From positions 3,826-67,825 of IMG/VR virus record IMGVR_UViG_2585427722_000007: a stretch of DNA of 64,000 nt; one strand, 5' to 3'. The stretch comes from a virus (lineage: Duplodnaviria > Caudoviricetes). The translations under genes were made by a program, and so were the position numbers. Within the stretch, counting starts at the first letter, position 1. Each line of letters begins with the position of its first letter. The notes beneath the pieces were generated by a model. It was not told where the DNA came from. It saw only the letters and a program-made list of their open reading frames with translations, and made no database searches. Below, in pieces: positions 1-64,000 of the stretch.

Positions 1-9
1 GGCAGCCAT

Positions 10-414
10 CTACCGCGGAGCCTTCAGGAACGACGCCAGCACAGTCTCGTCGATAAGGAGCATGCCGATGGGCGTGCCCGTCTCGTAAAAGATGTCTTCC
101 TTCGGGCTCTGCGCCTCGGGCTGTCGTTCGGGCTGGTTCGCCGCTTCCCGCCGGATCAAGTCGGTTTCGACCAGCCGGGCATAGCCGATGATATCGGTCC
201 AGCTGTCGATGTAGTCTGGATCGCCGTTGAGGATGCGGCCGATCTTGTGGACGACCATCTCCAGCGCTTCCTTCTGGTCGCGCCGCAACTTGGCCCAGTT
301 CGAGCTTGGGCTGTTGGCCATGACGTCTTTCAGCCCCTGGGTGATGTGGGCATGGCCGTCAAACTCGCCGTAGCGGGCGCCGCGTTCGGCCAGGGTGGTG
401 TCGATACCGCTCAT
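10..414 (-). CDS. DUF6378-like protein (possible nucleotide pyrophosphatase)
   Basis: Pattern TLAERGARYGEF...KIGRILNGDPDYIDSWTDIIGYARL. Start at MSGIDTT overlaps the upstream stop. Confidence 0.7.
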   Translation of the reverse strand: MSGIDTTLAERGARYGEFDGHAHITQGLKDVMANSPSSNWAKLRRDQKEALEMVVHKIGRILNGDPDYIDSWTDIIGYARLVETDLIRREAANQPERQPEAQSPKEDIFYETGTPIGMLLIDETVLASFLKAPR

Positions 415-635
415 GTCGCACCCCGCAAATGTGCGATCAGCTCGGCTTCGCCCGGGCACGCTTCCTCTGCCTTGATTTCACCGGCAGTACCCTTGTCGAG
501 AACCAGAGCAGACTTGATGCTGACTGCCACACTCCCATGCAGCATCTTACTGATCATCGGCGGCGTCAGCCCGGTGACCCGGCTCAACTTCGCCGCGGTG
601 TTGCCCGGCGCACTTAACCATTGCTTCAGATTCAT
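411..635 (-). CDS. Cro/YdaS-like HTH regulator
   Basis: 74 aa; MNLKQWL...AAKLSRVTGLTPPMISKMLHG is an HTH pattern. Confidence 0.7.
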   Translation of the reverse strand: MNLKQWLSAPGNTAAKLSRVTGLTPPMISKMLHGSVAVSIKSALVLDKGTAGEIKAEEACPGEAELIAHLRGAT

Positions 636-826
636 ACCACCACCCCGTTCTCATTCAGCCATCCCAGCAAACCGGCCTTGTCGGTCGGAACGTCATGTTC
701 AGCGGTCTGAACATTGCGGTAACCTTCTTTCTTCAGCGCTACACGCTGCTTGCTGGCATCCGCCTGGGAGCCGGCCCAGCGTGCATGGACATCGCCGTTC
801 TCTCCGGCGGTTTGATAAAGTTTCAT
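632..826 (-). CDS. hypothetical protein
   Basis: 64-aa ORF with 4-nt overlaps on both sides. Confidence 0.7.
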   Translation of the reverse strand: MKLYQTAGENGDVHARWAGSQADASKQRVALKKEGYRNVQTAEHDVPTDKAGLLGWLNENGVVV

Positions 827-1374
827 GCTGCCTCCTTCATGGTTTTGTAATATTCATGCAGCTGCTGTGCCTGATGAATGGCGTCGGTCAGTGCATTGTG
901 TTTGAGCGCGTTCGTCAGTTTTGCCGCGTTCTTGGCGAACGGCAGTTTCTTGAACGTGCGGTAGCAGTTGGTGTTGTAGAACTTCCACGGCACGATCAGG
1001 CCGTGCGTGGAGTACGCATGCGCCAGCATCGGGATGTCGAAGTCAGCGCCGTTACTCCAGACCTGATAATCCTCGTGGTCGATCCATGCCGCGAGATCGT
1101 CCAGCGCGACACCGAGGACAACTTTCGGTTCGCGGAATACTTGTTGCGCTTCGGCTGATTGCTTGAACCACCACAGCAGGGCGTCCTCGCTGATGTGCCG
1201 GCCCGCCTCGGTGTTACTGTCGATCGAGACCGACGCATAGAACGCATCGTCGCCAATTTTTCCTGTATCTGGGTTGAACTTGACTGCGCCGATGCTTAAG
1301 ATTACCGCGTCGGCGCGAGTGCCCAAGGTTTCAAGGTCGAACATGATTGCCGGATACTTGACTGCTTTACTCAT
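823..1374 (-). CDS. DEDD 3'-5' exonuclease (Rv2179c/DUF5051-like)
   Basis: Motifs MFDLETLG, WSNGADFD and HNALTDA. Confidence 0.85.
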   Translation of the reverse strand: MSKAVKYPAIMFDLETLGTRADAVILSIGAVKFNPDTGKIGDDAFYASVSIDSNTEAGRHISEDALLWWFKQSAEAQQVFREPKVVLGVALDDLAAWIDHEDYQVWSNGADFDIPMLAHAYSTHGLIVPWKFYNTNCYRTFKKLPFAKNAAKLTNALKHNALTDAIHQAQQLHEYYKTMKEAA

Positions 1375-1445
1375 TGCTTTCCTCGCGAAAAGAGTCCCTG
1401 CAGGGCAGGGACTCGTGATGCACTACGAACGGAGATGTTTCAGTC

Positions 1446-1787
1446 TTATGCGGCTGCTTGCGCTTGTGCGTCGTTGGCGGCGGCCGGTATCGCCTTCTCC
1501 GCGGCGGCGACGGCTTTCTCAGCGGCGGTGACGGCCTTGTTGAGTTCCTTGACGGTAACGGCATGGGCTTTGACAGCAGCAGCGTGTTCTTTCATATACG
1601 CTTTGATGGTGTCCTCATGAGCCTTGGCGGCAGCTTTGGTCGCAGATGCATGTGTTTTATCCGCTGCGGTGACCGCAGCGATTGCGTTCTTGTGTGCGGT
1701 CTTGGCGTCCTTCAGTGCAGAAGAGGCGGCGATCTTGACGGCCTTGATTTCGGACTGGGACAGGATTTTCGATTGGGTGCGTGCCAT
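1446..1787 (-). CDS. Ala/Lys-rich, possibly histone-like protein
   Basis: MARTQSKILS... follows an AAGGAA RBS; low-complexity Ala/Lys composition. Confidence 0.6.
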   Translation of the reverse strand: MARTQSKILSQSEIKAVKIAASSALKDAKTAHKNAIAAVTAADKTHASATKAAAKAHEDTIKAYMKEHAAAVKAHAVTVKELNKAVTAAEKAVAAAEKAIPAAANDAQAQAAA

Positions 1788-1797
1788 GATGTTTCCT

Positions 1798-2037
1798 TTA
1801 ATTTTCGGTTTGTGTGCGGGATGCACGGTATTTTTCGTTGAGCGTCGACACGTACCAGAGCTCGTTGAGCCGGGCGGCTCTTGAGATAAGACGGTCTACG
1901 ATCGATTTGCGACGCGAAGATTGCGATTCGAGATCGAGGCAGGCCAGGATTTCTTCCTCAGTCAGCTCAGACAGAACATTGTTCAGTTTACTGACGGAAG
2001 CAAGTGCTTGACCTACGTACCAGCTGCGAATCGCCAT
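1798..2037 (-). CDS. hypothetical protein
   Basis: 79-aa ORF with GGAG RBS. Confidence 0.7.
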   Translation of the reverse strand: MAIRSWYVGQALASVSKLNNVLSELTEEEILACLDLESQSSRRKSIVDRLISRAARLNELWYVSTLNEKYRASRTQTEN

Positions 2038-2130
2038 CTTTTACTCCGTTACGGATACTACTCCGCAGTTGCTAAAAAGAAAAGTTCTAATGTAGAACGG
2101 CTTGATCTATATTTAGAGAATAGATCGGAG

Positions 2131-2883
2131 TTACCGACGACGCGCCGGGGCAGTTGCTTTTTTCGGCGGCGCCGACTCGAACTGCGATACGTCCGGTTCG
2201 GTCTTCAGTCGGGTCATCGCTTCCTCCTTACGGGCGAAGCAGACTTCCAGGTCTTCGTTTGGTTCCGGGTTGCCGAAACGCAGCGAGGCGTAAGTCAGCG
2301 ACTCGTCGAACGAGACTTCCGTCACCACCGAGACCGGCGGCAGCTGGAATGAACGCACTACCGAGGTGACGTAGGCGTCGAACGCTTTCAACGCCGTCGG
2401 CGATACCTTTAGAATCCATAACGGTGTGTCAGCTGTGGCGCCGGGAGGCAGTACGGCCAGCACGCGGGAGTTCTTGCAGGCCTTGCCGTTGCCGGCCGAA
2501 CCGAACTGGTTCATCGGGCATGCGCCGCATGCGGATGCTTGTTTCACCGGACTGTTCTCGCTCGGCACCATCTGGGTCGGGTTGGAGCCGATCGAGAAGC
2601 AGGCCGGCGGCGAGATGTTATTCGGATCGTAGGCGCCCTCGTAGAAGCTGTTGGCCGACACGAAGTCGACGATCACCAGCTTGATCGGGCCGGCCGACTT
2701 GGTGCCATCCGGGAACTCGAACTTCTTGTCCTGGGTGACCTTGATACTGTCGCCGCCGGGGGCGCCGACGCGCGATGCCATGTCGGTGACCTCCTTGGCG
2801 AGCAGCGCGCGGATGTCGACGATGTTGCCGGCAGTGGTTTTCTTGACTGCGACTGCGGTTCCTGCTGGTTTCTTTGTGGCCAT
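2131..2883 (-). CDS. conserved phage replication-module protein (possible SSB/annealing protein)
   Basis: 250 aa with PACFS, CGACP and GKACKN motifs, located near the polymerase. The function is inferred. Confidence 0.55.
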   Translation of the reverse strand: MATKKPAGTAVAVKKTTAGNIVDIRALLAKEVTDMASRVGAPGGDSIKVTQDKKFEFPDGTKSAGPIKLVIVDFVSANSFYEGAYDPNNISPPACFSIGSNPTQMVPSENSPVKQASACGACPMNQFGSAGNGKACKNSRVLAVLPPGATADTPLWILKVSPTALKAFDAYVTSVVRSFQLPPVSVVTEVSFDESLTYASLRFGNPEPNEDLEVCFARKEEAMTRLKTEPDVSQFESAPPKKATAPARRR

Positions 2884-2921
2884 GATGTTCTTTCAGACTG
2901 AGGGATTGAGGGGATTGAGGA

Positions 2922-3335
2922 TTAAGCCTTGACAGCCAAACTTCTCAGGTTGATACGCCGTTTTACAAAGGCCGTGAGGCCGGGAAGCTGCCCTTTGGAC
3001 TCGAAGATTTCTCGAGCAGCTACTTCTGAAACCCGTCGCTGGAACAAGTGGAAGTACTTGGTCTTAGCGACGTACTTCGCAAATGCATCGAAGTCGGTGA
3101 TGTTGAAACTGGTGGCGCTGGTGATGCTGACGCTGGCGGACTTACCCTTGCCGGCATCGGTCTCTTCTGCATCGAGTCTTTCGAAGAGTGTAGACTCAGC
3201 GGCGGCAATCTTCCCTTCGATCTCTTTGATCTCAGCCTCCTTGGCACGCTTGATTTCGCGCAGCTCCCATAGTGTATCGATAGCTTTGCCGAGGGTCAGG
3301 GTTTTGGCGGCGGGCCGCAGTGCAACGACTGTCAT
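2922..3335 (-). CDS. conserved phage coiled-coil protein
   Basis: N-terminal coiled coil plus DFDAF..Y...LFQRRVS...PG motif; GGAG RBS. Confidence 0.6.
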   Translation of the reverse strand: MTVVALRPAAKTLTLGKAIDTLWELREIKRAKEAEIKEIEGKIAAAESTLFERLDAEETDAGKGKSASVSITSATSFNITDFDAFAKYVAKTKYFHLFQRRVSEVAAREIFESKGQLPGLTAFVKRRINLRSLAVKA

Positions 3336-3380
3336 GATTGTACTCCTTTATGTTATGAATCGTAAATAGATACGATGTAG

Positions 3381-3409
3381 ATCGTAGTAGATAGTAGAGC
3401 GGTGGTCAA
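3381..3409 (-). promoter_or_regulatory. sigma70-like promoter
   Basis: Minus strand reads TTGACC-N17-TACGAT upstream of the 2922..3335 gene. Confidence 0.6.
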
Positions 3410-4053
3410 GCAAACTCCTTGAATTGGATTGATCTGACGGCACCGATCATTCGGGCGAACCACATCGGGTTGCCGGAAACATCGACTTTGGCCGGAGCGT
3501 CGGTGTAGTCGACTTCATCCAGCGGGACGTCGAGGTTGGCGCGCAGCCAATACTCGCTACGCCCGTGCATGGACATGCCCAGCTTGGTCCGCAGCAGCAC
3601 CTGGGTTGCCAGCAACTTGGCTCTGCGCGCCGCAGATGACGCCGCTTTCGGGTTGGTGATAACGTCGAGGTCGATACCCTTGACGGAGGCCAGGTCGATC
3701 TTGCCGTCCGGGCCATACTTCAGGTATCCGCCGACACCGTTGAACACCACGCCGTCGATGGCGAAAGCCCGCTCTTTGCTTGGCCGGCGTCCATTGAACG
3801 AAGGTAAGGTACGGCTGCCGACATATTTGCCGGTGAACTCCATGATCCGCGCCAGCGTGGTGTTGGAGGTCCAGCCGGTGCATATCTGCATCGTGCCGTC
3901 TGGGTAGAAGCGCACGATGTCGGTGTCGAAGTGCCGAACCGCCAGATGATCGCCACGGTCCATAACCCGGGTATTGTTGCCAACCGGCTTGCCTACAGAC
4001 CGATTGCGCGCGGTCTTGAGTGCGTCTTCACAGCGCTGGTGGTTCCATGCCAT
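3406..4053 (-). CDS. hypothetical phage protein
   Basis: 215-aa ORF with AAGGAG RBS and a GWTSNTT motif. Confidence 0.75.
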   Translation of the reverse strand: MAWNHQRCEDALKTARNRSVGKPVGNNTRVMDRGDHLAVRHFDTDIVRFYPDGTMQICTGWTSNTTLARIMEFTGKYVGSRTLPSFNGRRPSKERAFAIDGVVFNGVGGYLKYGPDGKIDLASVKGIDLDVITNPKAASSAARRAKLLATQVLLRTKLGMSMHGRSEYWLRANLDVPLDEVDYTDAPAKVDVSGNPMWFARMIGAVRSIQFKEFA

Positions 4054-4095
4054 GATGGTTCTCCTTGGGATTAAGCGGATTAAGCGGACTGAGTA

Positions 4096-4680
4096 CTAAG
4101 CGTGCGTAGCTGGCTGCACCTTGAACCCGGCAGCCAGCAACTGTGACAGCAGGTTCTCAGTCGATGCCACGATCGGGTAATCCCGGGTGATCTTCGGGAT
4201 GTGCGGCTCCAGCTCCGGCATGCGCTCCAGCAGCCGTTCGGTGGTGGTGCAGGAGCGCAGGAACGCCGTCATCTCGTCCTCTAGCGCCCAGTGCGCTTCG
4301 GCGAGTTTTTCGGCGCGCTGGTAGATTGGCAAGATCAGTTCGTAGTCCTGAGCAGTCAGGTTGCAGTCGAAGATGGCTGGGGTGACAAGGCATTCGAACT
4401 GCGTCGTGCCGTCCCACATATGCCGTCCGTCTAGGCGCTCGCGGTTGAACGCATTTTCGATAGCGTGTTTACTGTTTACATTTACGCGAGCTGTCCCCTG
4501 GAACCATTCTCTCGGGGCACCGGTGGTAAGGGCTTTAAACTCATCCGGTATTTTCGCATCCATGAGCTTGCGTACCAGGGCGCTCATTTCGCGCTCGATA
4601 TCTTCCTTGTCCGTTTTAAATGTCGTTGCCGCGAGTACATTGCCGAGGATTTCTGCGCGGAGTGCTTTACTTAATTTCAT
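4096..4680 (-). CDS. Nmad5-like protein
   Basis: MKLSKALRAEIL N-terminus and C-terminal LRSCTTTERLLERMPE resemble nucleotide-modification-associated domain 5. Confidence 0.55.
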   Translation of the reverse strand: MKLSKALRAEILGNVLAATTFKTDKEDIEREMSALVRKLMDAKIPDEFKALTTGAPREWFQGTARVNVNSKHAIENAFNRERLDGRHMWDGTTQFECLVTPAIFDCNLTAQDYELILPIYQRAEKLAEAHWALEDEMTAFLRSCTTTERLLERMPELEPHIPKITRDYPIVASTENLLSQLLAAGFKVQPATHA

Positions 4681-4702
4681 GTCGTTCCTTATGGGTTAAA
4701 AG

Positions 4703-6784
4703 TTATTTGGAATAATTCTCAGCGAAGCCCCCCTCGGAATTGAGGGGCAGGTCCGGGCACCATGGCAGTGGAGTGCGCATGGCTTTGATCAACTCGCGGT
4801 ACGCTGCTTCGGCCGAGGCCTTACGCACGCATAGGACGACTTCGTCATGGGTCGTCATCACCACGCGGCGCTTCGCACCCGCAGCCAGCATCTGTTCCAT
4901 GACTACGATCCGGGCCAACGCCTGTACGATGTTCTCGCACAGCAGCCCGCCGTAGATTTTCTTGCGCATGTCCTTCGACTGATACGACCATTCGTCCCAG
5001 CCCTTGTCGCCGATCTTCTTTTTCAAGTCCGGGTATTTCAGGCACATGCCGTTGGGCAGCCAGATGCGCTCCTTCTCCCAGCTGAGCGGACCGTGCGAGC
5101 CTTCCCGGCCGGCGGCCATGTCTTCGATGACGCCCTTGCAGATTTCCCAACCAGCGACGATCTTCCAGTTCTTGCGGCGGTAGGTGTTGACGATCGTCTT
5201 GCAGCGATCGAGGTCGAAGAACACCGGCGGGCCGCCCAGTGCGCCCTTGGCCAGGGTGATCTGGAACTTGGGTGCGCCCATCTGGAAGCCGAGGCCCAGA
5301 ACGCAGACTTTGCCGACGAAGCGCTCCATCTTGTCGTCCTTGGTGATCTCCCTGCCGTAGACGTGATCGGCGAAATTGCAGTACGCGTCGCGCCCGGTGC
5401 CGGCGTCTGCGGCTACGAACGCTTGCATCAAGTCGTCCTGCCCCCACAGCCAGCCGTTGACCCGGCACTCGATCTGGCCGGAGTCGCCGACCACCAGGAC
5501 ATGGCCTTTCGGCGCCAGAATCGACAGGCGCAGCTCGCCGCCTCGGGTCAGGTTCTGCATGTTCATCTTGTTGTTGCCGCCCATGCGACCGGTGTGCGCG
5601 CGATAGTAGGCGTACCCGACCGGCAGCGGCATGCCGTCTGCCCCGGCTTTCAGGAACCGCTCAGCGCGTGTGACGTTGGTAGTGGACTTCACCGCCAGCC
5701 GACAGTCGACTAGATTGCGGATGCGCTCCTGGCGCAGGGCCAGCTTGGCGATGTCTTTCTTGTGGTTGAGGTTAAGGTCGCTCGCCCACTCCTCGTGCAT
5801 CTCGGGCAGATTGATGAAGTCGGCGTCGTCCTTGGCGAACGCATACGAGTACTTGTCGGCGTCATCGCGCTCGGCTGCCGGCTTCTTCATCCAGGCTGGG
5901 CTGATCTTGGTCGGTGGCTCGATGCCCTCGGCGCGCAGCAGGTCGGCGAAACGCTCATTGCTGCCGATGACGCGCTTGACCATCAGCATCAGGCGCTCCT
6001 TACCTTCCAACTCACGCTCCGGCCTGGTCTTGAGCAGTTCCTTCTCCGGGTACTGGGTGACGTCGACGATGTTGCTCATCAGGTCTTCGCGGTACTTGAT
6101 CTCGCGCGCCAGCTCGACCTCGACCCTCGGGATGTCGACTTTCAGCACCGGGTCGCAGAACATGCGGATCGTCATGTCAATCAGCTTTAGCTCGGAAGCG
6201 GGGTAGACCTCCAGCATCTTTTCAAAAATCAGCAGGGTCAGCTCGACGTCCATCGCGCAGTACTCGGCCATGTCCTTGTAGAGCTGCTTAGGCAGGTTCT
6301 GCACGCCCTTGCTCTGCTCCAGTACGTCTGGGATTTTGTTGCCTACCCCATAATACTGAGCGACTTCGTCGAGAGAAGCGCCAATATCATTGCTATGAAG
6401 GCCGCGCGCCATCGAAAGCGTGTCATAGTAAGTTCGCGGAACAACACCATGATGATGGGAAAGTATAAAACCGTCAAAAGCAGTGTTATGGCAAAGGAGA
6501 TCATGGGTCTTCCAGTCGATCGTTTTGAGGAGGGCGGCGATCTTCGACGTCGGCACTACCTTGGTCTTGCGCTTGCCGATCTTGATCCCGACCATGTGCG
6601 CCTTGAAACGCGGGTCGCGGATGTATTCGGAAGTACTGAGTTTCCTGAGCGTGTAATCGGCGTCCCAGTAGGTCTCGTAATCGAGCACTACGAGATGCGC
6701 CCAGTCGATCTTAGAGCGTAAGACTGCCGGGCGTGAAAAGGCGGGCTCCGGCGTAGCCTCGGATACGGCGTTAGACCAGGACAT
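4703..6784 (-). CDS. polA: DNA polymerase, family A
   Basis: Exonuclease motifs LDYETY, CHNTAFD and YCAMD; motif A DSGQIECR, motif B RFVGKVCVLGLGF, motif C THDEVV. Confidence 0.95.
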   Translation of the reverse strand: MSWSNAVSEATPEPAFSRPAVLRSKIDWAHLVVLDYETYWDADYTLRKLSTSEYIRDPRFKAHMVGIKIGKRKTKVVPTSKIAALLKTIDWKTHDLLCHNTAFDGFILSHHHGVVPRTYYDTLSMARGLHSNDIGASLDEVAQYYGVGNKIPDVLEQSKGVQNLPKQLYKDMAEYCAMDVELTLLIFEKMLEVYPASELKLIDMTIRMFCDPVLKVDIPRVEVELAREIKYREDLMSNIVDVTQYPEKELLKTRPERELEGKERLMLMVKRVIGSNERFADLLRAEGIEPPTKISPAWMKKPAAERDDADKYSYAFAKDDADFINLPEMHEEWASDLNLNHKKDIAKLALRQERIRNLVDCRLAVKSTTNVTRAERFLKAGADGMPLPVGYAYYRAHTGRMGGNNKMNMQNLTRGGELRLSILAPKGHVLVVGDSGQIECRVNGWLWGQDDLMQAFVAADAGTGRDAYCNFADHVYGREITKDDKMERFVGKVCVLGLGFQMGAPKFQITLAKGALGGPPVFFDLDRCKTIVNTYRRKNWKIVAGWEICKGVIEDMAAGREGSHGPLSWEKERIWLPNGMCLKYPDLKKKIGDKGWDEWSYQSKDMRKKIYGGLLCENIVQALARIVVMEQMLAAGAKRRVVMTTHDEVVLCVRKASAEAAYRELIKAMRTPLPWCPDLPLNSEGGFAENYSK

Positions 6785-6941
6785 TGTTTTCCTTTGCATC
6801 GATTTCTGCGTACAGTCGATTAATCTCGTCCAGCATGCCCCAGGTCTCTTCTTCGTTTGCGTCGATCTCGTCAGAGAGCAGACTGATACGAGCCTTTATC
6901 TCGTCGAGCGTCATCGCCGAGGTGGGTGTAAATTTAGTCAT
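6771..6941 (-). CDS. small acidic coiled-coil protein (56 aa)
   Basis: Manually translated as MTKFTPTSAMTLDEIKARISLL...; fills the gap between thyX and polA. Confidence 0.55.
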   Translation of the reverse strand: MTKFTPTSAMTLDEIKARISLLSDEIDANEEETWGMLDEINRLYAEIDAKENNVLV

Positions 6942-6944
6942 GGC

Positions 6945-7742
6945 TCAAATCCCTTCTTGGCAGCGGTAAGATTGCCAGCCGCGGAAGTTCGCGTGCTGTA
7001 TGTCATTTTCAGCGTCGGCAAAGGCGACATGCTCGAACGGCGAGGCATGGCCGCAGTCCCTGAGCATGATAGCCAGCGCTATGTCCTTGTCGATGCTCGG
7101 TGCCGAACCGTCGTGATTCAGGTAGGAGACCCGGGCACAACGGGCCGCAGAAATTAGGCTGATGTCCTCTTCGGGCAGAGCATTTATTTCCTCGCCGGAG
7201 ATGTAGGGGGCATGCCCGATGCGCTCGATCGGCACCGAAGCGTCCATCGCTTCCTTCATCGCCCGTGCCAGTTCGTGGATATTCGGATCGGCAGCGGGGT
7301 GCAGTCGCAGCCTGAAGAAGTTATCCCAGGCAGTGGCGGTGACGATCGTATGCATCCATTGGAACGGTTCGAGGATGCGGTTGACGACCTGTTTGTGCAG
7401 GCCTAGGTTAGCCATAGGGCCGGCGATGTTGGCTGCCTGCCGCGCAGCCTCCGACCAGAGCTGCTTCGCGCTTTCAAGTTTGGTTCCGACCAGTTCCACA
7501 CCGGCCTGCATCCCCGGCTGATTGCTGCCCCAATGAATCGGTATGGCCGGGTCGTTGCGCACTTGTTCAATCATCTTGGCGACCGGGATGGCGCGGGACG
7601 ATGAGGCGTTGCGGGAAAATACGCGGTGGGTCATGAACTCGCTGTGAATGAAGCGCGGATAGACTAGCTGCAGCGTGGTCAGGCGCGCACCGGTCGGCGA
7701 CACGCTGTCGAGAACGACCTTGGCGGAAGTAGTAGTTTTCAT
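6945..7742 (-). CDS. thyX: FAD-dependent thymidylate synthase
   Basis: THRVFSRNASSSRAIP, FFRLR and HASPFEH motifs. Confidence 0.9.
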   Translation of the reverse strand: MKTTTSAKVVLDSVSPTGARLTTLQLVYPRFIHSEFMTHRVFSRNASSSRAIPVAKMIEQVRNDPAIPIHWGSNQPGMQAGVELVGTKLESAKQLWSEAARQAANIAGPMANLGLHKQVVNRILEPFQWMHTIVTATAWDNFFRLRLHPAADPNIHELARAMKEAMDASVPIERIGHAPYISGEEINALPEEDISLISAARCARVSYLNHDGSAPSIDKDIALAIMLRDCGHASPFEHVAFADAENDIQHANFRGWQSYRCQEGI

Positions 7743-9103
7743 GCCGCTTTCTCCTCCGCAAACAAGCTCAGTAAGTTTGTCATTTTTGAATCCTTCTCCA
7801 GTAATCGTGCGTAGACTTTCTGTTCGATCGTGCCCTCGGCAAGGATCACGATGATTTCGGTTTTTTCCTTCTGACCGGCGCGCGCCTGGCGCTTGTTGCC
7901 CTGGCTGAAGTGCTCCAGGTCGTAGGTCGGCGAGGCCCAGATCGTGGTCGAGCCGCGCGTCAAGGTCAGGCCATGCGCGGCGGACTTCGGGTGCGCGAAC
8001 ATCACGTCATAGAATCCGGCCTGGTAATGTTTCACCATGTCGGTGCGCTCGCGGTCGGAGGCGTTACCGTCCATCACGCAGTAGGTCAGTCCACGTTTCT
8101 CGGCCTGCTTGATCAGTTCGTCTCTTTGATGCTTCCAGAGGAAGAACACCAGAGGGTGCTTGCGGTCCTCGACCAGGTCGAGGACCAGCTCGTAACGGCC
8201 GGTGTCAACGACGTGATACGTGTCCTCGTTTTCATACACGGCGCCGGACGCGATCTGCAGTAGTTTGGTGGTGACGGCGGCGGCGTTGATGGCCGTTACC
8301 TTGGTATTGGCCTTGAGCGACATGATCTGGGTCTTCTCCATCTCCAGATAGGCCTTCTTCTGCTTGGCACTCAAGTGGTACTGCATCGTGTAGCTGTGGG
8401 TGGCAGGGATGTCGATGCAGTCCTCGAATTTGTGACGGATCGTAATGTCCGCGATCAGCCCGTAGATCGCTTCTTCCGAGCCGTCCTTGTCGACCCACTT
8501 GACCATGTTCGGCAGCGGCCCGACTTGCTCCGGCGCGCACACTGCGGCCCGGAAACCGAAGAACTGGCTGCCCAGGCGCTTGCCGTCGTCGAGGATTTGC
8601 ACCGGGTTCCAGATGTCGCAGATGGTGTTGCTGTTGGGCGTGCCGGACATCACGCTGCGATACCTGAAATATTTTCTGATCTTGTTGAGCGCCTTGGAGC
8701 GAGCGCTGGTGTGATGCTTAAAACTTGATACTTCGTCAACTATTAATGTGTCGAACTTCTTGAAGAAGGCCGGCTTCTGCTTCAGCAGCCAGGTGACGGC
8801 GTCGATATTGGTGATGTAGACGTCGGCGTCGGCGGCGAAGGCCTTCTCGCGGTTCTCCGCATACGCGACCGAGCAGCTGATCTGCGGCGCGAACTTGCCG
8901 AAGTCGTCTTCCCACGCGGAGCGCAGCAGGGACTTGGGGGCGATGACGATCGCGCAGCCACCGGACTTTTTGCGGCGCTTGGCAAAGGCCATGATCTGCA
9001 CAAATGTTTTTCCCGTACCTGGGTCGCTCATGTCGAAGATGATGTCGGACTTGTCCATGACCTTCAGGGAGAAGGTCTGGTGTTTCATCGGTTTGTAATC
9101 CAT
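7739..9103 (-). CDS. SNF2-family helicase
   Basis: DPGTGKT, IVDEVS, SGTP, AHGLTLT and Q..KRQAR.GQ motifs. Confidence 0.9.
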   Translation of the reverse strand: MDYKPMKHQTFSLKVMDKSDIIFDMSDPGTGKTFVQIMAFAKRRKKSGGCAIVIAPKSLLRSAWEDDFGKFAPQISCSVAYAENREKAFAADADVYITNIDAVTWLLKQKPAFFKKFDTLIVDEVSSFKHHTSARSKALNKIRKYFRYRSVMSGTPNSNTICDIWNPVQILDDGKRLGSQFFGFRAAVCAPEQVGPLPNMVKWVDKDGSEEAIYGLIADITIRHKFEDCIDIPATHSYTMQYHLSAKQKKAYLEMEKTQIMSLKANTKVTAINAAAVTTKLLQIASGAVYENEDTYHVVDTGRYELVLDLVEDRKHPLVFFLWKHQRDELIKQAEKRGLTYCVMDGNASDRERTDMVKHYQAGFYDVMFAHPKSAAHGLTLTRGSTTIWASPTYDLEHFSQGNKRQARAGQKEKTEIIVILAEGTIEQKVYARLLEKDSKMTNLLSLFAEEKAA

Positions 9104-9372
9104 CAATGCACCTCTCTTGGGCTGACGCGCGGTAACGTCGCGTTGATCCGGCACGACTCAACCAACGTGTCGTACATGTTCGGGGTTGCGAAGTCGGCGT
9201 GGGTTACGAATGACACCTGCATGCTGAATAACAGCACCGCGGGGTCAGTGAGTGGGTCTTTCTCGTATAGGCAAGATTCGATGACTGCGTTGTGTAAGCC
9301 CTGTGTCAGGATCAGTAAATCGGGCGACGGGTTGCCGACCGAGGCGAGGGCGGATGAGAAGCGGTTCATCAC
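9103..9372 (-). CDS. hypothetical protein
   Basis: 89-aa ORF coupled to both neighbours. Confidence 0.6.
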   Translation of the reverse strand: MMNRFSSALASVGNPSPDLLILTQGLHNAVIESCLYEKDPLTDPAVLLFSMQVSFVTHADFATPNMYDTLVESCRINATLPRVSPREVH

Positions 9373-10079
9373 ACGCCCCGTTCACAGTGGCCGGTGCCGC
9401 TGGGACCGTATGGGCACCACTTGCAATTGAAAATGTTCGGAGAAGCTGGGAACTCGGTGCATTCCGTCATCGCGAAGCCCTTCTTGGTGAAGTTGTGCTT
9501 GAATCGCAGTCCCTGCTGGCGGGTGAAGGTGTTCTGGGTCAGGTCATCGACGTCCAGGTACCAGAGTTCGGTGTGGATCAGTTCGAGCTTCGGGTAACGC
9601 AGAAAGGACACCAGCTGGTAGAGCTGGACCTGTTCGGCATGGCTGACTTCGTTGCCGAACTTCTTGCCGGATTTGTAGTCGATGATTACCGCTTCGTATT
9701 CAGACAGATGGACGATCGCGTCGAGTTTGAGGCGTAGCCAGGCTTCCTTGGCGCGCCACTCGACCGGCTCCCAGTTGCTATCCATGGCCCACTCGCCTTC
9801 GGTAGAGACCATGCCGTCTTTGTAGAGCTTCTGTAGAGAGTCGAACTCGGCTTGGAACTTGCCCATCTCGCGGCCGAACGGACCTTGCCCCTTGACGTAG
9901 TTCTCTGCTTCGTCATGGATGCGTGAGCCGCGATCATTGGCGTGCTCGGTCTTGCCGGGCGGTAGCGGGCGCTCCGGCTCCGGGATTTTCTGTCCGTACT
10001 GGAGTTGTGCTCGCAGCTTGCACTGGCCGAAGGTCTTGGCTTTGGAAATGCTCCACTGGGTGATCGGGATAATCTTCAT
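9369..10079 (-). CDS. PD-(D/E)XK exonuclease (RecB/Cas4-like)
   Basis: RGSRIH, KLDAI...IDYKSG, QVQLY and C-terminal CKWCP...C motifs. Confidence 0.9.
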   Translation of the reverse strand: MKIIPITQWSISKAKTFGQCKLRAQLQYGQKIPEPERPLPPGKTEHANDRGSRIHDEAENYVKGQGPFGREMGKFQAEFDSLQKLYKDGMVSTEGEWAMDSNWEPVEWRAKEAWLRLKLDAIVHLSEYEAVIIDYKSGKKFGNEVSHAEQVQLYQLVSFLRYPKLELIHTELWYLDVDDLTQNTFTRQQGLRFKHNFTKKGFAMTECTEFPASPNIFNCKWCPYGPSGTGHCERGV

Positions 10080-10107
10080 GTCTACTACTTTCTAAAATAG
10101 ATCGAAA

Positions 10108-10818
10108 TTAGATTATCGACCCATGGGCGTCAAAAAGGCAATCATTTGCTTCAATTGCTTCGTCGACGCATTCATCACTGGTGAGCCAGTCGTGCTCTTT
10201 CTCCAGCTGGTTGTAAATCCAGTCGGCGAAGGAGGAGACATATTCATTCATCGCTTCTTCGATTTCTTCCGGGCAGGAGCCGGGTTCGACTTTGGTGCGG
10301 TAGCATCCGCGCTCGTCCCCGCTGATCATGATGCGGGAGTCCTGCAGGACTTCGTCCTGCTCCTCATCCTCATCCATCACATAGCCGGTCAGCCGCAGTG
10401 TGACCAGCCGCAGGGTGATCAGGTCGTACAGCGCCTCGCCCTCAGCAGCCAGAGAGAATAAACGATCGTCTGTGCAGCCTCGTCCGGTATATTCCCGCAG
10501 CCGGGTCACGCAGCCCTTGAGCTGGGTGATGTACAGATCGCCCGAATAACAGCAGCCATCGCCCTGACTCCAGAACCCGGAGAAGGAGATGTCGGGCTGC
10601 GTGTAGGACTTGCCGTTGTGTGGCCGGCTGTGCTGCAGCCCGACCTCGATGCCGATCAGCTTGCCAATCGTCACCGCATCTTCATAGACGAACTCCCACC
10701 ATTCATATTCCGGATCATGCTCGCGCCATTTATCTCTGGCTTTGTTCTTGGCAGCGTTATCCAGCTCGTCGAAGGTGAACTCGGTCTTCTCTTCGACTTC
10801 AGCAATGTCTTCACTCAT
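10108..10818 (-). CDS. acidic conserved phage protein carrying an internal copy of the helix motif
   Basis: FTFDEL..AK.KAR, FSGFWSQGDG and IY.QLEKEHDWLTSDE motifs; internal AAEGEALYDLITLRLVTLRLTG. Confidence 0.75.
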   Translation of the reverse strand: MSEDIAEVEEKTEFTFDELDNAAKNKARDKWREHDPEYEWWEFVYEDAVTIGKLIGIEVGLQHSRPHNGKSYTQPDISFSGFWSQGDGCCYSGDLYITQLKGCVTRLREYTGRGCTDDRLFSLAAEGEALYDLITLRLVTLRLTGYVMDEDEEQDEVLQDSRIMISGDERGCYRTKVEPGSCPEEIEEAMNEYVSSFADWIYNQLEKEHDWLTSDECVDEAIEANDCLFDAHGSII

Positions 10819-11094
10819 GTCTTTCTCCTGATTTAACTACCGCCGTCGCCGTGGCCGTCGCCGTCGCCGTCGCCGTCGCCGTAGCCGTGGCCGTGGCCGT
10901 AGCCGTGGCCGTGGCCGTGGCCGTGGCCGTAGCCGTGGCCGTGGCCGTCGCCGTCGCCGTAGCCGTGGCCGTGGCCGTGGCCGTAGCCGTGGCCGTGGCC
11001 GTCGCCGTAGCCGTCGCCGTGGCCGTCGAGGGTGATTAGACGTCCGTCGGTCAGGCCCAGCAGACGGCGGGTCAGTTTAAGGATGAGGTCCATT
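10816..11094. repeat. Direct-repeat cassette 1 (with 13926-14186) containing a hexamer tandem array
   Basis: Shared flanks catgtctttctcctgatttaa and ccgtcggtcaggcccagcagacggcgggtcagtttaaggatgaggtccatt. Confidence 0.95.
10833..11093 (-). CDS. (Gly-X)30 repeat protein, copy 1 (X = H/D/Y)
   Basis: 23-aa leader MDLILKLTRRLLGLTDGRLITLD followed by GGC-NAC hexamer repeats; paralogue at 13943. Confidence 0.75.
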   Translation of the reverse strand: MDLILKLTRRLLGLTDGRLITLDGHGDGYGDGHGHGYGHGHGHGYGDGDGHGHGYGHGHGHGHGYGHGHGYGDGDGDGDGHGDGGS

Positions 11095-11622
11095 CAGTTC
11101 TTCCGGTATCTCAACTTCATCACCGAGTTTCGATGCAACGTAGCAACGCATGGCGGCGATCAGGGGTGTGGGGCCTCGAAAAGAGCGGTCTTTGTGCCAT
11201 ACAATCGTTGCTCCAGACTTTCTACAAGTCATGGCGTAGTAAGTTCCGTGCGCTGCACTGTCGGGACGATGGTACTTGCGAAAAGAAATATCCTCACGCT
11301 CAATGAGCGGCCCACTTAACGCCCAGTCAGTTGAGTAGGGTAGGAGTACCGCTTTACTATTTACAGCGTCCCATCCGGGTTCGGTGTCGAGTGCCTTCGC
11401 CACCGCCCAATCAAGAGCAGCGCCAACCAATTCTGATGTTTTCGTTTTCATGATCTCTCCCCCAGAAGGTGCAAATAAGACAGCCTTTAAATCGCTGATG
11501 TTCTGCGCCTCTCTTACCTGTTTTCGTTGTTGTCTATTACGCAGAATTTCCTTGGCCTGCATGAGGCTACAGTCCTTCTCGGCTACTACATGCTCGATGT
11601 CTTCTCGGGTAATCGGGTTCAT
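11077..11622 (-). CDS. NinX/DUF2591-family protein with N-terminal extension
   Basis: ELVGAALDWAVAKA, YSTDWALSGPLIERE and GPTPLIAAMRCYVASKLG motifs. Confidence 0.8.
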   Translation of the reverse strand: MNPITREDIEHVVAEKDCSLMQAKEILRNRQQRKQVREAQNISDLKAVLFAPSGGEIMKTKTSELVGAALDWAVAKALDTEPGWDAVNSKAVLLPYSTDWALSGPLIEREDISFRKYHRPDSAAHGTYYAMTCRKSGATIVWHKDRSFRGPTPLIAAMRCYVASKLGDEVEIPEELNGPHP

Positions 11623-12722
11623 ACCTCAATCTCCACTGTTTCACCGAACGGCCCTTGCTGTGCGTTGGTGCAGCACCACAGAGTTGGGTAGTCCGGCACG
11701 TCGAAGTCAGTCGGGCCATACAAGTCTGTCAGGTAGACCAGACACACCGGCCGGATACTGTTCTCTTCAACCCAGTCGAATACCGGCTTGAACGCGGTGC
11801 CGCCGCCGCCGCATGCTTCCAGCTTGAATGGGTCGTGGCGGGCGAAGGTCTTGGTACCGGCGACTTGGGCGTCGCAGTAGACGACGTGGACGTTGGCCGG
11901 CAAGGTCTCGGCAATGATGGATTCGCACTCGGCGGAAAACGCATCGAGCGTGGTCTGGTCGATCGAGCCCGAGGTGTCGACCCCGATCACGATGTCGCCC
12001 ATGCTCTCGCTGTAGAGCGACGGCATGTAGACGCCATGCACCAGCATCGCCTTGTTCGGCTTGGTCCAGGCATAGTCGTCCTTGCTGCGCTCGGTGATGA
12101 AGCGGCGTAGTGCTTCCCTCCAGTCGACCTGAGGCTTCAGCAGGCCGTCGACGAAGCGCTCCAGCGCACCGGGCAGCTTGCCCATCATCTTGGCGGCGTT
12201 GGCGGCCTGGATCGTGGCGACTTTCCATTCGCGCGTGGCTTCTGTCTGTGCTGCCGGATCGGGCTCGCCAGGCTGCATGTCATCCAGCGGAGCGCCGTGG
12301 CCGTTATTGCCGTCTTTGTCAGGTTCCGGCAGCAGGGTGTAGATGTGGTCAGCGGACATGTCCTTGAATGCCGGGTTGAGCAGGGCGGTACCTTCGAACT
12401 TGAAGCCGACGTCTTCCAGCAACCGATTGATGGCATAGTCCGCGGCTTGGTTCCAGCGCGAGTGGGTGCGTTCGCCCAGGCGAGACATGTGGTCCAGCAC
12501 ACAGTGCATGACCTCATGGGCGATGACCGCTTTGGTCAAGCCGGCGCTGATGCCGTTGACAAAGGCCGGGTTGTAGCTGATGGTCTTGCCGTCGACCGCC
12601 ATGGTCTTGACGGAGGCATCTTCGGCCAGCTTCAGACGTAGAGCCAGTGCGCCGAAGAAGGGCTGGTCGAGGATCAGCGTGGCTCGCGCGCGGGTGAGTT
12701 TGGTTGCGGCTTCTTGGTTCAT
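11619..12722 (-). CDS. DUF2201-type metallopeptidase plus VWA domain protein
   Basis: HEVMH zincin motif, WNQAADYAIN, MIDAS DTSGS, GGGT and YLTDLYG. Confidence 0.9.
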   Translation of the reverse strand: MNQEAATKLTRARATLILDQPFFGALALRLKLAEDASVKTMAVDGKTISYNPAFVNGISAGLTKAVIAHEVMHCVLDHMSRLGERTHSRWNQAADYAINRLLEDVGFKFEGTALLNPAFKDMSADHIYTLLPEPDKDGNNGHGAPLDDMQPGEPDPAAQTEATREWKVATIQAANAAKMMGKLPGALERFVDGLLKPQVDWREALRRFITERSKDDYAWTKPNKAMLVHGVYMPSLYSESMGDIVIGVDTSGSIDQTTLDAFSAECESIIAETLPANVHVVYCDAQVAGTKTFARHDPFKLEACGGGGTAFKPVFDWVEENSIRPVCLVYLTDLYGPTDFDVPDYPTLWCCTNAQQGPFGETVEIEV

Positions 12723-12877
12723 GATTCTTTTCCTGTCCTTACATAGACCCAGGCTGCGACCCATGCGCCACCTTCGTCGTTAGGGCGGACTGCGGCGTTG
12801 TCATCAATCTCGATGTCGTTGTCTGAGCCGTCTGCCCAGAACTCGATCGCGAGCTGCCTGATTTCGTAGTTGTTCAT
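12719..12877 (-). CDS. small acidic protein (52 aa)
   Basis: MNNYEIRQLA...DIEIDDNA...GAWVAAWVYV; overlaps both neighbours by 4 nt. Confidence 0.7.
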   Translation of the reverse strand: MNNYEIRQLAIEFWADGSDNDIEIDDNAAVRPNDEGGAWVAAWVYVRTGKES

Positions 12878-13095
12878 TTCGTCATCCTTATTTCCAAAGC
12901 CTTCATTACCAGCTCCACCGCCATCGGCGGTCCGTCGGCGGCGTGCCCCTCTATCCGCTTGATCCACCAGAGCTGGGTATCGGTGTCCCAGGAGTCGAAC
13001 TTGTTTTTGTTCGAACTCCATCTGGTGTCATCAAGCCATAAGTTTCGCAGCGCCAAGCGGTATAACTGGACCTTGACGAGGGCTTCTCCGCCCAT
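12874..13095 (-). CDS. small protein with shared C-terminal helix motif
   Basis: Ends AADGPPMAVELVMKALEIRMTK*. Confidence 0.7.
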   Translation of the reverse strand: MGGEALVKVQLYRLALRNLWLDDTRWSSNKNKFDSWDTDTQLWWIKRIEGHAADGPPMAVELVMKALEIRMTK

Positions 13096-13928
13096 CACAG
13101 ATGTGTGGAGATAGTACTCAGGATGCTTGCTGCTTCCTGCGCCACGCGAGCGCGGGCCTGATACGACCGGCGCAGGCAACCGGGCGGTTCGTGCAGGTCG
13201 CGCATCACGCGGATGCAGACGTCATTGAGTTCCTTGTTGTTGGTGATGTTCAGCTTGGGCAGCATTAGGGCCAGCTCGGTGACATTCTCGACGATACTGT
13301 CGCGAAAGACTGGCTTGTCCTTGAGCATCGTGGTCTCCAGCTTCGAGACCACATCAAATAGGCGTTGCCAGCACTCCCGGACTGCGCCGGCCTGGCGCTC
13401 GGCTACTGTGGCGTCGATACTAGCCTTGATCTCTTCCAGCGCTTCGTTGCCGACATCGACCCGGAAGTCCTTGGCGTCCGGTACCGGCAAGAAACTGACG
13501 TTCAGCCCAAAGCGTGACTGGATGTCGTCAGCCGGTGGATAGTCCTGGGCATCGTACATGGTACCCAAGCGCTGGCGGGCAGCGGACACCAGCTGTGGAT
13601 AGTCCACGACGAATATTTTGGTCAGCGCCTCGTTGTCGCTTTTGAATTGGCGCATTGCTGCGGTGTAATCCATGTACGCCTTGGCCGGCAGCAGGCGGTC
13701 GCCGTTGTCGCCCCACGGCAGCGTCATCGTGTAGTGGTAGTCGCGGATGCGACCGGCGTGCTTGGCCAGCGGGTCGAGTGCGGACTTGTCGATCAGTAGC
13801 TTGTTGTAACGTCCGCCGTCCTGCGCGCTATGGGTGGCATCAACCTCGAGTGAGACTGCGCGGTCATGTTTGCGGGCCGTCCACTGGCGAATGTTGAGGT
13901 TCGCGATCATCGCTCGGTTCTGCAGCAT
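13095..13928 (-). CDS. conserved helical protein (DUF3150-like)
   Basis: W.ARK.D, YNKLL, TLPW.D.G.RLLP and FRDS.V.N motifs. The family is recalled as a neighbour of AAA/VWA pairs. Confidence 0.65.
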   Translation of the reverse strand: MLQNRAMIANLNIRQWTARKHDRAVSLEVDATHSAQDGGRYNKLLIDKSALDPLAKHAGRIRDYHYTMTLPWGDNGDRLLPAKAYMDYTAAMRQFKSDNEALTKIFVVDYPQLVSAARQRLGTMYDAQDYPPADDIQSRFGLNVSFLPVPDAKDFRVDVGNEALEEIKASIDATVAERQAGAVRECWQRLFDVVSKLETTMLKDKPVFRDSIVENVTELALMLPKLNITNNKELNDVCIRVMRDLHEPPGCLRRSYQARARVAQEAASILSTISTHL

Positions 13929-14186
13929 GTCTTTCTCCTGATTTAATTACCACCGTAGCCGTCGCCGTAGCCGTAGCCGTCGCCGTAGCCGTGGCCGTGG
14001 CCGGAGCCGTGGCCGGAGCCGTCGCCGTAGCCGTAGCCGTAGCCGTGGCCGTCGCCGTAGCCGTCGCCGTAGCCGAAGCCGTCGCCGTAGCCGTCGCCGT
14101 CGCCGTCGCCGGAGCCGTCCAGAGTCATCAGCCGGCCGTCGGTCAGGCCCAGCAGACGGCGGGTCAGTTTAAGGATGAGGTCCATT
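13926..14186. repeat. Direct-repeat cassette 2
   Basis: Flanks match 10816-11094, about 3.1 kb away. Confidence 0.95.
13943..14185 (-). CDS. (Gly-X)27 repeat protein, copy 2 (X = Y/D/H/S/F)
   Basis: Same 23-aa leader as copy 1 (one substitution) but a different repeat sequence. Confidence 0.75.
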   Translation of the reverse strand: MDLILKLTRRLLGLTDGRLMTLDGSGDGDGDGYGDGFGYGDGYGDGHGYGYGYGDGSGHGSGHGHGYGDGYGYGDGYGGN

Positions 14187-14475
14187 TGGACTGGTTGCAG
14201 TCAACGGTGAACAGCACAGCTTTCAGCTGCGGGCGCACAGTGCAGGAGGCGTCGAGCACGGTGTCTGCGACTGGGCCATCCTTGAGTTGACCGAGGCCCT
14301 CGGAGGTGCCCCACTTACGAATGCAGCGGGCTTTGTCGATGTACATTTCAGTTTCGGTACGAGTGACGTAACCGACGAAGACGAAGCCGCGGTCGAGGGC
14401 GACAATTTGGATTTGCGGGGTAGTAGGGCTCAAGTTTTCGGCTTGTTGGACTATCGGTGTTTTCTTGGTTGCCAT
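14164..14475 (-). CDS. DUF6948-like small beta protein
   Basis: IVALDRGFVFVG...ARCIRKWGTSEGLGQLKDGP; overlaps the start of the Gly-X repeat gene. Confidence 0.7.
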   Translation of the reverse strand: MATKKTPIVQQAENLSPTTPQIQIVALDRGFVFVGYVTRTETEMYIDKARCIRKWGTSEGLGQLKDGPVADTVLDASCTVRPQLKAVLFTVDCNQSKWTSSLN

Positions 14476-14480
14476 ATTCT

Positions 14481-14825
14481 TTATCCTTTAGAGGTTGTAG
14501 CCATTCTTCTTTTGAGGGTTCCGCGAGTATCCGTAGAGCGGTCTTTGTGTTTTTCGATCTGGGTCTGAGTGAATAGCCAACCTTCCTGAATGGCAAGTTG
14601 CAACGCTTCGATGATTTTTTCGGCATGCTCGACGGTATCTACAGCCAGATGATTCTTACCGGCGAGAGTTTTTAAGTAGCATCCGAAGTGGTTTTCATGG
14701 TGATCACAGCCTTGTTCGAGCTGGCCGGCAGCTTCCCAGGAGTTTCCTTTATAGAACTGAATTACGGGTTGCCCAGACGTGTTGTCCGCCGGCGTTTCGG
14801 ATATGTTGATTACGAACTGTTTCAT
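14481..14825 (-). CDS. hypothetical protein
   Basis: 114-aa ORF with AAGGA RBS. Confidence 0.65.
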   Translation of the reverse strand: MKQFVINISETPADNTSGQPVIQFYKGNSWEAAGQLEQGCDHHENHFGCYLKTLAGKNHLAVDTVEHAEKIIEALQLAIQEGWLFTQTQIEKHKDRSTDTRGTLKRRMATTSKG

Positions 14826-14830
14826 GTTCT

Positions 14831-15064
14831 TTATCCTTTAAGTCTGAGTTCAATAAATCTCTGCATAATGGCCTGGGCCAGCGGGTCGCCGTCATCGGCC
14901 ATGTGTTTGATCTTGACCATGCCGGAGGCTTCGAGCTTCATCGCGTTGGTAATTTTGTAGCACTGTTCGACTGTTGAGGCCCAGGCGCGTTGCTGTTCGG
15001 TAGAGTCAAAGACGATATGGCCGCGGGATGCTTGCCACTTGCGGTTCTCTTCAGACTCGTTCAT
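14831..15064 (-). CDS. small protein with shared C-terminal helix motif
   Basis: Ends ADDGDPLAQAIMQRFIELRLKG*. Confidence 0.75.
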   Translation of the reverse strand: MNESEENRKWQASRGHIVFDSTEQQRAWASTVEQCYKITNAMKLEASGMVKIKHMADDGDPLAQAIMQRFIELRLKG

Positions 15065-15246
15065 CCTGTCATCCTCCTCTCTACGTACATCGCCCAGACC
15101 TTCTCGGCTCTGGGTATGCCGGCTTTGGCTTCTTCCAGGCAGCGCTTGTAGCCGTTCTGGTTATCGAAGTAATACTCCAGGCCCTCTGCTTTGGGGTCTA
15201 CGTACAGGGCGTACCAGGTCGTCCGCTCTTTGACAGACCAGGTCAT
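15061..15246 (-). CDS. small protein with shared C-terminal helix motif
   Basis: Ends AKAGIPRAEKVWAMYVERRMTG*. Confidence 0.75.
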   Translation of the reverse strand: MTWSVKERTTWYALYVDPKAEGLEYYFDNQNGYKRCLEEAKAGIPRAEKVWAMYVERRMTG

Positions 15247-15602
15247 CGTGTCAGCCTGTACTTCAAAGCGAATGCGACGATCTTCAGATTTGTCGGGTCC
15301 GTGCTGTTCATTACGTCTGCAATCCAGCGCTCGGGGTTTCTATAGAAGAGACTCAGCTTAAAGTGGTCTCTGCTTGGGCCTACACTATCGATAATCGCCC
15401 GCACCCAGCACAACTGCTCTGGTGTCTCGCGTAGCTTGGGCACATCTTTCGGAACGAACCCGCGCGCTTCGAGTTCGTCTCGCAGCCTGGAGTTGTGCTG
15501 ACCGTTGCGGGCGGTCATCATCCATGAGTAGTACAAGTGAACGCTGTCCATCCAGATGATCTCCAACCGCTGACCGTCCAAGGTCCTCCAGATCGCGCTC
15601 AC
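15243..15602 (-). CDS. protein with shared C-terminal helix motif
   Basis: Ends MNSTDPTNLKIVAFALKYRLTR*. Confidence 0.7.
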   Translation of the reverse strand: MSAIWRTLDGQRLEIIWMDSVHLYYSWMMTARNGQHNSRLRDELEARGFVPKDVPKLRETPEQLCWVRAIIDSVGPSRDHFKLSLFYRNPERWIADVMNSTDPTNLKIVAFALKYRLTR

Positions 15603-15603
15603 G

Positions 15604-16584
15604 TCACACCCAGACCGCGCTATTCGTTATGCCCCACTTGATGAACGCCTTGGTCTCGCTGATGCTTCTGTCCTGGCGTGTGGCGTCGCGCACGGTGACG
15701 ACCTGGAACTCGATCGGCATCCGGCCCACGTACTGCATCATGCGGTCGAAGGTGTCCTTCTTGACCTTGGCGCCGAGCGCCGAACTCAGGGCGTACAGCG
15801 TGGCCGGCGCGTCGGGGATCGCTACCTTGTCCGGGTTCAGCATGATCTCATCGATTGATGGTAGATCGCGGTAGACTCGTAAGAACGCAGAGAACTCGGC
15901 GGCCGCGCCTTCGCCAACCGTACCTTTCAGCACCTCAAACTCGGTGTCGCGGTCCAGGCCGGAGTCGATGACCTGCGACGCGAAGGCCCAGCTGCGCGGA
16001 GTAGGAAAGGCGCGCTGGGTGTAATCCGGCGCGTGCAGCAGATTGGTGCGGAAGCGGATGAAGCTGATCAGCTCGGTCGGCATGGCGTTGTCAAGCGCCC
16101 ACTCCGACCAGTCGTCCAGGCTGACCTCGATGTCGAGGTGGACGAAGCGGTTGCTTAGAGCGGCCGGCATACGATTGACGACAGAGCGGTCAGACTCACG
16201 ATTGCCGGCCGCAAGAATGCTCCAGCCGGCTGGCAGGGTGTAGTCGCCGATCTTGCCGGTCAGGGTCAGCTGCATCGCGGCAGCCTGGGTGGCTGGCGCG
16301 GCCGAATTGAGCTCGTCGAGAAACAGGATGCCCTTGCCCTTGGTCGGCAGTTCGCCGTCGCGATAGAACTGCATGGTCTTGGATTTGGCGTCCGGCATCG
16401 GAAAGCCTTTGATGTCGGTCGGGTCGCGCAGGGCCATGCGGAAGTCGACCAGTTGCAGCTTGTCTTCCTTGGCGATCGATTCGACCAGATCGGACTTGCC
16501 GACGCCGGGAGGACCCCAGAGAAACACGGCACGTTTTTGCGCCATGAGGAAGCGCAGGGCGGGTTTGAGTTGAGATGGGCGCAT
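15604..16584 (-). CDS. MoxR/dynein-related AAA+ ATPase
   Basis: Walker A GPPGVGKS, Walker B LFLDELN, AAGNR, ALSNRF and TPRSW. Confidence 0.92.
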   Translation of the reverse strand: MRPSQLKPALRFLMAQKRAVFLWGPPGVGKSDLVESIAKEDKLQLVDFRMALRDPTDIKGFPMPDAKSKTMQFYRDGELPTKGKGILFLDELNSAAPATQAAAMQLTLTGKIGDYTLPAGWSILAAGNRESDRSVVNRMPAALSNRFVHLDIEVSLDDWSEWALDNAMPTELISFIRFRTNLLHAPDYTQRAFPTPRSWAFASQVIDSGLDRDTEFEVLKGTVGEGAAAEFSAFLRVYRDLPSIDEIMLNPDKVAIPDAPATLYALSSALGAKVKKDTFDRMMQYVGRMPIEFQVVTVRDATRQDRSISETKAFIKWGITNSAVWV

Positions 16585-16619
16585 TACGGTACTCCTTGTG
16601 GATAAAGAGGGATTAAGTA

Positions 16620-16925
16620 AATTAAGTGTTGGGCAGATAAGTGTCGGACAGCTTGGAGCAGAGGTATGCCGCTGCGTATTCGGTCTTTACTTACCTAACC
16701 AACAAGGAAGCTCCCTCGGCGCTAATCCCGAAGCAAGCATTGCAGCTTCCCTGTTGCTTGGTATTTACAACACCAACACCTGTCGGCCTATTCAAAACCG
16801 ACAAGTAAGCGTTCTTCGGTTTAGTCCCTGGCTATCGGTGCCAGGTGACCTCCGTAGATACAAGATCGCTTACTTGTTGGTGCTGGATCATTAAGCGGAC
16901 CCAGCTACGCTTCCCATCTCACTAG
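16620..16925 (-). ncRNA. putative structured leader or ncRNA
   Basis: No credible ORF. Nested stems at 16771-78/16875-82, 16781-86/16798-803, 16804-11/16867-74, 16827-32/16840-45, 16701-12/16744-55 and 16882-89/16898-905. G-U pairs favour the minus strand. Confidence 0.55.
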
Positions 16926-16932
16926 GATCGGT

Positions 16933-16962
16933 ACTCTACATTAGATCGTAGATAGACTGCAA
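16933..16962 (-). promoter_or_regulatory. sigma70-like promoter overlapped by a TCTA-N3-TAGA site
   Basis: Minus strand reads TTGCAG-N18-TAGAGT; palindrome at 16935-16945. Confidence 0.5.
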
Positions 16963-16969
16963 GTAAACT

Positions 16970-17158
16970 TTAAGAGATCGCGTCAAATAATGACGCCTTA
17001 CTCGGTTCCCTGATCTGTCGGCGCAATTTATTCGCCTTCATCTGGTAATGGATTGTGTTAGCGCGAGCCTGTAGCGCCGCTCGGGCCTCTATGACTGCGT
17101 AACGCTCGGCCCACAACAGTTGGTACTGCAGCCAGAGTTTGTTGAGGCGACCGGTCAT
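16970..17158 (-). CDS. hypothetical protein
   Basis: 62-aa ORF with AAGGAG RBS directly after dcd. Confidence 0.6.
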   Translation of the reverse strand: MTGRLNKLWLQYQLLWAERYAVIEARAALQARANTIHYQMKANKLRRQIREPSKASLFDAIS

Positions 17159-17159
17159 C

Positions 17160-17762
17160 TCAGCTCCTTGGCAGCGTTACGCCGGTCTGGCCCTGATACT
17201 TGCCGCCGCGATCGGCGTAAGTGGTATCACACTGTTCGTCGCTCTGGAAGAACAGCATCTGGGCGCAGCCTTCGTTGGCGTATATCTTGGCCGGCAACGG
17301 CGTGGTGTTGCTGAACTCCAGCGTCACGTAGCCCTCCCATTCAGGCTCGAGCGGTGTCACATTGACGACGATGCCGCAGCGCGCATAGGTGGACTTGCCC
17401 AGGCACACCACCAGTACGTCCCTCGGTATCTTGAAGCGCTCGATGGTACGCGCCAACACGAACGAGTTGGGCGGAATGATGCAGACATCGCCGGTGAAGT
17501 CGACGAAGCACTTGTCGTCGAAGTTCTTCGGGTCGACGATCGTGCTGTTGACGTTGGTGAATATCTTGAATTCGTTGGCGCAACGTACATCGTAGCCGTA
17601 TGAGGAGGTGCCGTAGGAGATGATTTTCTCCTCGACCATGCGGACGAGGCCGTTATCGTTGCTTAGTACATCCTTTGTCCGTTTCTGTCCTGCCTCGAAC
17701 GGGCTGATCATGATCTGGTCCTGCGCCATGTGGCGTATCCAGTGGTCGGGTTTGATTGACAT
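17160..17762 (-). CDS. dcd: dCTP deaminase
   Basis: [20 protein letters not shown] and TPLEPEWEG motifs. Confidence 0.95.
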
Positions 17763-17870
17763 ATCGTGGTTCCTTTGGTCTGATGAAACGAACAGCGAGA
17801 GACGCTTCCCAAGATGGGTCCCGCCCGTGCCGCCCGTTGTTACGGGCTAGAAGCGCCCCTCGCTCTTGGC

Positions 17871-18134
17871 TTAACCGTCCCATCCTTCCGACTGAGCAAA
17901 TCCGTCGCACTGGGCGTCGAACTCGGCGGCGCTAAACTCGCCGCCCGTCTCGGCGAGGAATCGAGCACGTATTGCGCGGTAGCGCTCAGCGTCGCGCAGA
18001 TTTTCGGTAGGGTAGTAGAGCGTCTGCCCGGCTGGTTTGTTACTGGCGAATATCCATCCGGCGTGCTGGGGTTTTTCTGCCTCGATTGCCTCGGCGCCGT
18101 TCGATTGTGTTTGGTCGTGTTGGTTAGCGGACAT
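17871..18134 (-). CDS. hypothetical protein
   Basis: 87-aa ORF with AAGGAG RBS; RDAERYR motif. Confidence 0.65.
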   Translation of the reverse strand: MSANQHDQTQSNGAEAIEAEKPQHAGWIFASNKPAGQTLYYPTENLRDAERYRAIRARFLAETGGEFSAAEFDAQCDGFAQSEGWDG

Positions 18135-18144
18135 AGTGATCTCC

Positions 18145-18462
18145 TTATCGGGATGATTCGCAAGCGGACATGAAGGCCCGGATTTTTGTTTCGTAGCCTT
18201 TCAGCTCGCCTTTCTGCCACCAGAGCGGAGTGGTAGGTGCGACCGGAAGGTTGTCGCGGGCGACCAGCGCGTAGACGAACTTGTTGAAGGTGTCGCTGAT
18301 CTCGCGCACCAGCTGGCCTTCGACCAGCGTGCGCAGGGTGGCTATGACCTGCTTGCGCGGCAGGCCGGTTTCGCTTACCAGCTTGGTCAGCGGCATGCGC
18401 GTGTATGAGGTCTCGGTCAGAATGCGCACGACTGCCTGCTCGGCGGATTCGGGAGTGCTCAT
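18145..18462 (-). CDS. winged-helix DNA-binding protein
   Basis: LTKLVSETGLPRKQVIATLRTLVEGQLV pattern. Confidence 0.65.
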   Translation of the reverse strand: MSTPESAEQAVVRILTETSYTRMPLTKLVSETGLPRKQVIATLRTLVEGQLVREISDTFNKFVYALVARDNLPVAPTTPLWWQKGELKGYETKIRAFMSACESSR

Positions 18463-18671
18463 CGTACGGTCCGTGTGGTCGTCGTGGTGACGGTCGTCAC
18501 CACTTCGCGCATGACCTTGCGTGGGATGCGGCGATGGCTGTGCAGCGCGTCCTTGACCATGATGACGGTGTTGCGATCAGGCGAAGCGAGGTACTTGCCG
18601 TCCAGCGACTGCAGCGCGGTGTGGAGCGATTCGGCTTGGTGTGCGGAGAGGAGGAGGTGGATTGAGTTCAT
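18459..18671 (-). CDS. hypothetical protein
   Basis: 70-aa ORF with 4-nt overlaps. Confidence 0.6.
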   Translation of the reverse strand: MNSIHLLLSAHQAESLHTALQSLDGKYLASPDRNTVIMVKDALHSHRRIPRKVMREVVTTVTTTTTRTVR

Positions 18672-21019
18672 TTCATTACTCTCAGTTTGGGTGCGGTTCT
18701 CAGGGGGGTGATCTGTAGTTCATAGTCACGGAAGTTCTTCACATCCTTCCATTCAACCCGCATGCCCATCACGGGTTTGTCGATGCGGACTTTGACCAGG
18801 TGGATGCGGTGGTGCTTGAGCAGGCTGGTGAACTTGTTCGATGTCTGCGGCATGCCGCCGGCCGTGTAGTCGAACAGGGTGTGCAGCTCGTCTCGAGCAA
18901 TATTGCAGGAGCCGTCCGCGCGATCGGTACGCGCCAGAATCGCCTTCAGTACGTCGTCGTATGCGTGGTCCCGGTTTGCCTGAAGGCCGTTGGGATTCTC
19001 CTTGTCGCTGGTTGGGCGTTCATTCATGAACATCTCGAAGTTGCCGTTGATGAGGGCAGACCCGATAGTGTCCACGGACAATTCACTGATCGAGATCATG
19101 TTGTCGCGGTCATCCGATTCGATAGGAGTACCGGCCTGTGCAGCGTCGACCTGGTACTGCATCAGGTAGTCGTGAAAGCCTTGCAGCTCTTTCGGGATCG
19201 TCTGCTCGATCTCCTGCTGGGTGATGACCAGCCGTTCGGGTTGATACTTACCGACATTGAACCGGCGGTCCTCCTTGTCGATCATTACTGGATCAGTCTT
19301 GTTGCTGGCGAATATCCAGTTGGTGTAGTTGCGCACTTCAACCGAGTTGTTGCGCATGAGCCGCACTGCGACGAATTTCTCAGTAATGAAGTTCTTCAGC
19401 TTGGCCATTACGCCGCGTTCGTTGATCAGCGCCTTGGCCTCGATCTCGTCGATGAATACGATGAAGCAGTTCTTCAAATACTCGTTGTACTTCTCGTTCA
19501 GGCTCTCAGCCTGCCGTACCGCGGTCTGCGCCTGACCGAACAGCGGGCGCAGGATGCTGTCCATCAGCACGCCCTTGCCGGTGCCAGTGCGTCCGTGCAT
19601 CACCCATGCAGTCTTGGTGCGGTCGCGGAACTGCAGGATGAACGCGACCCAGTTCATGAAGTGCTCAGTGATCTTATCGTCGCATCCGAGTGCATGGTGG
19701 ATCACCTTGTGGATGGTCTTGGGGCAGGGCACGGCTTTCTTGGGCAGGTCGTGCTGCATGTATTCAGTGGGCTGGAAGGTGTTGATCGACTTGTTGGCTG
19801 GGTCGACCTTGACGTTGTCCTGTGGGTCGAACGTCAGCTCCCACTCGGGGATGTAGTCGCCCAATGGCATACCATGCTGCTTGGCGAAATGGCGCACTTG
19901 AGTTTCGTTGCGGGCTTCATTGATGTCGAGCGTGTCGGTCTGCGCATCATGGGTGCCACGCCAGTAGGCACCAGTCTTGCTGTCGCAGAACGCCAGGTAG
20001 GTGACGCCCTGACTCGATACACGCACGGCCTGAGTAGTCAGGCTCTGCCAGTACTCGGGCAGCAGCTCCTTTGTTACATAGGCGGGCTCGCCCTTGAAGT
20101 TGTGGATATAGTCCGGGTTGTCTTCCGGATGGAAGTAGCCCCAGCTGTCACCGCCGTTCAGATTGAAATAGACGAAGCCGCGTTCGATCTTCATGTCAGT
20201 CACGATGCAGGAGTCAGGCTTGTTCATGACTTCCGTGTTGCCGTGCATCTTGTAGGTAGTCTTGCGTGGCGGGTAGCCCAGCACTGCGCGTATCTCGTTG
20301 ATACGCTTGGCAGTCAGCATCCGATTTTGTTCGCTGGAGTGAATGGTGCCCGGGACGATGAGGGTCTCGTTGGTCTTACGTACGTATGAGATGCGGGGGG
20401 TTTTTCCGAGCGGGTCCTTAATACCCTTGAGTAACGGCGGTGCTATGTATAACAGTTTGTCGTTCTGACAGGCGGAGATGTCCAATGGCCAGCTAATGGC
20501 GTTGCCGGTCTTGGTCAGACCCATTGCGTCCCGCAGGATGGAGATCGTGTGGTTGAGCTGGATCAGCCACTGCTTGATCAGTTGTGCTGGCACCGGTTTA
20601 TCTAACCACATGTAGATGTGGGCGCGTAGTTCTTTGTTCTCGATCCCGTAGCTGGCAGACCACTGTACTATGTATGAGACATCCCCCAGTCGCAACGCCT
20701 TGAGGAAGTCGTCGATGGTGGACACGTTCGGGATACCGTCGAGATCGAGCACGATCCACTCGGTAGTGGCGTTCGAGTCCGTGGTGCCGGCGCGGGATTC
20801 GCAAGACAACGCGCGTGTTGGATTTCCCTTGACCAGGCAGTGACCAAGTACTGCGTGTTTCTTCAGCAGGATCTCCATGTGGTGCAGATCGGTCGCGTCC
20901 TCGGTGATCGACGTGACCTCATAAACATTCGGATAGCTGGTCTTGTTGATCGTCCCGTCTGCCTTCTTGGCATAGGATTTGGTGAGTGGTACGGGGGCTT
21001 TTAGGAACGTCAGCTGCAT
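18668..21019 (-). CDS. primase-helicase (primase-like N-terminus plus SF3/DUF5906 helicase)
   Basis: LDLDG...S.S...RAH primase motifs; GRTGTGKG, FIDEI, FASN and DRRF helicase motifs. Confidence 0.9.
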   Translation of the reverse strand: MQLTFLKAPVPLTKSYAKKADGTINKTSYPNVYEVTSITEDATDLHHMEILLKKHAVLGHCLVKGNPTRALSCESRAGTTDSNATTEWIVLDLDGIPNVSTIDDFLKALRLGDVSYIVQWSASYGIENKELRAHIYMWLDKPVPAQLIKQWLIQLNHTISILRDAMGLTKTGNAISWPLDISACQNDKLLYIAPPLLKGIKDPLGKTPRISYVRKTNETLIVPGTIHSSEQNRMLTAKRINEIRAVLGYPPRKTTYKMHGNTEVMNKPDSCIVTDMKIERGFVYFNLNGGDSWGYFHPEDNPDYIHNFKGEPAYVTKELLPEYWQSLTTQAVRVSSQGVTYLAFCDSKTGAYWRGTHDAQTDTLDINEARNETQVRHFAKQHGMPLGDYIPEWELTFDPQDNVKVDPANKSINTFQPTEYMQHDLPKKAVPCPKTIHKVIHHALGCDDKITEHFMNWVAFILQFRDRTKTAWVMHGRTGTGKGVLMDSILRPLFGQAQTAVRQAESLNEKYNEYLKNCFIVFIDEIEAKALINERGVMAKLKNFITEKFVAVRLMRNNSVEVRNYTNWIFASNKTDPVMIDKEDRRFNVGKYQPERLVITQQEIEQTIPKELQGFHDYLMQYQVDAAQAGTPIESDDRDNMISISELSVDTIGSALINGNFEMFMNERPTSDKENPNGLQANRDHAYDDVLKAILARTDRADGSCNIARDELHTLFDYTAGGMPQTSNKFTSLLKHHRIHLVKVRIDKPVMGMRVEWKDVKNFRDYELQITPLRTAPKLRVMK

Positions 21020-21120
21020 GGGAAAGTCCTTAGTTCAGACGGTGTTTTTCATGGGTATTGAGGGAAATGATTCTACGCTCTAATTTAGAGCCACGGAGAC
21101 ATTAGTTTTAGGGCTAAAAA

Positions 21121-21290
21121 TGGAACAACAGAACACCAAAAACGCTTGGAGCCCTTTGTTTACTTATTTGTTCTATTGTTCTGTTCTGTTTTAATTTATA
21201 ACACAAGAAGAATAGAGTAGTAGGTAGGGTAGGTATATTGTATATAGGTATAGAAACGAATTGGGAAGTGGAACACGGAACATTGGAACA
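21121..21290. promoter_or_regulatory. ori-like AT-rich element with GAACA/TGTTC repeats (copy A)
   Basis: Clusters of (G)GAACA and TGTTC around an AT-rich core, beside the primase gene; homologous to 61498-61662. Confidence 0.55.
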
Positions 21291-21336
21291 GGCCAAATTT
21301 GCCAGTTCAGTATGCATGTAAGGGTAATGCAGAAAT

Positions 21337-21363
21337 GCGCCCAGCTCCTTTCGGAGTGGGCGC
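21337..21363 (-). terminator. stem-loop, probable terminator of the earliest operon
   Basis: gcgccca(g)ctcc-tttc-ggagtgggcgc immediately after the stop of 21369..22529. Confidence 0.55.
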
Positions 21364-21368
21364 GGTGA

Positions 21369-22529
21369 TTAATGCAGAGGTGTGATGGTTGTGACGTCAC
21401 TGCATCCGTGAGGGATACGGGTCAGCTTTGGTTTGGCTGCTTGCGCAATAACTGCATTGACTGAGATGTCTTCCCATTCGCCAAGTCGGCCTTGATCGAA
21501 TGCGGTCCGTACTTCTGCTGTACGTGCCGCTGCTTCCAGTTCGAGGTGCAGTGCATTGACGATGTCGTATAGGTGATCGATTCTGTCGCTGTCTCGATCT
21601 TTACGGCGTTCCTCTTGGTCTATAGCGCTAACGACTTGGTTGTAGACGGACACGCTCCATCTATATTGAACGTGCAGGGGGATGGATACCCATAAGTCGT
21701 CCGTGAGCCGAGTTGGTACAGTGTCCCGTAGTGAGGACAGCACGTAGTCCATCTCAACTTTGTGTACGCGAGCCTTGTGCTCATCGATAGCCTGAGCAGA
21801 GCTGCTTCGCTTTGCCTCGATAGCGTACCTGGCAGGAGAGGCAGCACGCCGTGCTTTTTCGATCGTGTCGTACGCGACGTCAAGTTCCTTATCTCGGTCG
21901 TTCGTTTGCATTTTGTGGATTAGTTCGTGCGGCATCTTAGGCGGGTACTTTGCAGCGTAGTCTGGATTGCCACGTTGCATGTACAGCATCTGCATGTAGA
22001 CACCGGTGAGCACCGTGACATCGAACTCCGGCAGAGCCATGTGTCCGTCGTCTTCAGACATTTCTTTATCTGCACGTTTCTCGAACATATCAGCGTATGA
22101 GCCATTGAAGATGTCGATGGTTGGCTCTGGCAGCTTGGCCCTTGCGTTCGCCTTACGGTAAGCCCAGAGCAATTGGCTGCACACTGAATAGCCGAGTGAT
22201 CCAACGATGGTATTGGTCGCGAAGTATTCACTAGCTGGTGCAAGACTGACCAGACTGTCCAGATATTCCATCGGGTTGGTGAGCAATGGTGCAGTGTCTA
22301 TAGATGCCAACTGGTTGCCGCGATTGTCGTACTTGATTTCACTGGACATATTCATAGCTTCTACTGTTGCGGAGCCGGCAGCCGATTGATAGTGTTTATT
22401 GGACATGGCGCGTTGCATCACTACATCCTGATCTTCCGGTACAGGGCGTGATGCGTTATCGGTACGGACGGCGGCAGCGCGTGCTTTGGACTTGATCTGT
22501 GCTTCTGTGAGTGCGTTGGCGATAGGCAT
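21369..22529 (-). CDS. early hypothetical protein (386 aa)
   Basis: Long ORF with AAGGA RBS; no recognised motif. Confidence 0.8.
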   Translation of the reverse strand: MPIANALTEAQIKSKARAAAVRTDNASRPVPEDQDVVMQRAMSNKHYQSAAGSATVEAMNMSSEIKYDNRGNQLASIDTAPLLTNPMEYLDSLVSLAPASEYFATNTIVGSLGYSVCSQLLWAYRKANARAKLPEPTIDIFNGSYADMFEKRADKEMSEDDGHMALPEFDVTVLTGVYMQMLYMQRGNPDYAAKYPPKMPHELIHKMQTNDRDKELDVAYDTIEKARRAASPARYAIEAKRSSSAQAIDEHKARVHKVEMDYVLSSLRDTVPTRLTDDLWVSIPLHVQYRWSVSVYNQVVSAIDQEERRKDRDSDRIDHLYDIVNALHLELEAAARTAEVRTAFDQGRLGEWEDISVNAVIAQAAKPKLTRIPHGCSDVTTITPLH

Positions 22530-22690
22530 GATATTTCCTTGAGGTTAATGAGTAACGGAGCGAGTTGCGAACAGCACCAACAGATCGGTGCCTTGGCGTG
22601 ATGCAGTGGTTAATGCTTCAGAGCGGTTACAGGCAAAGACATGCAGGAGCGTAGGTGCGCTGCGTACAGTTGCCATGATGTGGTACTCGT

Positions 22691-22945
22691 TTAGTGTGTG
22701 GCCAGTGGGCATCCCAGTTCCTCCTCGAGTGCAGCAATCATGTCGAACGTGATATCCGCATACACCTGATTGCTCTGATTGGTGGCTGCATACGTGATGC
22801 ATACAGGTTCATCCGGGTCGATCTCGCGGATGGGCTCTGCTGCAACGTACACTGTCGTGGTGTAGCCGCAAGAGTGAATGGTGAGGATTCGGTTGTCGTT
22901 GTTAGCGCTGTCGTAAACGTATTCAGTTTTAATTGCCATGGTCAT
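22691..22945 (-). CDS. early hypothetical protein
   Basis: 84-aa acidic ORF with AAGGAG RBS. Confidence 0.7.
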   Translation of the reverse strand: MTMAIKTEYVYDSANNDNRILTIHSCGYTTTVYVAAEPIREIDPDEPVCITYAATNQSNQVYADITFDMIAALEEELGCPLATH

Positions 22946-23019
22946 TTCTCCTTTGTGAGTGGGTACAACACAAAAGCAGAAATGACCAGACTCCCTGGGG
23001 TTGGGAGTCTGGTGGTTGA

Positions 23020-23169
23020 TTAAGCTAGTCCTGCGTATTGCTTACTCACTATGTCGCTCTGACCTTCGCTGCGATACGCTTGGTACGTGTTGTACGCCTC
23101 GATGCATTCTTCAACTGTGTCGTAAGGGTTGAATCTGTGAACCCATGCGACGATCTCGTCAGTACTCAT
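23020..23169 (-). CDS. small early protein (49 aa)
   Basis: Manually translated as MSTDEIVAWVHRFNPYDTVEECIEAYN...; AAGGAG RBS. Confidence 0.6.
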   Translation of the reverse strand: MSTDEIVAWVHRFNPYDTVEECIEAYNTYQAYRSEGQSDIVSKQYAGLA

Positions 23170-23170
23170 C

Positions 23171-23464
23171 TCAATCTCCTTGAATTCGTTTAATCACATT
23201 GAACACACCGCTGTAATAAAGCCCGTCGGTGATATGCCCATACAGATATCGGCCTGCGGAAAGTAGTGCCGATGTAATGAGCGCGCCGGTCGCCGCGACC
23301 ATTACACCACTAAACGTGCCCCAGTGAATTATGTTAAGTGCTATGAATATTCCGATATCCATAGCCAAAGGATATGACAACATTTTCATTCGCACGCGCC
23401 ACGAACATTTAAAAAAGACGAACAGCAAACCCAGCGCGACGATCACGCCCGATTCAATAATCAT
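23171..23464 (-). CDS. early membrane protein
   Basis: Hydrophobic 97-aa ORF with GGAG RBS. Confidence 0.7.
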   Translation of the reverse strand: MIIESGVIVALGLLFVFFKCSWRVRMKMLSYPLAMDIGIFIALNIIHWGTFSGVMVAATGALITSALLSAGRYLYGHITDGLYYSGVFNVIKRIQGD

Positions 23465-23492
23465 TGTACTCCCCTAGAGTATAGTGTTGAAC

Positions 23493-23593
23493 ACGGAGTT
23501 CACCAGCCCTCCGGTTCAGAGAATTTAATTACGGAGTTCACGAGCCCTCCGGTTCAGCATGCTGGGAACCTTGGGTCGAGCCCTCCGGTTCAG
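23493..23593. repeat. three tandem imperfect repeats acggagttcacNagccctccggttcag
   Basis: Copies at 23493-23519, 23531-23557 and a partial copy at 23578-23593. Confidence 0.85.
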
Positions 23594-23647
23594 GACGGAG
23601 CAAACCCGCGAAAAAGCGCGACGGGCCGAAACCCGCCGAGCTTTTCG

Positions 23648-24103
23648 TTACGCCGCCTGCACTTCCTTCTTGCCGCCCCAGCTGAACCAGCCGGCGACCT
23701 TGTCCTTGGCGCAGGCTGCATGTTCGTCGATCTTGCCGCCGAGGATGTAGCGGCTGATTGCAGCACCTGCCTTGATCGCCGCGTACAGCATGATGATGAA
23801 GCCGACGCTGTACAGCACCCATGCAACGAACAGCGATCCCGTGACAGTCATCGCTCCGGTGAACAGGATATTTATGATGATCTGACCGACGGTGCCGATC
23901 GCAAAACCTGCGGTGAAACAGGCGATGAAGTTGAGCAGTACGCGCTTCCAGCCCGGCAGCTGCACGCCCGCCATCGCTAGAAAGTCCTTGATCGAGAACT
24001 CCATGCTGTCGGTGTCGGCATGCACCGGTTGCGGCTGCGCGGCCAGAGCTTCTGTGAAGTCAACGGATTGTGCGGCTTGTTTGGTTTGTGAACGAGTAGC
24101 CAT
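23648..24103 (-). CDS. early membrane protein
   Basis: 151 aa with two or three hydrophobic segments; AAGGAG RBS. Confidence 0.75.
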   Translation of the reverse strand: MATRSQTKQAAQSVDFTEALAAQPQPVHADTDSMEFSIKDFLAMAGVQLPGWKRVLLNFIACFTAGFAIGTVGQIIINILFTGAMTVTGSLFVAWVLYSVGFIIMLYAAIKAGAAISRYILGGKIDEHAACAKDKVAGWFSWGGKKEVQAA

Positions 24104-24190
24104 GATAGAACTCCTTTAGATTGATTGAGTGAGATGAAACACAAAAGCAGAGATGACCGGACGCGCGGGGTTTTGCGCGTCCTTGGTGGA

Positions 24191-24436
24191 TCAAACCCGG
24201 ACCGTCTTACCCTTCGATACGGCCAACTGCTTCGCCGCAGCCATCGCAGCCGCCCGGTCTCTCTGCCACTGCGGCATGGTGTTGAGTGCCGAGGCCACTT
24301 CGGTTACGTTGGCCAGCTTGCCGCGCAGGTCTTCCACGAGGTAGCGCAGTTCGGCGATCTCTTTCTCTTGGTAGATACGTGCGGCGCGCTCGCGGTCTAG
24401 TTCGTCGCGCATCTGTGCAGTGGTGAGTTTGGTCAT
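24191..24436 (-). CDS. first gene of the early arm, coiled-coil protein
   Basis: 81-aa ORF with GGAG RBS. Confidence 0.7.
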   Translation of the reverse strand: MTKLTTAQMRDELDRERAARIYQEKEIAELRYLVEDLRGKLANVTEVASALNTMPQWQRDRAAAMAAAKQLAVSKGKTVRV

Positions 24437-24746
24437 GGTGATTCTCCATTAGGTTAGTTACACACAAGCAGGACTGACCAGACGCGGCGGGGTATCGCGT
24501 CTGCGCTTGACTGACAGCGCCAGCCAAGATGCGTGTGCTGCTCTTGACTTTGGTTTCCTGTGCCCGGCAGTGAAGAGACTCCTTTCGGGCTGGCCTGGAG
24601 ACGAATCCGAAGTGGGGTGGTTCGGTGGGCGAGGGGTGAGGAGGGACCCAGAAGCCGGTACCCAGCAAAAATTCCAGAAAATTTTCCAAAAAATATTTTC
24701 AGGAACTGATAGACTCTACGTCAAATCTATTATAGAGAGCGATAGA

Positions 24747-25388
24747 GTGACCAAGCGCAAAGACCCCGCTGACCTAAAAATACGCGCCAGGGACGACCTC
24801 ACGATTAAACCCCGTCGTAAGAGCGCGGCCAAGAAGTCGCCGGAGGGTCAGGCCAAACGCATCGCTGCTCTGCGCAAGACCCCGACCAACGGCGGCAATG
24901 TCGCCATCATCGAAACCCACAATCCTGACCGCCCCCTGACCGAGAAACAGAAACTGTTCGTCAAGGAGTGGGCCGGCGGCGAGTCGATCCTGTCGGCCAG
25001 TTACCGCGCCGGCTATTCCGACAACGGCACAATGGCTTACCGCCTGGCCAAAGACCCAGCGATCCTAAAAATCTATAACGTCGAGAAAGCGCTCTACGAA
25101 GAGGCCAGCCAGATGACCCGCAAGAGGGTGATGGAGGGCTTCCTGGAAGCGGCCGACATGGCGCGCACTCTGGCTGACCCAACCGCCCTGACCGGCGCCT
25201 GGCGTGAAGTCGGGAAAATGTGCGGCTACTACGAACCGGTCAAACGCACGATCGACATCAACATCAGTGGCGACGTCACCATGAAGAAGTTGGAACGGCT
25301 GAGCGACGCCGAGCTGCTGCAGCTGGTCAAGGGTGAAGTCGAGGACGTGACATTTACCGAGGTAGCGGAGGCAGAAGATGACGACTAA
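24747..25388 (+). CDS. terS: terminase small subunit
   Basis: LTEKQKLFVKEW...YRAGYS motif; first gene of the late arm. The GTG start is inferred. Confidence 0.8.
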   Translation: MTKRKDPADLKIRARDDLTIKPRRKSAAKKSPEGQAKRIAALRKTPTNGGNVAIIETHNPDRPLTEKQKLFVKEWAGGESILSASYRAGYSDNGTMAYRLAKDPAILKIYNVEKALYEEASQMTRKRVMEGFLEAADMARTLADPTALTGAWREVGKMCGYYEPVKRTIDINISGDVTMKKLERLSDAELLQLVKGEVEDVTFTEVAEAEDDD

Positions 25389-25554
25389 CTGTGATGGCCA
25401 CGTAATCGAAGCCTTTGCCGGCCCGCATACCGGCTGGCAGCCAGTCAGCCCGAAGTACGCCACACGCGCGGAAGCTCTCGCGGTGCTGGATCGCATCCCC
25501 GACATTGGCTATGAGCTGCGGGTCTACGAATCCCTGACGAAAACAGGTCCATGA
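25378..25554 (+). CDS. small hypothetical protein (58 aa)
   Basis: Manually translated as MTTNCDGHVIEAFAGPHTGW...; overlaps the terS stop. Confidence 0.5.
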   Translation: MTTNCDGHVIEAFAGPHTGWQPVSPKYATRAEALAVLDRIPDIGYELRVYESLTKTGP

Positions 25555-25721
25555 ACGCGCCGAAGATGAAGTACTGGCTGACCTCGAGGCCCGGTCCCTG
25601 GCAAGCCGGCCCGTGTCCGGACCCGCTCGAGCCGGAAGACGGCACCGACGCGGTGTGGGCCGACCTGGCCCGGACGCATCCGGTTACACGCGACCAGGAA
25701 AAAGACCTGAATGATGAATAG
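25551..25721 (+). CDS. small hypothetical protein (56 aa)
   Basis: ATGA overlap with the previous ORF; ends overlapping the terL start. Confidence 0.4.
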   Translation: MNAPKMKYWLTSRPGPWQAGPCPDPLEPEDGTDAVWADLARTHPVTRDQEKDLNDE

Positions 25722-28311
25722 CCCGGCAAAGAACCCGGCAGTGAGCGCCGCCAAGCAGGAGATGGCAAGCCGGATATTGTCACGCCGGAAACTTTTACCG
25801 TTTATTCAGCGCATGAACCCGAAATACACGGCTGGGTGGGTACATGAAGACATCTGCCGGCGCCTGGAACGCTTCTCAGACGACGTAGCAGCCGGTTTAA
25901 GCCCGCGGTTGATGCTTCTTATGCCTCCGAGGTCTGGGAAGCAGCTGGCAGACGATACAGCGGTCCCAACACCGGGTGGCTGGACTACCCACGGCGAGCT
26001 TAGACCTGGTGACTCTGTGTTTCATCCAGACGGGCATGTGGTGAGGGTCTTGGCGGTTTCTGACAAGACGAGTTCCGATGTCAGGGTCACGCTGTCGAAC
26101 GGAGAGCAGATATTCTGCCACGAAGACCATGAATGGACCGTGTACAGCCGCGCTAGCGGTACTTGGGCGACACTGGAGACCCGCTTCCTGCTTGCTCCAG
26201 GGCGTACCGGCAAAACACGCCTCGGTGCGGCCAGGAACACGTACCAGCTCCCCATCGCCGCAGCGTTGCAATATACGGGCACTGAGTTCACCACGCACCC
26301 GTACACACTGGGGGCGTGGCTGGGCGACGGAAGCGCAGGCAAGCCGTGCATAAATGGAGCTGCCGGCGACTTCGGGATTACCGACAAGATACAAAGCCTT
26401 GGATATCCGGTTAGCGCCGTATGTCCCCACCGAACCACCGGAGTATTGACGACTTATTTCAGCGGCCCTCGCCCGAAGGTTTCCGGGCGGTTGACGAAGG
26501 AACTTCAGGACCTCGGTGTTTATAAGGACAAACACATTCCGGAATCGTACCAACGATTGACGATTCCACTCCGTCTGGAGTTGTTGGCGGGGCTTATCGA
26601 CACAGACGGCTGCACCGATAAAAATGGGCGGGTTTCGTTCACGTCGGTCAATAGGCGGCTGGTAAACGACGTGATTGAGTTGTGTGAGGGGCTCGGGTTT
26701 CGCCCATATGAGCAGGAGATTCAGCCCCGCTTGAGCACGTCTGGAATCCAGGGAAAGCAAGTGTATTGGGTGGTCGGGTTCCAGCCGACGATGCCTATCC
26801 CACTCACCCTTGAGAGGAAGCAGATTCGTACTTTCGCCCCCCAGAGGAGAGTCGGCATTGTGGCGGTCGAGCGGGTTGAGAGCGGCAAACAAGGTAACTG
26901 TATCCAGGTCGATAGCCCAGACGGGCTTTATCTGGCTGGCCGTAAGCTGACGGCCACACATAACAGCGAGATCGCCTCTAAAACGTTCCCAGCGTGGCAC
27001 ATGGGGCGCCATTCCGACCATGAAATCATCGCCTGCTCGTATAACGTCGGCTTGGCGATGGATTTCTCCAAGAAAGTCAAGGCACTGCTCGAAGACCAGG
27101 CGTTTCAGACTGTGTTCGACATCCGGCTGGACCCTGAGAACAAGTCGTCCGAGAGCTGGGGGCTGCTCAAGCAGCCGGGGGGCTATGTTGCTGCCGGGGT
27201 AGGGGGCGGGATCACAGGAAAAGGTTGTCATATTCTCATCATTGACGACCCGGTAAAGAACGCCGAGGAGGCGGACTCCGCCACGAGCCGCGATGCGATC
27301 TGGAACTGGTACGGTTCGACTGCTTACACCCGTTTGGCTCCAGGCGGCGGCGTACTGGTGGTACAGACCTGGTGGCACGACGACGATCTGGCCGGCCGAC
27401 TGCAGACCGAGATGGCCAATGCCAAAGCGGACGACGCAGATGTCGACCGCTTCGATGTGGTCAAGTACCCAGCGGTGGCCGAACACGATGAGTACCTGGA
27501 CTACGACACCGACTTGATCACCTATGACGTTGCGCCGGCCGACGGCCGACTGCTCAGGAGCAAGGGTGAGGTGCTGCACCCAGCTCGCTTCGATCTGGCG
27601 AAGATGATGAAGATCAAGCGCACGTTGCCGGCCCGATTCTGGTCGGCGCTGTACCAGCAGAACCCGGTACCGGACGATGGCAGCTACTTCACCAAGGACC
27701 AATTCAAGCGCGGTCCGCTACCGCCGCTACGGAACTCCAAGGTCTACATCGCCTGGGACTTCGCGATCTCCGAACGCGCCCACAACGACTACACGGTCGG
27801 CACCGTCGGGTTGCAGGATTATGACGATGTGCTGCACGCCGCCGAGGTGATCCGCTTCAAGTCCGGCGACGCCTTCTTCATCGTCGAGTCTATTCTCAAT
27901 CTTGCAAAGAGATGGTACCATCCAAGCCTGACACTGGGTTTCGAGGACGGTCAAATCTACCGTTCTATCGAAGCTCTACTAAAGAAGCGCATGCGGGAGA
28001 CGAAGTTTTACCCGTCGATCGTAGTGCTCCGACCGATCACAGACAAGATGGCCCGCGGAAGGGTGCTCCAGGGCCGGATGCAGCAGGGCATGGTGAGCTT
28101 CAATCAGGACGCCGAGTGGTTCGACACGGTCAGAAACGAGATGTTGCGCTTCCCGGCTGGCGTCCACGACGATTGCGTCGACTCGATGGCGTGGATGGCC
28201 CAGATGGCGGTCGGCAGCGAGCCGCCGCAAGAGGCCAAACCCAAGCCGCCGAAGTCCTGGAAAGACAAACTCCGCGGCGGCCTGGCCGGTGCGAGTCACA
28301 TGGCAGCATAA
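25711..28311 (+). CDS. terL: terminase large subunit (contains an intein)
   Basis: Walker A PPRSGK|S split by the intein; LIIDDPVK, QTWWHDDDL, AWDFA and FPAGVHDDCVD motifs. Confidence 0.95.
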   Translation: MMNSPAKNPAVSAAKQEMASRILSRRKLLPFIQRMNPKYTAGWVHEDICRRLERFSDDVAAGLSPRLMLLMPPRSGKQLADDTAVPTPGGWTTHGELRPGDSVFHPDGHVVRVLAVSDKTSSDVRVTLSNGEQIFCHEDHEWTVYSRASGTWATLETRFLLAPGRTGKTRLGAARNTYQLPIAAALQYTGTEFTTHPYTLGAWLGDGSAGKPCINGAAGDFGITDKIQSLGYPVSAVCPHRTTGVLTTYFSGPRPKVSGRLTKELQDLGVYKDKHIPESYQRLTIPLRLELLAGLIDTDGCTDKNGRVSFTSVNRRLVNDVIELCEGLGFRPYEQEIQPRLSTSGIQGKQVYWVVGFQPTMPIPLTLERKQIRTFAPQRRVGIVAVERVESGKQGNCIQVDSPDGLYLAGRKLTATHNSEIASKTFPAWHMGRHSDHEIIACSYNVGLAMDFSKKVKALLEDQAFQTVFDIRLDPENKSSESWGLLKQPGGYVAAGVGGGITGKGCHILIIDDPVKNAEEADSATSRDAIWNWYGSTAYTRLAPGGGVLVVQTWWHDDDLAGRLQTEMANAKADDADVDRFDVVKYPAVAEHDEYLDYDTDLITYDVAPADGRLLRSKGEVLHPARFDLAKMMKIKRTLPARFWSALYQQNPVPDDGSYFTKDQFKRGPLPPLRNSKVYIAWDFAISERAHNDYTVGTVGLQDYDDVLHAAEVIRFKSGDAFFIVESILNLAKRWYHPSLTLGFEDGQIYRSIEALLKKRMRETKFYPSIVVLRPITDKMARGRVLQGRMQQGMVSFNQDAEWFDTVRNEMLRFPAGVHDDCVDSMAWMAQMAVGSEPPQEAKPKPPKSWKDKLRGGLAGASHMAA
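25942..26964 (+). mobile_element. class 3-type intein with LAGLIDADG homing endonuclease (341 aa)
   Basis: Starts QLADDTAVPTP and ends THN|S; block B CHEDHEW, block F NCIQV; endonuclease motifs LGAWLGDG and LLAGLIDTDG. Confidence 0.92.
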
Positions 28312-28324
28312 CGAAAGAGCGCAA

Positions 28325-30448
28325 ATGCCCCTCAACACCGATTTAGCGTCCAAGGTCTGGTACCGTTACCAGTATGCAAGAGAAACTGGTCATACCGACT
28401 TCGCCCGTAAAGCGAACATATGCGAGAACTACTTTCGCGGCGAGCAGTGGACCCCGGAAGACCTGGCGGCACTGAAGGCAAGCCGCCGACCGGCACTGAC
28501 CATCAACAAGATCATCTCCACCATCGGCAACGTGATGGGCGAGCAGATTTACAACCGATCCGAGATCAGTTTCCGGCCCAAGTCCGGCGCCGACAGCGGT
28601 ACCGCCGACATCCTGACCAAGGTATTCAAGCAGATTTCCGACAATAACCAGCTAGACTGGCGCCGCAGCGACATGTTCGCCGACGGCATCATCACCAGCC
28701 GCGGTTTCCTCGACGTCCGAATGGACTTCGGCGACGCCATGCAGGGCGAGGTACGGATCGAAAACATCAACCCGAAGAACGTCCTGATCGACAACGACGC
28801 CGAGGAACACGATCCGGACAGCTGGAACGAGGTGTTCGTCACCAAGTGGATGACCGCCGACGATATCGCAGTGCTGTATTCGAAGACCGACGCTGACCTG
28901 CTGCGCAACCGCGACGGCAGTTATTTCCCGTACGGCTACGACGCAATCGACACCGAACGCGACCGCTTCGGTAACAAGGTCAGCCTAGTCGGCAACGCGA
29001 TACAGGGCCACGACATGAGCCCGGTACTGCGCAACCTGCGCGTGATCGAGCGCCAGCACCGGGTGCTGGACCGCCAGAAGCACTTCATCGACCCGAAAAC
29101 CGGCGACATGCGGCCGGTACCGGCAGACTGGGACCGCAACCGCATCGCGCTGGTCAGCCAGCAGTTCGGCTACGAAGTGATCCCGAAACTGGTCAAGCGC
29201 ATCCGCTGGACCGTGATCTCCGACAACATCGTGCTGCACGACGACTGGAGCCCGTACCAGCACTTCACCGTGGTGCCGTACTTCCCATATTTCCGCCGCG
29301 GCAAGACCGTCGGCCTAGTCGAGAACCTGCTCGGCCCGCAGGAACTGCTGAACAAGGTCAGCTCCCAGGAGTTGCACGTCGTCAATTCGAGCGCGAACAG
29401 CGGCTATAAGGTCAAGACCGGCGCGCTGGCCACCATGAGCATCGAGGAGCTGGAGCAGCGCGGTGCCGAGACCGGCCTGGTGATCGAAATGAACGGCAAC
29501 CTGGACGAGGTCGAGAAAATCCAGCCGAACGCCACGCCGCAAGGGTTGGACCGGATCAGCTACAAGGCCGAGGAGCACATCAAGACGATCTCCGGGGTCA
29601 GCGACAGCCAGCAGGGCATGGACCGCGAGGACGTGGCCGCCAAGGCAATCCAGACCAAGCGCCAGGCTGCCAGTACCAACATGGCCAAGCCGCTCGACAG
29701 CCTGGTGCGCACCGACTTCATGTTGGCCCGCAACATCCTCGACCTGGTGCAGACCTTCTACACGGAGGAGCGCATCCTGACCATCACCCACGACCGCGAT
29801 GGCGGCGGCACCGAAGACATCACGATCAACCAAACCAGCCCCGAAGGGTACGTGCTCAATGACCTGACCCTGGGCGAGTTCGACGTCACGATCAGCTCGG
29901 TACCGCAGCGCGAAACGCTGGAAGACAGCCAGTTCGACCAGGCCGTGAGCATGAAGAAGGACCTCGGCATCCAGATTCCCGACAGCTTCATCATCAAAGC
30001 CAGCCGCCTGCTCAACAAGAACGACCTCATCAAGCAGCTCGAAGCCAGCACGAACTCGCCACAAGCACAGGCCGCCGCGCAGCTGCAGCAGCGCGGGCAG
30101 GAGGCGGAAGTCGGCAAAACCGAGGCCGAGATCGCCCAGAAACAGGCCGATGCGCAGCTTAAACAGGCCAAGACCCAGAAGGAGGGCGTCGCTACCCAGA
30201 AGGACGCCCAGACCCCAATCGAGACCGGCGAGGGCGGCAACGAGGCCGAGATGATGAAGGTCCAGGCCGAGACGCAGCTGGCGCGCGAGAAGTTCCAGTT
30301 CGAGCAGCAGATGCAGCTCAAGGAGTTCGAGCTGAAGCAGCAGGAGATGCAGCAGAAGCAACAGCTGGCCCAGCAGGCAGCGGCGCAGAAGGCCGTAGCC
30401 GACCGGGTCGCACGATCACAGAAACCTAACCCTACCCAAGGAGCTTGA
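28325..30448 (+). CDS. portal protein (P22-like, with Gln-rich C-terminal barrel)
   Basis: Follows terL; YFRGEQW...RPALTINKI motif; long Gln/Ala coiled-coil tail. Confidence 0.9.
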   Translation: MPLNTDLASKVWYRYQYARETGHTDFARKANICENYFRGEQWTPEDLAALKASRRPALTINKIISTIGNVMGEQIYNRSEISFRPKSGADSGTADILTKVFKQISDNNQLDWRRSDMFADGIITSRGFLDVRMDFGDAMQGEVRIENINPKNVLIDNDAEEHDPDSWNEVFVTKWMTADDIAVLYSKTDADLLRNRDGSYFPYGYDAIDTERDRFGNKVSLVGNAIQGHDMSPVLRNLRVIERQHRVLDRQKHFIDPKTGDMRPVPADWDRNRIALVSQQFGYEVIPKLVKRIRWTVISDNIVLHDDWSPYQHFTVVPYFPYFRRGKTVGLVENLLGPQELLNKVSSQELHVVNSSANSGYKVKTGALATMSIEELEQRGAETGLVIEMNGNLDEVEKIQPNATPQGLDRISYKAEEHIKTISGVSDSQQGMDREDVAAKAIQTKRQAASTNMAKPLDSLVRTDFMLARNILDLVQTFYTEERILTITHDRDGGGTEDITINQTSPEGYVLNDLTLGEFDVTISSVPQRETLEDSQFDQAVSMKKDLGIQIPDSFIIKASRLLNKNDLIKQLEASTNSPQAQAAAQLQQRGQEAEVGKTEAEIAQKQADAQLKQAKTQKEGVATQKDAQTPIETGEGGNEAEMMKVQAETQLAREKFQFEQQMQLKEFELKQQEMQQKQQLAQQAAAQKAVADRVARSQKPNPTQGA

Positions 30449-30451
30449 CCC

Positions 30452-31423
30452 ATGAAGTTTTCCAACCTGTTGAAATACCTGCTGTCCCCATTCTTCATGT
30501 TCGCAGTGGACGACGAAGGCGGCGGGGGCGGCGGAGCCGGCGAAGATCGTGGCGACACGCTGGACGCCGGCGCACCAAAAGTCGAAGACCCAATCGTCGA
30601 CCCGATGAAGGATGAGAAGACCGAAGAGACGGAAGGCGACGGCGAGGACAGCAAGGAAGATGACAAGAAAGCCAAAAAGGACTCGCGCATCCCGATGGCG
30701 AGGCATAAGGAGCTTCTGGAGAAGGAGCGCGCCGCGCGCGATGCAGCAGTCGCCGAGCTGGCCAAGTACAAGCAAGGCGCGCAGGTCGAGCAGACCAATG
30801 AGGCGATCGAGGCCACCGAGACCAAGCTGGTGGCTCTGGAAACCGAGTACAACAAGCTGCTGGCCGACGGCGAAATCGACAAGGCCACCGCCAAGATGAG
30901 CGAAATCCGTCGTCTGGAGCGCACCATCGGCGATCAGAAGTCCGATATGAAGGCGCAGGCGGCAGAAGTGCGGGCGGTCGAACGGGTGCGCTACGACACC
31001 GTGGTGGAGCGGTTGGAGGCGGCATTCCCGGCGCTGAACCCGGAAGCGGAGGAGTTCGACAAAGACGCGGTGGCCGAGGTACTGGAGCTGAAGGACGCCT
31101 ACGAGCTCAAGGGGTTGACTCCGAGCGCCGCGCTGCAGAAAGCCGTCAAATATGTGCTGGGCGCCGAGACCGGCCGTGAGAAATCGGCCACCGAGGTGAC
31201 GCCGAACGTCGACAAGGACGAGGTCGCCAAGCTGCGCAAGCAGGAAGCCCTGAAGCGCAACATCGCAGCCGCCAAGGCCACGCCGGCCAGTACCGCGAAG
31301 GTCGGGCTGAACAACGAGGACGGCGGCGAGCTGACCGCGGAGAAGGCAATGAAGATGAGCCAGGAAGAGTTCGCCAAGCTGGATGAAAAGACCCTGGCGC
31401 GGATGCGCGGGGATAGCCTGTAG
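30452..31423 (+). CDS. scaffolding protein
   Basis: Acidic coiled-coil protein between portal and MCP; ends MSQEEFAKLDE..LARMRGD. Confidence 0.75.
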   Translation: MKFSNLLKYLLSPFFMFAVDDEGGGGGGAGEDRGDTLDAGAPKVEDPIVDPMKDEKTEETEGDGEDSKEDDKKAKKDSRIPMARHKELLEKERAARDAAVAELAKYKQGAQVEQTNEAIEATETKLVALETEYNKLLADGEIDKATAKMSEIRRLERTIGDQKSDMKAQAAEVRAVERVRYDTVVERLEAAFPALNPEAEEFDKDAVAEVLELKDAYELKGLTPSAALQKAVKYVLGAETGREKSATEVTPNVDKDEVAKLRKQEALKRNIAAAKATPASTAKVGLNNEDGGELTAEKAMKMSQEEFAKLDEKTLARMRGDSL

Positions 31424-31448
31424 TTTTTAATTAACGACGGAGAAGACT

Positions 31449-31853
31449 ATGCGCGTACTCAACGAACACAAAATCAACCCGGCCAACGATACCCTGACTC
31501 TTACGGTAACGGACGAACCAGGCGCGGGCGGGGCGAACCACCGCTACGAGATCACCGGTATGGACACCGGTGGAAACGCGTCAGCAACAGACGCCGAAGG
31601 GTACAAGGCGTCGTTCAGTAGACAGGTTATCTTGTTCCAGAACGGCACGATTCCCGAAAACGGTGTCAACGGCGTCACCCACGAGGTGCTACTTGCCATA
31701 GTCGCTGACCGTCTGCGCAGCTTCCAAGCCGGCCCATTCGCGTGTAAGGCCAACGCGTGCGCATTGACACATATCGAGGAAGCTCAGCACTGGCTTCAGC
31801 AACGCACCATCGAGCGCATGCGGCGCGGTGTCGAGGGCACGCACACAGTTTAA
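31449..31853 (+). CDS. tad1: Tad1-like anti-defence nucleotide-signal sponge
   Basis: G.GGA.H.Y, FQ.G and DRLRSFQAGPF...NACALTHIEEA..W...R...R..R.V.GT match Tad1 as recalled. Confidence 0.85.
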   Translation: MRVLNEHKINPANDTLTLTVTDEPGAGGANHRYEITGMDTGGNASATDAEGYKASFSRQVILFQNGTIPENGVNGVTHEVLLAIVADRLRSFQAGPFACKANACALTHIEEAQHWLQQRTIERMRRGVEGTHTV

Positions 31854-31876
31854 TTCGCCGTCCGCTCTACAAATCT

Positions 31877-31907
31877 AAAATAGATTGCTTGTGCAATCTA
31901 TTTTTTT
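31877..31907 (+). terminator. Rho-independent terminator overlapping a sigma70-like MCP promoter
   Basis: aaaatagattgc-ttgt-gcaatctatttt plus T run; TTGTGC-N17-TAGACT at 31889-31917. Confidence 0.65.
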
Positions 31908-32017
31908 GTCTTAGACTGTCGGTAACGTCATAGGCACGACACGCCTACTCCGTAGATCGAACGACACTCGATAAAGCAAGAGCAGTCTCTTCTTTAACGA
32001 TTCTACGGAGGTGCCTA

Positions 32018-33130
32018 ATGGCATTGACCAACTTCGGTCTCCTGACCAATGAACAAAAAACCATGTGGAGCCGCGACCTGTGGAAACAGGCCCGCAACCA
32101 GTCTTTCATCGGCAAATTCCTCGGCTCCGGCCCCGGCGCGCTGGTCCAGCACATCACCGAACTCAAGAAATCCGAAAAAGGCGCACGCGCCGTTATCACC
32201 CTGCTGGCTGACCTGACTGGCGACGGTATCGCCGGCGACCGCACGCTGGAAGGCAACGAAGAACAGATGCAGACCTTCGATCAGGTAATCCGGATCGATC
32301 AGCTGCGCCATGCCAACCGCCACGAAGGCCGGATGGCCGACCAGAAGTCGATCGTCGAATTCCGCGGCAACTCCAAGAACGTGCTGTCGTACTGGCTGGC
32401 GGACCGCATCGACCAGATGGCGTTCCTGACCATGGCCGGTATCTCGTATGCCAAGCGCAACAACGGCGCGACCCGCGTCGGCTCCGACCTGCAGTTCCTG
32501 GAGTTCGCCGCCGACGTAACCGCGCCGTCGAACGGTCGCCGCTTCCGCTGGGACAACACCGCCAAGGGCCTGATCGCCGCCGGTGCATCCAACGCAGTGG
32601 CAGCGACCGACACCATCGCCTGGGAAATGTTCGTGGCGCTGAAAGCAGCCGCCAAGGACCGCTACATCCGCGGCGTGATGGAGGGTGGCGAGGAAACTTA
32701 CCATGCGTTCGTCACACCGTCGGTGATGGCCAACCTGAAGCTCGACCCGACTTACCTGCTGAACTTGCGTCATTCGCAGAGCCCAGACAAGAACAGCACG
32801 CTGTTTACCGGCGCCTCGGTCAAGATCGACGGCATCTACCTGCACGAGTTCCGCCATGTGCCGAACACCACTGGCGCCATCTCCGGCGCCAAGTACGGTG
32901 CTGCCGGCACCGTCGATGGCTGCCAGGTGCTGTTCTGCGGCGCCCAGGCGCTCGGCATGGCAGACATCGGCGCTCCGGAATGGGAAGAAAAGGGCTTCGA
33001 CTACGAGAACTCGCAAGGTATCTCGGTTGGAAAAATCCTCGGCTTCCTGAAACCGAAATTCGGCTCGATCTACGAGAACGGCTCCGTCGAAGACTTCGGC
33101 GTGATGTCGGTCTACGTGGCTCAGAAATAA
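32018..33130 (+). CDS. major capsid protein (N4-gp56/DUF4043-like)
   Basis: ITELKK..KG, GDRTLEGNEE, IDQLRHA and LFCGAQAL motifs; strong RBS; lies after the scaffold gene. Confidence 0.9.
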   Translation: MALTNFGLLTNEQKTMWSRDLWKQARNQSFIGKFLGSGPGALVQHITELKKSEKGARAVITLLADLTGDGIAGDRTLEGNEEQMQTFDQVIRIDQLRHANRHEGRMADQKSIVEFRGNSKNVLSYWLADRIDQMAFLTMAGISYAKRNNGATRVGSDLQFLEFAADVTAPSNGRRFRWDNTAKGLIAAGASNAVAATDTIAWEMFVALKAAAKDRYIRGVMEGGEETYHAFVTPSVMANLKLDPTYLLNLRHSQSPDKNSTLFTGASVKIDGIYLHEFRHVPNTTGAISGAKYGAAGTVDGCQVLFCGAQALGMADIGAPEWEEKGFDYENSQGISVGKILGFLKPKFGSIYENGSVEDFGVMSVYVAQK

Positions 33131-33141
33131 GGAGAACCAGG

Positions 33142-33645
33142 ATGAAATTACTTGCCTCCCGCTCTGCTCAGTTCCCTCTGGTTGCGCAGATCATCGCCAG
33201 CTTCAATAACTGGGTAACGGACTCGGTCGACCTGACCGCCAAAACTCTCGGTTCTACGCCAGCCTTGTCGACAGACCCTGCGCAGGCAGGACTGACCGGC
33301 CCAGTCGCCAACACCGTCACGTTCGACTGCATCCCGCTACCAGTGGGCGCCGTAATCACCGGCGGTGAGCTGATCGTCGACGTGGCCTACGTCGGCCCGA
33401 CAGCGGCGACGATCTCGTTGGGCATCGCCGGCGCTACCACCGACCTGCTCAACGCGGTCAGCCTACTGGCCACCGGCCGTACTGCGTTCACTCTGACCGG
33501 TCTGGTTACTGAGGATTCTCAGTCTACCGGTGCCAACCTGCGCATGACCCTTGCCTACACGGTGGCTAACGCTACCGCCGGTAAGTTCCGTCTACGCGTG
33601 ATGTACACCGTTGACGGCCGCGCACAGGAAGTGCAGATCGCCTAA
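33142..33645 (+). CDS. capsid decoration/cement protein
   Basis: Directly after MCP; LPVGAVITGG beta-rich pattern. Confidence 0.65.
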   Translation: MKLLASRSAQFPLVAQIIASFNNWVTDSVDLTAKTLGSTPALSTDPAQAGLTGPVANTVTFDCIPLPVGAVITGGELIVDVAYVGPTAATISLGIAGATTDLLNAVSLLATGRTAFTLTGLVTEDSQSTGANLRMTLAYTVANATAGKFRLRVMYTVDGRAQEVQIA

Positions 33646-33655
33646 GTAACACGGT

Positions 33656-33683
33656 CCGGGGCGGTAGATAACTACCGCCCCGG
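33656..33683 (+). terminator. strong hairpin after the capsid genes
   Basis: ccggggcggtag-ataa-ctaccgccccgg, with a poor U-tract. Confidence 0.5.
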
Positions 33684-33715
33684 CTTCGACCCATCTACCG
33701 TTCTGGAGCGCCGAT

Positions 33716-34087
33716 ATGAAGTTTGTTCTCAACCGCAACAAGATAATCGTGTCCTTGCAAGGCCACGCGATTGAATTCAAGAAGGGCGAGCCTACGCACG
33801 TCCCACACGCACTCTGGGCCGAGGTGCAGGCCGTCGGTGCCCTGCCGGAAGACGAACTGCCGGAAGAAATCCGCACCGCCTCAAAAGAGCCGCTGGACCC
33901 GATCGAGCGCAAGGGGCTGATCTTCGCCGCCTTCGAGCAGCTGGTCCTGGACGCCAAGCGCGAGAGTTTCACCGGCACCGGCGTGCCGCACGCCAAGGCG
34001 CTGGCCGCACAGATGGGCTTCATCATCGACAATAAAGAGCGCGATGCGCTGTGGGCCGAGTTTCAACTGGCTGACAAGGCCGAGTAA
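33716..34087 (+). CDS. hypothetical virion-module protein
   Basis: 123-aa ORF with GGAG RBS. Confidence 0.75.
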   Translation: MKFVLNRNKIIVSLQGHAIEFKKGEPTHVPHALWAEVQAVGALPEDELPEEIRTASKEPLDPIERKGLIFAAFEQLVLDAKRESFTGTGVPHAKALAAQMGFIIDNKERDALWAEFQLADKAE

Positions 34088-34737
34088 TGAACAGCACCGA
34101 GCTGCGCGACCAGTTCCGGGCCGATGTGGTCGACCAGATGGAGCCTTTTCTCTGGTCGGACCCCGAGATCTATGACTATCTGGACGATGCCCAGAAGATG
34201 TTCTGCCGCCTCACCGGCGGGCTCGGTGACGCCTCCACGCTCCTGACAGTACTTAACTACACCCCAGCCTCAGACTGGGTGCCGCTTAGCGCGCTGATCC
34301 TGAAACTGCGCAACGCCTATAACGTCACCGACGGTCTGCCGATCGAGGTCATCAACTTCGAGGGCATGGCGCAGCTGCGCATCCGGTTCGACGGCCGTAC
34401 CGGCCGGGTGAAGTACCTGATCACCGGCATGGAACCGGGAAAAGCACGGCTGTATCCGGCCCCGGACGCCGTCGGCACAATTCAGCTGCTGGTCGACCGC
34501 CTGCCGCTGAAGACCATCGACGATGAAGACCAGAAGCTCGAAGTAGCCGACCAGCACAAGACCGGCCTGGGCCTGTGGATGAAGTCGCGCGCCTACAGCA
34601 AGCAGGACGCCGAGACCTTCGACCGCAACAAGGCAGAAGGGTTCGAGCAGAAGTTCCGCGTCTATTGCGCCGATGCCAAGAAAGAGAAAGACCGCGCCAA
34701 GCACAAGACCAGAGTCGTTCAGTATGGGGGCCTGTAA
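34087..34737 (+). CDS. head-tail adaptor protein
   Basis: LWSD.EI.DYLDDAQ..FCR and RAYSKQDAE motifs typical of podovirus adaptors. Confidence 0.7.
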   Translation: MNSTELRDQFRADVVDQMEPFLWSDPEIYDYLDDAQKMFCRLTGGLGDASTLLTVLNYTPASDWVPLSALILKLRNAYNVTDGLPIEVINFEGMAQLRIRFDGRTGRVKYLITGMEPGKARLYPAPDAVGTIQLLVDRLPLKTIDDEDQKLEVADQHKTGLGLWMKSRAYSKQDAETFDRNKAEGFEQKFRVYCADAKKEKDRAKHKTRVVQYGGL

Positions 34738-34740
34738 TCC

Positions 34741-35343
34741 ATGACTGTCGAACTCGACCTCAGTATCCGTCAAGGCGCCACTTACCGCCACATCGTGCGC
34801 TGGGAGACGCAACTGATCGCCTATAAACCTATCACTGACGTCACACAGACAGCGCCTGTGGTAGTAACCGCGACGGGGCATGGTATCCCGGACGGTTGGA
34901 AAGCAGCGGTCGTGTCGGTAAAAGGCATGACTCAGATAAATGCCGCCACGCCGCCGAAGAAGGCGGACTATCGCCCGGTCACAGTACTGAGCGCGGACAG
35001 CATCGCTCTGAACGACGTTAATGCGGCCAGCTTCGCCCCTTATGCGAGCGGCGGATACCTGCGGTTCTATACACCGGCTGACCTGGCCGGATTTACCGCG
35101 CGGATGTCGATCAAGGACCGCATCGGCGGTACTGAGCTGATCTCGCTGACAGATGCGAATGCCAGGATCGTGCTCGATGATGCGGCCAAGACCATCACGC
35201 TGCTGTTGAGCGCGACCGACACCGCATCGTTCGCCTGGGCGAACGGCGTGTATGACCTCGAACTCGTTTCCGTCGCCGGCGAAGTTACTACTCTACTGAG
35301 CGGCGCCGTTTCCATCATCAAAGAAGTGACCACCACACCGTAA
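34741..35343 (+). CDS. tail-associated protein (BppU-like fold possible)
   Basis: LSIRQGATY, DLAGFTARM and GVYDLELVS motifs. Confidence 0.65.
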   Translation: MTVELDLSIRQGATYRHIVRWETQLIAYKPITDVTQTAPVVVTATGHGIPDGWKAAVVSVKGMTQINAATPPKKADYRPVTVLSADSIALNDVNAASFAPYASGGYLRFYTPADLAGFTARMSIKDRIGGTELISLTDANARIVLDDAAKTITLLLSATDTASFAWANGVYDLELVSVAGEVTTLLSGAVSIIKEVTTTP

Positions 35344-35352
35344 GGAATCAAG

Positions 35353-35745
35353 ATGACCACAGGCTATAACGTACTGCTCCGCAACGCCCAAATGGACGCC
35401 ATCACAACTTTTGCTGGCGCCGGCGCCAAACTGCGCATCTACGACGGTGCCCGCCCAGCCACAGGAGGTGCAGCGACCACGCTGCTGGCGGAATTCACGC
35501 TCGCCTCGCCGTTCGCCCCCGCAGCCGCCGCTGCTGTCCTGTCGCCCACTCTACCTGCAAACACCACAGGCGCAGCTGCCGGTACTGCGTCCTGGTGGCG
35601 CATCGTCAAGGCCGACGGCACCACACATGTGCTGGATGGCTCGGCCGGCACTTCGGCAGCCGACCTGATCCTGAACACCACGACGATCTCGGTCGGCGTG
35701 GCAGTAGCAGTGACCGCCTTCACGATCACACGCGGCAACGCATAA
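35353..35745 (+). CDS. virion structural protein (paralogue family, 1 of 3)
   Basis: RN...LRIYDG.RP...GTASWWR...LDGSAGTSAADL.L. Confidence 0.7.
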   Translation: MTTGYNVLLRNAQMDAITTFAGAGAKLRIYDGARPATGGAATTLLAEFTLASPFAPAAAAAVLSPTLPANTTGAAAGTASWWRIVKADGTTHVLDGSAGTSAADLILNTTTISVGVAVAVTAFTITRGNA

Positions 35746-35754
35746 GGTTGACAC

Positions 35755-36447
35755 ATGGCCCTCATCATCGCAGACCGGATTAAGGAAACCTCGACCAGCA
35801 CCGGTACGGGCGCGTTTATATTGGCGGGGGCTGTGCTCGGGTTTAAATCGTTCGCCAGCCGCTGCACCAGCCCGTCCGATACCTGTTACTACACGATCCA
35901 GGGAGTAGACGGCTCCGGCAATCCTACGGGCGAGTGGGAAACCGGCAAAGCCACGTACTCGGCAGCAAATACCCTGACGCGCACCACCGTCACCGCGTCA
36001 AGCAACGCAGATGCGGCAGTGTCTTTCTCGGCAGGCACCAAGCAGGTATGGCTCGACATGACGGCTTCGCAGATCGCCAGTCTCGCCGTACTGACTGCTG
36101 TGCAGACTTGGGCTGCGGCACAGATCGGCGGCGTCACCCCACTCACGGTTGCCTCGAATCTGGTGGCTGTAAATCTCGCGGCAGCCAATAACTTTTCACT
36201 GGCGCTGCAGGCGACGACCGGGCAAACACTGTCGAATCCAACCGGCGCGGTAGCAGGGCAGTCCGGGCAGATCGCCCTGCTACAGAACGCTGCACCCAGC
36301 ACACTGGCATTCGGGTCGAACTGGATACCGTTTGATGGGGCGACGCCGACTGTATCGATCACCGCCAGTGCACGGAACCTGATCTCGTACTATGTCGTCA
36401 GCGCCACAGAGATATGGTTTTCGCTCAACAAGCATGGAGTGGCCTGA
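35755..36447 (+). CDS. tail fibre protein
   Basis: ADRIKETSTSTGTG N-terminal fibre domain; TLSNPT...GQSG C-terminal domain. Confidence 0.7.
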   Translation: MALIIADRIKETSTSTGTGAFILAGAVLGFKSFASRCTSPSDTCYYTIQGVDGSGNPTGEWETGKATYSAANTLTRTTVTASSNADAAVSFSAGTKQVWLDMTASQIASLAVLTAVQTWAAAQIGGVTPLTVASNLVAVNLAAANNFSLALQATTGQTLSNPTGAVAGQSGQIALLQNAAPSTLAFGSNWIPFDGATPTVSITASARNLISYYVVSATEIWFSLNKHGVA

Positions 36448-37007
36448 TGCTGGGCGGAAGTTTCGGGTTGATGCTCCCCGTAAAAAGGTATGCAACACTG
36501 AACCCAGCTGACAAATCCTCCACTATAACCCTATCGGGTGGTGCCTTGATCGCGACCTGTACTACTGCCGCATCCAAGGCACGTTCTACCATTGGTAAGT
36601 CCTCCGGTAAGTGGTACTGGGAATGCACAGTGAGCACACTCACTGGCCCGACTCTCGGAGTAGCTACCAGCGCTGCTCCAGTAACCACGTATCCCGGTGC
36701 CGAAGCTACCAGTTGGGCTTTCTATGATTTCAACGGCAAAAAATACAGCGGTGGAGTGGGGGATGCTTACAATGCAGCCGGAAGTCTGTCCGACGTAGTT
36801 GGCGTCGCACTGGATATGGACAACGGAACAATTGCCTTTTATCGGAACGGTGTGGCTTTGGGAGTGGCTTACTCTGGATTGACCGGAGTAATCTTCGCGG
36901 CTGTTGGCAATAGCGGGTCTACAACACCCACGATAACTGTGAACTTCGGTACTGCCCCCCTCGCTTACGCACCTCCGGCCGGGTTCAATTACGGACTCTA
37001 CGACTAA
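36447..37007 (+). CDS. SPRY/concanavalin-like domain protein (receptor-binding candidate)
   Basis: SGKWYWE and DVVGVALDMDNGTIAFYRNG motifs. Confidence 0.8.
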   Translation: MLGGSFGLMLPVKRYATLNPADKSSTITLSGGALIATCTTAASKARSTIGKSSGKWYWECTVSTLTGPTLGVATSAAPVTTYPGAEATSWAFYDFNGKKYSGGVGDAYNAAGSLSDVVGVALDMDNGTIAFYRNGVALGVAYSGLTGVIFAAVGNSGSTTPTITVNFGTAPLAYAPPAGFNYGLYD

Positions 37008-37016
37008 AGGAATACC

Positions 37017-37502
37017 ATGTGGCTTACCCCCGACCAAAACATAATCCAGTCCGGCGACGCATACACCGGCACGGACGGCACGCGCTACCCTGCTAACTTC
37101 CCAAAAGATCAGATTGTGGAGCTGACCCAGGTAACGATGGTCGAGAAGCCTACTATCACGCGACACCAGAGCGCGTCCTACACCGTTGTGGACGGCACTC
37201 AGGTATGGGCAGTAACCGACTGGACGACTGAGCAGATCGAGCAAGATCGGCTTATGTCGGTGCCGCAGTCAGTCGCCATGTGGCAGGCGCGGGAAGTGCT
37301 AATCGATGCCGGGCTTTTAGCGCCTATCAACGCCATGTTCGCGTCCATTCCTGATCCGGTAACCCGCGAGAAAGCGCAAGCAAAATTCGAGTATTCCGGC
37401 ACTGTGAAGCGTGACGACCCGCTGATTCTGATGGCTGCCTCCGCTCTCGGCCTGACAGACCTACAGATAGACAATTTGTTCATCGCGGCGTATGCGCTAT
37501 AA
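37017..37502 (+). CDS. tail fibre assembly-like protein
   Basis: VPQSVAMWQAR...V.RDDPL...LGLT..QIDNLF..A motif. Confidence 0.65.
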   Translation: MWLTPDQNIIQSGDAYTGTDGTRYPANFPKDQIVELTQVTMVEKPTITRHQSASYTVVDGTQVWAVTDWTTEQIEQDRLMSVPQSVAMWQAREVLIDAGLLAPINAMFASIPDPVTREKAQAKFEYSGTVKRDDPLILMAASALGLTDLQIDNLFIAAYAL

Positions 37503-37514
37503 CGGAAGCCGAAA

Positions 37515-38507
37515 ATGAGTTTAGGATTCAGCCCCCTCTCCGCTCTGCCGTTAGGCACACAGCCTGTCGATGCGGCGTCGGTATCAGTTACGGCGGCATG
37601 GGTCGAAGCGGACGATGCAGTGGTCTTGACCGCGACTGCGGCCGTCGTACCATCCGCAGCCATAGCATGGACAGAGGCGTCTGACGTTTGTGCGGTCGTG
37701 GCAAGTGCGTCCCTCGCGGCGACGTGCGCCTGGACTGAAGCAAACGACGTCGCTGCGGTCGCGGCGCATGCCGGATTCGAGGCGGCAGTAACCTGGACGG
37801 AAGAAAACGATCTCGCCGACATCACCGCTGTCGCCAAGGCGAACACCGCGGCGAGCTGGACTGAAGCCAACGACACGGCAGCGGTCCTCATACGTTATGG
37901 CGATACAATCCCGACCGCCGCGGTGTGGACCGAAACCAACGACCTCGCAACCGTATCGGTCGCGGTCGATACCAGCGTGACTGCATCAGCCGGGTGGGTC
38001 GAGGTGAACGACACCATTGCTTTGACGACGGCTGCGCAAGTTCATGTCATACCAAACTGGATGGAAACCGACGACGCTGTCGCCATTTCCGCACAGTGCG
38101 GAAACGCGGTATCCGGCGGTATCGCATGGGCGGAGGCAGATGATACGGCTCCGCTTCTTGCAACGCTCCGTATCGACGCCGCAATCGGCTGGGCCGAAGA
38201 ATCCGACCTTACAGGCTTCAGCGTAACCGTGCTGGCGAACGCCGGGCTGACGTGGGCTGAGACCGACGATACGACTGCGCTCGCAGGCGGCGCTGCCTCC
38301 CCCCCGACGGCCCTGTTTGGGTGGAGGGAAGAGGAAGACGCGACGAGTGCTGTCGCGTTCGCCTCGGCTATGGCGCTCGCTGGATGGGCCGAGGCCGACG
38401 ACGCGATGTATTTCCGGCTGCGTGTCGGTGCCGCACAGACGCTCCCGATCAATGCTATCAGCGTGGTGCGCACGACGCAGCCGCAAACCAGTGTAAGGAC
38501 ATCATGA
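37515..38507 (+). CDS. repeat-rich virion protein with 13 WxExxD repeats
   Basis: LGFSPLSALPL N-terminus; repeats about 22 aa apart. Confidence 0.75.
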   Translation: MSLGFSPLSALPLGTQPVDAASVSVTAAWVEADDAVVLTATAAVVPSAAIAWTEASDVCAVVASASLAATCAWTEANDVAAVAAHAGFEAAVTWTEENDLADITAVAKANTAASWTEANDTAAVLIRYGDTIPTAAVWTETNDLATVSVAVDTSVTASAGWVEVNDTIALTTAAQVHVIPNWMETDDAVAISAQCGNAVSGGIAWAEADDTAPLLATLRIDAAIGWAEESDLTGFSVTVLANAGLTWAETDDTTALAGGAASPPTALFGWREEEDATSAVAFASAMALAGWAEADDAMYFRLRVGAAQTLPINAISVVRTTQPQTSVRTS

Positions 38508-38926
38508 GAGCCGCCTTCTACAAATCCACTCGCCCTGGTATGCAGGGTATCTACAACCGCCTCGTACGGTTGGGCGAAAAAGGTCCGCACAGTCACTGCG
38601 AACTGATTTTCTCCGATGGTGTGGCGGCTTCGGCCTCGTACATGGATGGCGGCGTGCGCTTTAAGCAGATCGATTTCAATGACGCGGACTGGGATTTCGT
38701 CGAACTGCCCGACCATCTCGAACCGGCAGCACGGCAGTGGTTCACAGACCATGAGGGGCAGGCGTACGATCTGCTGGGCAATGCCCGGTTCCCGCTTATC
38801 TTTCTGCCGCTGTCGCGTGACAAGTCGTTCTGTTCTTCGGCTGTCGCGTCTGCACTGGGCATCTCTGGCGGTTGGCGCTTCGGACCGAATGCGCTGCATT
38901 CGGTTCTACGCTCTATGTCTATCTAA
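38504..38926 (+). CDS. permuted papain-like (NlpC/P60) protein
   Basis: SHCEL...G.AYD...FCS motif order. Confidence 0.7.
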   Translation: MRAAFYKSTRPGMQGIYNRLVRLGEKGPHSHCELIFSDGVAASASYMDGGVRFKQIDFNDADWDFVELPDHLEPAARQWFTDHEGQAYDLLGNARFPLIFLPLSRDKSFCSSAVASALGISGGWRFGPNALHSVLRSMSI

Positions 38927-38963
38927 TGTTAATCTAAATAATCTAGCCGAGATAAGGATACTC

Positions 38964-39221
38964 ATGGACTTCCAAGTAGGTTTCAACATCGCCATCGGGC
39001 TGGCTGCTTTTTTCGGCGGCTACGTGCTGAAGTCGATCAGCGAGAATCTGAGGTCGCTGCAGGTAGCGGACGTGGTTCTGTCCGAGAAGGTACAGAAAAT
39101 CGAGGTGCTGGTCGCCGGCGAATACGTCAAGCATAGCGATCTGGCCAAGCTCAGTAGCGCGCTGTTTACCAAGCTCGACAAGATTTCCGACAAGCTCGAC
39201 ACCAAAATGGATAAATCATGA
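38964..39221 (+). CDS. holin/antiholin-like membrane protein
   Basis: One N-terminal TM segment plus a coiled coil, upstream of the endolysin. Confidence 0.55.
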   Translation: MDFQVGFNIAIGLAAFFGGYVLKSISENLRSLQVADVVLSEKVQKIEVLVAGEYVKHSDLAKLSSALFTKLDKISDKLDTKMDKS

Positions 39222-39691
39222 TTCTGACTCTACTCTCTATGCTCGGCGGTGGTCTAATGCGGCTCTTACCAGAGGTCTTCGCATTCCTGAACAAGGGCAG
39301 GGACTACGCGCATGAGCTGGCGATGCTCGACCGCCAGGCCGAACTCGAGAAAACCCGCGAGGCCAGCCGGCGCGAGACCGTCATGGTGCAGGGCGACATC
39401 GACACCACGCTGGCGCTGCTCGACGCTCAGCGCTCTGCGCTTGAAGGGCAGATGCAGAGAGTCGGCATCTGGTGGGCGGACGCGCTGAACTTCCTGGTGC
39501 GCCCGCTGGCCACCTACTATTTTCTATTCATCTACGGAGCGGCCAAGACCGCAATGTTCGTGCTGGCGGTGCAACACGGCGTTAGCGGCTGGGAAGCGAT
39601 CCTGAGGGTCTATGACGATGAGGATCGGGCGATCCTATCCGGCATCCTGGCGTTCTGGTTCATCGGTCGGGTCTTCGACAAAAAGCCATGA
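39218..39691 (+). CDS. holin-like membrane protein
   Basis: HELAM, VRPL.TY and ILAFWFIGR motifs; three hydrophobic segments. Confidence 0.6.
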   Translation: MILTLLSMLGGGLMRLLPEVFAFLNKGRDYAHELAMLDRQAELEKTREASRRETVMVQGDIDTTLALLDAQRSALEGQMQRVGIWWADALNFLVRPLATYYFLFIYGAAKTAMFVLAVQHGVSGWEAILRVYDDEDRAILSGILAFWFIGRVFDKKP

Positions 39692-40122
39692 GAGACCTGC
39701 TCGACCGGCTGGTGGCTCTGGTCAAGCGCTTCGAGGGCTGCAGGCTCACCGCGTATCAGGACCTCGTCGGCGTCTGGACTATCGGTTGGGGCGAGACTCT
39801 GGGCGTGGTGGAGGGCGTGATCTGGACCCAGGAGCAGGCGGATGCAGTGCTGCGGCTCAGGGTAGGACAATTCCTACTCGCGGCACTCAAGCGCTGCCCG
39901 CAGTTGCACCTGGAGCCGCCCGGGCGGTCGATCGCCTGCACCAGCCTGGCCTACAACATCGGGGTCGGTGCATTCGGCGCCAGTTCGGTGTGCAGGAACA
40001 CCACGCGGCTGCGCTATCTGGCAGCGGCCGACAGCATCCTGCTCTGGAATAAAGCCGGCGGCAGGGTGATACCCGGCCTGACCAACCGCCGCAAGCTGGA
40101 ACGAACGACGTACCTGACGTAA
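39688..40122 (+). CDS. endolysin, GH24 lysozyme
   Basis: FEGCRLTAYQD..GVWTIGWG and GL..RR..E motifs. Confidence 0.92.
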   Translation: MRDLLDRLVALVKRFEGCRLTAYQDLVGVWTIGWGETLGVVEGVIWTQEQADAVLRLRVGQFLLAALKRCPQLHLEPPGRSIACTSLAYNIGVGAFGASSVCRNTTRLRYLAAADSILLWNKAGGRVIPGLTNRRKLERTTYLT

Positions 40123-40250
40123 AGATCGTATGAGCTCCAGTGGGGGTGGGCTACGAGCGGGTTTATTCATGTCCCTGCACAACCCCCATGAGGCCGTCGC
40201 GGCTGCACTCCTTCAGTTTAGCGGCGGCCCACCTCGAACATAGGAGCGCC

Positions 40251-41438
40251 ATGCCCGCCAACACCGCACAAACCAAACGCTTTTTGGGGCTGAACAATGT
40301 TTCGGACCCGCTGCGCCTGAAGTTCGGCTGGCTACAAAAAGCCGACAACCTCGACATCACCGATACAGGCGCGCTGGTGCGCAGGGCGGGGTATATCAAA
40401 AAAATCGACGCGTTGCTTGGCTACGCCTATGCTACTGTAGACTACTCCCGCCTGTATATGATGGATGGCGACGCACTGGCCCAAGTCAACGCCGACCTGA
40501 GCCGTACCGTCCTGCGCGCCGGACTGACCCGGCGCGTGATGCACTGGACCGAACTCAACGATCAGGTGTTCTTCGCTAACGGCATCGACTCCGGGATCAT
40601 CAGGAAGGACGGCACCGTGCTCGACTGGGCCTGGCCGGAGCCTGATATGGCCACGCTGTCGGCGACGACTGGCATGCTGCCGGCCGGAACGTACCAGGTC
40701 GCCTGCACTTTCCTGCTGCCAGACGGGCGCGAAACCGGTGCCGCCGACGCGACTGCAATCTACCTCGACGGTACTCAGGCGCTGCAGATCAACGGCATCC
40801 CGCAAGTGGCTGGGCTCGAGACCCAGGTCTACCTGGCGCCGGCCGACAGCGCGGTATTCCAGTTGATCGGCGCGACGGCCCAATCGTCGCTGACCTGGGA
40901 CGAAAGCCCGGACCAGCTCGGCGTCGACCTGACTACCCAGTTTCTCGACCCGCTGCCGCAGGGCGTGACCTACATCACCGCATGGCGCGGTCAGATATAT
41001 GCAGCGCAGTACCTGCCCGAGTCCGACAGTACCGTGCTGTGGGTCAGCGAACCGCTTGGCTTCCACCTGTTCAACCTGAATTCCGGCTTTATCCTGGTGC
41101 CGGGCAGGGTCGCGCTGCTGGCGCCGCACCCGGACGGCCTGATCGTCGGTACCGCGGTCCGTATTTATGCCTACGACGGCGATAGCCTGAAACAGCTGGC
41201 CGACTACGGTGCAGTGCCAGGGTGGGGCTGGGCCAGGGATGACGACGCGCAGATTCTGTTCTGGAGCAGCCGCGGTTTGTGCTCTGCTCTACCATTATCT
41301 AATATCACTCTAAGACAGATTAGTGTAGACTGCGGAGTATCCGCCGGAGCCGCAATCATTCGTTCCAACGGCGCCAAGAAATACGTAGTCGCCCTACAAA
41401 AGGGCGGCGACAACTTCAATCAGAGAGGCACACCATGA
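40251..41438 (+). CDS. tail nozzle/tube-like protein
   Basis: FLGLNN...ADNLDI...G.L.RR.G N-terminus typical of podovirus nozzle proteins. Confidence 0.6.
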   Translation: MPANTAQTKRFLGLNNVSDPLRLKFGWLQKADNLDITDTGALVRRAGYIKKIDALLGYAYATVDYSRLYMMDGDALAQVNADLSRTVLRAGLTRRVMHWTELNDQVFFANGIDSGIIRKDGTVLDWAWPEPDMATLSATTGMLPAGTYQVACTFLLPDGRETGAADATAIYLDGTQALQINGIPQVAGLETQVYLAPADSAVFQLIGATAQSSLTWDESPDQLGVDLTTQFLDPLPQGVTYITAWRGQIYAAQYLPESDSTVLWVSEPLGFHLFNLNSGFILVPGRVALLAPHPDGLIVGTAVRIYAYDGDSLKQLADYGAVPGWGWARDDDAQILFWSSRGLCSALPLSNITLRQISVDCGVSAGAAIIRSNGAKKYVVALQKGGDNFNQRGTP

Positions 41439-41893
41439 CGATCAGATTATCAATGGGCGCGCGCAACAGCCTTGCTGGCCCCAAGGGCTTCGGTGCCACT
41501 TTCGAGGCGGGGGTGATCTACGTGTATTCAGGTCCGCAGCCCCTAAGTGCTGACAATCCAGTGGCCGGTACCCTGCTCGGCATCGTGACCAAGGACGCCG
41601 CCGCATTCGTGGCCGGCACCCCGACCAATGGTCTGTCATTCGCTGTGCCGGTTATGGGGGTGGTATCCAAGCAGCCGGCGGACAACTGGAAGTTTATCGG
41701 GCTGGCCGACGGCACCGCTGGCTGGTTCCGACTGATGGGCAACGCCTACGACGCCCTCGGCGCGTCCACGACTCTATCAAGACTCGACGGCTCTGTCGGC
41801 ACTTCAGGCGCCGATCTAAACCTGTCGAACATCAACGTCGTAGTCGGTAGCCCGAACACCATCGACATCTTCCAGTATGAGTTCCCAGCTTAA
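41435..41893 (+). CDS. virion structural protein (paralogue 2 of 3)
   Basis: RN...IYVYSGPQP...GTAGWFR...LDGSVGTSGADL.L. Confidence 0.7.
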   Translation: MTIRLSMGARNSLAGPKGFGATFEAGVIYVYSGPQPLSADNPVAGTLLGIVTKDAAAFVAGTPTNGLSFAVPVMGVVSKQPADNWKFIGLADGTAGWFRLMGNAYDALGASTTLSRLDGSVGTSGADLNLSNINVVVGSPNTIDIFQYEFPA

Positions 41894-41903
41894 GGAGTAG
41901 CAC

Positions 41904-42350
41904 ATGTCTCTCAAAGAATCTACAGGGCTACGCAACCATATGCTTGCTACAGGTTCGTTCAAAACTGCGTTGGATGGCGGCCTGCTGAATATTTACGCCG
42001 GTCCGGTACCGGCTACCGCAGATGCGGCGCTCGATCCGACGAACCCGGTGCTGTGCGTGATCTCGGACGCAGGTACTGGCGCCGGCCTGAACATGGAGGC
42101 TGCGGCGGTGGCAGGAGTCCTGCAGAAAGCCACGACGCAGGTCTGGAGCGGAACCAATGTCGCGTCCGGCGTCGCCACCTTCTACCGCCATGTGGCCGCC
42201 GGAGATGACGGCCTCAGTTCTACTGTTCAGGCGCGGTTGCAGGGCAGCATCGCGGTGGTCGGCGCGGAGATCAACCTGACTTCGACCACACTGACCAGTG
42301 GGGCGCCGCAGACCATCAATTATTACTCGGTCGCTAAGCCGACGCTGTAA
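41904..42350 (+). CDS. virion structural protein (paralogue 3 of 3)
   Basis: RN...LNIYAGPVP...GVATFYR...LQGSIAVVGAEI.L. Confidence 0.7.
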   Translation: MSLKESTGLRNHMLATGSFKTALDGGLLNIYAGPVPATADAALDPTNPVLCVISDAGTGAGLNMEAAAVAGVLQKATTQVWSGTNVASGVATFYRHVAAGDDGLSSTVQARLQGSIAVVGAEINLTSTTLTSGAPQTINYYSVAKPTL

Positions 42351-43265
42351 ATGTCTAGCGCTCGGCTTAACGACCAACTCGATGGCTGGCTCGGAATATC
42401 CAGAATATCCGGGCCTATCCCACAGACCACCGGGGTCGGTACTACCTTCGTACTGCAGCCGATAACGGGGGTCGCCCCGACGCAGATACCCACCGTCGAC
42501 AACTCGAAGTGGGTGGCAACCACGGATTTGCCCCCCGACGCAGTCCCTCCCACAGGCGGATGGATAACCGTCACTGTTCCGAACGGCGATAATCCCCCCG
42601 CCTTGATAAGTACTGAGCAGCTAAAAAACTGGGTGGCGGTAGAGCCGGCGGTCGATCCCTACCGCATACTACCTCCGACCGAGAGCAATGCCCCACCACC
42701 GATACCGCCGAAGAACCTGAGCAACAGCGCCTCTTGGATGGTCAGCGACTTCCATCTACGGCCTAAAGGGATCGCGTACGGGGCAGGTCGCTTCTGTGTT
42801 ACCAACGATCTTCGCCAGGATGCCTCGGCAGCTATCTCGCTGGATGGCGTGAACTGGATTCCCGCTACATCCAGCCCTCCGGGACTGGGCGACATAGGGT
42901 GGGATGGAACCCGATTCATCGCCGTAGCGTTCGATACCGGGTGGCGGAACACTACCGGTAGCTGGTATTACGACAGCGCCCTGGCGATAAACCCGCCGCA
43001 GATATGGACGTCGGAAACCGGCTCCGTCTGGGCTCAGACAGGGCTTATGGACTACCGCTGCAATAGTTGCCGTCTAGCCTCCGACGGCAGCAAAGTGCTG
43101 ATTGTCGGGCAGGGCGAAACGTATGGAGTCGGCGGCTACCCGTATTACACACTCACCAGTGCTGACGGTGTGTGGGTAAGTAGCAGCATGACCACGATCT
43201 GCTCTGGGCTATACCCGTTCATCGTCGAGGGCACCTACTACCTGGAAGTAGAACCATTTATGTAA
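42351..43265 (+). CDS. beta-propeller-like tail protein, N-terminal part
   Basis: Blade/Asp-box-like repeats GIAYGAGRF, SLDGVNW, SETGSVW and SADGVW. Confidence 0.65.
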   Translation: MSSARLNDQLDGWLGISRISGPIPQTTGVGTTFVLQPITGVAPTQIPTVDNSKWVATTDLPPDAVPPTGGWITVTVPNGDNPPALISTEQLKNWVAVEPAVDPYRILPPTESNAPPPIPPKNLSNSASWMVSDFHLRPKGIAYGAGRFCVTNDLRQDASAAISLDGVNWIPATSSPPGLGDIGWDGTRFIAVAFDTGWRNTTGSWYYDSALAINPPQIWTSETGSVWAQTGLMDYRCNSCRLASDGSKVLIVGQGETYGVGGYPYYTLTSADGVWVSSSMTTICSGLYPFIVEGTYYLEVEPFM

Positions 43266-43274
43266 GGGGTAAGG

Positions 43275-43640
43275 ATGAGCGACGCTGTATATCTCGTAAG
43301 TCAAGACGGCGGTGACTGGTCATCCGGTAATCCGCCCTCCACGCCGGAGCTGGTCGCCGCGAGCAACGGGTTTGTCAGTGCGCTGCGAGGTGGCGAGATA
43401 TTATTCTGCCCCGCTTACGGGGTACTGACCCCCGACGGCACCGGCCTGGTCGAGAGCGACTATGACCCTCTCCCGGACATCAACGATGCGATTATAGCGT
43501 TCGGGGGTGGAAGATTCTGCATGATCGGGATCACCCGGGATACGGATGTCGTGATCTGCATATCCGGATTCCCCGACTCCGGCGGGGCGTTCTTCTGGAC
43601 TGACTACAAGCTATGCACCGAGAATGCGAGCGGTAAGTGA
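43275..43640 (+). CDS. beta-propeller-like tail protein, C-terminal part (same frame as upstream ORF)
   Basis: SQDGGDW and IAFGGGRF repeats; separated from 42351..43265 by TAA plus three codons. Confidence 0.6.
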   Translation: MSDAVYLVSQDGGDWSSGNPPSTPELVAASNGFVSALRGGEILFCPAYGVLTPDGTGLVESDYDPLPDINDAIIAFGGGRFCMIGITRDTDVVICISGFPDSGGAFFWTDYKLCTENASGK

Positions 43641-43697
43641 GTCATCGATGCAAGGGAACTAAATGGCCTCCGGGGATAACGTTCAGGGCTGGGCATA

Positions 43698-46118
43698 ATG
43701 CTGACCAACATCGGTAAAAAACTGATCGGCGACGGGGCAGAAACATATCTGCCCTTCGCGCTTTCCAAGCTGCGCTACTTCGCCAGTGTGCCGCAGCTGT
43801 TTCCGTTCAGTCGCACCATCCAGGCTGACGAGGCTACGATCCTGCTGGAGCTGCAGTCGGCCGACGCCGGCCAAGTCACGATCTGGGTCCAGGGGTTCGG
43901 CTATGAGTTCGTATCGACGGGCGGCACCTGGGTGCCAGGCAGTATCGCCGGGTTCGACATGCTGTGCGGCTCTGCGGTTCGGATGAACAAGAAATTCAAG
44001 GCAAGCGCGGCCGGCTCTACCTCCGAGGACTCCCCCGACGGCAGCTGGGAGTCCTCATATGTTCCGGACGACATGGCCAAATTCATGCCCCATAGAGGCA
44101 TGTGGCAGATACAGAATCTGGTCGAGCATGCATATTTCGGCAGTGTTGACGGCAAGCTCGATACGTCGCGAATGTTAACTGACTCTTGGTCGTCTTCCAC
44201 AGATACTACAAATCTGTTAGTGAACAGCATTGCCCTCGATTACGTGCGGTCCTACGACCTGACATATGATATCGCGCCTGGGCTATTCGAAAAAGGAGCG
44301 AAGCGTCCGATCGGCGATATAGGGCTGGCCCCCGATTCGGATTGGTATAAACGGGCGGCGATGCGTACCGTCGTCCACCCTGAGTACGGTCGACGTGTAT
44401 TCCTGATCATGTCTGATGTGACGAACATGTTTCATGCCTACCCGATCGGAGCGACAGATAAAGAACTGTTAGCCGACCCGCTATATGCAGATCAACTGAT
44501 CAAGACACAGGTCCCTGAGAAATATGTAAAGAGGCAGCAAGCACCATTGCCGGTCTGGGCACGTAGATCACCTACGGAGTCGGCCCGCGATTTTACACAC
44601 CGGTTGGGAAAAGACTCAGAGGGGTGGGGGCAATATCTATACCAGTACCCTCAATACAGGTGGGCTTTCAACAGCACTGCGACCAGAGCCGCTTCTGTAG
44701 TGTATCGGGATTACCAAACTCCGAGGATTATGGAGCCCGGTCACCTCGATGAACTTGTTAGCTCCGCGCACGGTTCTGCCTTTGGTCCGGTGGAGTTCTT
44801 GATACAAGAGGCCTTGCCGGGGCTAATGGAACTGTCCATCGAGCTGGCGATAACCGGGCCGAACCTGGAGGATTTCTCCTTCTCCGTAGCAGTCTCCCGG
44901 ACCGTCGATCCGCACGAGACGAACAGCTATATCGTCGCTGCCGACTATTCCTGGGGCAAACGTCCAGGGGGTGAGGAGTACGGCGCTATGCTCGATGACC
45001 TGATCATTATGACCGCCGACGCTTACCCGTTCACAAGCAGCTACCCGGTGCCGGGGTATATCGCAGCTAATGAGCAGGTCGTCGTATCCATCAAAAACCT
45101 TACGGCCGGTACGACGATCAAACAACTCACGACATTCAAGATGGTGCGTGACAGTGGCGGCTCGTTGATCCCGACTCCGATTAATAGTGCTGACCCGGCC
45201 ATCGCAAACTACCACTCGCAGATTTACTCGATGCGCATCCTGTCCTATGACCTACGCGTCATGGCGCTGATGACGGAGTCTTGGTATGAGAAGAAGCACC
45301 GTGAATTCGATGGGGCGGTCCATAACGTCACTGACTTCATCAAGAAGCTCGACGTCACAATCTACGGTACAGCCGACCCTTCGCTTTATCTGGGTGACGA
45401 CATGGCCCTGGCTGCGGAGATGGATACGTTCTCCGTCGTCGACCTCACAGGCATGACGTGGTTACCCCCAAACGATACCGGGGTGCTCACGGATAATGGC
45501 TCATCGATAGGACGCTTCCGCTATGCCGCGGTGACTACTCCGCAGGCTGAGTTTCGCACCAGCTATTACCGCCCGGACCGCAGCATCCCGCCGCAGGCTA
45601 TCTATAACACCGGGGCCGTCTGGTACGGGGTTCGGGCGCTCGGCTGCTTCGCCAGTAGCGACTTCTCCGCATTCACAGTACACCCTGAAGGGCACTGGAG
45701 TGTAGTGTCACCGCTAGTCGTGGCCTATCCAGGGCAACAGGATTGGGTCAACAGTGCCGTACATACACCGCTAGACCCGATGAACGTTAAGCAGGGGTTT
45801 GTTGACACCATCTCTCTAAACATCCGGCAGAGCGATGGAACCTACGAGGATGTCAGAGCTGCTCACCTCGACCTCTATAACAGCGCCTATGGCAGAAGCG
45901 TGACGCAGGAAGACCTGTTCTACCTCTGTCAGCTGGCGGCGGGTAAGCTGCACCTCCAACACCCATTTAACGCGACGGATAGTTATCTGTTTGCTGCATC
46001 CGTGAATATCGGTCAGAACGTCGTCCTGACCGATAAGGGGGCGAGGGTCAGTAACATCGTCCGCGGCAGCAGCATGTTCTTCGGGCAGCTCAACAAAGAC
46101 AAGAAAGCCACGCCATGA
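43698..46118 (+). CDS. large tail-module protein
   Basis: 806-aa ORF in the structural operon; no recognised motif. Confidence 0.7.
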   Translation: MLTNIGKKLIGDGAETYLPFALSKLRYFASVPQLFPFSRTIQADEATILLELQSADAGQVTIWVQGFGYEFVSTGGTWVPGSIAGFDMLCGSAVRMNKKFKASAAGSTSEDSPDGSWESSYVPDDMAKFMPHRGMWQIQNLVEHAYFGSVDGKLDTSRMLTDSWSSSTDTTNLLVNSIALDYVRSYDLTYDIAPGLFEKGAKRPIGDIGLAPDSDWYKRAAMRTVVHPEYGRRVFLIMSDVTNMFHAYPIGATDKELLADPLYADQLIKTQVPEKYVKRQQAPLPVWARRSPTESARDFTHRLGKDSEGWGQYLYQYPQYRWAFNSTATRAASVVYRDYQTPRIMEPGHLDELVSSAHGSAFGPVEFLIQEALPGLMELSIELAITGPNLEDFSFSVAVSRTVDPHETNSYIVAADYSWGKRPGGEEYGAMLDDLIIMTADAYPFTSSYPVPGYIAANEQVVVSIKNLTAGTTIKQLTTFKMVRDSGGSLIPTPINSADPAIANYHSQIYSMRILSYDLRVMALMTESWYEKKHREFDGAVHNVTDFIKKLDVTIYGTADPSLYLGDDMALAAEMDTFSVVDLTGMTWLPPNDTGVLTDNGSSIGRFRYAAVTTPQAEFRTSYYRPDRSIPPQAIYNTGAVWYGVRALGCFASSDFSAFTVHPEGHWSVVSPLVVAYPGQQDWVNSAVHTPLDPMNVKQGFVDTISLNIRQSDGTYEDVRAAHLDLYNSAYGRSVTQEDLFYLCQLAAGKLHLQHPFNATDSYLFAASVNIGQNVVLTDKGARVSNIVRGSSMFFGQLNKDKKATP

Positions 46119-48379
46119 CTATACTCAGTAAGGAGGTAACCTACCGGTACACGCCGGAGGTGCCGACGAACCCAGGACGAAGCGGCTACTGGATACCCGA
46201 CCCTCAATACTATACGCCGGGGGCCGAAGACATCGTCATGTGGGCAGGGCAAACGGGCCTGAATTACTTCAGTGTGTACCGGGTGGCTCCACTCGCCATC
46301 GGATTCGTTACGTACCCAGTCCAGCTTGTTCCGGCCAAGTGGATATTACCGACCCCCTACAAGCTGGGAACTCCCGCCACGAACATTCCCGATTTCCACC
46401 TGGGGTGGAATTCCGGGGCAGTCGGTATCGCCGTAGTCGAGGGCGACAAAGCGTTTCACTTCAGTGCCCTCGCCTCTATCGTGGGCGGCGTAGTCGGACT
46501 AAGCCATGCGGATGCCGGCAACAGTCATGCGGCAGTCGAGTACGGGATATACCTGACGGGGGGTCTGGCGTGTGTTAAAGAGCAGGGGCAAGACCGTGGG
46601 CACAAGACGGTGTTCGCCAGTAGCGACGTGTTTACGATCCAACGCCGCGGCGCTGAGATCAGCTACTACCAGAACGACACGCTGCTGTACGCCAGCCTGG
46701 TGCCGAGCGGCGATACTGCGCTGGTCGTAAACACGATGCTGTACAGTGGCGGCGACACGATCGTCAACCCGCAAATCGATACTATTCTGCGCGGGGTCGC
46801 GGGGCACTGGAAAGGCCCCGGGACCGGAGGGACTACGGGGGGCGACGGCGACCCAAGCGACCTGGTTGATACTGGGGAATGGGTACTGGACGGGTCTGGC
46901 GGATGGACCCCAGTAACGTACAGCGCCGGCCTTGCTCCACTCCGTACCTTGGGGTACGACGTAGGTCAGGACGGGGGTAATACTTACCTGGCGCCGCTCA
47001 GAACGGCTATCGGGATGCATACCGGAATCACCGCGCACACGAGCCTAGCGCCAACGAAGGTTGTGGGGGCCAGTTTTAACTACGGCGCAGGAGCGGTGGC
47101 GTTGACCCCCCTTAACACGAAGGTCGAATCTGGAGGCGATGCGCTTATGCCCCAATTCGCGCTAAGTGCGGCCAGCATGTCACCCCTACAAGTTTCTGGG
47201 AGATGGCTCAACGGTACGAATGGAGTTGGCGCTGTCGAACTGTCCATGACGGCTACGAACGGAGCCGACCACGCCCATGGGGAATCTCGGGTAGAGCTCG
47301 CCTTCACAGAAGCCTTCGGTAGCGAACCGGTAGGAAGCCGGGGCTATGCATTCCTCACCAACCCACGAGCTGGCAAGCTGACCGCCTCCGGCACCCGCCG
47401 TGAACCGAATGCGTTCAGGGGCAGCATCAGGGGTAAGTTGACCGCAAATTGCGGCGGTGTCGCCAAACTGGGCGCCGAGTCGGGAAACCTGATGGCGACC
47501 GGCATCGGCGTGATCATCGGTCGCGCCTATCTGGCCGCGCAACCCGGTAAACTGACCGCCTCCGGCACCGCTGGCGGAATCGCCTCCGCGCGCATGGTGC
47601 AGCCGGGCAAATCGAAAGTCGTCGCGTACTCCGGCGCGGTATTGTCGGTGCGCATCGGTGGTCAAGGCAAGATTACGGCCGGCGGCACCCAGGGCAGCGT
47701 TGGTCGCGCCATCATGCGGTTGCCACTATGCCGATTCGCCGCGTCGGGCCACGCCGAGAATTTCGGCGTGGCCCGGCTGGTTGGGCCGAGACTGCGTCCG
47801 GCCGGCTCCGGCGCCGCGCGCCTGGTCAATCCCGGCTACCGGCTGGTGGCCTACGGCAGTGCGGTGGTGGCGCTCGAGTACGAGGCCTACGCGGTGAACT
47901 TGCTGACCGGACTCGACCGCAATCCGCAGAACCAGTTCGACCCCGACGTCAGAGAAGTCACGCACTACACCAACTACCCGTTCACGCAAATTGTGCGCTT
48001 CCACGACCACTATTATGGCGTGGCGGCCGATGGCCTGTACCTGCTGGAGGGCGACACCGATGCCGGCGCACCGATCGCATGGTCGCTGCGTACCGCGCTG
48101 ACCGACGCCGGCAGCAAGCAGCTGAAGCGGGTGCGCTCGGTCTACATCGGTGCGCGCCTGATCTCCCAGGTAGAGGTCACGCTGGTGGTTGGCGAAGAAC
48201 AGAACCTGACCTACAGTTACACGACGCCGCGCTCCAGCACCGCACAGAATTACCGGCAAGTCTTCGGTAAGGGCGTGCGCACGCGTTACTTCGCGTTGGA
48301 GCTGGCCGACCCGGCCGGCGGCTTCATTGAGATCGACTCCCTCGACCTCGAAAACGAAATCCTGGAAAGGGCGATCTAA
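46115..48379 (+). CDS. tail-module protein
   Basis: 754 aa with a Gly/Ala-rich middle and a beta-rich C-terminal domain (TDAGS..LKR...GKG.R.RYF). Confidence 0.7.
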   Translation: MTILSKEVTYRYTPEVPTNPGRSGYWIPDPQYYTPGAEDIVMWAGQTGLNYFSVYRVAPLAIGFVTYPVQLVPAKWILPTPYKLGTPATNIPDFHLGWNSGAVGIAVVEGDKAFHFSALASIVGGVVGLSHADAGNSHAAVEYGIYLTGGLACVKEQGQDRGHKTVFASSDVFTIQRRGAEISYYQNDTLLYASLVPSGDTALVVNTMLYSGGDTIVNPQIDTILRGVAGHWKGPGTGGTTGGDGDPSDLVDTGEWVLDGSGGWTPVTYSAGLAPLRTLGYDVGQDGGNTYLAPLRTAIGMHTGITAHTSLAPTKVVGASFNYGAGAVALTPLNTKVESGGDALMPQFALSAASMSPLQVSGRWLNGTNGVGAVELSMTATNGADHAHGESRVELAFTEAFGSEPVGSRGYAFLTNPRAGKLTASGTRREPNAFRGSIRGKLTANCGGVAKLGAESGNLMATGIGVIIGRAYLAAQPGKLTASGTAGGIASARMVQPGKSKVVAYSGAVLSVRIGGQGKITAGGTQGSVGRAIMRLPLCRFAASGHAENFGVARLVGPRLRPAGSGAARLVNPGYRLVAYGSAVVALEYEAYAVNLLTGLDRNPQNQFDPDVREVTHYTNYPFTQIVRFHDHYYGVAADGLYLLEGDTDAGAPIAWSLRTALTDAGSKQLKRVRSVYIGARLISQVEVTLVVGEEQNLTYSYTTPRSSTAQNYRQVFGKGVRTRYFALELADPAGGFIEIDSLDLENEILERAI

Positions 48380-48423
48380 ATGGCTGCTTTCGAAAACCAA
48401 ACCCCTAAAAAGAGGAGTTCTTA

Positions 48424-50322
48424 ATGTCCGCAGGAATCGACGCACTCATCAATGACGCGCGCGGCTTTGCCGCCACTACTTTCGATGGCGCGCAGGGGGC
48501 GATGAACTCTGCCCAGAGCGCGATCAGCGGCATTTCGGGCGGCACCTCGGCCCACTTCGCCATGCCGGGCCTGCCGCAGCTGCCGCCGTTTGCCCCCGCC
48601 GTCGCCCCGACTTTCTCGGCGCCCGGGTTCGTGACTCCCACTCGCCCGAACGCGCCGGAGATGCCGACGCCGATTCCCGACCCCCTGGGTGGGCTGGGCG
48701 GCGAGCCGCACCTGAATGCCTCCAGCCCGAATATCAACCTCGACGCGATCCCGAAGCCGTCCCAGCTGGGCAGCTTCGTCGGCACCGCACCGACGGTCAG
48801 GACTGACTTTACTTTCCCCGATGCACCGGACTTGATCGTTCCTGCATTGCCGAATATCGTCGACCGGACGGCGCCGACCAAGCCCGACATACTGCTGCCG
48901 CGCTTCGACGCGCTGAAGCCGGACGATCTGGGCGCCGCCCCGAGCGACTATGCCGAGCAGTTCACCACCGCTTACCGCGATGCGGCGCCGTCGATGGTGG
49001 CGGCACTGGACGGCCAGCTCGACAGCATGCTGGCGCGCTACAACCCGCAGTACAAAAACCAGATGTCCAGGATCGAGGACAAGCTGAGCACGTATCTGGA
49101 CGGCGGCACCGCCCTGAGCCCGGCAACCGAAAACGCGATCTATGAACGCAGTCGCGACAAGGTCAATGCCGAGTACCGGCGCACCCGCGACCTCGCGCTG
49201 AAGGACGCCGCCAAGCGCGGCTTCACGCTGCCGTCCGGCGCGTTGTTTTCCGCCATGCAGCAGGCGCGGCAGGGCGGGGCTGACAACAACGCACGGGCCT
49301 CGACCGAGATCGCGGTTAAGCAGGCCGAACTGGAGCAGCAAAACATGCAGTGGGCGGTGACCACCTCGACCGGCCTGCGCACCGCGGTGCTGTCGGCCTC
49401 GATCAGCTACCACCAGAACCTGATCGGCCTGAACGGCCAGGCGCTGGAGTATGCGAAGTCGATCCTGTCAGCGATGATTGAAATCTACAACACGTTGGTC
49501 AAGGCGTATCAGGCCAAGCTGGAGGGCTACAAGGCCGAGGCTTCGGTGTTCGAGACCAAACTCAAGGGCGCGCTGGCCAGCATCGAACTGTTCAAGGCCG
49601 AGATCGCCGCGCTGCAGGCGCTGACCCAGGTCGATGTCGCCAAGGTCGGCGTCTACCGCGAGCAGATCAGTGCGATGACCTCATTGGTCACCATGTACCG
49701 GACCCGCATCGACGCAGTGGTCAGCCAGGCGTCTCTGGAGAAGCTGAAGCTGGAGATGTTCGGCCAGCAGGTGCAGGCCTACGCGGTGCAGACCCAAGCC
49801 AAGACCGCCGAGTGGCAGGGTTTCACCGCCGCGGTTGGTGGCGAAGAAGCCAAGGCGCGTGTCTACGGCACCCAGGTGCAGGCCTATGCGGCCGAGTGGA
49901 CCGGTTACAAGGCCAAGGTGGAGGCCAAGAGCGAGCAGGTCAGGGCGGTGGCGATGAGCAATCAGGCCAAGGCCACCTATGCGGCAGCCCAGGTCAACGC
50001 CTTCTCGGCGCTGGTGGGCGCCGAGGGCAGCCGGGTCTCCAGCATGATCCAATACCAGAACCAGACCGTGCAGGCGTATCAGGTAGCCAGTCAGGCTGCA
50101 GTGGCCGCCGCCCAGTCGGCGACAGCGAACTACAAGGCGGTTGGGGACATCGGCGTCGCCGTCGCAGGCATGGACGTGCAGGCCCAGCTCGGCTCCGCAC
50201 AGGTCAACCTGGCGCGTGCCAAGGCAGTGGCGGACACCGCGATGACGGCCGGCAGCGTGTACGGCCAGCTGGCGTCGGCGGCACTGTCGGGGATGAATAC
50301 GTTGGTGGTGAACAACGCTTGA
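48424..50322 (+). CDS. internal virion/ejection protein
   Basis: Pro-rich N-terminus, AAKRGFTLPSG motif and a long Ala/Gln helical region. Confidence 0.7.
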   Translation: MSAGIDALINDARGFAATTFDGAQGAMNSAQSAISGISGGTSAHFAMPGLPQLPPFAPAVAPTFSAPGFVTPTRPNAPEMPTPIPDPLGGLGGEPHLNASSPNINLDAIPKPSQLGSFVGTAPTVRTDFTFPDAPDLIVPALPNIVDRTAPTKPDILLPRFDALKPDDLGAAPSDYAEQFTTAYRDAAPSMVAALDGQLDSMLARYNPQYKNQMSRIEDKLSTYLDGGTALSPATENAIYERSRDKVNAEYRRTRDLALKDAAKRGFTLPSGALFSAMQQARQGGADNNARASTEIAVKQAELEQQNMQWAVTTSTGLRTAVLSASISYHQNLIGLNGQALEYAKSILSAMIEIYNTLVKAYQAKLEGYKAEASVFETKLKGALASIELFKAEIAALQALTQVDVAKVGVYREQISAMTSLVTMYRTRIDAVVSQASLEKLKLEMFGQQVQAYAVQTQAKTAEWQGFTAAVGGEEAKARVYGTQVQAYAAEWTGYKAKVEAKSEQVRAVAMSNQAKATYAAAQVNAFSALVGAEGSRVSSMIQYQNQTVQAYQVASQAAVAAAQSATANYKAVGDIGVAVAGMDVQAQLGSAQVNLARAKAVADTAMTAGSVYGQLASAALSGMNTLVVNNA

Positions 50323-50396
50323 GGATAGAAAATGTACGGAGGGTAACAAAACTCGGTGTAGGATATGAGTTTGTTAAGATTTCTCTGAGGGACGAT

Positions 50397-50669
50397 ATGA
50401 GTAACCTGAACACCGTGCAGAAGCTGTTTTGCCCGAAATGCGGGCACGGGTTCTTACACACCATAAAGGGAAGCAAGAAATTTAGCGCAAGCGTTGCCGG
50501 GATGGCTGTAGGCGCGAAGCTCGGCGCTGGGGCAGGCATTGCTATCCTCGGCACCGCAGTTTCGGGTGCTTGGGTTGCGATCCCAGTTCTAGCCGCGGGA
50601 GGGTACTTAATAGGTAAGAAAGCGTCGGGTCCGAAATGCCCGGAGTGCTCCACGAAGTTCTCGGTGTAG
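50397..50669 (+). CDS. moron: Zn-ribbon protein with glycine-zipper membrane insert
   Basis: CPKC ... GMAVGAKLGAGAGIAILG ... CPEC. Confidence 0.7.
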   Translation: MSNLNTVQKLFCPKCGHGFLHTIKGSKKFSASVAGMAVGAKLGAGAGIAILGTAVSGAWVAIPVLAAGGYLIGKKASGPKCPECSTKFSV

Positions 50670-50696
50670 CCCTACGGCGGATGGAGGGCACCACTC

Positions 50697-51224
50697 GTGA
50701 AGTCGCTACATAAGGAATTTTTGGGCAGGCAGTTCGACCCCCACGTCGCGCTTGCTCAGTTCACTGCTGATGAACAGCGGCTATTGACCAGGTACGGTGC
50801 TTGGCTTAATGCACTGATGGTAGGGGCGATCACCCCGATGACCTCTGCGCAGCAGCACTTCATGGGTATGTGTTCTGGTAGAGCGGTCACCTACGGGGCG
50901 TACGAGGAGGCGTGGCGAAAGTATATGCTGGAGCGGTGGTATATGTTCGCGTTGGAGATGGACCAGAGTTTAACGAACTCCGACATTTACACGTACCCTG
51001 ACGTACTCAAGTGCTTTTCGCGTCTATACGCACAGGGGCATAAGGGAGCGAAAGACTGGTTTGTAAAAGAAAGCACTGGCTACCATAAATTCGAACCAGA
51101 ACCTCCTGATGACCCTGAGGCGCCACTACTGATGAGGCTACATCCGGTGGGTATACGTTCCACGTACAGGCATGGGGACCTGCTTGACTCGCCGGGCCGA
51201 CTCCCTGGTAGCTATGACGGATGA
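50697..51224 (+). CDS. moron: DUF413 (MaoP/YifE-like) domain protein
   Basis: FT.DE..LL.RYG.....L..G...P.T.....F...C.G......E.AW.KYM matches the MaoP/YifE pattern as recalled. Confidence 0.7.
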   Translation: MKSLHKEFLGRQFDPHVALAQFTADEQRLLTRYGAWLNALMVGAITPMTSAQQHFMGMCSGRAVTYGAYEEAWRKYMLERWYMFALEMDQSLTNSDIYTYPDVLKCFSRLYAQGHKGAKDWFVKESTGYHKFEPEPPDDPEAPLLMRLHPVGIRSTYRHGDLLDSPGRLPGSYDG

Positions 51225-51339
51225 GAACAATAGCTAGGATGTTCGCCAGACAAAGGTAGGGCCAGCTACATGAACATCGTACGAGCAACGCTTGAGGACA
51301 GAACGAATGTTTCTGAGATGGAGCTAGGGAGGGTAGTTC

Positions 51340-51948
51340 ATGGACGGAGTAAGCGAGCAGGATTATCTTGTCGGTTGGGAAGTCTTCCATAAATCGTATG
51401 GGGCGGGGGTGATAGTCTCTGCTGCCTACAAACGCTTCGTCTGCGAGTTTCAGTCTGGGCTGCGGGAGTTCCCATACGGTGTGCTTGCGTCAGGTGATTT
51501 TCGTGGCGAACCTGGAAAGATTACTCGGCGATTAGCCGTACTCGATAAAACCAAAGCGCAAGAGCGGCTGGGGGAAGCGGCGGCGGAAGCGAAGCGGTAT
51601 GGGTTACGCCAGTATGAGCGGGACGTGGAGTCGTGTCTCGGCGGCAGAGCGGTAGTCAGCTTGGAGCCGTTGCGGGCAGCTATTAGGCACTACAGCATGA
51701 CGGACATCTGGCGTGATGGGATCGGCGAGCGCACACTGGAAGAAAGCTACGCGAGGGGTGTAAAGCGGGTCTTGGCGGCCAGAGACATGTATCTCAGGCT
51801 CATGTCCAATCAACCTGACTTCGACAGTGATTTTCGGCGATGGGCTATTAAGAAAGCACTGGGGTTGCGCACGAGTACAAGATACTCAGCGCAGCCCACA
51901 GGTAGGAAACTATGGAGAGGCTGGGGCGCAAGTCCTTCGGAAGAATAA
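51340..51948 (+). CDS. moron: hypothetical protein
   Basis: 202 aa; N-terminal VGWEVFHKSYGAGVI is an SH3/Tudor-like motif. Confidence 0.6.
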   Translation: MDGVSEQDYLVGWEVFHKSYGAGVIVSAAYKRFVCEFQSGLREFPYGVLASGDFRGEPGKITRRLAVLDKTKAQERLGEAAAEAKRYGLRQYERDVESCLGGRAVVSLEPLRAAIRHYSMTDIWRDGIGERTLEESYARGVKRVLAARDMYLRLMSNQPDFDSDFRRWAIKKALGLRTSTRYSAQPTGRKLWRGWGASPSEE

Positions 51949-52208
51949 TGAAAACCATAATATTTAGCCTATGCCTAATCAGCCAGTTCGCTTGGGCGGA
52001 TTCGACCGATACCCGTCGCCTGAATGACATGATCGTGAAAGCGGTGCAGGCCAGGGACTACGAGAGGGCCCGGTCGTTGACGGTCACGCAGGAGCAGCGC
52101 GACTACGTGGAGCAGTCGGTCGTATATGACAGGCAGGCGACTGCTGAGCGGAAGCGGCCGAAAGCGACAAGTTGCTACACTGCCGGAAACAGAGTTATGT
52201 GCTACTAA
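51948..52208 (+). CDS. moron: exported small protein
   Basis: Signal peptide MKTIIFSLCLISQFAWA; C-terminal CYTAGNRVMCY. Confidence 0.65.
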   Translation: MKTIIFSLCLISQFAWADSTDTRRLNDMIVKAVQARDYERARSLTVTQEQRDYVEQSVVYDRQATAERKRPKATSCYTAGNRVMCY

Positions 52209-52212
52209 ATCA

Positions 52213-52239
52213 GAAAGGCAGTTCGCTGCCTTTTCTTTC
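52213..52239 (+). terminator. Rho-independent terminator ending the moron
   Basis: aaaggcag-ttcg-ctgccttt followed by tctttc. Confidence 0.75.
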
Positions 52240-52304
52240 GCCCTGTACTCTTCCGTTCTAATTAGATACACTCGCATCTAAGCATAATCTTATATAGAGG
52301 CACC

Positions 52305-54623
52305 ATGAACAACATCCAGAAAGCATTCAAGGCGAAAGCACAAATGTCCGGCCTGCGTATGGCAGACGGCGGCTATTTCGATCCGTCCCTGATGCAGCCC
52401 CCATCTTCTTTATCGTCGGCCCTTCAGGGGTTGGCAAGTACTGCTACTGAGTCTATCCGCACTAATACAGGTCTTCAGGGGCAGATCGCTGCTCGTAACG
52501 TGGCATCCGCACCCACCCCCATGCAGCAACCCCAAATGCCCCAAATGCCCCAAGCCTTCGCCAACGGCGGCAATGTCCAAAACATCCAAAATATAGGCCT
52601 GCGCCAGCAAGGTACTGTCCGTGGCCCCGGTACCGGTACCAGCGACAGCGTGCCGGCCATGCTGTCGAAGGGCGAGTACGTACTGCCGGCAGACACCGTG
52701 CGCCACATCGGCAAGGAGAACCTGGACCAGCTCAAGGACGCTACGCACGCACCGGTGAACAACGGCCTGCGCGGAGGCTACGCTGACGGCGGCATGCCGG
52801 ACAGACGGACCATGCCCGCTTGGGATGCTGCCAAACAGCTGGGGCAGAGCCTTCGCGGCACCTTCCCTGACCTGCGCACGCAGGGCAAAATCAATGAGGA
52901 CAACGCTTACAGCGCAGTGCAGGGCGGGACTGCCACGCCAGCGCAGCAGTCGTTGCGCGACAACTCCCAGAAAATCCTCAATAGCCCCGGCGCGCAGACC
53001 ATGCCGTGGGATGTGATCGCCCCCGTTACCGGGCTCGGCCTGCTCGGCGCGCGTGGCGCAGGCGCTGTTGCAGACGCCGGCCCCGGTGTCGTCTCCAAGA
53101 TCGGCGGCGCGGCATCAGACATCGCCTCCGGGGTTGGTAACGCCGCGTCATCTGCGTGGAACGGTGTGCGGGGCATGTTCTCCAAAGCGCCGGCGGCAGG
53201 CGAGTCGGTAGCGGCTGGTGCCACCCCCACCGCGTCGGCGGCCGGCCCTACATTATCTGCCTCCCGGGAACTGGCGCCGTATGCGGCTCCCGCCGAAGCT
53301 GCCACGACGCCGTTGGGGGTGCGCCAGGCGACGGGGCTGGCCGCGAGGGCAGTAGGGCCGCAGTCGGTGGCCGCATCCGGCTCCCTGATGTCGCAGACGC
53401 ACGCGTCAGCGCCCGATTCTGTCCCAACCGCACCGGCAGCCGCGTCCGCTGCGACCCCGATGACCCCTCAGCAGAAGTGGCTGGTCGAGAACGGCGTGAA
53501 CATGGACTCCCAGAACTCCTTGCCGACCAGCCTGCGTGGCAACGGAGGTCCGAACCCCGGCACCGGTATCAACCTCGACTTCAGCAAGCGCTCACCTATC
53601 AGAACTGTCGAGGGCGGGCAGGCTGTGAACCTCGGCATCTTTGGCGGCAACGCCAACATCTACGGCTCCTCCTCTAAGCTCGATGGAGGCAAGATTGACA
53701 CGTTCACCGGCATAGGCACCCCCGATGGTGGCAAAGGCGACCAGTTGCAGCGTGAAATGACGGCGCAGAAGATCGCGGACATGAACCGCACCAGTGACCT
53801 GCAGCGCGAGGTGCATGGCCTGCGGATGGCGGACAACGATGCCGGCACGATGGGTTTCGGCAGCGGCGGTGGGTCACGCTATACCGGCGTAGCGGCGGTG
53901 AACGCGCGCAATGCAGCCGAGGCCAACGCGGTCAATGAACGTAACAGCCTGCGCTCCAACGACACCGCGCGCTGGCAGGGAGAACGTCAGCTCCAGCAGA
54001 ACCTGCGCCAGATGCAGTGGGACCGCAACAAGTTCGGCGTCGAGCAGGGCAATAAGGACCGTGAGTTCAACCAGAAGCAGGACGAAACCGATTTCGGGCA
54101 ACGCGACAAAGCGACGAAGGACCTCAATGATCAGCTCGGCACGATGTTCGCAGGGCCTGACGGTAAACCAGACACCGCTCGCGTAGGTGCTGCCAGTCAG
54201 GCTATCCACGACGAGCTGGGTGCGCGAATCCAGGACTTGGCAAAGGTACCTGCTGGCAGCCAGCACTATGCTGAGGCGCAAGCGACAATGAAGACTCTGG
54301 GCCGTAAGGGCATCGCCGCACTCGGGCCTGATGATCTCCGGCAATTAATGTCGCAGGCTGCGATTAAAGACCGCGTCATGCAGACACACTCCATTCTTCC
54401 CGGCGGTTCTGTCCCGGTCGATTCACGGCTGAGCGGATACGCAATCGACCCAAAGACGGCTCCTGGATCAAACATCTTCGGTAGCGACACCGTGACACTG
54501 GGCAACGGGTCAAAAGTCCGCGCCAATAACCTGCGATACACCGAACCGGCGAATGCATTCTGGCCTGATTTCAGGCATGTTAATTCCACTCAGTTTAGCG
54601 CGGGCCTGAAAGGCGAAAAATAA
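52305..54623 (+). CDS. internal virion/ejection protein
   Basis: MADGG/FANGG/YADGG motifs and GPGTGTSDSVPAMLSKGEYV. Confidence 0.75.
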   Translation: MNNIQKAFKAKAQMSGLRMADGGYFDPSLMQPPSSLSSALQGLASTATESIRTNTGLQGQIAARNVASAPTPMQQPQMPQMPQAFANGGNVQNIQNIGLRQQGTVRGPGTGTSDSVPAMLSKGEYVLPADTVRHIGKENLDQLKDATHAPVNNGLRGGYADGGMPDRRTMPAWDAAKQLGQSLRGTFPDLRTQGKINEDNAYSAVQGGTATPAQQSLRDNSQKILNSPGAQTMPWDVIAPVTGLGLLGARGAGAVADAGPGVVSKIGGAASDIASGVGNAASSAWNGVRGMFSKAPAAGESVAAGATPTASAAGPTLSASRELAPYAAPAEAATTPLGVRQATGLAARAVGPQSVAASGSLMSQTHASAPDSVPTAPAAASAATPMTPQQKWLVENGVNMDSQNSLPTSLRGNGGPNPGTGINLDFSKRSPIRTVEGGQAVNLGIFGGNANIYGSSSKLDGGKIDTFTGIGTPDGGKGDQLQREMTAQKIADMNRTSDLQREVHGLRMADNDAGTMGFGSGGGSRYTGVAAVNARNAAEANAVNERNSLRSNDTARWQGERQLQQNLRQMQWDRNKFGVEQGNKDREFNQKQDETDFGQRDKATKDLNDQLGTMFAGPDGKPDTARVGAASQAIHDELGARIQDLAKVPAGSQHYAEAQATMKTLGRKGIAALGPDDLRQLMSQAAIKDRVMQTHSILPGGSVPVDSRLSGYAIDPKTAPGSNIFGSDTVTLGNGSKVRANNLRYTEPANAFWPDFRHVNSTQFSAGLKGEK

Positions 54624-57600
54624 TGGGCGTACTTGACAGAATCAGCGAACTGACTGCGGACAACACCCCTGACACGGGCGTTCTACCGAGAGATACCCCG
54701 TCCGCTTTCTCCAAAGGTCTGCGCGGCGGCATGGAAGACGTTGCAGGCCAGACCCACGCTCTGCTCGGGCAGGGTGGTGAGCTGGTCGGGGCAAATGACT
54801 TCGCCACGGAACAGCGCGCCAAGTCGCTCCTCAACCAGCAGGAGGCCGAGCGTCTGACCGCCGACACCCCCACTTGGGAAAAAGTACGTACCTTGAAAGA
54901 TGGCTGGGACTACGGCACCGGCCTGCTGGGGCGCTCGCTGCCAGGGCTGGCTACTGGTATCGCCGGGGCCACGCTGATGCCCGGCAAGGGTGCGCTGGCC
55001 GGTATTGCCGGCATGACTGCTGCCACCGCACCGTCCACCATCGGCGCGCAGTTCGAAGCGCAGCAGAACGATCCGGCGCAGGCCAAGCGGGACGTGATGA
55101 CGCGCACGCTGACCGGCGTCGGCGCGGGTACCGCAGAAGCGGCGGCGATGTCCGTGGTGCCACAGGTAGTCGGCGGCAAGCTATTCGGTAAGGCCGCTAC
55201 CGGCGCTGTGGAGAAGGCGGCGATGCCGTTCAGCAAGGCCGTGATGGACAACGTCCCAGAGGCGGTACTCGGCAATGCCGCCGCCGGCAACGTGTCGGCA
55301 CGCATCGGTCAGGCTGCAGCCAGCCACCTGAACCCCGATCGTGACATGTCACACGACACCGCAGAGCAGAACGACGCGATGATCAGCGGCGCCGTAATGG
55401 GTGCGCCGTTCGCGGTCGCCGGCATCGCCGGCAGCATGCGTGGTAAGAAGGCTGGCGGTCCGGCTTCAGAGCCGCTGCCAAAAGGCACAGATGCCGAGAA
55501 GGCCAACGGTGTGTCGATCGACGCAGCGCCGAAATCGTTCGCCGACAAGGTGGCTGATCTCGGCACACCGCTACGCTCCGAGCCGACGACCGGTGAGGAG
55601 CATGTTCAGGCTCGTGGCGGGATCGTCGAGGGGGACACCCCGGATACGGCCGCCGTCAAGGACGCACAGGGTGGTGCCGAGGCTGCCGCCAAAGCACAGC
55701 GCACCATGCAGAAGCTGGCGGAAGACCCTACCGCCTCCCGGTTCCAGGACGAACTGAGCAAGATCGACCCGACTACCAGTGCCGGCCAGATGCGCGTGAG
55801 CGATATCAATGCGCAACACTTCGAGGCGCGGCAGACAGCGAAAAGTGTGGCAGATGCGAACGCTGCGCTCGACGCACTCAGAGCGGAAGACACAGCGGGC
55901 GCCAGCTTCTCGAAAGACGCCTCCGGTGCCGATGCCGGCATTTACGAGCTGATGGATTCACCTGAGTGGAACTACCTTGACGACGACACCAAGCAAAATG
56001 CTGTCACGATGACGCGCAGGCTGATTGTTGCCGGCGAGCAGGGCAGTGAACTGCCGGCCACCGCGATGCGCGCGACCATCGACGTGCTGGGCAAGGACAC
56101 CGTATCGCGCCTGTCCAAAATCTACGATGCGATGGGTTCGAAGGACCCGGCCAAGATCGAGTCGTTCTACAAGGCGCTGACCAAGATTTCCGAGGTCCAG
56201 AAGCACGACGATAGTCTGTTGACGGTGGTGCGCAACGCGCTGCCTGAACACATGATCGATACCGTGCGCACGCCGCAGATCAAGGAGTTCGTAAAGCAGA
56301 TGCAGGACCTGACCGGCGAGCGCATGTTCAAGGATATGACGCCGGCCGAGCAGGCGGTCAAGAAAGGGCAGATCAACGCCAAGCTGACCGAAGTGTTCGG
56401 CGACAAGGCCGATGCAGTCAACGAGGCATTCGCCAAGCATGCACAAGGTGAGGCCGATCTGGTCGGCACCACGCCGCCGGACCGGACTGACGCAGCTAAA
56501 GCCAACGCGTGGGAGAACACCGACGAAAACGAGTTCTCATACCGCAGAGAAGAAGCCAACCCACTTGAAACAGCGCAGGGCACTGAGACCGCATACTATG
56601 GTGGCGGAAAGAAAGGCGACACCTATATCGAGCACCGGGACGTTGCGCGCGCCAAGTACGGTAATGCGGAGACTATGTATGAGAGGCTGATGCGGCAGGC
56701 GCAGGAGGAACACCCTACAGCCGACGTATCGTGGGTCAGCGCCAAGGAACACGCGAAGCGCACTGGTATCCTTCCCGAACAGCTAAACGAGATGACCAAA
56801 GGCCGTCCCGATGAGCACGGTATGATCGCCGTCGAGAAGATGGCCGACCGCGAAGCATTCGGGTGGAAGGATATAGACGCAATGCGCCTTAGCGGCAAGG
56901 ACAAGAACGGCAAGAAGAAATCATCGCATTACGAATCCAGCAGCCGGATCGATACCGGTACCGATGCGCACCCCGGGCCGATTCTCGACGCCATGCGGGT
57001 CGCTTCGCACATGATGAAGAAACTACCCAAGTCGGATGTCGATGAGCAGGGCGGTATGCATCAGTTGGCGCGCGCGTTCAAGGAAGGTATCGCTGCAGTG
57101 TCGGACCACATGTCAGAGCTGCTGCACGTACCGGACGAGACAGTGGTGGCGCGGCGCGGTGGCAAGGACATTACCTGGGGCGAGTTGCAGAAAGTCCAGA
57201 ACGACACCGTGAAGGAAGACTTCACCGGCTCCGACAGCACTACCAGCGAAATGCGCGCTAAGGTTTCCGATTTCGCCCTACGTGTAGAGAAATCCGAGAA
57301 AGCCATCGCCGCTTTAAAATCGATAGCTAAAAAGCGTGAACTGTCCGAGTCGCAGCAGAAGTCGCTTGAATACCATGAGCGCCAAATCAAGTTCTATTCC
57401 GAAGAGGTGATTCCGAACCTGGAGTCGGCTATCGAGAAGCGCGGCGATCGTGCGGCGTTCGCCGAGGGTAAGGAGCTTGGCAACGACTACGGAACCGGAC
57501 GTGACTCCGGTGCTGGCATCAACTTGGCTAAGGAGCGGTCGCGTGTAGCCCAGCGCGACGAGCTGCGATACGGCACCCTGCTCGATAAGTTGGGTGGCAA

Positions 57601-60600
57601 GAAGGCCGGTTCGCCGCAGGAGGGCGCGATCTGGGCCAAGGAAGCGCAGCAGGTCGCTGGTGCTCTGAAGCGCATCGAGACCAATGTGAAGTCTGGTACC
57701 GATAAGGCCACTTCCCGTGTCGAGTACCGCAAGCTGCTCGACTATAAGAAAGCCATCGACGCCAAGGACTACACCGAAGTGCAGCGGCTGCGCGTTGAGG
57801 CGGCATCCGACGCCCATACATCTGAGGGGGAGGCTGGCGAGATCGACGCCGCCTCGCGCGACGCGCAACCCCTCGGTATCTCCGAGGCTGACCCAGAAGG
57901 GCAGATTCATTTAGCTGATGCCGAGCATGGCGACGCACTAGGTACGATCACCGCCAAGATGAAGAACGCACGCGGCGAGCAGACCGGCTCTCTGACCGGT
58001 GGCAAGAGCATCGTGCCCAAAGGCAGCCTGAACGAGGGCACGGTGACACCACAGGGTGTGCGCAGTCTGGGCAACCGTATCTCGGAGTTTGAGGCGAACA
58101 AGTCCGTGGCTGGACGCGCGATCGGTACCAAGGCGCGCATGCTGCTGGACAACTTCAAGCTGCTGGCGCCGGAAGACCAGGTGCAGCTGGTGAAGATCGC
58201 CCGGTTCGATAAGCCTTCTGCAGTCGGCGGTACCATCGACGGACTGATGAGCAAGTACCGCAGCAAGATCGAGGCCGGGGCGGCGCGCGGCGCCTGGGCC
58301 GACACCGTGGCCAACGAAGGTGGTGCGCAACATGCGGCGACGCTGGCACAGATCGCCCGGCGCTCCGACCCGAACGGACTACAGGCCATGCTGGACGTGT
58401 TGCTCGCCGACAAAAAGCCGAACGAGTTCAAGCGGGGCCTGATCGACGCTGCTAATAAACGCATCGCCGAGCTGGTCGAGAAAGACCCATCCGAGGCGTA
58501 TGGGCTGCTGATCAAAGGAAATGAGAAGCCGGAGGCAGTGGAGGCGAACTACCCGGCCCTGAACAAGACCGCGGAAAAAACACTGGACTACCTGAATAAC
58601 CCGCCGAAAGACTACACCACAGAAAAAGCGAAGCAGGCACACGAGTGGGCACAGCGTTGGCTGGAGCGCGCGCCCCAAGATCAGGACGCGGCTGAAGATT
58701 TTCGGTACACGCTAAAAGCGGTGAAGAAGGCAGCGGAAAAAGCACTAGCCGGCGACGCCTGGCTGAAGGAAGCCGAGGGTGGCGCGCTGTCCCGCGAAGC
58801 CACCGACAAGGCCAAGGGCTCTACCCCCGAGCAGCAGAAAGCTGCGGTCGATGCCGTGACCAGGATGGTCGGGGAGAACGTCGAGATCAACGCGGCTGCC
58901 GACATGCTGTATGCCGGCGCATTTCATGAAAAGACCGATTTGCATGGGCCGATTATCAATATTTCGCGCTGGGCGCTGGACCCGCTCTCGGTCGGATACC
59001 ACGAGTCGCTGCACTGGCTGGCCGACAGCCTGCGCCAGCACGGCAGACCGGAAGTGATGGCGGCGTTGACGAAGGCAGCGGACTCAGCATACGTGCGCAA
59101 CTTCCTGCGCGAGAAGTTTAAGGATCAGCCCGAAGCGCTGAAACAGGTGGAGGGCAGCTCCGAGGAGCGCGTCGCCTACATGTTTCAGTTCCACGCCAAC
59201 GGCATGCTGAAGCTGGGCGACCGCGGCAAGACAATCCTGGACAAGGTCGGCGACCTGATCCGGAAAGTGTTGGGGGTCTGGAGCAACGACAGGCGCGCGA
59301 TGCACATCATGGACTACTTCGCCTCCGGCGAATACGCCAAGGGCGTCGGCGAGGGTGCCAGCGATCGCGGCCACATCTACAAACACATGATGGAGCAGGG
59401 CAGGAACAAGACACTGGACTACCTGCACGCGTCGGCCAAGCCGCTGATTAACCTGATGGATGCGGTGGCCGGCATCGGCTCGGCGCGGATTCAGGACATG
59501 GGCATCCCGGCGCTGTCCAAGATCGCCGACATGGTGCGCCTGCACGGCACTAAAGAGGGAGAAGATGCAGGCTTCCTGCCGGCGGCCGGTACGGCGATGC
59601 GCTCGATCAGTAACAAACTGGTGAACAGGATGTCTGAGAAGGGGGCATTCACCTTTGAGGAGGCCAACGAGGCCTTTGCCAACATCGCCCTGGGCACTGC
59701 CCCGAAGAACGCCAAGATCGACCACCTCATGGTCAGCATCCGCGGCATGCTCGACGAGATGCATGGATACATGAAGGACGCCGGGGTGAACGTCGGCGAC
59801 CGTGGCCTGGGCAAGAACTACCTGCCACGCCAGTGGGACTCCGGCTATGTCGCTGGCCATCAGGCCGAGTTCAGGGCGATGATCCAGAAATACGTCGACT
59901 CCGGCGAGTTCAAGGGTACTGCCGACCAGCTGATGTCGCGCCTGATGCGTGATGACGGCTCGGAGCTGGAGTCAGCCGACGCCAGCGCGCGCCCGGGCGA
60001 TCAGTTCACCAAGAAGCGCGATCTGCATTTCATCACGAACGAAGACGCCGCGCCGTTCATGGAGAAGAACGCGATGCGCGTGCTGACCAGCTACATCAAG
60101 CAGGGCACCCGTCGTGCCGAATGGTCGCGCCGGTTCGAGGCCATGACCGTGGATGAGATGAAGCGGTATGAGGTAATGAGCTCGGCAGAGAAACGCGAGT
60201 TCGAGGCGACACGGCAGACCCCGATGGAGAAGATGCGTGAGGCCGCCATCAAGCAGGGCGCGGCGCCCGACCAGATGGCTGTCGTTGACAAGTACCTGGA
60301 GGGCGTAACCGGCCAGCTCGGCTCGGACGTGCAGCCGGAGACGCGCAAGCTGTTCGGACAGATCATGGTGTATCAGAACCTGCGCCTGCTGCCGATGGGT
60401 TTCTTCTCATCCCTGATCGATCCGGTCGGCGTAGCGGTGCGGGGCGGTAGCGCCAAGGACGTGTTCAACAACTTCAAGCGCGGCATTATGGAGATTCCGC
60501 GCGGGTTCAAACACAACCCGAAGTACGATGAAGGCTATCACCTGGCTGAAGATATGGGGGTGATCGACAACGCGGTGCTGCAGCATGTCATGGGTGCTTC

Positions 60601-61495
60601 GTACGGGCTGAACGCGGTCGGCAACAAGGCGCGCGCCATCAACGAGACGCTGTTCAAATGGAACCTGATGGAGCAGATGAACACCAGCCAACGTGTGGCG
60701 GCCACAGAGGCATCGATGGGGTTCCTGAAGAAGCACGGTAAGGGCGACTTCAACGAACACTCGATGCGCTATCTGGCCGAGCTGGGCCTGAAGCCTGCCG
60801 ACATCAAGCTAGTCGATGGCCGGGTCGCGGTGCGGGCCGAGGACTTCGTTAAGGCCGGGTTCAAGGCAGAGGCTGCTGAAGCCGCCCATCTGAAGATGCG
60901 CCAGGCCGTGAACACCTGGGTTGACGGCGCGGTCCTGCGGCCGGACCAGTCGCAAAAAGCGATCTGGATGAACGACGCGCACTACTCGCTAATCGCCCAC
61001 ATGAAGCAGTTCGCGTTCTCGTTCCAGGACACGATCCTGAAGCGGGTCCTGAACGAGGCCAGACACGGCAACTACTCGCCGGCAGTGGCGATGGCCGGAT
61101 ACATCCCGGTCATGTTGGCAGCCGATCTGACCAAGGGTATGATTCAGGGCGGCGGTTCACAGCCTGCCTGGAAACAGGACTGGGACTTGGGGGACTATCT
61201 GTCATCGGCAGGGCAGCGTGCTGGATTGCTCGGCGTGGCCCAGTACGGGGTGGACGCCTTCACCTCCCTGCATCATGGCGGCACCGGGATCGGTTCATTG
61301 GGTGGGCCGACTATCGGTCAGCTGGGGGATATCGTCAGTACCGTTGGCGGCAGCCGGGGGTTTGCGGCGACGGCGATCGGTTCCATGCCGGCCAACGCGT
61401 TGTGGAGTGGCTACCTGTCAAACGACATCACGCACAGCGGTGGAAAGGCCGGGAGCGGCACGGTTGAGGCCCCGTTTGAGCCTATCGCTGAATAA
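54623..61495 (+). CDS. giant internal virion (ejection) protein, 2290 aa, with zincin-like motif
   Basis: Last gene of the late arm; Gly/Ala hydrophobic N-terminal region, YHESLH...EERVA and NYLPRQW motifs. Confidence 0.8.
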   Translation: MGVLDRISELTADNTPDTGVLPRDTPSAFSKGLRGGMEDVAGQTHALLGQGGELVGANDFATEQRAKSLLNQQEAERLTADTPTWEKVRTLKDGWDYGTGLLGRSLPGLATGIAGATLMPGKGALAGIAGMTAATAPSTIGAQFEAQQNDPAQAKRDVMTRTLTGVGAGTAEAAAMSVVPQVVGGKLFGKAATGAVEKAAMPFSKAVMDNVPEAVLGNAAAGNVSARIGQAAASHLNPDRDMSHDTAEQNDAMISGAVMGAPFAVAGIAGSMRGKKAGGPASEPLPKGTDAEKANGVSIDAAPKSFADKVADLGTPLRSEPTTGEEHVQARGGIVEGDTPDTAAVKDAQGGAEAAAKAQRTMQKLAEDPTASRFQDELSKIDPTTSAGQMRVSDINAQHFEARQTAKSVADANAALDALRAEDTAGASFSKDASGADAGIYELMDSPEWNYLDDDTKQNAVTMTRRLIVAGEQGSELPATAMRATIDVLGKDTVSRLSKIYDAMGSKDPAKIESFYKALTKISEVQKHDDSLLTVVRNALPEHMIDTVRTPQIKEFVKQMQDLTGERMFKDMTPAEQAVKKGQINAKLTEVFGDKADAVNEAFAKHAQGEADLVGTTPPDRTDAAKANAWENTDENEFSYRREEANPLETAQGTETAYYGGGKKGDTYIEHRDVARAKYGNAETMYERLMRQAQEEHPTADVSWVSAKEHAKRTGILPEQLNEMTKGRPDEHGMIAVEKMADREAFGWKDIDAMRLSGKDKNGKKKSSHYESSSRIDTGTDAHPGPILDAMRVASHMMKKLPKSDVDEQGGMHQLARAFKEGIAAVSDHMSELLHVPDETVVARRGGKDITWGELQKVQNDTVKEDFTGSDSTTSEMRAKVSDFALRVEKSEKAIAALKSIAKKRELSESQQKSLEYHERQIKFYSEEVIPNLESAIEKRGDRAAFAEGKELGNDYGTGRDSGAGINLAKERSRVAQRDELRYGTLLDKLGGKKAGSPQEGAIWAKEAQQVAGALKRIETNVKSGTDKATSRVEYRKLLDYKKAIDAKDYTEVQRLRVEAASDAHTSEGEAGEIDAASRDAQPLGISEADPEGQIHLADAEHGDALGTITAKMKNARGEQTGSLTGGKSIVPKGSLNEGTVTPQGVRSLGNRISEFEANKSVAGRAIGTKARMLLDNFKLLAPEDQVQLVKIARFDKPSAVGGTIDGLMSKYRSKIEAGAARGAWADTVANEGGAQHAATLAQIARRSDPNGLQAMLDVLLADKKPNEFKRGLIDAANKRIAELVEKDPSEAYGLLIKGNEKPEAVEANYPALNKTAEKTLDYLNNPPKDYTTEKAKQAHEWAQRWLERAPQDQDAAEDFRYTLKAVKKAAEKALAGDAWLKEAEGGALSREATDKAKGSTPEQQKAAVDAVTRMVGENVEINAAADMLYAGAFHEKTDLHGPIINISRWALDPLSVGYHESLHWLADSLRQHGRPEVMAALTKAADSAYVRNFLREKFKDQPEALKQVEGSSEERVAYMFQFHANGMLKLGDRGKTILDKVGDLIRKVLGVWSNDRRAMHIMDYFASGEYAKGVGEGASDRGHIYKHMMEQGRNKTLDYLHASAKPLINLMDAVAGIGSARIQDMGIPALSKIADMVRLHGTKEGEDAGFLPAAGTAMRSISNKLVNRMSEKGAFTFEEANEAFANIALGTAPKNAKIDHLMVSIRGMLDEMHGYMKDAGVNVGDRGLGKNYLPRQWDSGYVAGHQAEFRAMIQKYVDSGEFKGTADQLMSRLMRDDGSELESADASARPGDQFTKKRDLHFITNEDAAPFMEKNAMRVLTSYIKQGTRRAEWSRRFEAMTVDEMKRYEVMSSAEKREFEATRQTPMEKMREAAIKQGAAPDQMAVVDKYLEGVTGQLGSDVQPETRKLFGQIMVYQNLRLLPMGFFSSLIDPVGVAVRGGSAKDVFNNFKRGIMEIPRGFKHNPKYDEGYHLAEDMGVIDNAVLQHVMGASYGLNAVGNKARAINETLFKWNLMEQMNTSQRVAATEASMGFLKKHGKGDFNEHSMRYLAELGLKPADIKLVDGRVAVRAEDFVKAGFKAEAAEAAHLKMRQAVNTWVDGAVLRPDQSQKAIWMNDAHYSLIAHMKQFAFSFQDTILKRVLNEARHGNYSPAVAMAGYIPVMLAADLTKGMIQGGGSQPAWKQDWDLGDYLSSAGQRAGLLGVAQYGVDAFTSLHHGGTGIGSLGGPTIGQLGDIVSTVGGSRGFAATAIGSMPANALWSGYLSNDITHSGGKAGSGTVEAPFEPIAE

Positions 61496-61497
61496 TC

Positions 61498-61662
61498 GGA
61501 ACTCTGGAACGAGGATTTGATGCTAAGTCCTTGTTTCTATTACTTGTTCTACTGTTCTGTTCTTTTCTTATAATCTAGTCTAAAAACTAAGAAAAATAAT
61601 AGAACATAGTGTAAACAGTATATAAAGGGAGGGATGTGTTTCGGAGCAGAACAGTGGAACAT
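61498..61662. promoter_or_regulatory. ori-like AT-rich element with GAACA/TGTTC repeats (copy B)
   Basis: ttgttctactgttctgttc (61544-61562) versus ttgttctattgttctgttc (21168-21186); same layout as copy A. Confidence 0.55.
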
Positions 61663-61753
61663 CGCTGGCGGCTGGACACAAGGTATAGGTGACATAGTTC
61701 GGGGCTTTACGCTGCGACTAAAATAGCCGTCCAAAGGATGTCATGTATGTAAG

Positions 61754-61789
61754 AAGGGAGGCCACCGTGAGGGAGCCTCCTTTTGTTTT
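61754..61789. terminator. probable terminator between the converging arms
   Basis: ggaggc...gcctcc hairpin followed by ttttgtttt. Confidence 0.6.
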
Positions 61790-61991
61790 ATGCTGCCGGG
61801 ACGAACTTCTGCACGTAGTAGCCGTCAGCCACGAGGCGTGACCATGGCCGGTTCTCCATTCTCAGAAAGGTAGCGCGGCAGCCATGCGGCGTGCCGTTGA
61901 TCGTCGGGTGCCACTCCTGGCCGAGCCGGTCGACGATCATCCAGATGCCCTTGGCGTGCCAGTCGAAGTCAGGGTGTTTTGAGTTGGTCAT
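61788..61991 (-). CDS. hypothetical protein
   Basis: 67-aa ORF with GGAGG RBS. Confidence 0.65.
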   Translation of the reverse strand: MTNSKHPDFDWHAKGIWMIVDRLGQEWHPTINGTPHGCRATFLRMENRPWSRLVADGYYVQKFVPAA

Positions 61992-62593
61992 TCCTCCATC
62001 GAATCGAGTATTGATTGCGGCGGGATGGCGCGGATAGAACTGCCAACAGACCGCGCGAATGTGTGCGGGTGGTCTATTTCGCAGACCTTCGCTGCCGCCT
62101 CAAGCGCAGCCTGCGCGATGGCTAGGGCGTTGGCTGGCGCTGATGTCGAATTCTCATAGAGCGGAATCGGGCCAAGATACTCATTAGATGAGAACTCTTG
62201 ATAGGGCGGCTTGGACTTCAACACTGCGTCCTCTGCCCATTCTTTTTGAGAATACAGCCAACTACCGAACTTGCCAGTAGCTTTGTTCTTTATGCCATAC
62301 CCAGCAAGCTCCCGCCCACCCGCCTGCGCTGCGATCTGCGCTGCCATGTCGTCCATCTCGTCCGCCTGCCTTATCAGGTCCTGCCTAGCCCATTCAAGGC
62401 GCTCTGCCAGTTCCGCATTCCGCTCCTTGCAGGCAACAAACTCTTCTAGCCATGAGGCCAGTTGAAGGTGTTGATAGGGGCAGTCAGTCTCAGACGATGC
62501 GGCGACTTCTCTTGCATGAACGATCGCGGCCTCAATACTCAACCGTTCACAACTGCACACATGTGTTTCGATTATAGGTAGCCTGATCGTCAT
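61988..62593 (-). CDS. hypothetical mosaic phage protein
   Basis: 201 aa with AI.HA.EVA...H.QLA.WLEE and ALEAAAKVCE motifs. Confidence 0.7.
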   Translation of the reverse strand: MTIRLPIIETHVCSCERLSIEAAIVHAREVAASSETDCPYQHLQLASWLEEFVACKERNAELAERLEWARQDLIRQADEMDDMAAQIAAQAGGRELAGYGIKNKATGKFGSWLYSQKEWAEDAVLKSKPPYQEFSSNEYLGPIPLYENSTSAPANALAIAQAALEAAAKVCEIDHPHTFARSVGSSIRAIPPQSILDSMEE

Positions 62594-63468
62594 GACATGT
62601 CCCTCCCGTCCCGGAAGCCGAGAAAGACAGGGTGGCGCGGCTTGTCCTTGACGCCGACCTCGAACGACTTATACTTCACGACAAGGCCGTGGTGCTCCTC
62701 CCGCTTCGCCCAGATATCCGCCCGAATGGCGTCATCCAGACCGGTGCCGATGTTGAATGCGACGTCGGTCACGAGGTCTCGGACGATCAGCGCGCCGAGC
62801 GTGCCCTTACCATGCTTATTTTCCTGGTGGCTGCTGCGCTTGCTGCGACCCAGCTCGTTGACGGTCTTCTCATTGTCGTTTTTCATCTGCTCCTCAAAGC
62901 CGATAATGGTGGCCTCGCCATCGGTGAAGCGTTTCACTTTCAAGAGATAGCCTTCATTCACGGTGCTGCGGCCATATTTATAAAGGCCGTCGATCTTGCG
63001 CAGGATTACGCCCTCGTAGCCGGCCTCGACTTGCGCGGCTTCATACTCAGCCAGCCCGGCTTCGTTGTGAATCCGGGTCTGGGGCAGCAACACGATATTG
63101 ACCCCGTGGTGTTCGCGGCGGCACAGCCGCGCGTAACGTACATCGAACCCCATTTCGCAGTCATGCAGGTCAAACACGAAATAGGTGAAGTCGAACACCT
63201 TGTCATGGCTCATCACATGGCTGGTCGTGTTGCTGAACACGTTCAACGCGGTGACGTCACCGACGATAAGCTCGCCGTCGAAGCCCTCGAAGCGTTTGTC
63301 CGACAGCAGGTTGTAGACATGCTTGTTCGGGATTGGCTTCAGCGAACGCGACAGCAGTTTCCCGCCCACGACCGAGGCGCGAATGCCGTCGAGCTTGGGC
63401 GAGGCGTAGCAGGGGAAGATCAGTTTGGCCGGGTCGTACTCTTTGGCCAGCATCGGTTTGAAGCTCAT
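62590..63468 (-). CDS. lig: ATP-dependent DNA ligase
   Basis: KLDGIR, FDGEL, YEGVILRK, LLKVK and PRHPVF motifs. Confidence 0.95.
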   Translation of the reverse strand: MSFKPMLAKEYDPAKLIFPCYASPKLDGIRASVVGGKLLSRSLKPIPNKHVYNLLSDKRFEGFDGELIVGDVTALNVFSNTTSHVMSHDKVFDFTYFVFDLHDCEMGFDVRYARLCRREHHGVNIVLLPQTRIHNEAGLAEYEAAQVEAGYEGVILRKIDGLYKYGRSTVNEGYLLKVKRFTDGEATIIGFEEQMKNDNEKTVNELGRSKRSSHQENKHGKGTLGALIVRDLVTDVAFNIGTGLDDAIRADIWAKREEHHGLVVKYKSFEVGVKDKPRHPVFLGFRDGRDMS

Positions 63469-63689
63469 GCGGGTTCTCCTATCTCAGTATCGGCGACAGT
63501 GCCACTCCAGTTGCAATAGCTACAAATGCACGCGGAGGCCTCCCCCCACTCGTGGGTGCTGTCGGCTGGTAGGGAGTCGTCAGTACCATCAGCTGTCAAT
63601 CGTGTCCACGCCTCGAAAGCGATGTCCAGGCTATCGTCTCGGCCACAGGCGGGACAGGCCATGCCCCATTCTTCAGATACGGTGTTCAT
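63465..63689 (-). CDS. zinc-ribbon protein
   Basis: CPACG and CSYC motifs. Confidence 0.7.
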   Translation of the reverse strand: MNTVSEEWGMACPACGRDDSLDIAFEAWTRLTADGTDDSLPADSTHEWGEASACICSYCNWSGTVADTEIGEPA

Positions 63690-64000
63690 GCATTTACTCC
63701 TTCAGCCATTCGCTCGGCCACATGGCCGGCGATAAATAATTCCCACTTCTCATGGAAGAAGCTGTCGACGTCCTCCATGTAGGTGTCGCAGTCCGGATCG
63801 GCGGCTATCCTCACCGCAAATGCCTTGTCGAACTCCTCAGCCCACAACATTGCCAGCTCGGCCAGCGAGCGGGAGCCGCCGATGCTGTCCATAATCCGGT
63901 CTTGGGCTTCCGAAGCGAACCGGCCCCATGCGTGCCCAAGATTGAACGAGATGTCGAACAGCGTCTCCTTCTGGTAATAGGTAAAGTCGGGCTGGGTCAT
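63686..64000 (-). CDS. hypothetical acidic protein
   Basis: 104-aa ORF whose ATG lies at the window edge; it may extend beyond it. Confidence 0.65.
   Translation of the reverse strand: MTQPDFTYYQKETLFDISFNLGHAWGRFASEAQDRIMDSIGGSRSLAELAMLWAEEFDKAFAVRIAADPDCDTYMEDVDSFFHEKWELFIAGHVAERMAEGVNA

Follow-up and report, generated by a model that had tools for sequence, protein, structure and literature searches.

Small helical phage proteins encoded among MoxR ATPase, DUF3150-like and VWA genes share a C-terminal hairpin

Why should several small phage proteins with unlike N-termini finish in the same stretch of residues, and what ties their genes to those of a MoxR-type ATPase and a VWA metallopeptidase-like protein? 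The question arises from a module at positions 10,108 to 16,584 of the window, by which we mean the whole 64,000-nucleotide stretch of viral DNA that was analysed (Table 1; proteins are named after the lower coordinate of their genes). The initial annotation proposed that the common ending is a docking helix by which variable N-termini recruit targets to a phage remodelling machine.

Table 1. Genes of the module, in order from the ATPase gene. Scores of motif proteins are leave-one-family-out profile (PSSM) scores, followed by the number of background C-termini scoring at least as high.
Feature	Coordinates	Strand	Motif or look-alike	Evidence or remark
MoxR-type AAA+ ATPase, 326 aa, first gene of the module	15604..16584	-		Pfam AAA/AAA_3/AAA_5; phrog_1297, E 2e-97
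Motif protein, 119 aa	15243..15602	-	15246-15311	13.1; 0/28,424
Motif protein, 61 aa	15061..15246	-	15064-15129	17.3; 0/28,424
Motif protein, 77 aa	14831..15064	-	14834-14899	17.3; 0/28,424
Small protein without motif, 114 aa	14481..14825	-		best sliding PSSM score -0.5
Small protein, 103 aa, weak DUF6948 match	14164..14475	-		conserved in L014 and L048
Gly/Asp/Tyr/His-rich repeat protein	13943..14185	-		conserved 23-aa N-terminal leader
DUF3150-like protein, 277 aa, conserved third module gene	13095..13928	-		Pfam DUF3150, E 4e-4, below cut-off
Motif protein, 73 aa	12874..13095	-	12877-12942	26.5; 0/28,424
Small protein without motif, 52 aa	12719..12877	-		translationally coupled on both sides
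HExxH metallopeptidase-like and VWA protein (DUF2201_N + DUF2201)	11619..12722	-		Pfam 1e-49 and 1e-26
Protein without motif, 181 aa	11077..11622	-		ORF and sliding PSSM
Second Gly-rich repeat protein	10833..11093	-		leader 22/23 identical to that of 13943
phrog_5162-family protein, 236 aa	10108..10818	-	10384-10449 (internal look-alike)	

The four minus-strand reading frames ending at 12874, 14831, 15061 and 15243 finish in exactly the 22 residues that had been aligned. Counting from the C-terminus, P(-17), R(-4), M/L(-3) and hydrophobic residues at -7, -8, -11 and -12 are present in all four proteins, and A(-22), G(-19), A(-15) and E(-6) in three, as the initial annotation had stated. Ungapped BLOSUM62 comparison of these 22-mers gave pairwise scores of 39, 35, 24, 23, 13 and 12; when 400,000 pairs were drawn at random from the C-termini of ORFs of at least 150 residues (mean -20, s.d. 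10), scores of 35 or more occurred at a frequency of 2.5e-6. Using a leave-one-family-out PSSM in fixed C-terminal register, we found that none of 28,424 background C-termini, drawn from ORFs of a bacterial genome rather than from phage genes, reached the score of any of the window proteins. Within the 64-kb window, C-termini other than those of the motif proteins all scored 6.4 or less. An unanchored search of 1.84 billion protein representatives returned five hits at E<=1e-3, all five matching at the extreme C-terminus, which bears out the expected C-terminal enrichment, and four of them lay on contigs bearing the module. Chance resemblance between amphipathic helices could be entertained for a motif so short and helical, and in a weaker, register-free test with three-sequence leave-one-out HMMs the four proteins ranked 9th, 25th, 434th and 1,488th among 69,848 six-frame segments. 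The null pair scores, the PSSM, the unanchored search, the enrichment upstream of the tail and the link to the module (both below) nevertheless refute chance for the four C-terminal copies, and we consider it extremely improbable. The shared C-terminal module of about 22–28 residues is real and is not confined to the window.

The module is an alpha-hairpin of about 26–30 residues in which helix A ends in A-x-x-G, x-P then opens helix B, and helix B presents a broad hydrophobic face with a near-invariant Arg four residues, and Leu/Met three residues, before the end. Across 13 diverse members of one family G(-19) never varied, and conservation of P(-17) and of R(-4) was at least 90%; the polar R(-4) is also the best-conserved single position across families. 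AlphaFold2 predicted a compact four-helix fold for the 12874 protein (pLDDT 94.5), whose third and fourth helices (residues 38–54 and 57–72) make up the motif; the single-sequence model of the 15243 protein was poor (pLDDT 44). With the motif helices packed into a compact protein, their conservation could reflect nothing more than the fold core. The turn, ..A-A-x-x-G followed by x-P-x-A-Q/x, resembles that between two Sel1-like (SLR/TPR-like) repeats. Matches of the family profile to five consecutive repeats of PDB 6onw were not significant (E 0.48), none of 13 members matched Pfam Sel1 (PF08238) at E<=1, and hhalign comparisons with a true Sel1 protein from the host genome, which has six repeats, gave probabilities of 1.4% and 0.4%, so we rejected Sel1 membership. 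Sel1 proteins are tandem arrays, whereas the motif proteins appear from the model to have one hairpin each.

Could the similar endings instead be DNA signals for translational coupling, spread by recombination at gene junctions, with the likeness of the peptides incidental? The 15243 gene starts with GTG one base past the ATPase stop and its own stop overlaps the next start (ATGA); for the 12874 gene the most likely start is the ATG at 13095, which overlaps the DUF3150 stop, rather than 13179. Overlapping stop/start junctions of this kind chain the genes, so the small proteins would be made together with the core proteins. The last four or so residues are also shaped by these junctions: R-M-T-x-stop, a part of the tail, is set by the following gene's ribosome-binding site and start, and the tail codons AGG AGG ATG ACA GGA of the 15061 gene are at the same time the next gene's Shine-Dalgarno site. 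In 16 of 27 copies the codon at -4 is AGG, for Arg. Within the window, GGMTGACNNNATGA marks the ends of three motif genes (0.13 expected, for a pattern derived from these very sites), and the 14481 and 14831 genes have the junction AAAGGATAAAGAAYATG in common. At locus L028 an identical 14-nt junction is present at two successive genes, the second encoding a protein tail that otherwise scores 3.8; at L048, CTGAGGATGACGACGTGA occurs three times and a truncated DUF3150 ORF finishes with a tail resembling the motif. Coupling, however, accounts for the last 4–5 codons only. Positions -22 to -5, a range that leaves out the junction-encoded tail, still gave 26 hits scoring at least 10 against 5.6 expected, and 12 scoring at least 12 against 1.4 expected, among 15,757 ORF C-termini of 76 loci. 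The remaining R(-4) codons were CGA (3), AGA (2), CGG (2), CGT (2) and CGC (1), with one Lys AAG, and R(-4) and L/M(-3) persist with CGT, CGA or CGG where the Shine-Dalgarno site is elsewhere or absent. Identity between families at codon positions 1/2/3 was 0.34/0.42/0.34 against 0.29/0.26/0.29 in a permuted control (305 pairs), an excess that peaks at position 2 and is smallest at position 3. The six different Arg codons and the peak at position 2 uphold the motif as a protein-level module, and the codon-position pattern together with the -22 to -5 enrichment refutes coupling as the sole cause; we regard this explanation as quite improbable.

The front halves of the motif proteins had been called unrelated, and at the level of sequence comparison this stands. 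BLASTP placed the front parts of 28 proteins in 13 clusters at E<=1e-3 and 9 at 0.1, which makes at least 9–13 groups unrelated in sequence, and 21 of the 28 last-28-residue segments fell into one cluster (25 at 0.1). Copies per phage range from one to seven, with four in the window, three in L014, three each in L035 and L070/71, and seven in L048 (six in tandem plus one), a turnover typical of accessory or interaction genes. The family has grown by tandem duplication and front-half replacement. Some members have relatives in other phages: orthologues of the 14831 protein in L014, L048 and P0003 keep the motif positions, a homologue sharing the 15243 N-terminus is present in L036, and the 12874 protein founds the most widespread family (17 of 80 loci at E<=1e-6). 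It is thus possible, though on balance unlikely, that the proteins are simply diverged paralogues, the hairpin being the best-conserved core of a fast-evolving tandem family with no common partner, and its location the site of duplication. Four of the six tandem L048 genes are full-length paralogues of one another, with tails that resemble the 15061 tail by eye. The 15061 front part, a singleton at E<=1e-3, groups with them only at E<=0.1, the threshold at which several front-part clusters fuse into a group of 17. The predicted placement of the motif within a compact fold, its hydrophobic positions, which are what a bundle core would conserve, and its patchy presence among module-bearing phages also fit such a history. 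Against it, the 13 front-part clusters are mutually undetectable at E<=1e-3 while the tails are detectable, an hhalign comparison of two families aligned only the last 26 columns, and the best-conserved position across families is polar. Divergence from a common ancestor also leaves unexplained that hits lie 33 inside and 3 outside the module, despite up to 10 kb of flank on each side of each locus.

This confinement bears out the expectation that the motif is found beside MoxR/DUF2201 genes. Of 36 strong hits (score at least 10), 33 fell within the span from the ATPase to the VWA gene, in coding-strand orientation; the span covers 365 kb of 1,224 kb (30% of bases); with the training phage left out, 23 of 26 lay inside the MoxR-DUF3150-VWA/peptidase module, in 76 independent viral loci that are related to one another, so that counts across them are not independent. 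A strong in-module copy was present in only 13 of these 76 loci and in none of four distant MoxR/VWA loci (Pantoea G19, Vibrio VBP47, Salmonella SP-058 and cyanophage MinM2). In many phages the three core genes abut with no small genes between them. The motif proteins are therefore accessory, and the machine does not need them. Small, fast-turning-over, lineage-restricted phage genes are typical of host-interaction factors, and the hairpin might accordingly bind a host protein, the small proteins being host-takeover or anti-defence factors in their own right whose genes happen to lie in an early or middle operon. The dispensability of the small proteins in many phages is consistent with this, as is a Myxococcus phage protein, encoded a long way from any MoxR gene, that has the motif's front half. 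Against it stand the strict restriction of copies to the module, where their genes share the coding strand and are translationally coupled, and the absence of a copy elsewhere in the 64-kb window; we consider host binding improbable.

The same observations bear on how the hairpin should be pictured. No copy was detected in the core proteins, whose best sliding PSSM scores (ATPase 2.4, DUF3150 4.1, DUF2201 5.2) were at chance level. This result, the placement of the motif in a compact fold, its patchy distribution and the partial dictation of the tail by the next gene's signals all argue against a simple free tag. Most likely, judging from the model, the hairpin belongs to the fold of each protein and is not a floppy appendage; its candidate role as a docking element is nonetheless plausible.

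The claimed AAA+/VWA context was confirmed, since the 15604 and 11619 proteins match the expected Pfam families above cut-off. The ATPase scored 33.7 bits for AAA (cut-off 21.2), 28.8 for AAA_3 (27) and 28.7 for AAA_5 (22); its relatives are annotated as MoxR-like ATPases, and 7,925 of 8,000 candidates scored were homologous at E<=1e-20. Its P-loop domain type and the gene for a VWA partner in the same run suggest a MoxR-class AAA+ protein. In the 11619 protein, whose gene likely starts at 12722, DUF2201_N and DUF2201 scored 169.8 and 93.8 bits. Because H69/E70/H73 (HExxH) and D249/S251/S253 (MIDAS DxSxS) are invariant in 18 sequences, the core partners look functional. The description of the 13095 protein as DUF3150-like holds in part: there is a match, but at 20.1 bits it falls under the PF11348 gathering cut-off of 24.9. 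Several of its 710 homologues at E<=1e-5, 46–60% identical to it, carry PF11348 in precomputed annotation, and a cyanophage MinM2 protein 32% identical to it is annotated DUF3150. By tblastn, 69 of 80 DUF3150-anchored loci had the ATPase and 78 the VWA gene. PADLOC searches for known anti-phage defence proteins returned only P-loop-level matches, all to the ATPase and the best of them with E 1.2e-4 across 35 residues, and none for six other proteins; an NCBIfam search had a like outcome.

CbbQ–CbbO is a MoxR/VWA chaperone pair. Further pairs are RavA–ViaA and NorQ–NorD (PMC9976466, PMC13036017, PMC9489729), which resemble the phage module in that the ATPase gene adjoins that of a VWA protein with an intact MIDAS and remodelling proceeds through this partner; these sources describe no DUF3150 partner, no HExxH domain on the VWA protein and no set of small proteins that end alike. 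Closer in organization are the bacterial MoxR-vWA 'ternary' conflict systems described by Kaur, Burroughs, Iyer and Aravind (eLife 2020, PMC7159879), in which a MoxR ATPase, a vWA protein sometimes fused with peptidase domains and a conserved third component are thought to be coupled to variable proteins through small alpha-helical effector-associated adaptor domains. As that account presents them, these systems differ in serving cellular defence in multicellular bacteria and in their third component (VMAP, iSTAND), which is unrelated to DUF3150 (PMC7159879). The module studied here is phage-borne, its variable proteins are tiny and its shared element is C-terminal. The adaptor domains of the ternary systems are reportedly present on both core protein and effectors; the chance-level core scores led us to reject EAD-type membership. 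Searches for a known family of the small motif proteins, Sel1 and EAD-type included, found no match. The cyanophage MinM2 / Planktothrix phage module (OQ594354 and relatives) has the same gene order: MoxR, small gene, DUF3150, three small paralogues, VWA. Its small proteins differ in sequence and C-terminus (111–115 aa; best PSSM score 4.5, no hit) and are another lineage-specific expansion at this position. Ubiquitin-like and Pup-like C-terminal tags have terminal Gly-Gly or Gly-Gly-Gln/Glu and a ligase or E1-like gene nearby; the motif proteins are predicted to be helical, not beta-grasp, and end in TK, KG, TG, TR, TT, GG, KA and others.

Two further claims of the initial annotation were not supported. 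A fifth copy had been placed inside the 10108 protein, but an HMM built from eight C-terminal copies did not return it among its top 16 hits, and its PSSM score of 10.4 was matched or exceeded by three unrelated 22-mers among the sliding 22-mers of the window. We found no support for it as a motif copy: it aligns with an ordinary conserved segment of phrog_5162, and phages sharing it had no MoxR gene in the fetched flanks. It is best read as a chance resemblance of amphipathic helices. Support was likewise lacking for a weaker 'echo' at the start of the Gly-X proteins; just 5 of 80 related loci encode these proteins, and 12 motif-bearing ones do not.

The motif proteins are thus lineage-specific, all-helical accessory proteins of about 60–120 residues, encoded between three core genes in a group of uncultured phages. 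Our preferred reading, to which we tentatively assign a probability of about 0.4, is that their hairpin is a common contact module for one shared partner. Interchangeable small proteins would attach through this protein–protein contact to that partner, which most probably belongs to the MoxR-DUF3150-VWA machine, and their variable front halves would provide different specificities as clients, regulators or adaptors. The last four residues would do double duty, their codons also supplying the following gene with its ribosome-binding site and start region. The motif proteins are in this sense candidate plug-in partners of a conserved, uncharacterised phage ATPase/VWA-peptidase machine.

The C-terminal motif shared by the small proteins studied here is a protein-level α-hairpin module carried by varied small proteins and confined to a gene module that encodes a MoxR ATPase, a DUF3150-like protein and an HExxH-peptidase/VWA protein. 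In the window, the small-gene region is a tightly packed minus-strand run in which the majority of stop codons overlap or directly adjoin the start of the following gene. The phage-like stretch that contains it belongs to a bacterial assembly of 3.38 Mb, where it lies on a contig of 136.6 kb. Up to ~24 kb it carries replication genes on the minus strand, and past that point structural genes on the plus strand; the structural block ends with a 2,290-aa ORF (54623-61495, plus strand). Adjoining the module on the minus strand are a 236-aa ORF with a Cys-rich C-terminus (9369-10079) and a 471-aa ORF (7739-9154), which we read as a putative Cas4-like nuclease and a putative SNF2-type helicase, and orthologs of both stand at the same place in the related viral locus L014.

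Genes of the small-gene run, listed 5' to 3' on the minus strand
Feature	Position	Strand	Place in the run
MoxR-type AAA+ ATPase	15604-16584	minus	first in gene order
Three small motif genes	15243-15602, 15061-15246, 14831-15064	minus	after the ATPase gene
Two more small genes		minus	between the 14831 gene and the Gly-rich gene
Gly-rich repeat protein (first)	13943-14185	minus	5' of the DUF3150-like gene
DUF3150-like protein	13095-13928	minus	
73-aa gene (motif)	12874-13095	minus	
52-aa gene		minus	between the 12874 gene and the HExxH/VWA gene
HExxH-peptidase-like/VWA protein	11619-12722	minus	
181-aa gene		minus	after the HExxH/VWA gene
Gly-rich repeat protein (second)	10833-11093	minus	
phrog_5162-family protein	10108-10818	minus	last in gene order

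The initial annotation had aligned the last 22 residues of four proteins, named by the end coordinates of their genes (12874, 14831, 15061 and 15243), and reading the sequence confirmed all four 22-mers as written. Compared pairwise without gaps, these scored 39, 35, 24, 23, 13 and 12, against a null with a mean of -20 and an s.d. of 10 in which scores of at least 35 arose at a rate of 2.5e-6 (400,000 random pairs). When a PSSM with fixed C-terminal register was built leaving one family out at a time, all four window proteins ranked above every one of the 28,424 background ORF C-termini taken from the whole genome. Three-sequence HMMs in free register, a less suitable test than the fixed-register PSSM, gave ranks of 9th, 25th, 434th and 1,488th among 69,848 segments. 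We conclude that the four C-terminal copies are not due to chance.

Sequence searches show the small motif proteins to be near-orphans. Against phages, megablast with the region returned no match and tblastn with the 14831 and 12874 proteins nothing significant; a word-indexed homolog search with the 14831 protein found only itself and one 79% relative, and P0008 as a search seed found no relative. The motif alignment itself proved too degenerate to seed an unanchored scan of viral contigs. The ATPase and the DUF3150-like protein have hundreds to thousands of relatives that span a range of identities, and many of these sit on contigs of 60-70 kb. DUF3150 homologs number 710 in the protein collection, and a DUF3150 relative is encoded in 285 viral loci found with an alignment of 28 DUF3150 homologs as query; 80 of these (77-34% DUF3150 identity) were taken for analysis. 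By tblastn, 69 of the 80 loci have the ATPase and 78 have the VWA/peptidase gene, and thus the ATPase, DUF3150 and HExxH/VWA (DUF2201) genes are a conserved triad in a large clade of uncultured phages. The HExxH and MIDAS residues were invariant among 18 aligned VWA sequences, and 6 of 60 other related bacterial genomes encode the VWA protein, always at no more than 41% identity.

A PSSM scan of all ORF C-termini in the 80 loci gave 36 matches scoring at least 10; 33 of them lay on the coding strand in the ATPase-to-VWA span, which makes up 30% of the bases. With the four loci of the training phage left out, 23 of 26 matches were in the span; the background rate predicts ~3.8 such matches. At least one strong in-module match was found in 13 of 76 independent loci, although the loci are related to each other, so that counts across them are descriptive and not independent trials. 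A full-length HMM of the 12874 family was matched at E ≤ 1e-6 in 17 of the 80 loci and revealed further, weaker-tailed neighbours, among them runs of three motif genes in a row behind DUF3150 in both L035 and L070/71. Another locus, L048, carries six tandem motif genes after the ATPase together with an ortholog of the 14831 gene. The motif is rare in loci at or below ~41% DUF3150 identity, many of which have abutting core genes, and no copy was found in three N4-like phages or cyanophage MinM2, all of which have MoxR and VWA genes. Synechococcus phage MinM2 (L020 8878-9904) has three paralogous 111-115-aa proteins between its DUF3150 and VWA genes; these are unrelated to the motif family and are an expansion of small proteins that arose independently at that place. 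An unanchored profile search of 1.84 billion proteins yielded five matches at E ≤ 1e-3, all at the extreme C-terminus and two of them new 12874-family members. Myxococcus phage Mx1 encodes a 109-aa hypothetical protein (L016 5229-5558) with the motif front half A-D-K-G-D-P-x-A-Q-A-I.. near its C-terminus; the protein lacks an R-L/M tail, and there is no MoxR gene less than 6 kb away. For the four C-terminal copies the observation stands, and it extends to a sub-clade of uncultured phages.

Two further claims of the initial annotation did not survive. A proposed fifth copy inside the phrog_5162-family protein (10384-10449) was missed by a profile of eight C-terminal copies, and its PSSM score of 10.4 was equalled or exceeded by three unrelated 22-mers of the window. 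This segment aligns with an ordinary conserved helix-strand segment of Caulobacter, Pseudomonas and Acinetobacter phage homologs, the fetched flanks of which contained no MoxR gene, and we treated it as a look-alike. Full-length relatives of the phrog_5162-family protein are present in 38 phage records, among them Caulobacter, Acinetobacter and Pseudomonas phages; 'RNA polymerase binding protein' is the annotation given to one from an Acinetobacter phage. As for the weaker echo of the motif suggested at the start of the Gly-rich proteins, these proteins occur in only 5 of the 80 loci and are missing from 12 motif-bearing loci, and the Gly-X leader was rejected as a motif partner because there was no co-occurrence past the closest relatives. 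The two Gly/Asp/Tyr/His-rich repeat proteins (86 and 80 aa) consist of a conserved 23-aa N-terminal leader, 22/23 identical between them, joined to a variable low-complexity body. Their genes share 85% DNA identity over 279 nt, with long Ala-Val ORFs on the opposite strand. The closest relatives (the L014-type phage and L048) have three to four copies; the other 75 loci have none. The idea of a tandem-duplicate contig, raised for C1, was rejected.

Part of the signal belongs to the DNA. R(-4), counted from the C-terminus, is encoded by AGG in three of the four window copies, at the point where the next, overlapping gene needs its Shine-Dalgarno site. The string GGMTGACNNNATGA occurs at three motif-gene ends only (12874-12887, 15061-15074 and 15243-15256), 3 found against 0.13 expected for a pattern derived from those same sites. 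A second string, AAAGGATAAAGAAYATG (14473-14489 and 14823-14839), is common to the 14831 gene and one motif-less gene, and both strings are stop/start junctions linking one small gene to the next. Related phages use junctions of their own: in L028, one 14-nt junction at two successive genes yields R-M-T-K on a protein with a tail that otherwise scores only 3.8, and in L048 the 18-nt junction CTGAGGATGACGACGTGA occurs three times. Because of the overlap of AGG with the Shine-Dalgarno site and these repeated junctions, the last four motif residues are dictated in part by translational coupling. The rest of the motif, judged from its codons and residues, is not. Where the ribosome-binding site is at another position, R(-4) is kept with CGA, CGG, CGT, CGC and AGA as its codons; the between-family identity excess was largest at codon position 2 (0.42 versus 0.26) and smallest at position 3 (0.34 versus 0.29); and positions -22 to -5 alone gave 26 matches versus 5.6 expected at scores of at least 10, and 12 versus 1.4 at scores of at least 12, in related loci. 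A DNA-repeat explanation of the motif was rejected because synonymous sites differ. In L048 (10001-10462), a DUF3150 ORF ends after 153 aa in a motif-like tail (..LKLRMMK) with the VWA gene soon after, which looks like a deletion that preserved a coupling junction. The motif family also offers a clean example of DNA put to double use, in which a single stretch both closes a protein domain and supplies the following gene with its ribosome-binding site and start; this is a caution for motif hunters.

When 28 motif proteins were stripped of their last 28 residues, the remaining upstream parts fell into 13 BLASTP clusters at E ≤ 1e-3 and 9 at E ≤ 0.1, and the last-28-residue segments formed one cluster holding 21 and 25 of the 28, respectively. 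A profile comparison of two families aligned the last 26 columns alone (E = 3.4e-4). Full-length paralogs exist inside subfamilies, as with four L048 genes; the tails of these four resemble the window 15061 tail by eye, though the 15061 front part joins them only at E ≤ 0.1. Since the front parts cluster separately, the tails cluster together and the members of a subfamily are full-length paralogs, the picture for the family is one of duplication in which the front half was either replaced or diverged quickly. The chief rival to a contact function, in our view somewhat less likely, holds that the hairpin is no more than the conserved core of diverged paralogs.

A confident model of the 12874 protein from an eight-sequence alignment (pLDDT 94.5, pTM 0.82; three of five models above 94) has four helices, at 2-22, 24-35, 38-54 and 57-72, the last two of which are the motif. 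G(-19) and P(-17) are predicted to lie in the turn and the first turn of helix B, and we read the terminal Gly of some copies as compatible with a helix cap. Fold searches with this model gave no match at E ≤ 0.001 in the PDB (best RbcX, E = 3, TM 0.57/0.40) or in BFVD (best E = 2.3), and the ESM Atlas gave generic helical neighbours only, with no usable feature match. The single-sequence model of the 15243 protein was unreliable (pLDDT 44).

Pfam, PHROGs, NCBIfam and PADLOC had no name for any motif protein scanned. The turn region of the motif is similar to that of Sel1 repeats; membership of that family was rejected after profile tests failed. In bacterial MoxR-vWA ternary systems, adaptor domains are present on core and effector proteins alike and, unlike these, the hairpin is on no core protein here. 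The adaptor domains of such ternary systems, as outlined in PMC7159879, are the closest concept. A full-text search of a limited literature collection found no study of the module or motif, nor did the literature searched contain a functional study of the MoxR-DUF3150-VWA/peptidase triad.

In our best reading, with a probability of roughly 0.4, the hairpin would be the part through which the small proteins contact a common partner within the machine. A bolder proposal, which we regard as a long shot, is that the triad is a programmable phage machine into which cassette-like small proteins plug via their common C-terminal hairpin, the front halves aiming the ATPase/peptidase at different host or defence proteins; retargeting would then proceed by gene duplication and a front-half swap, with the hairpin and coupling junction retained. 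The triad is common in uncultured phages, and the module-confined hairpin family is a first concrete experimental handle on it: the hairpin could serve as bait for the binding partners of the machine, and the variable halves could reveal its targets.
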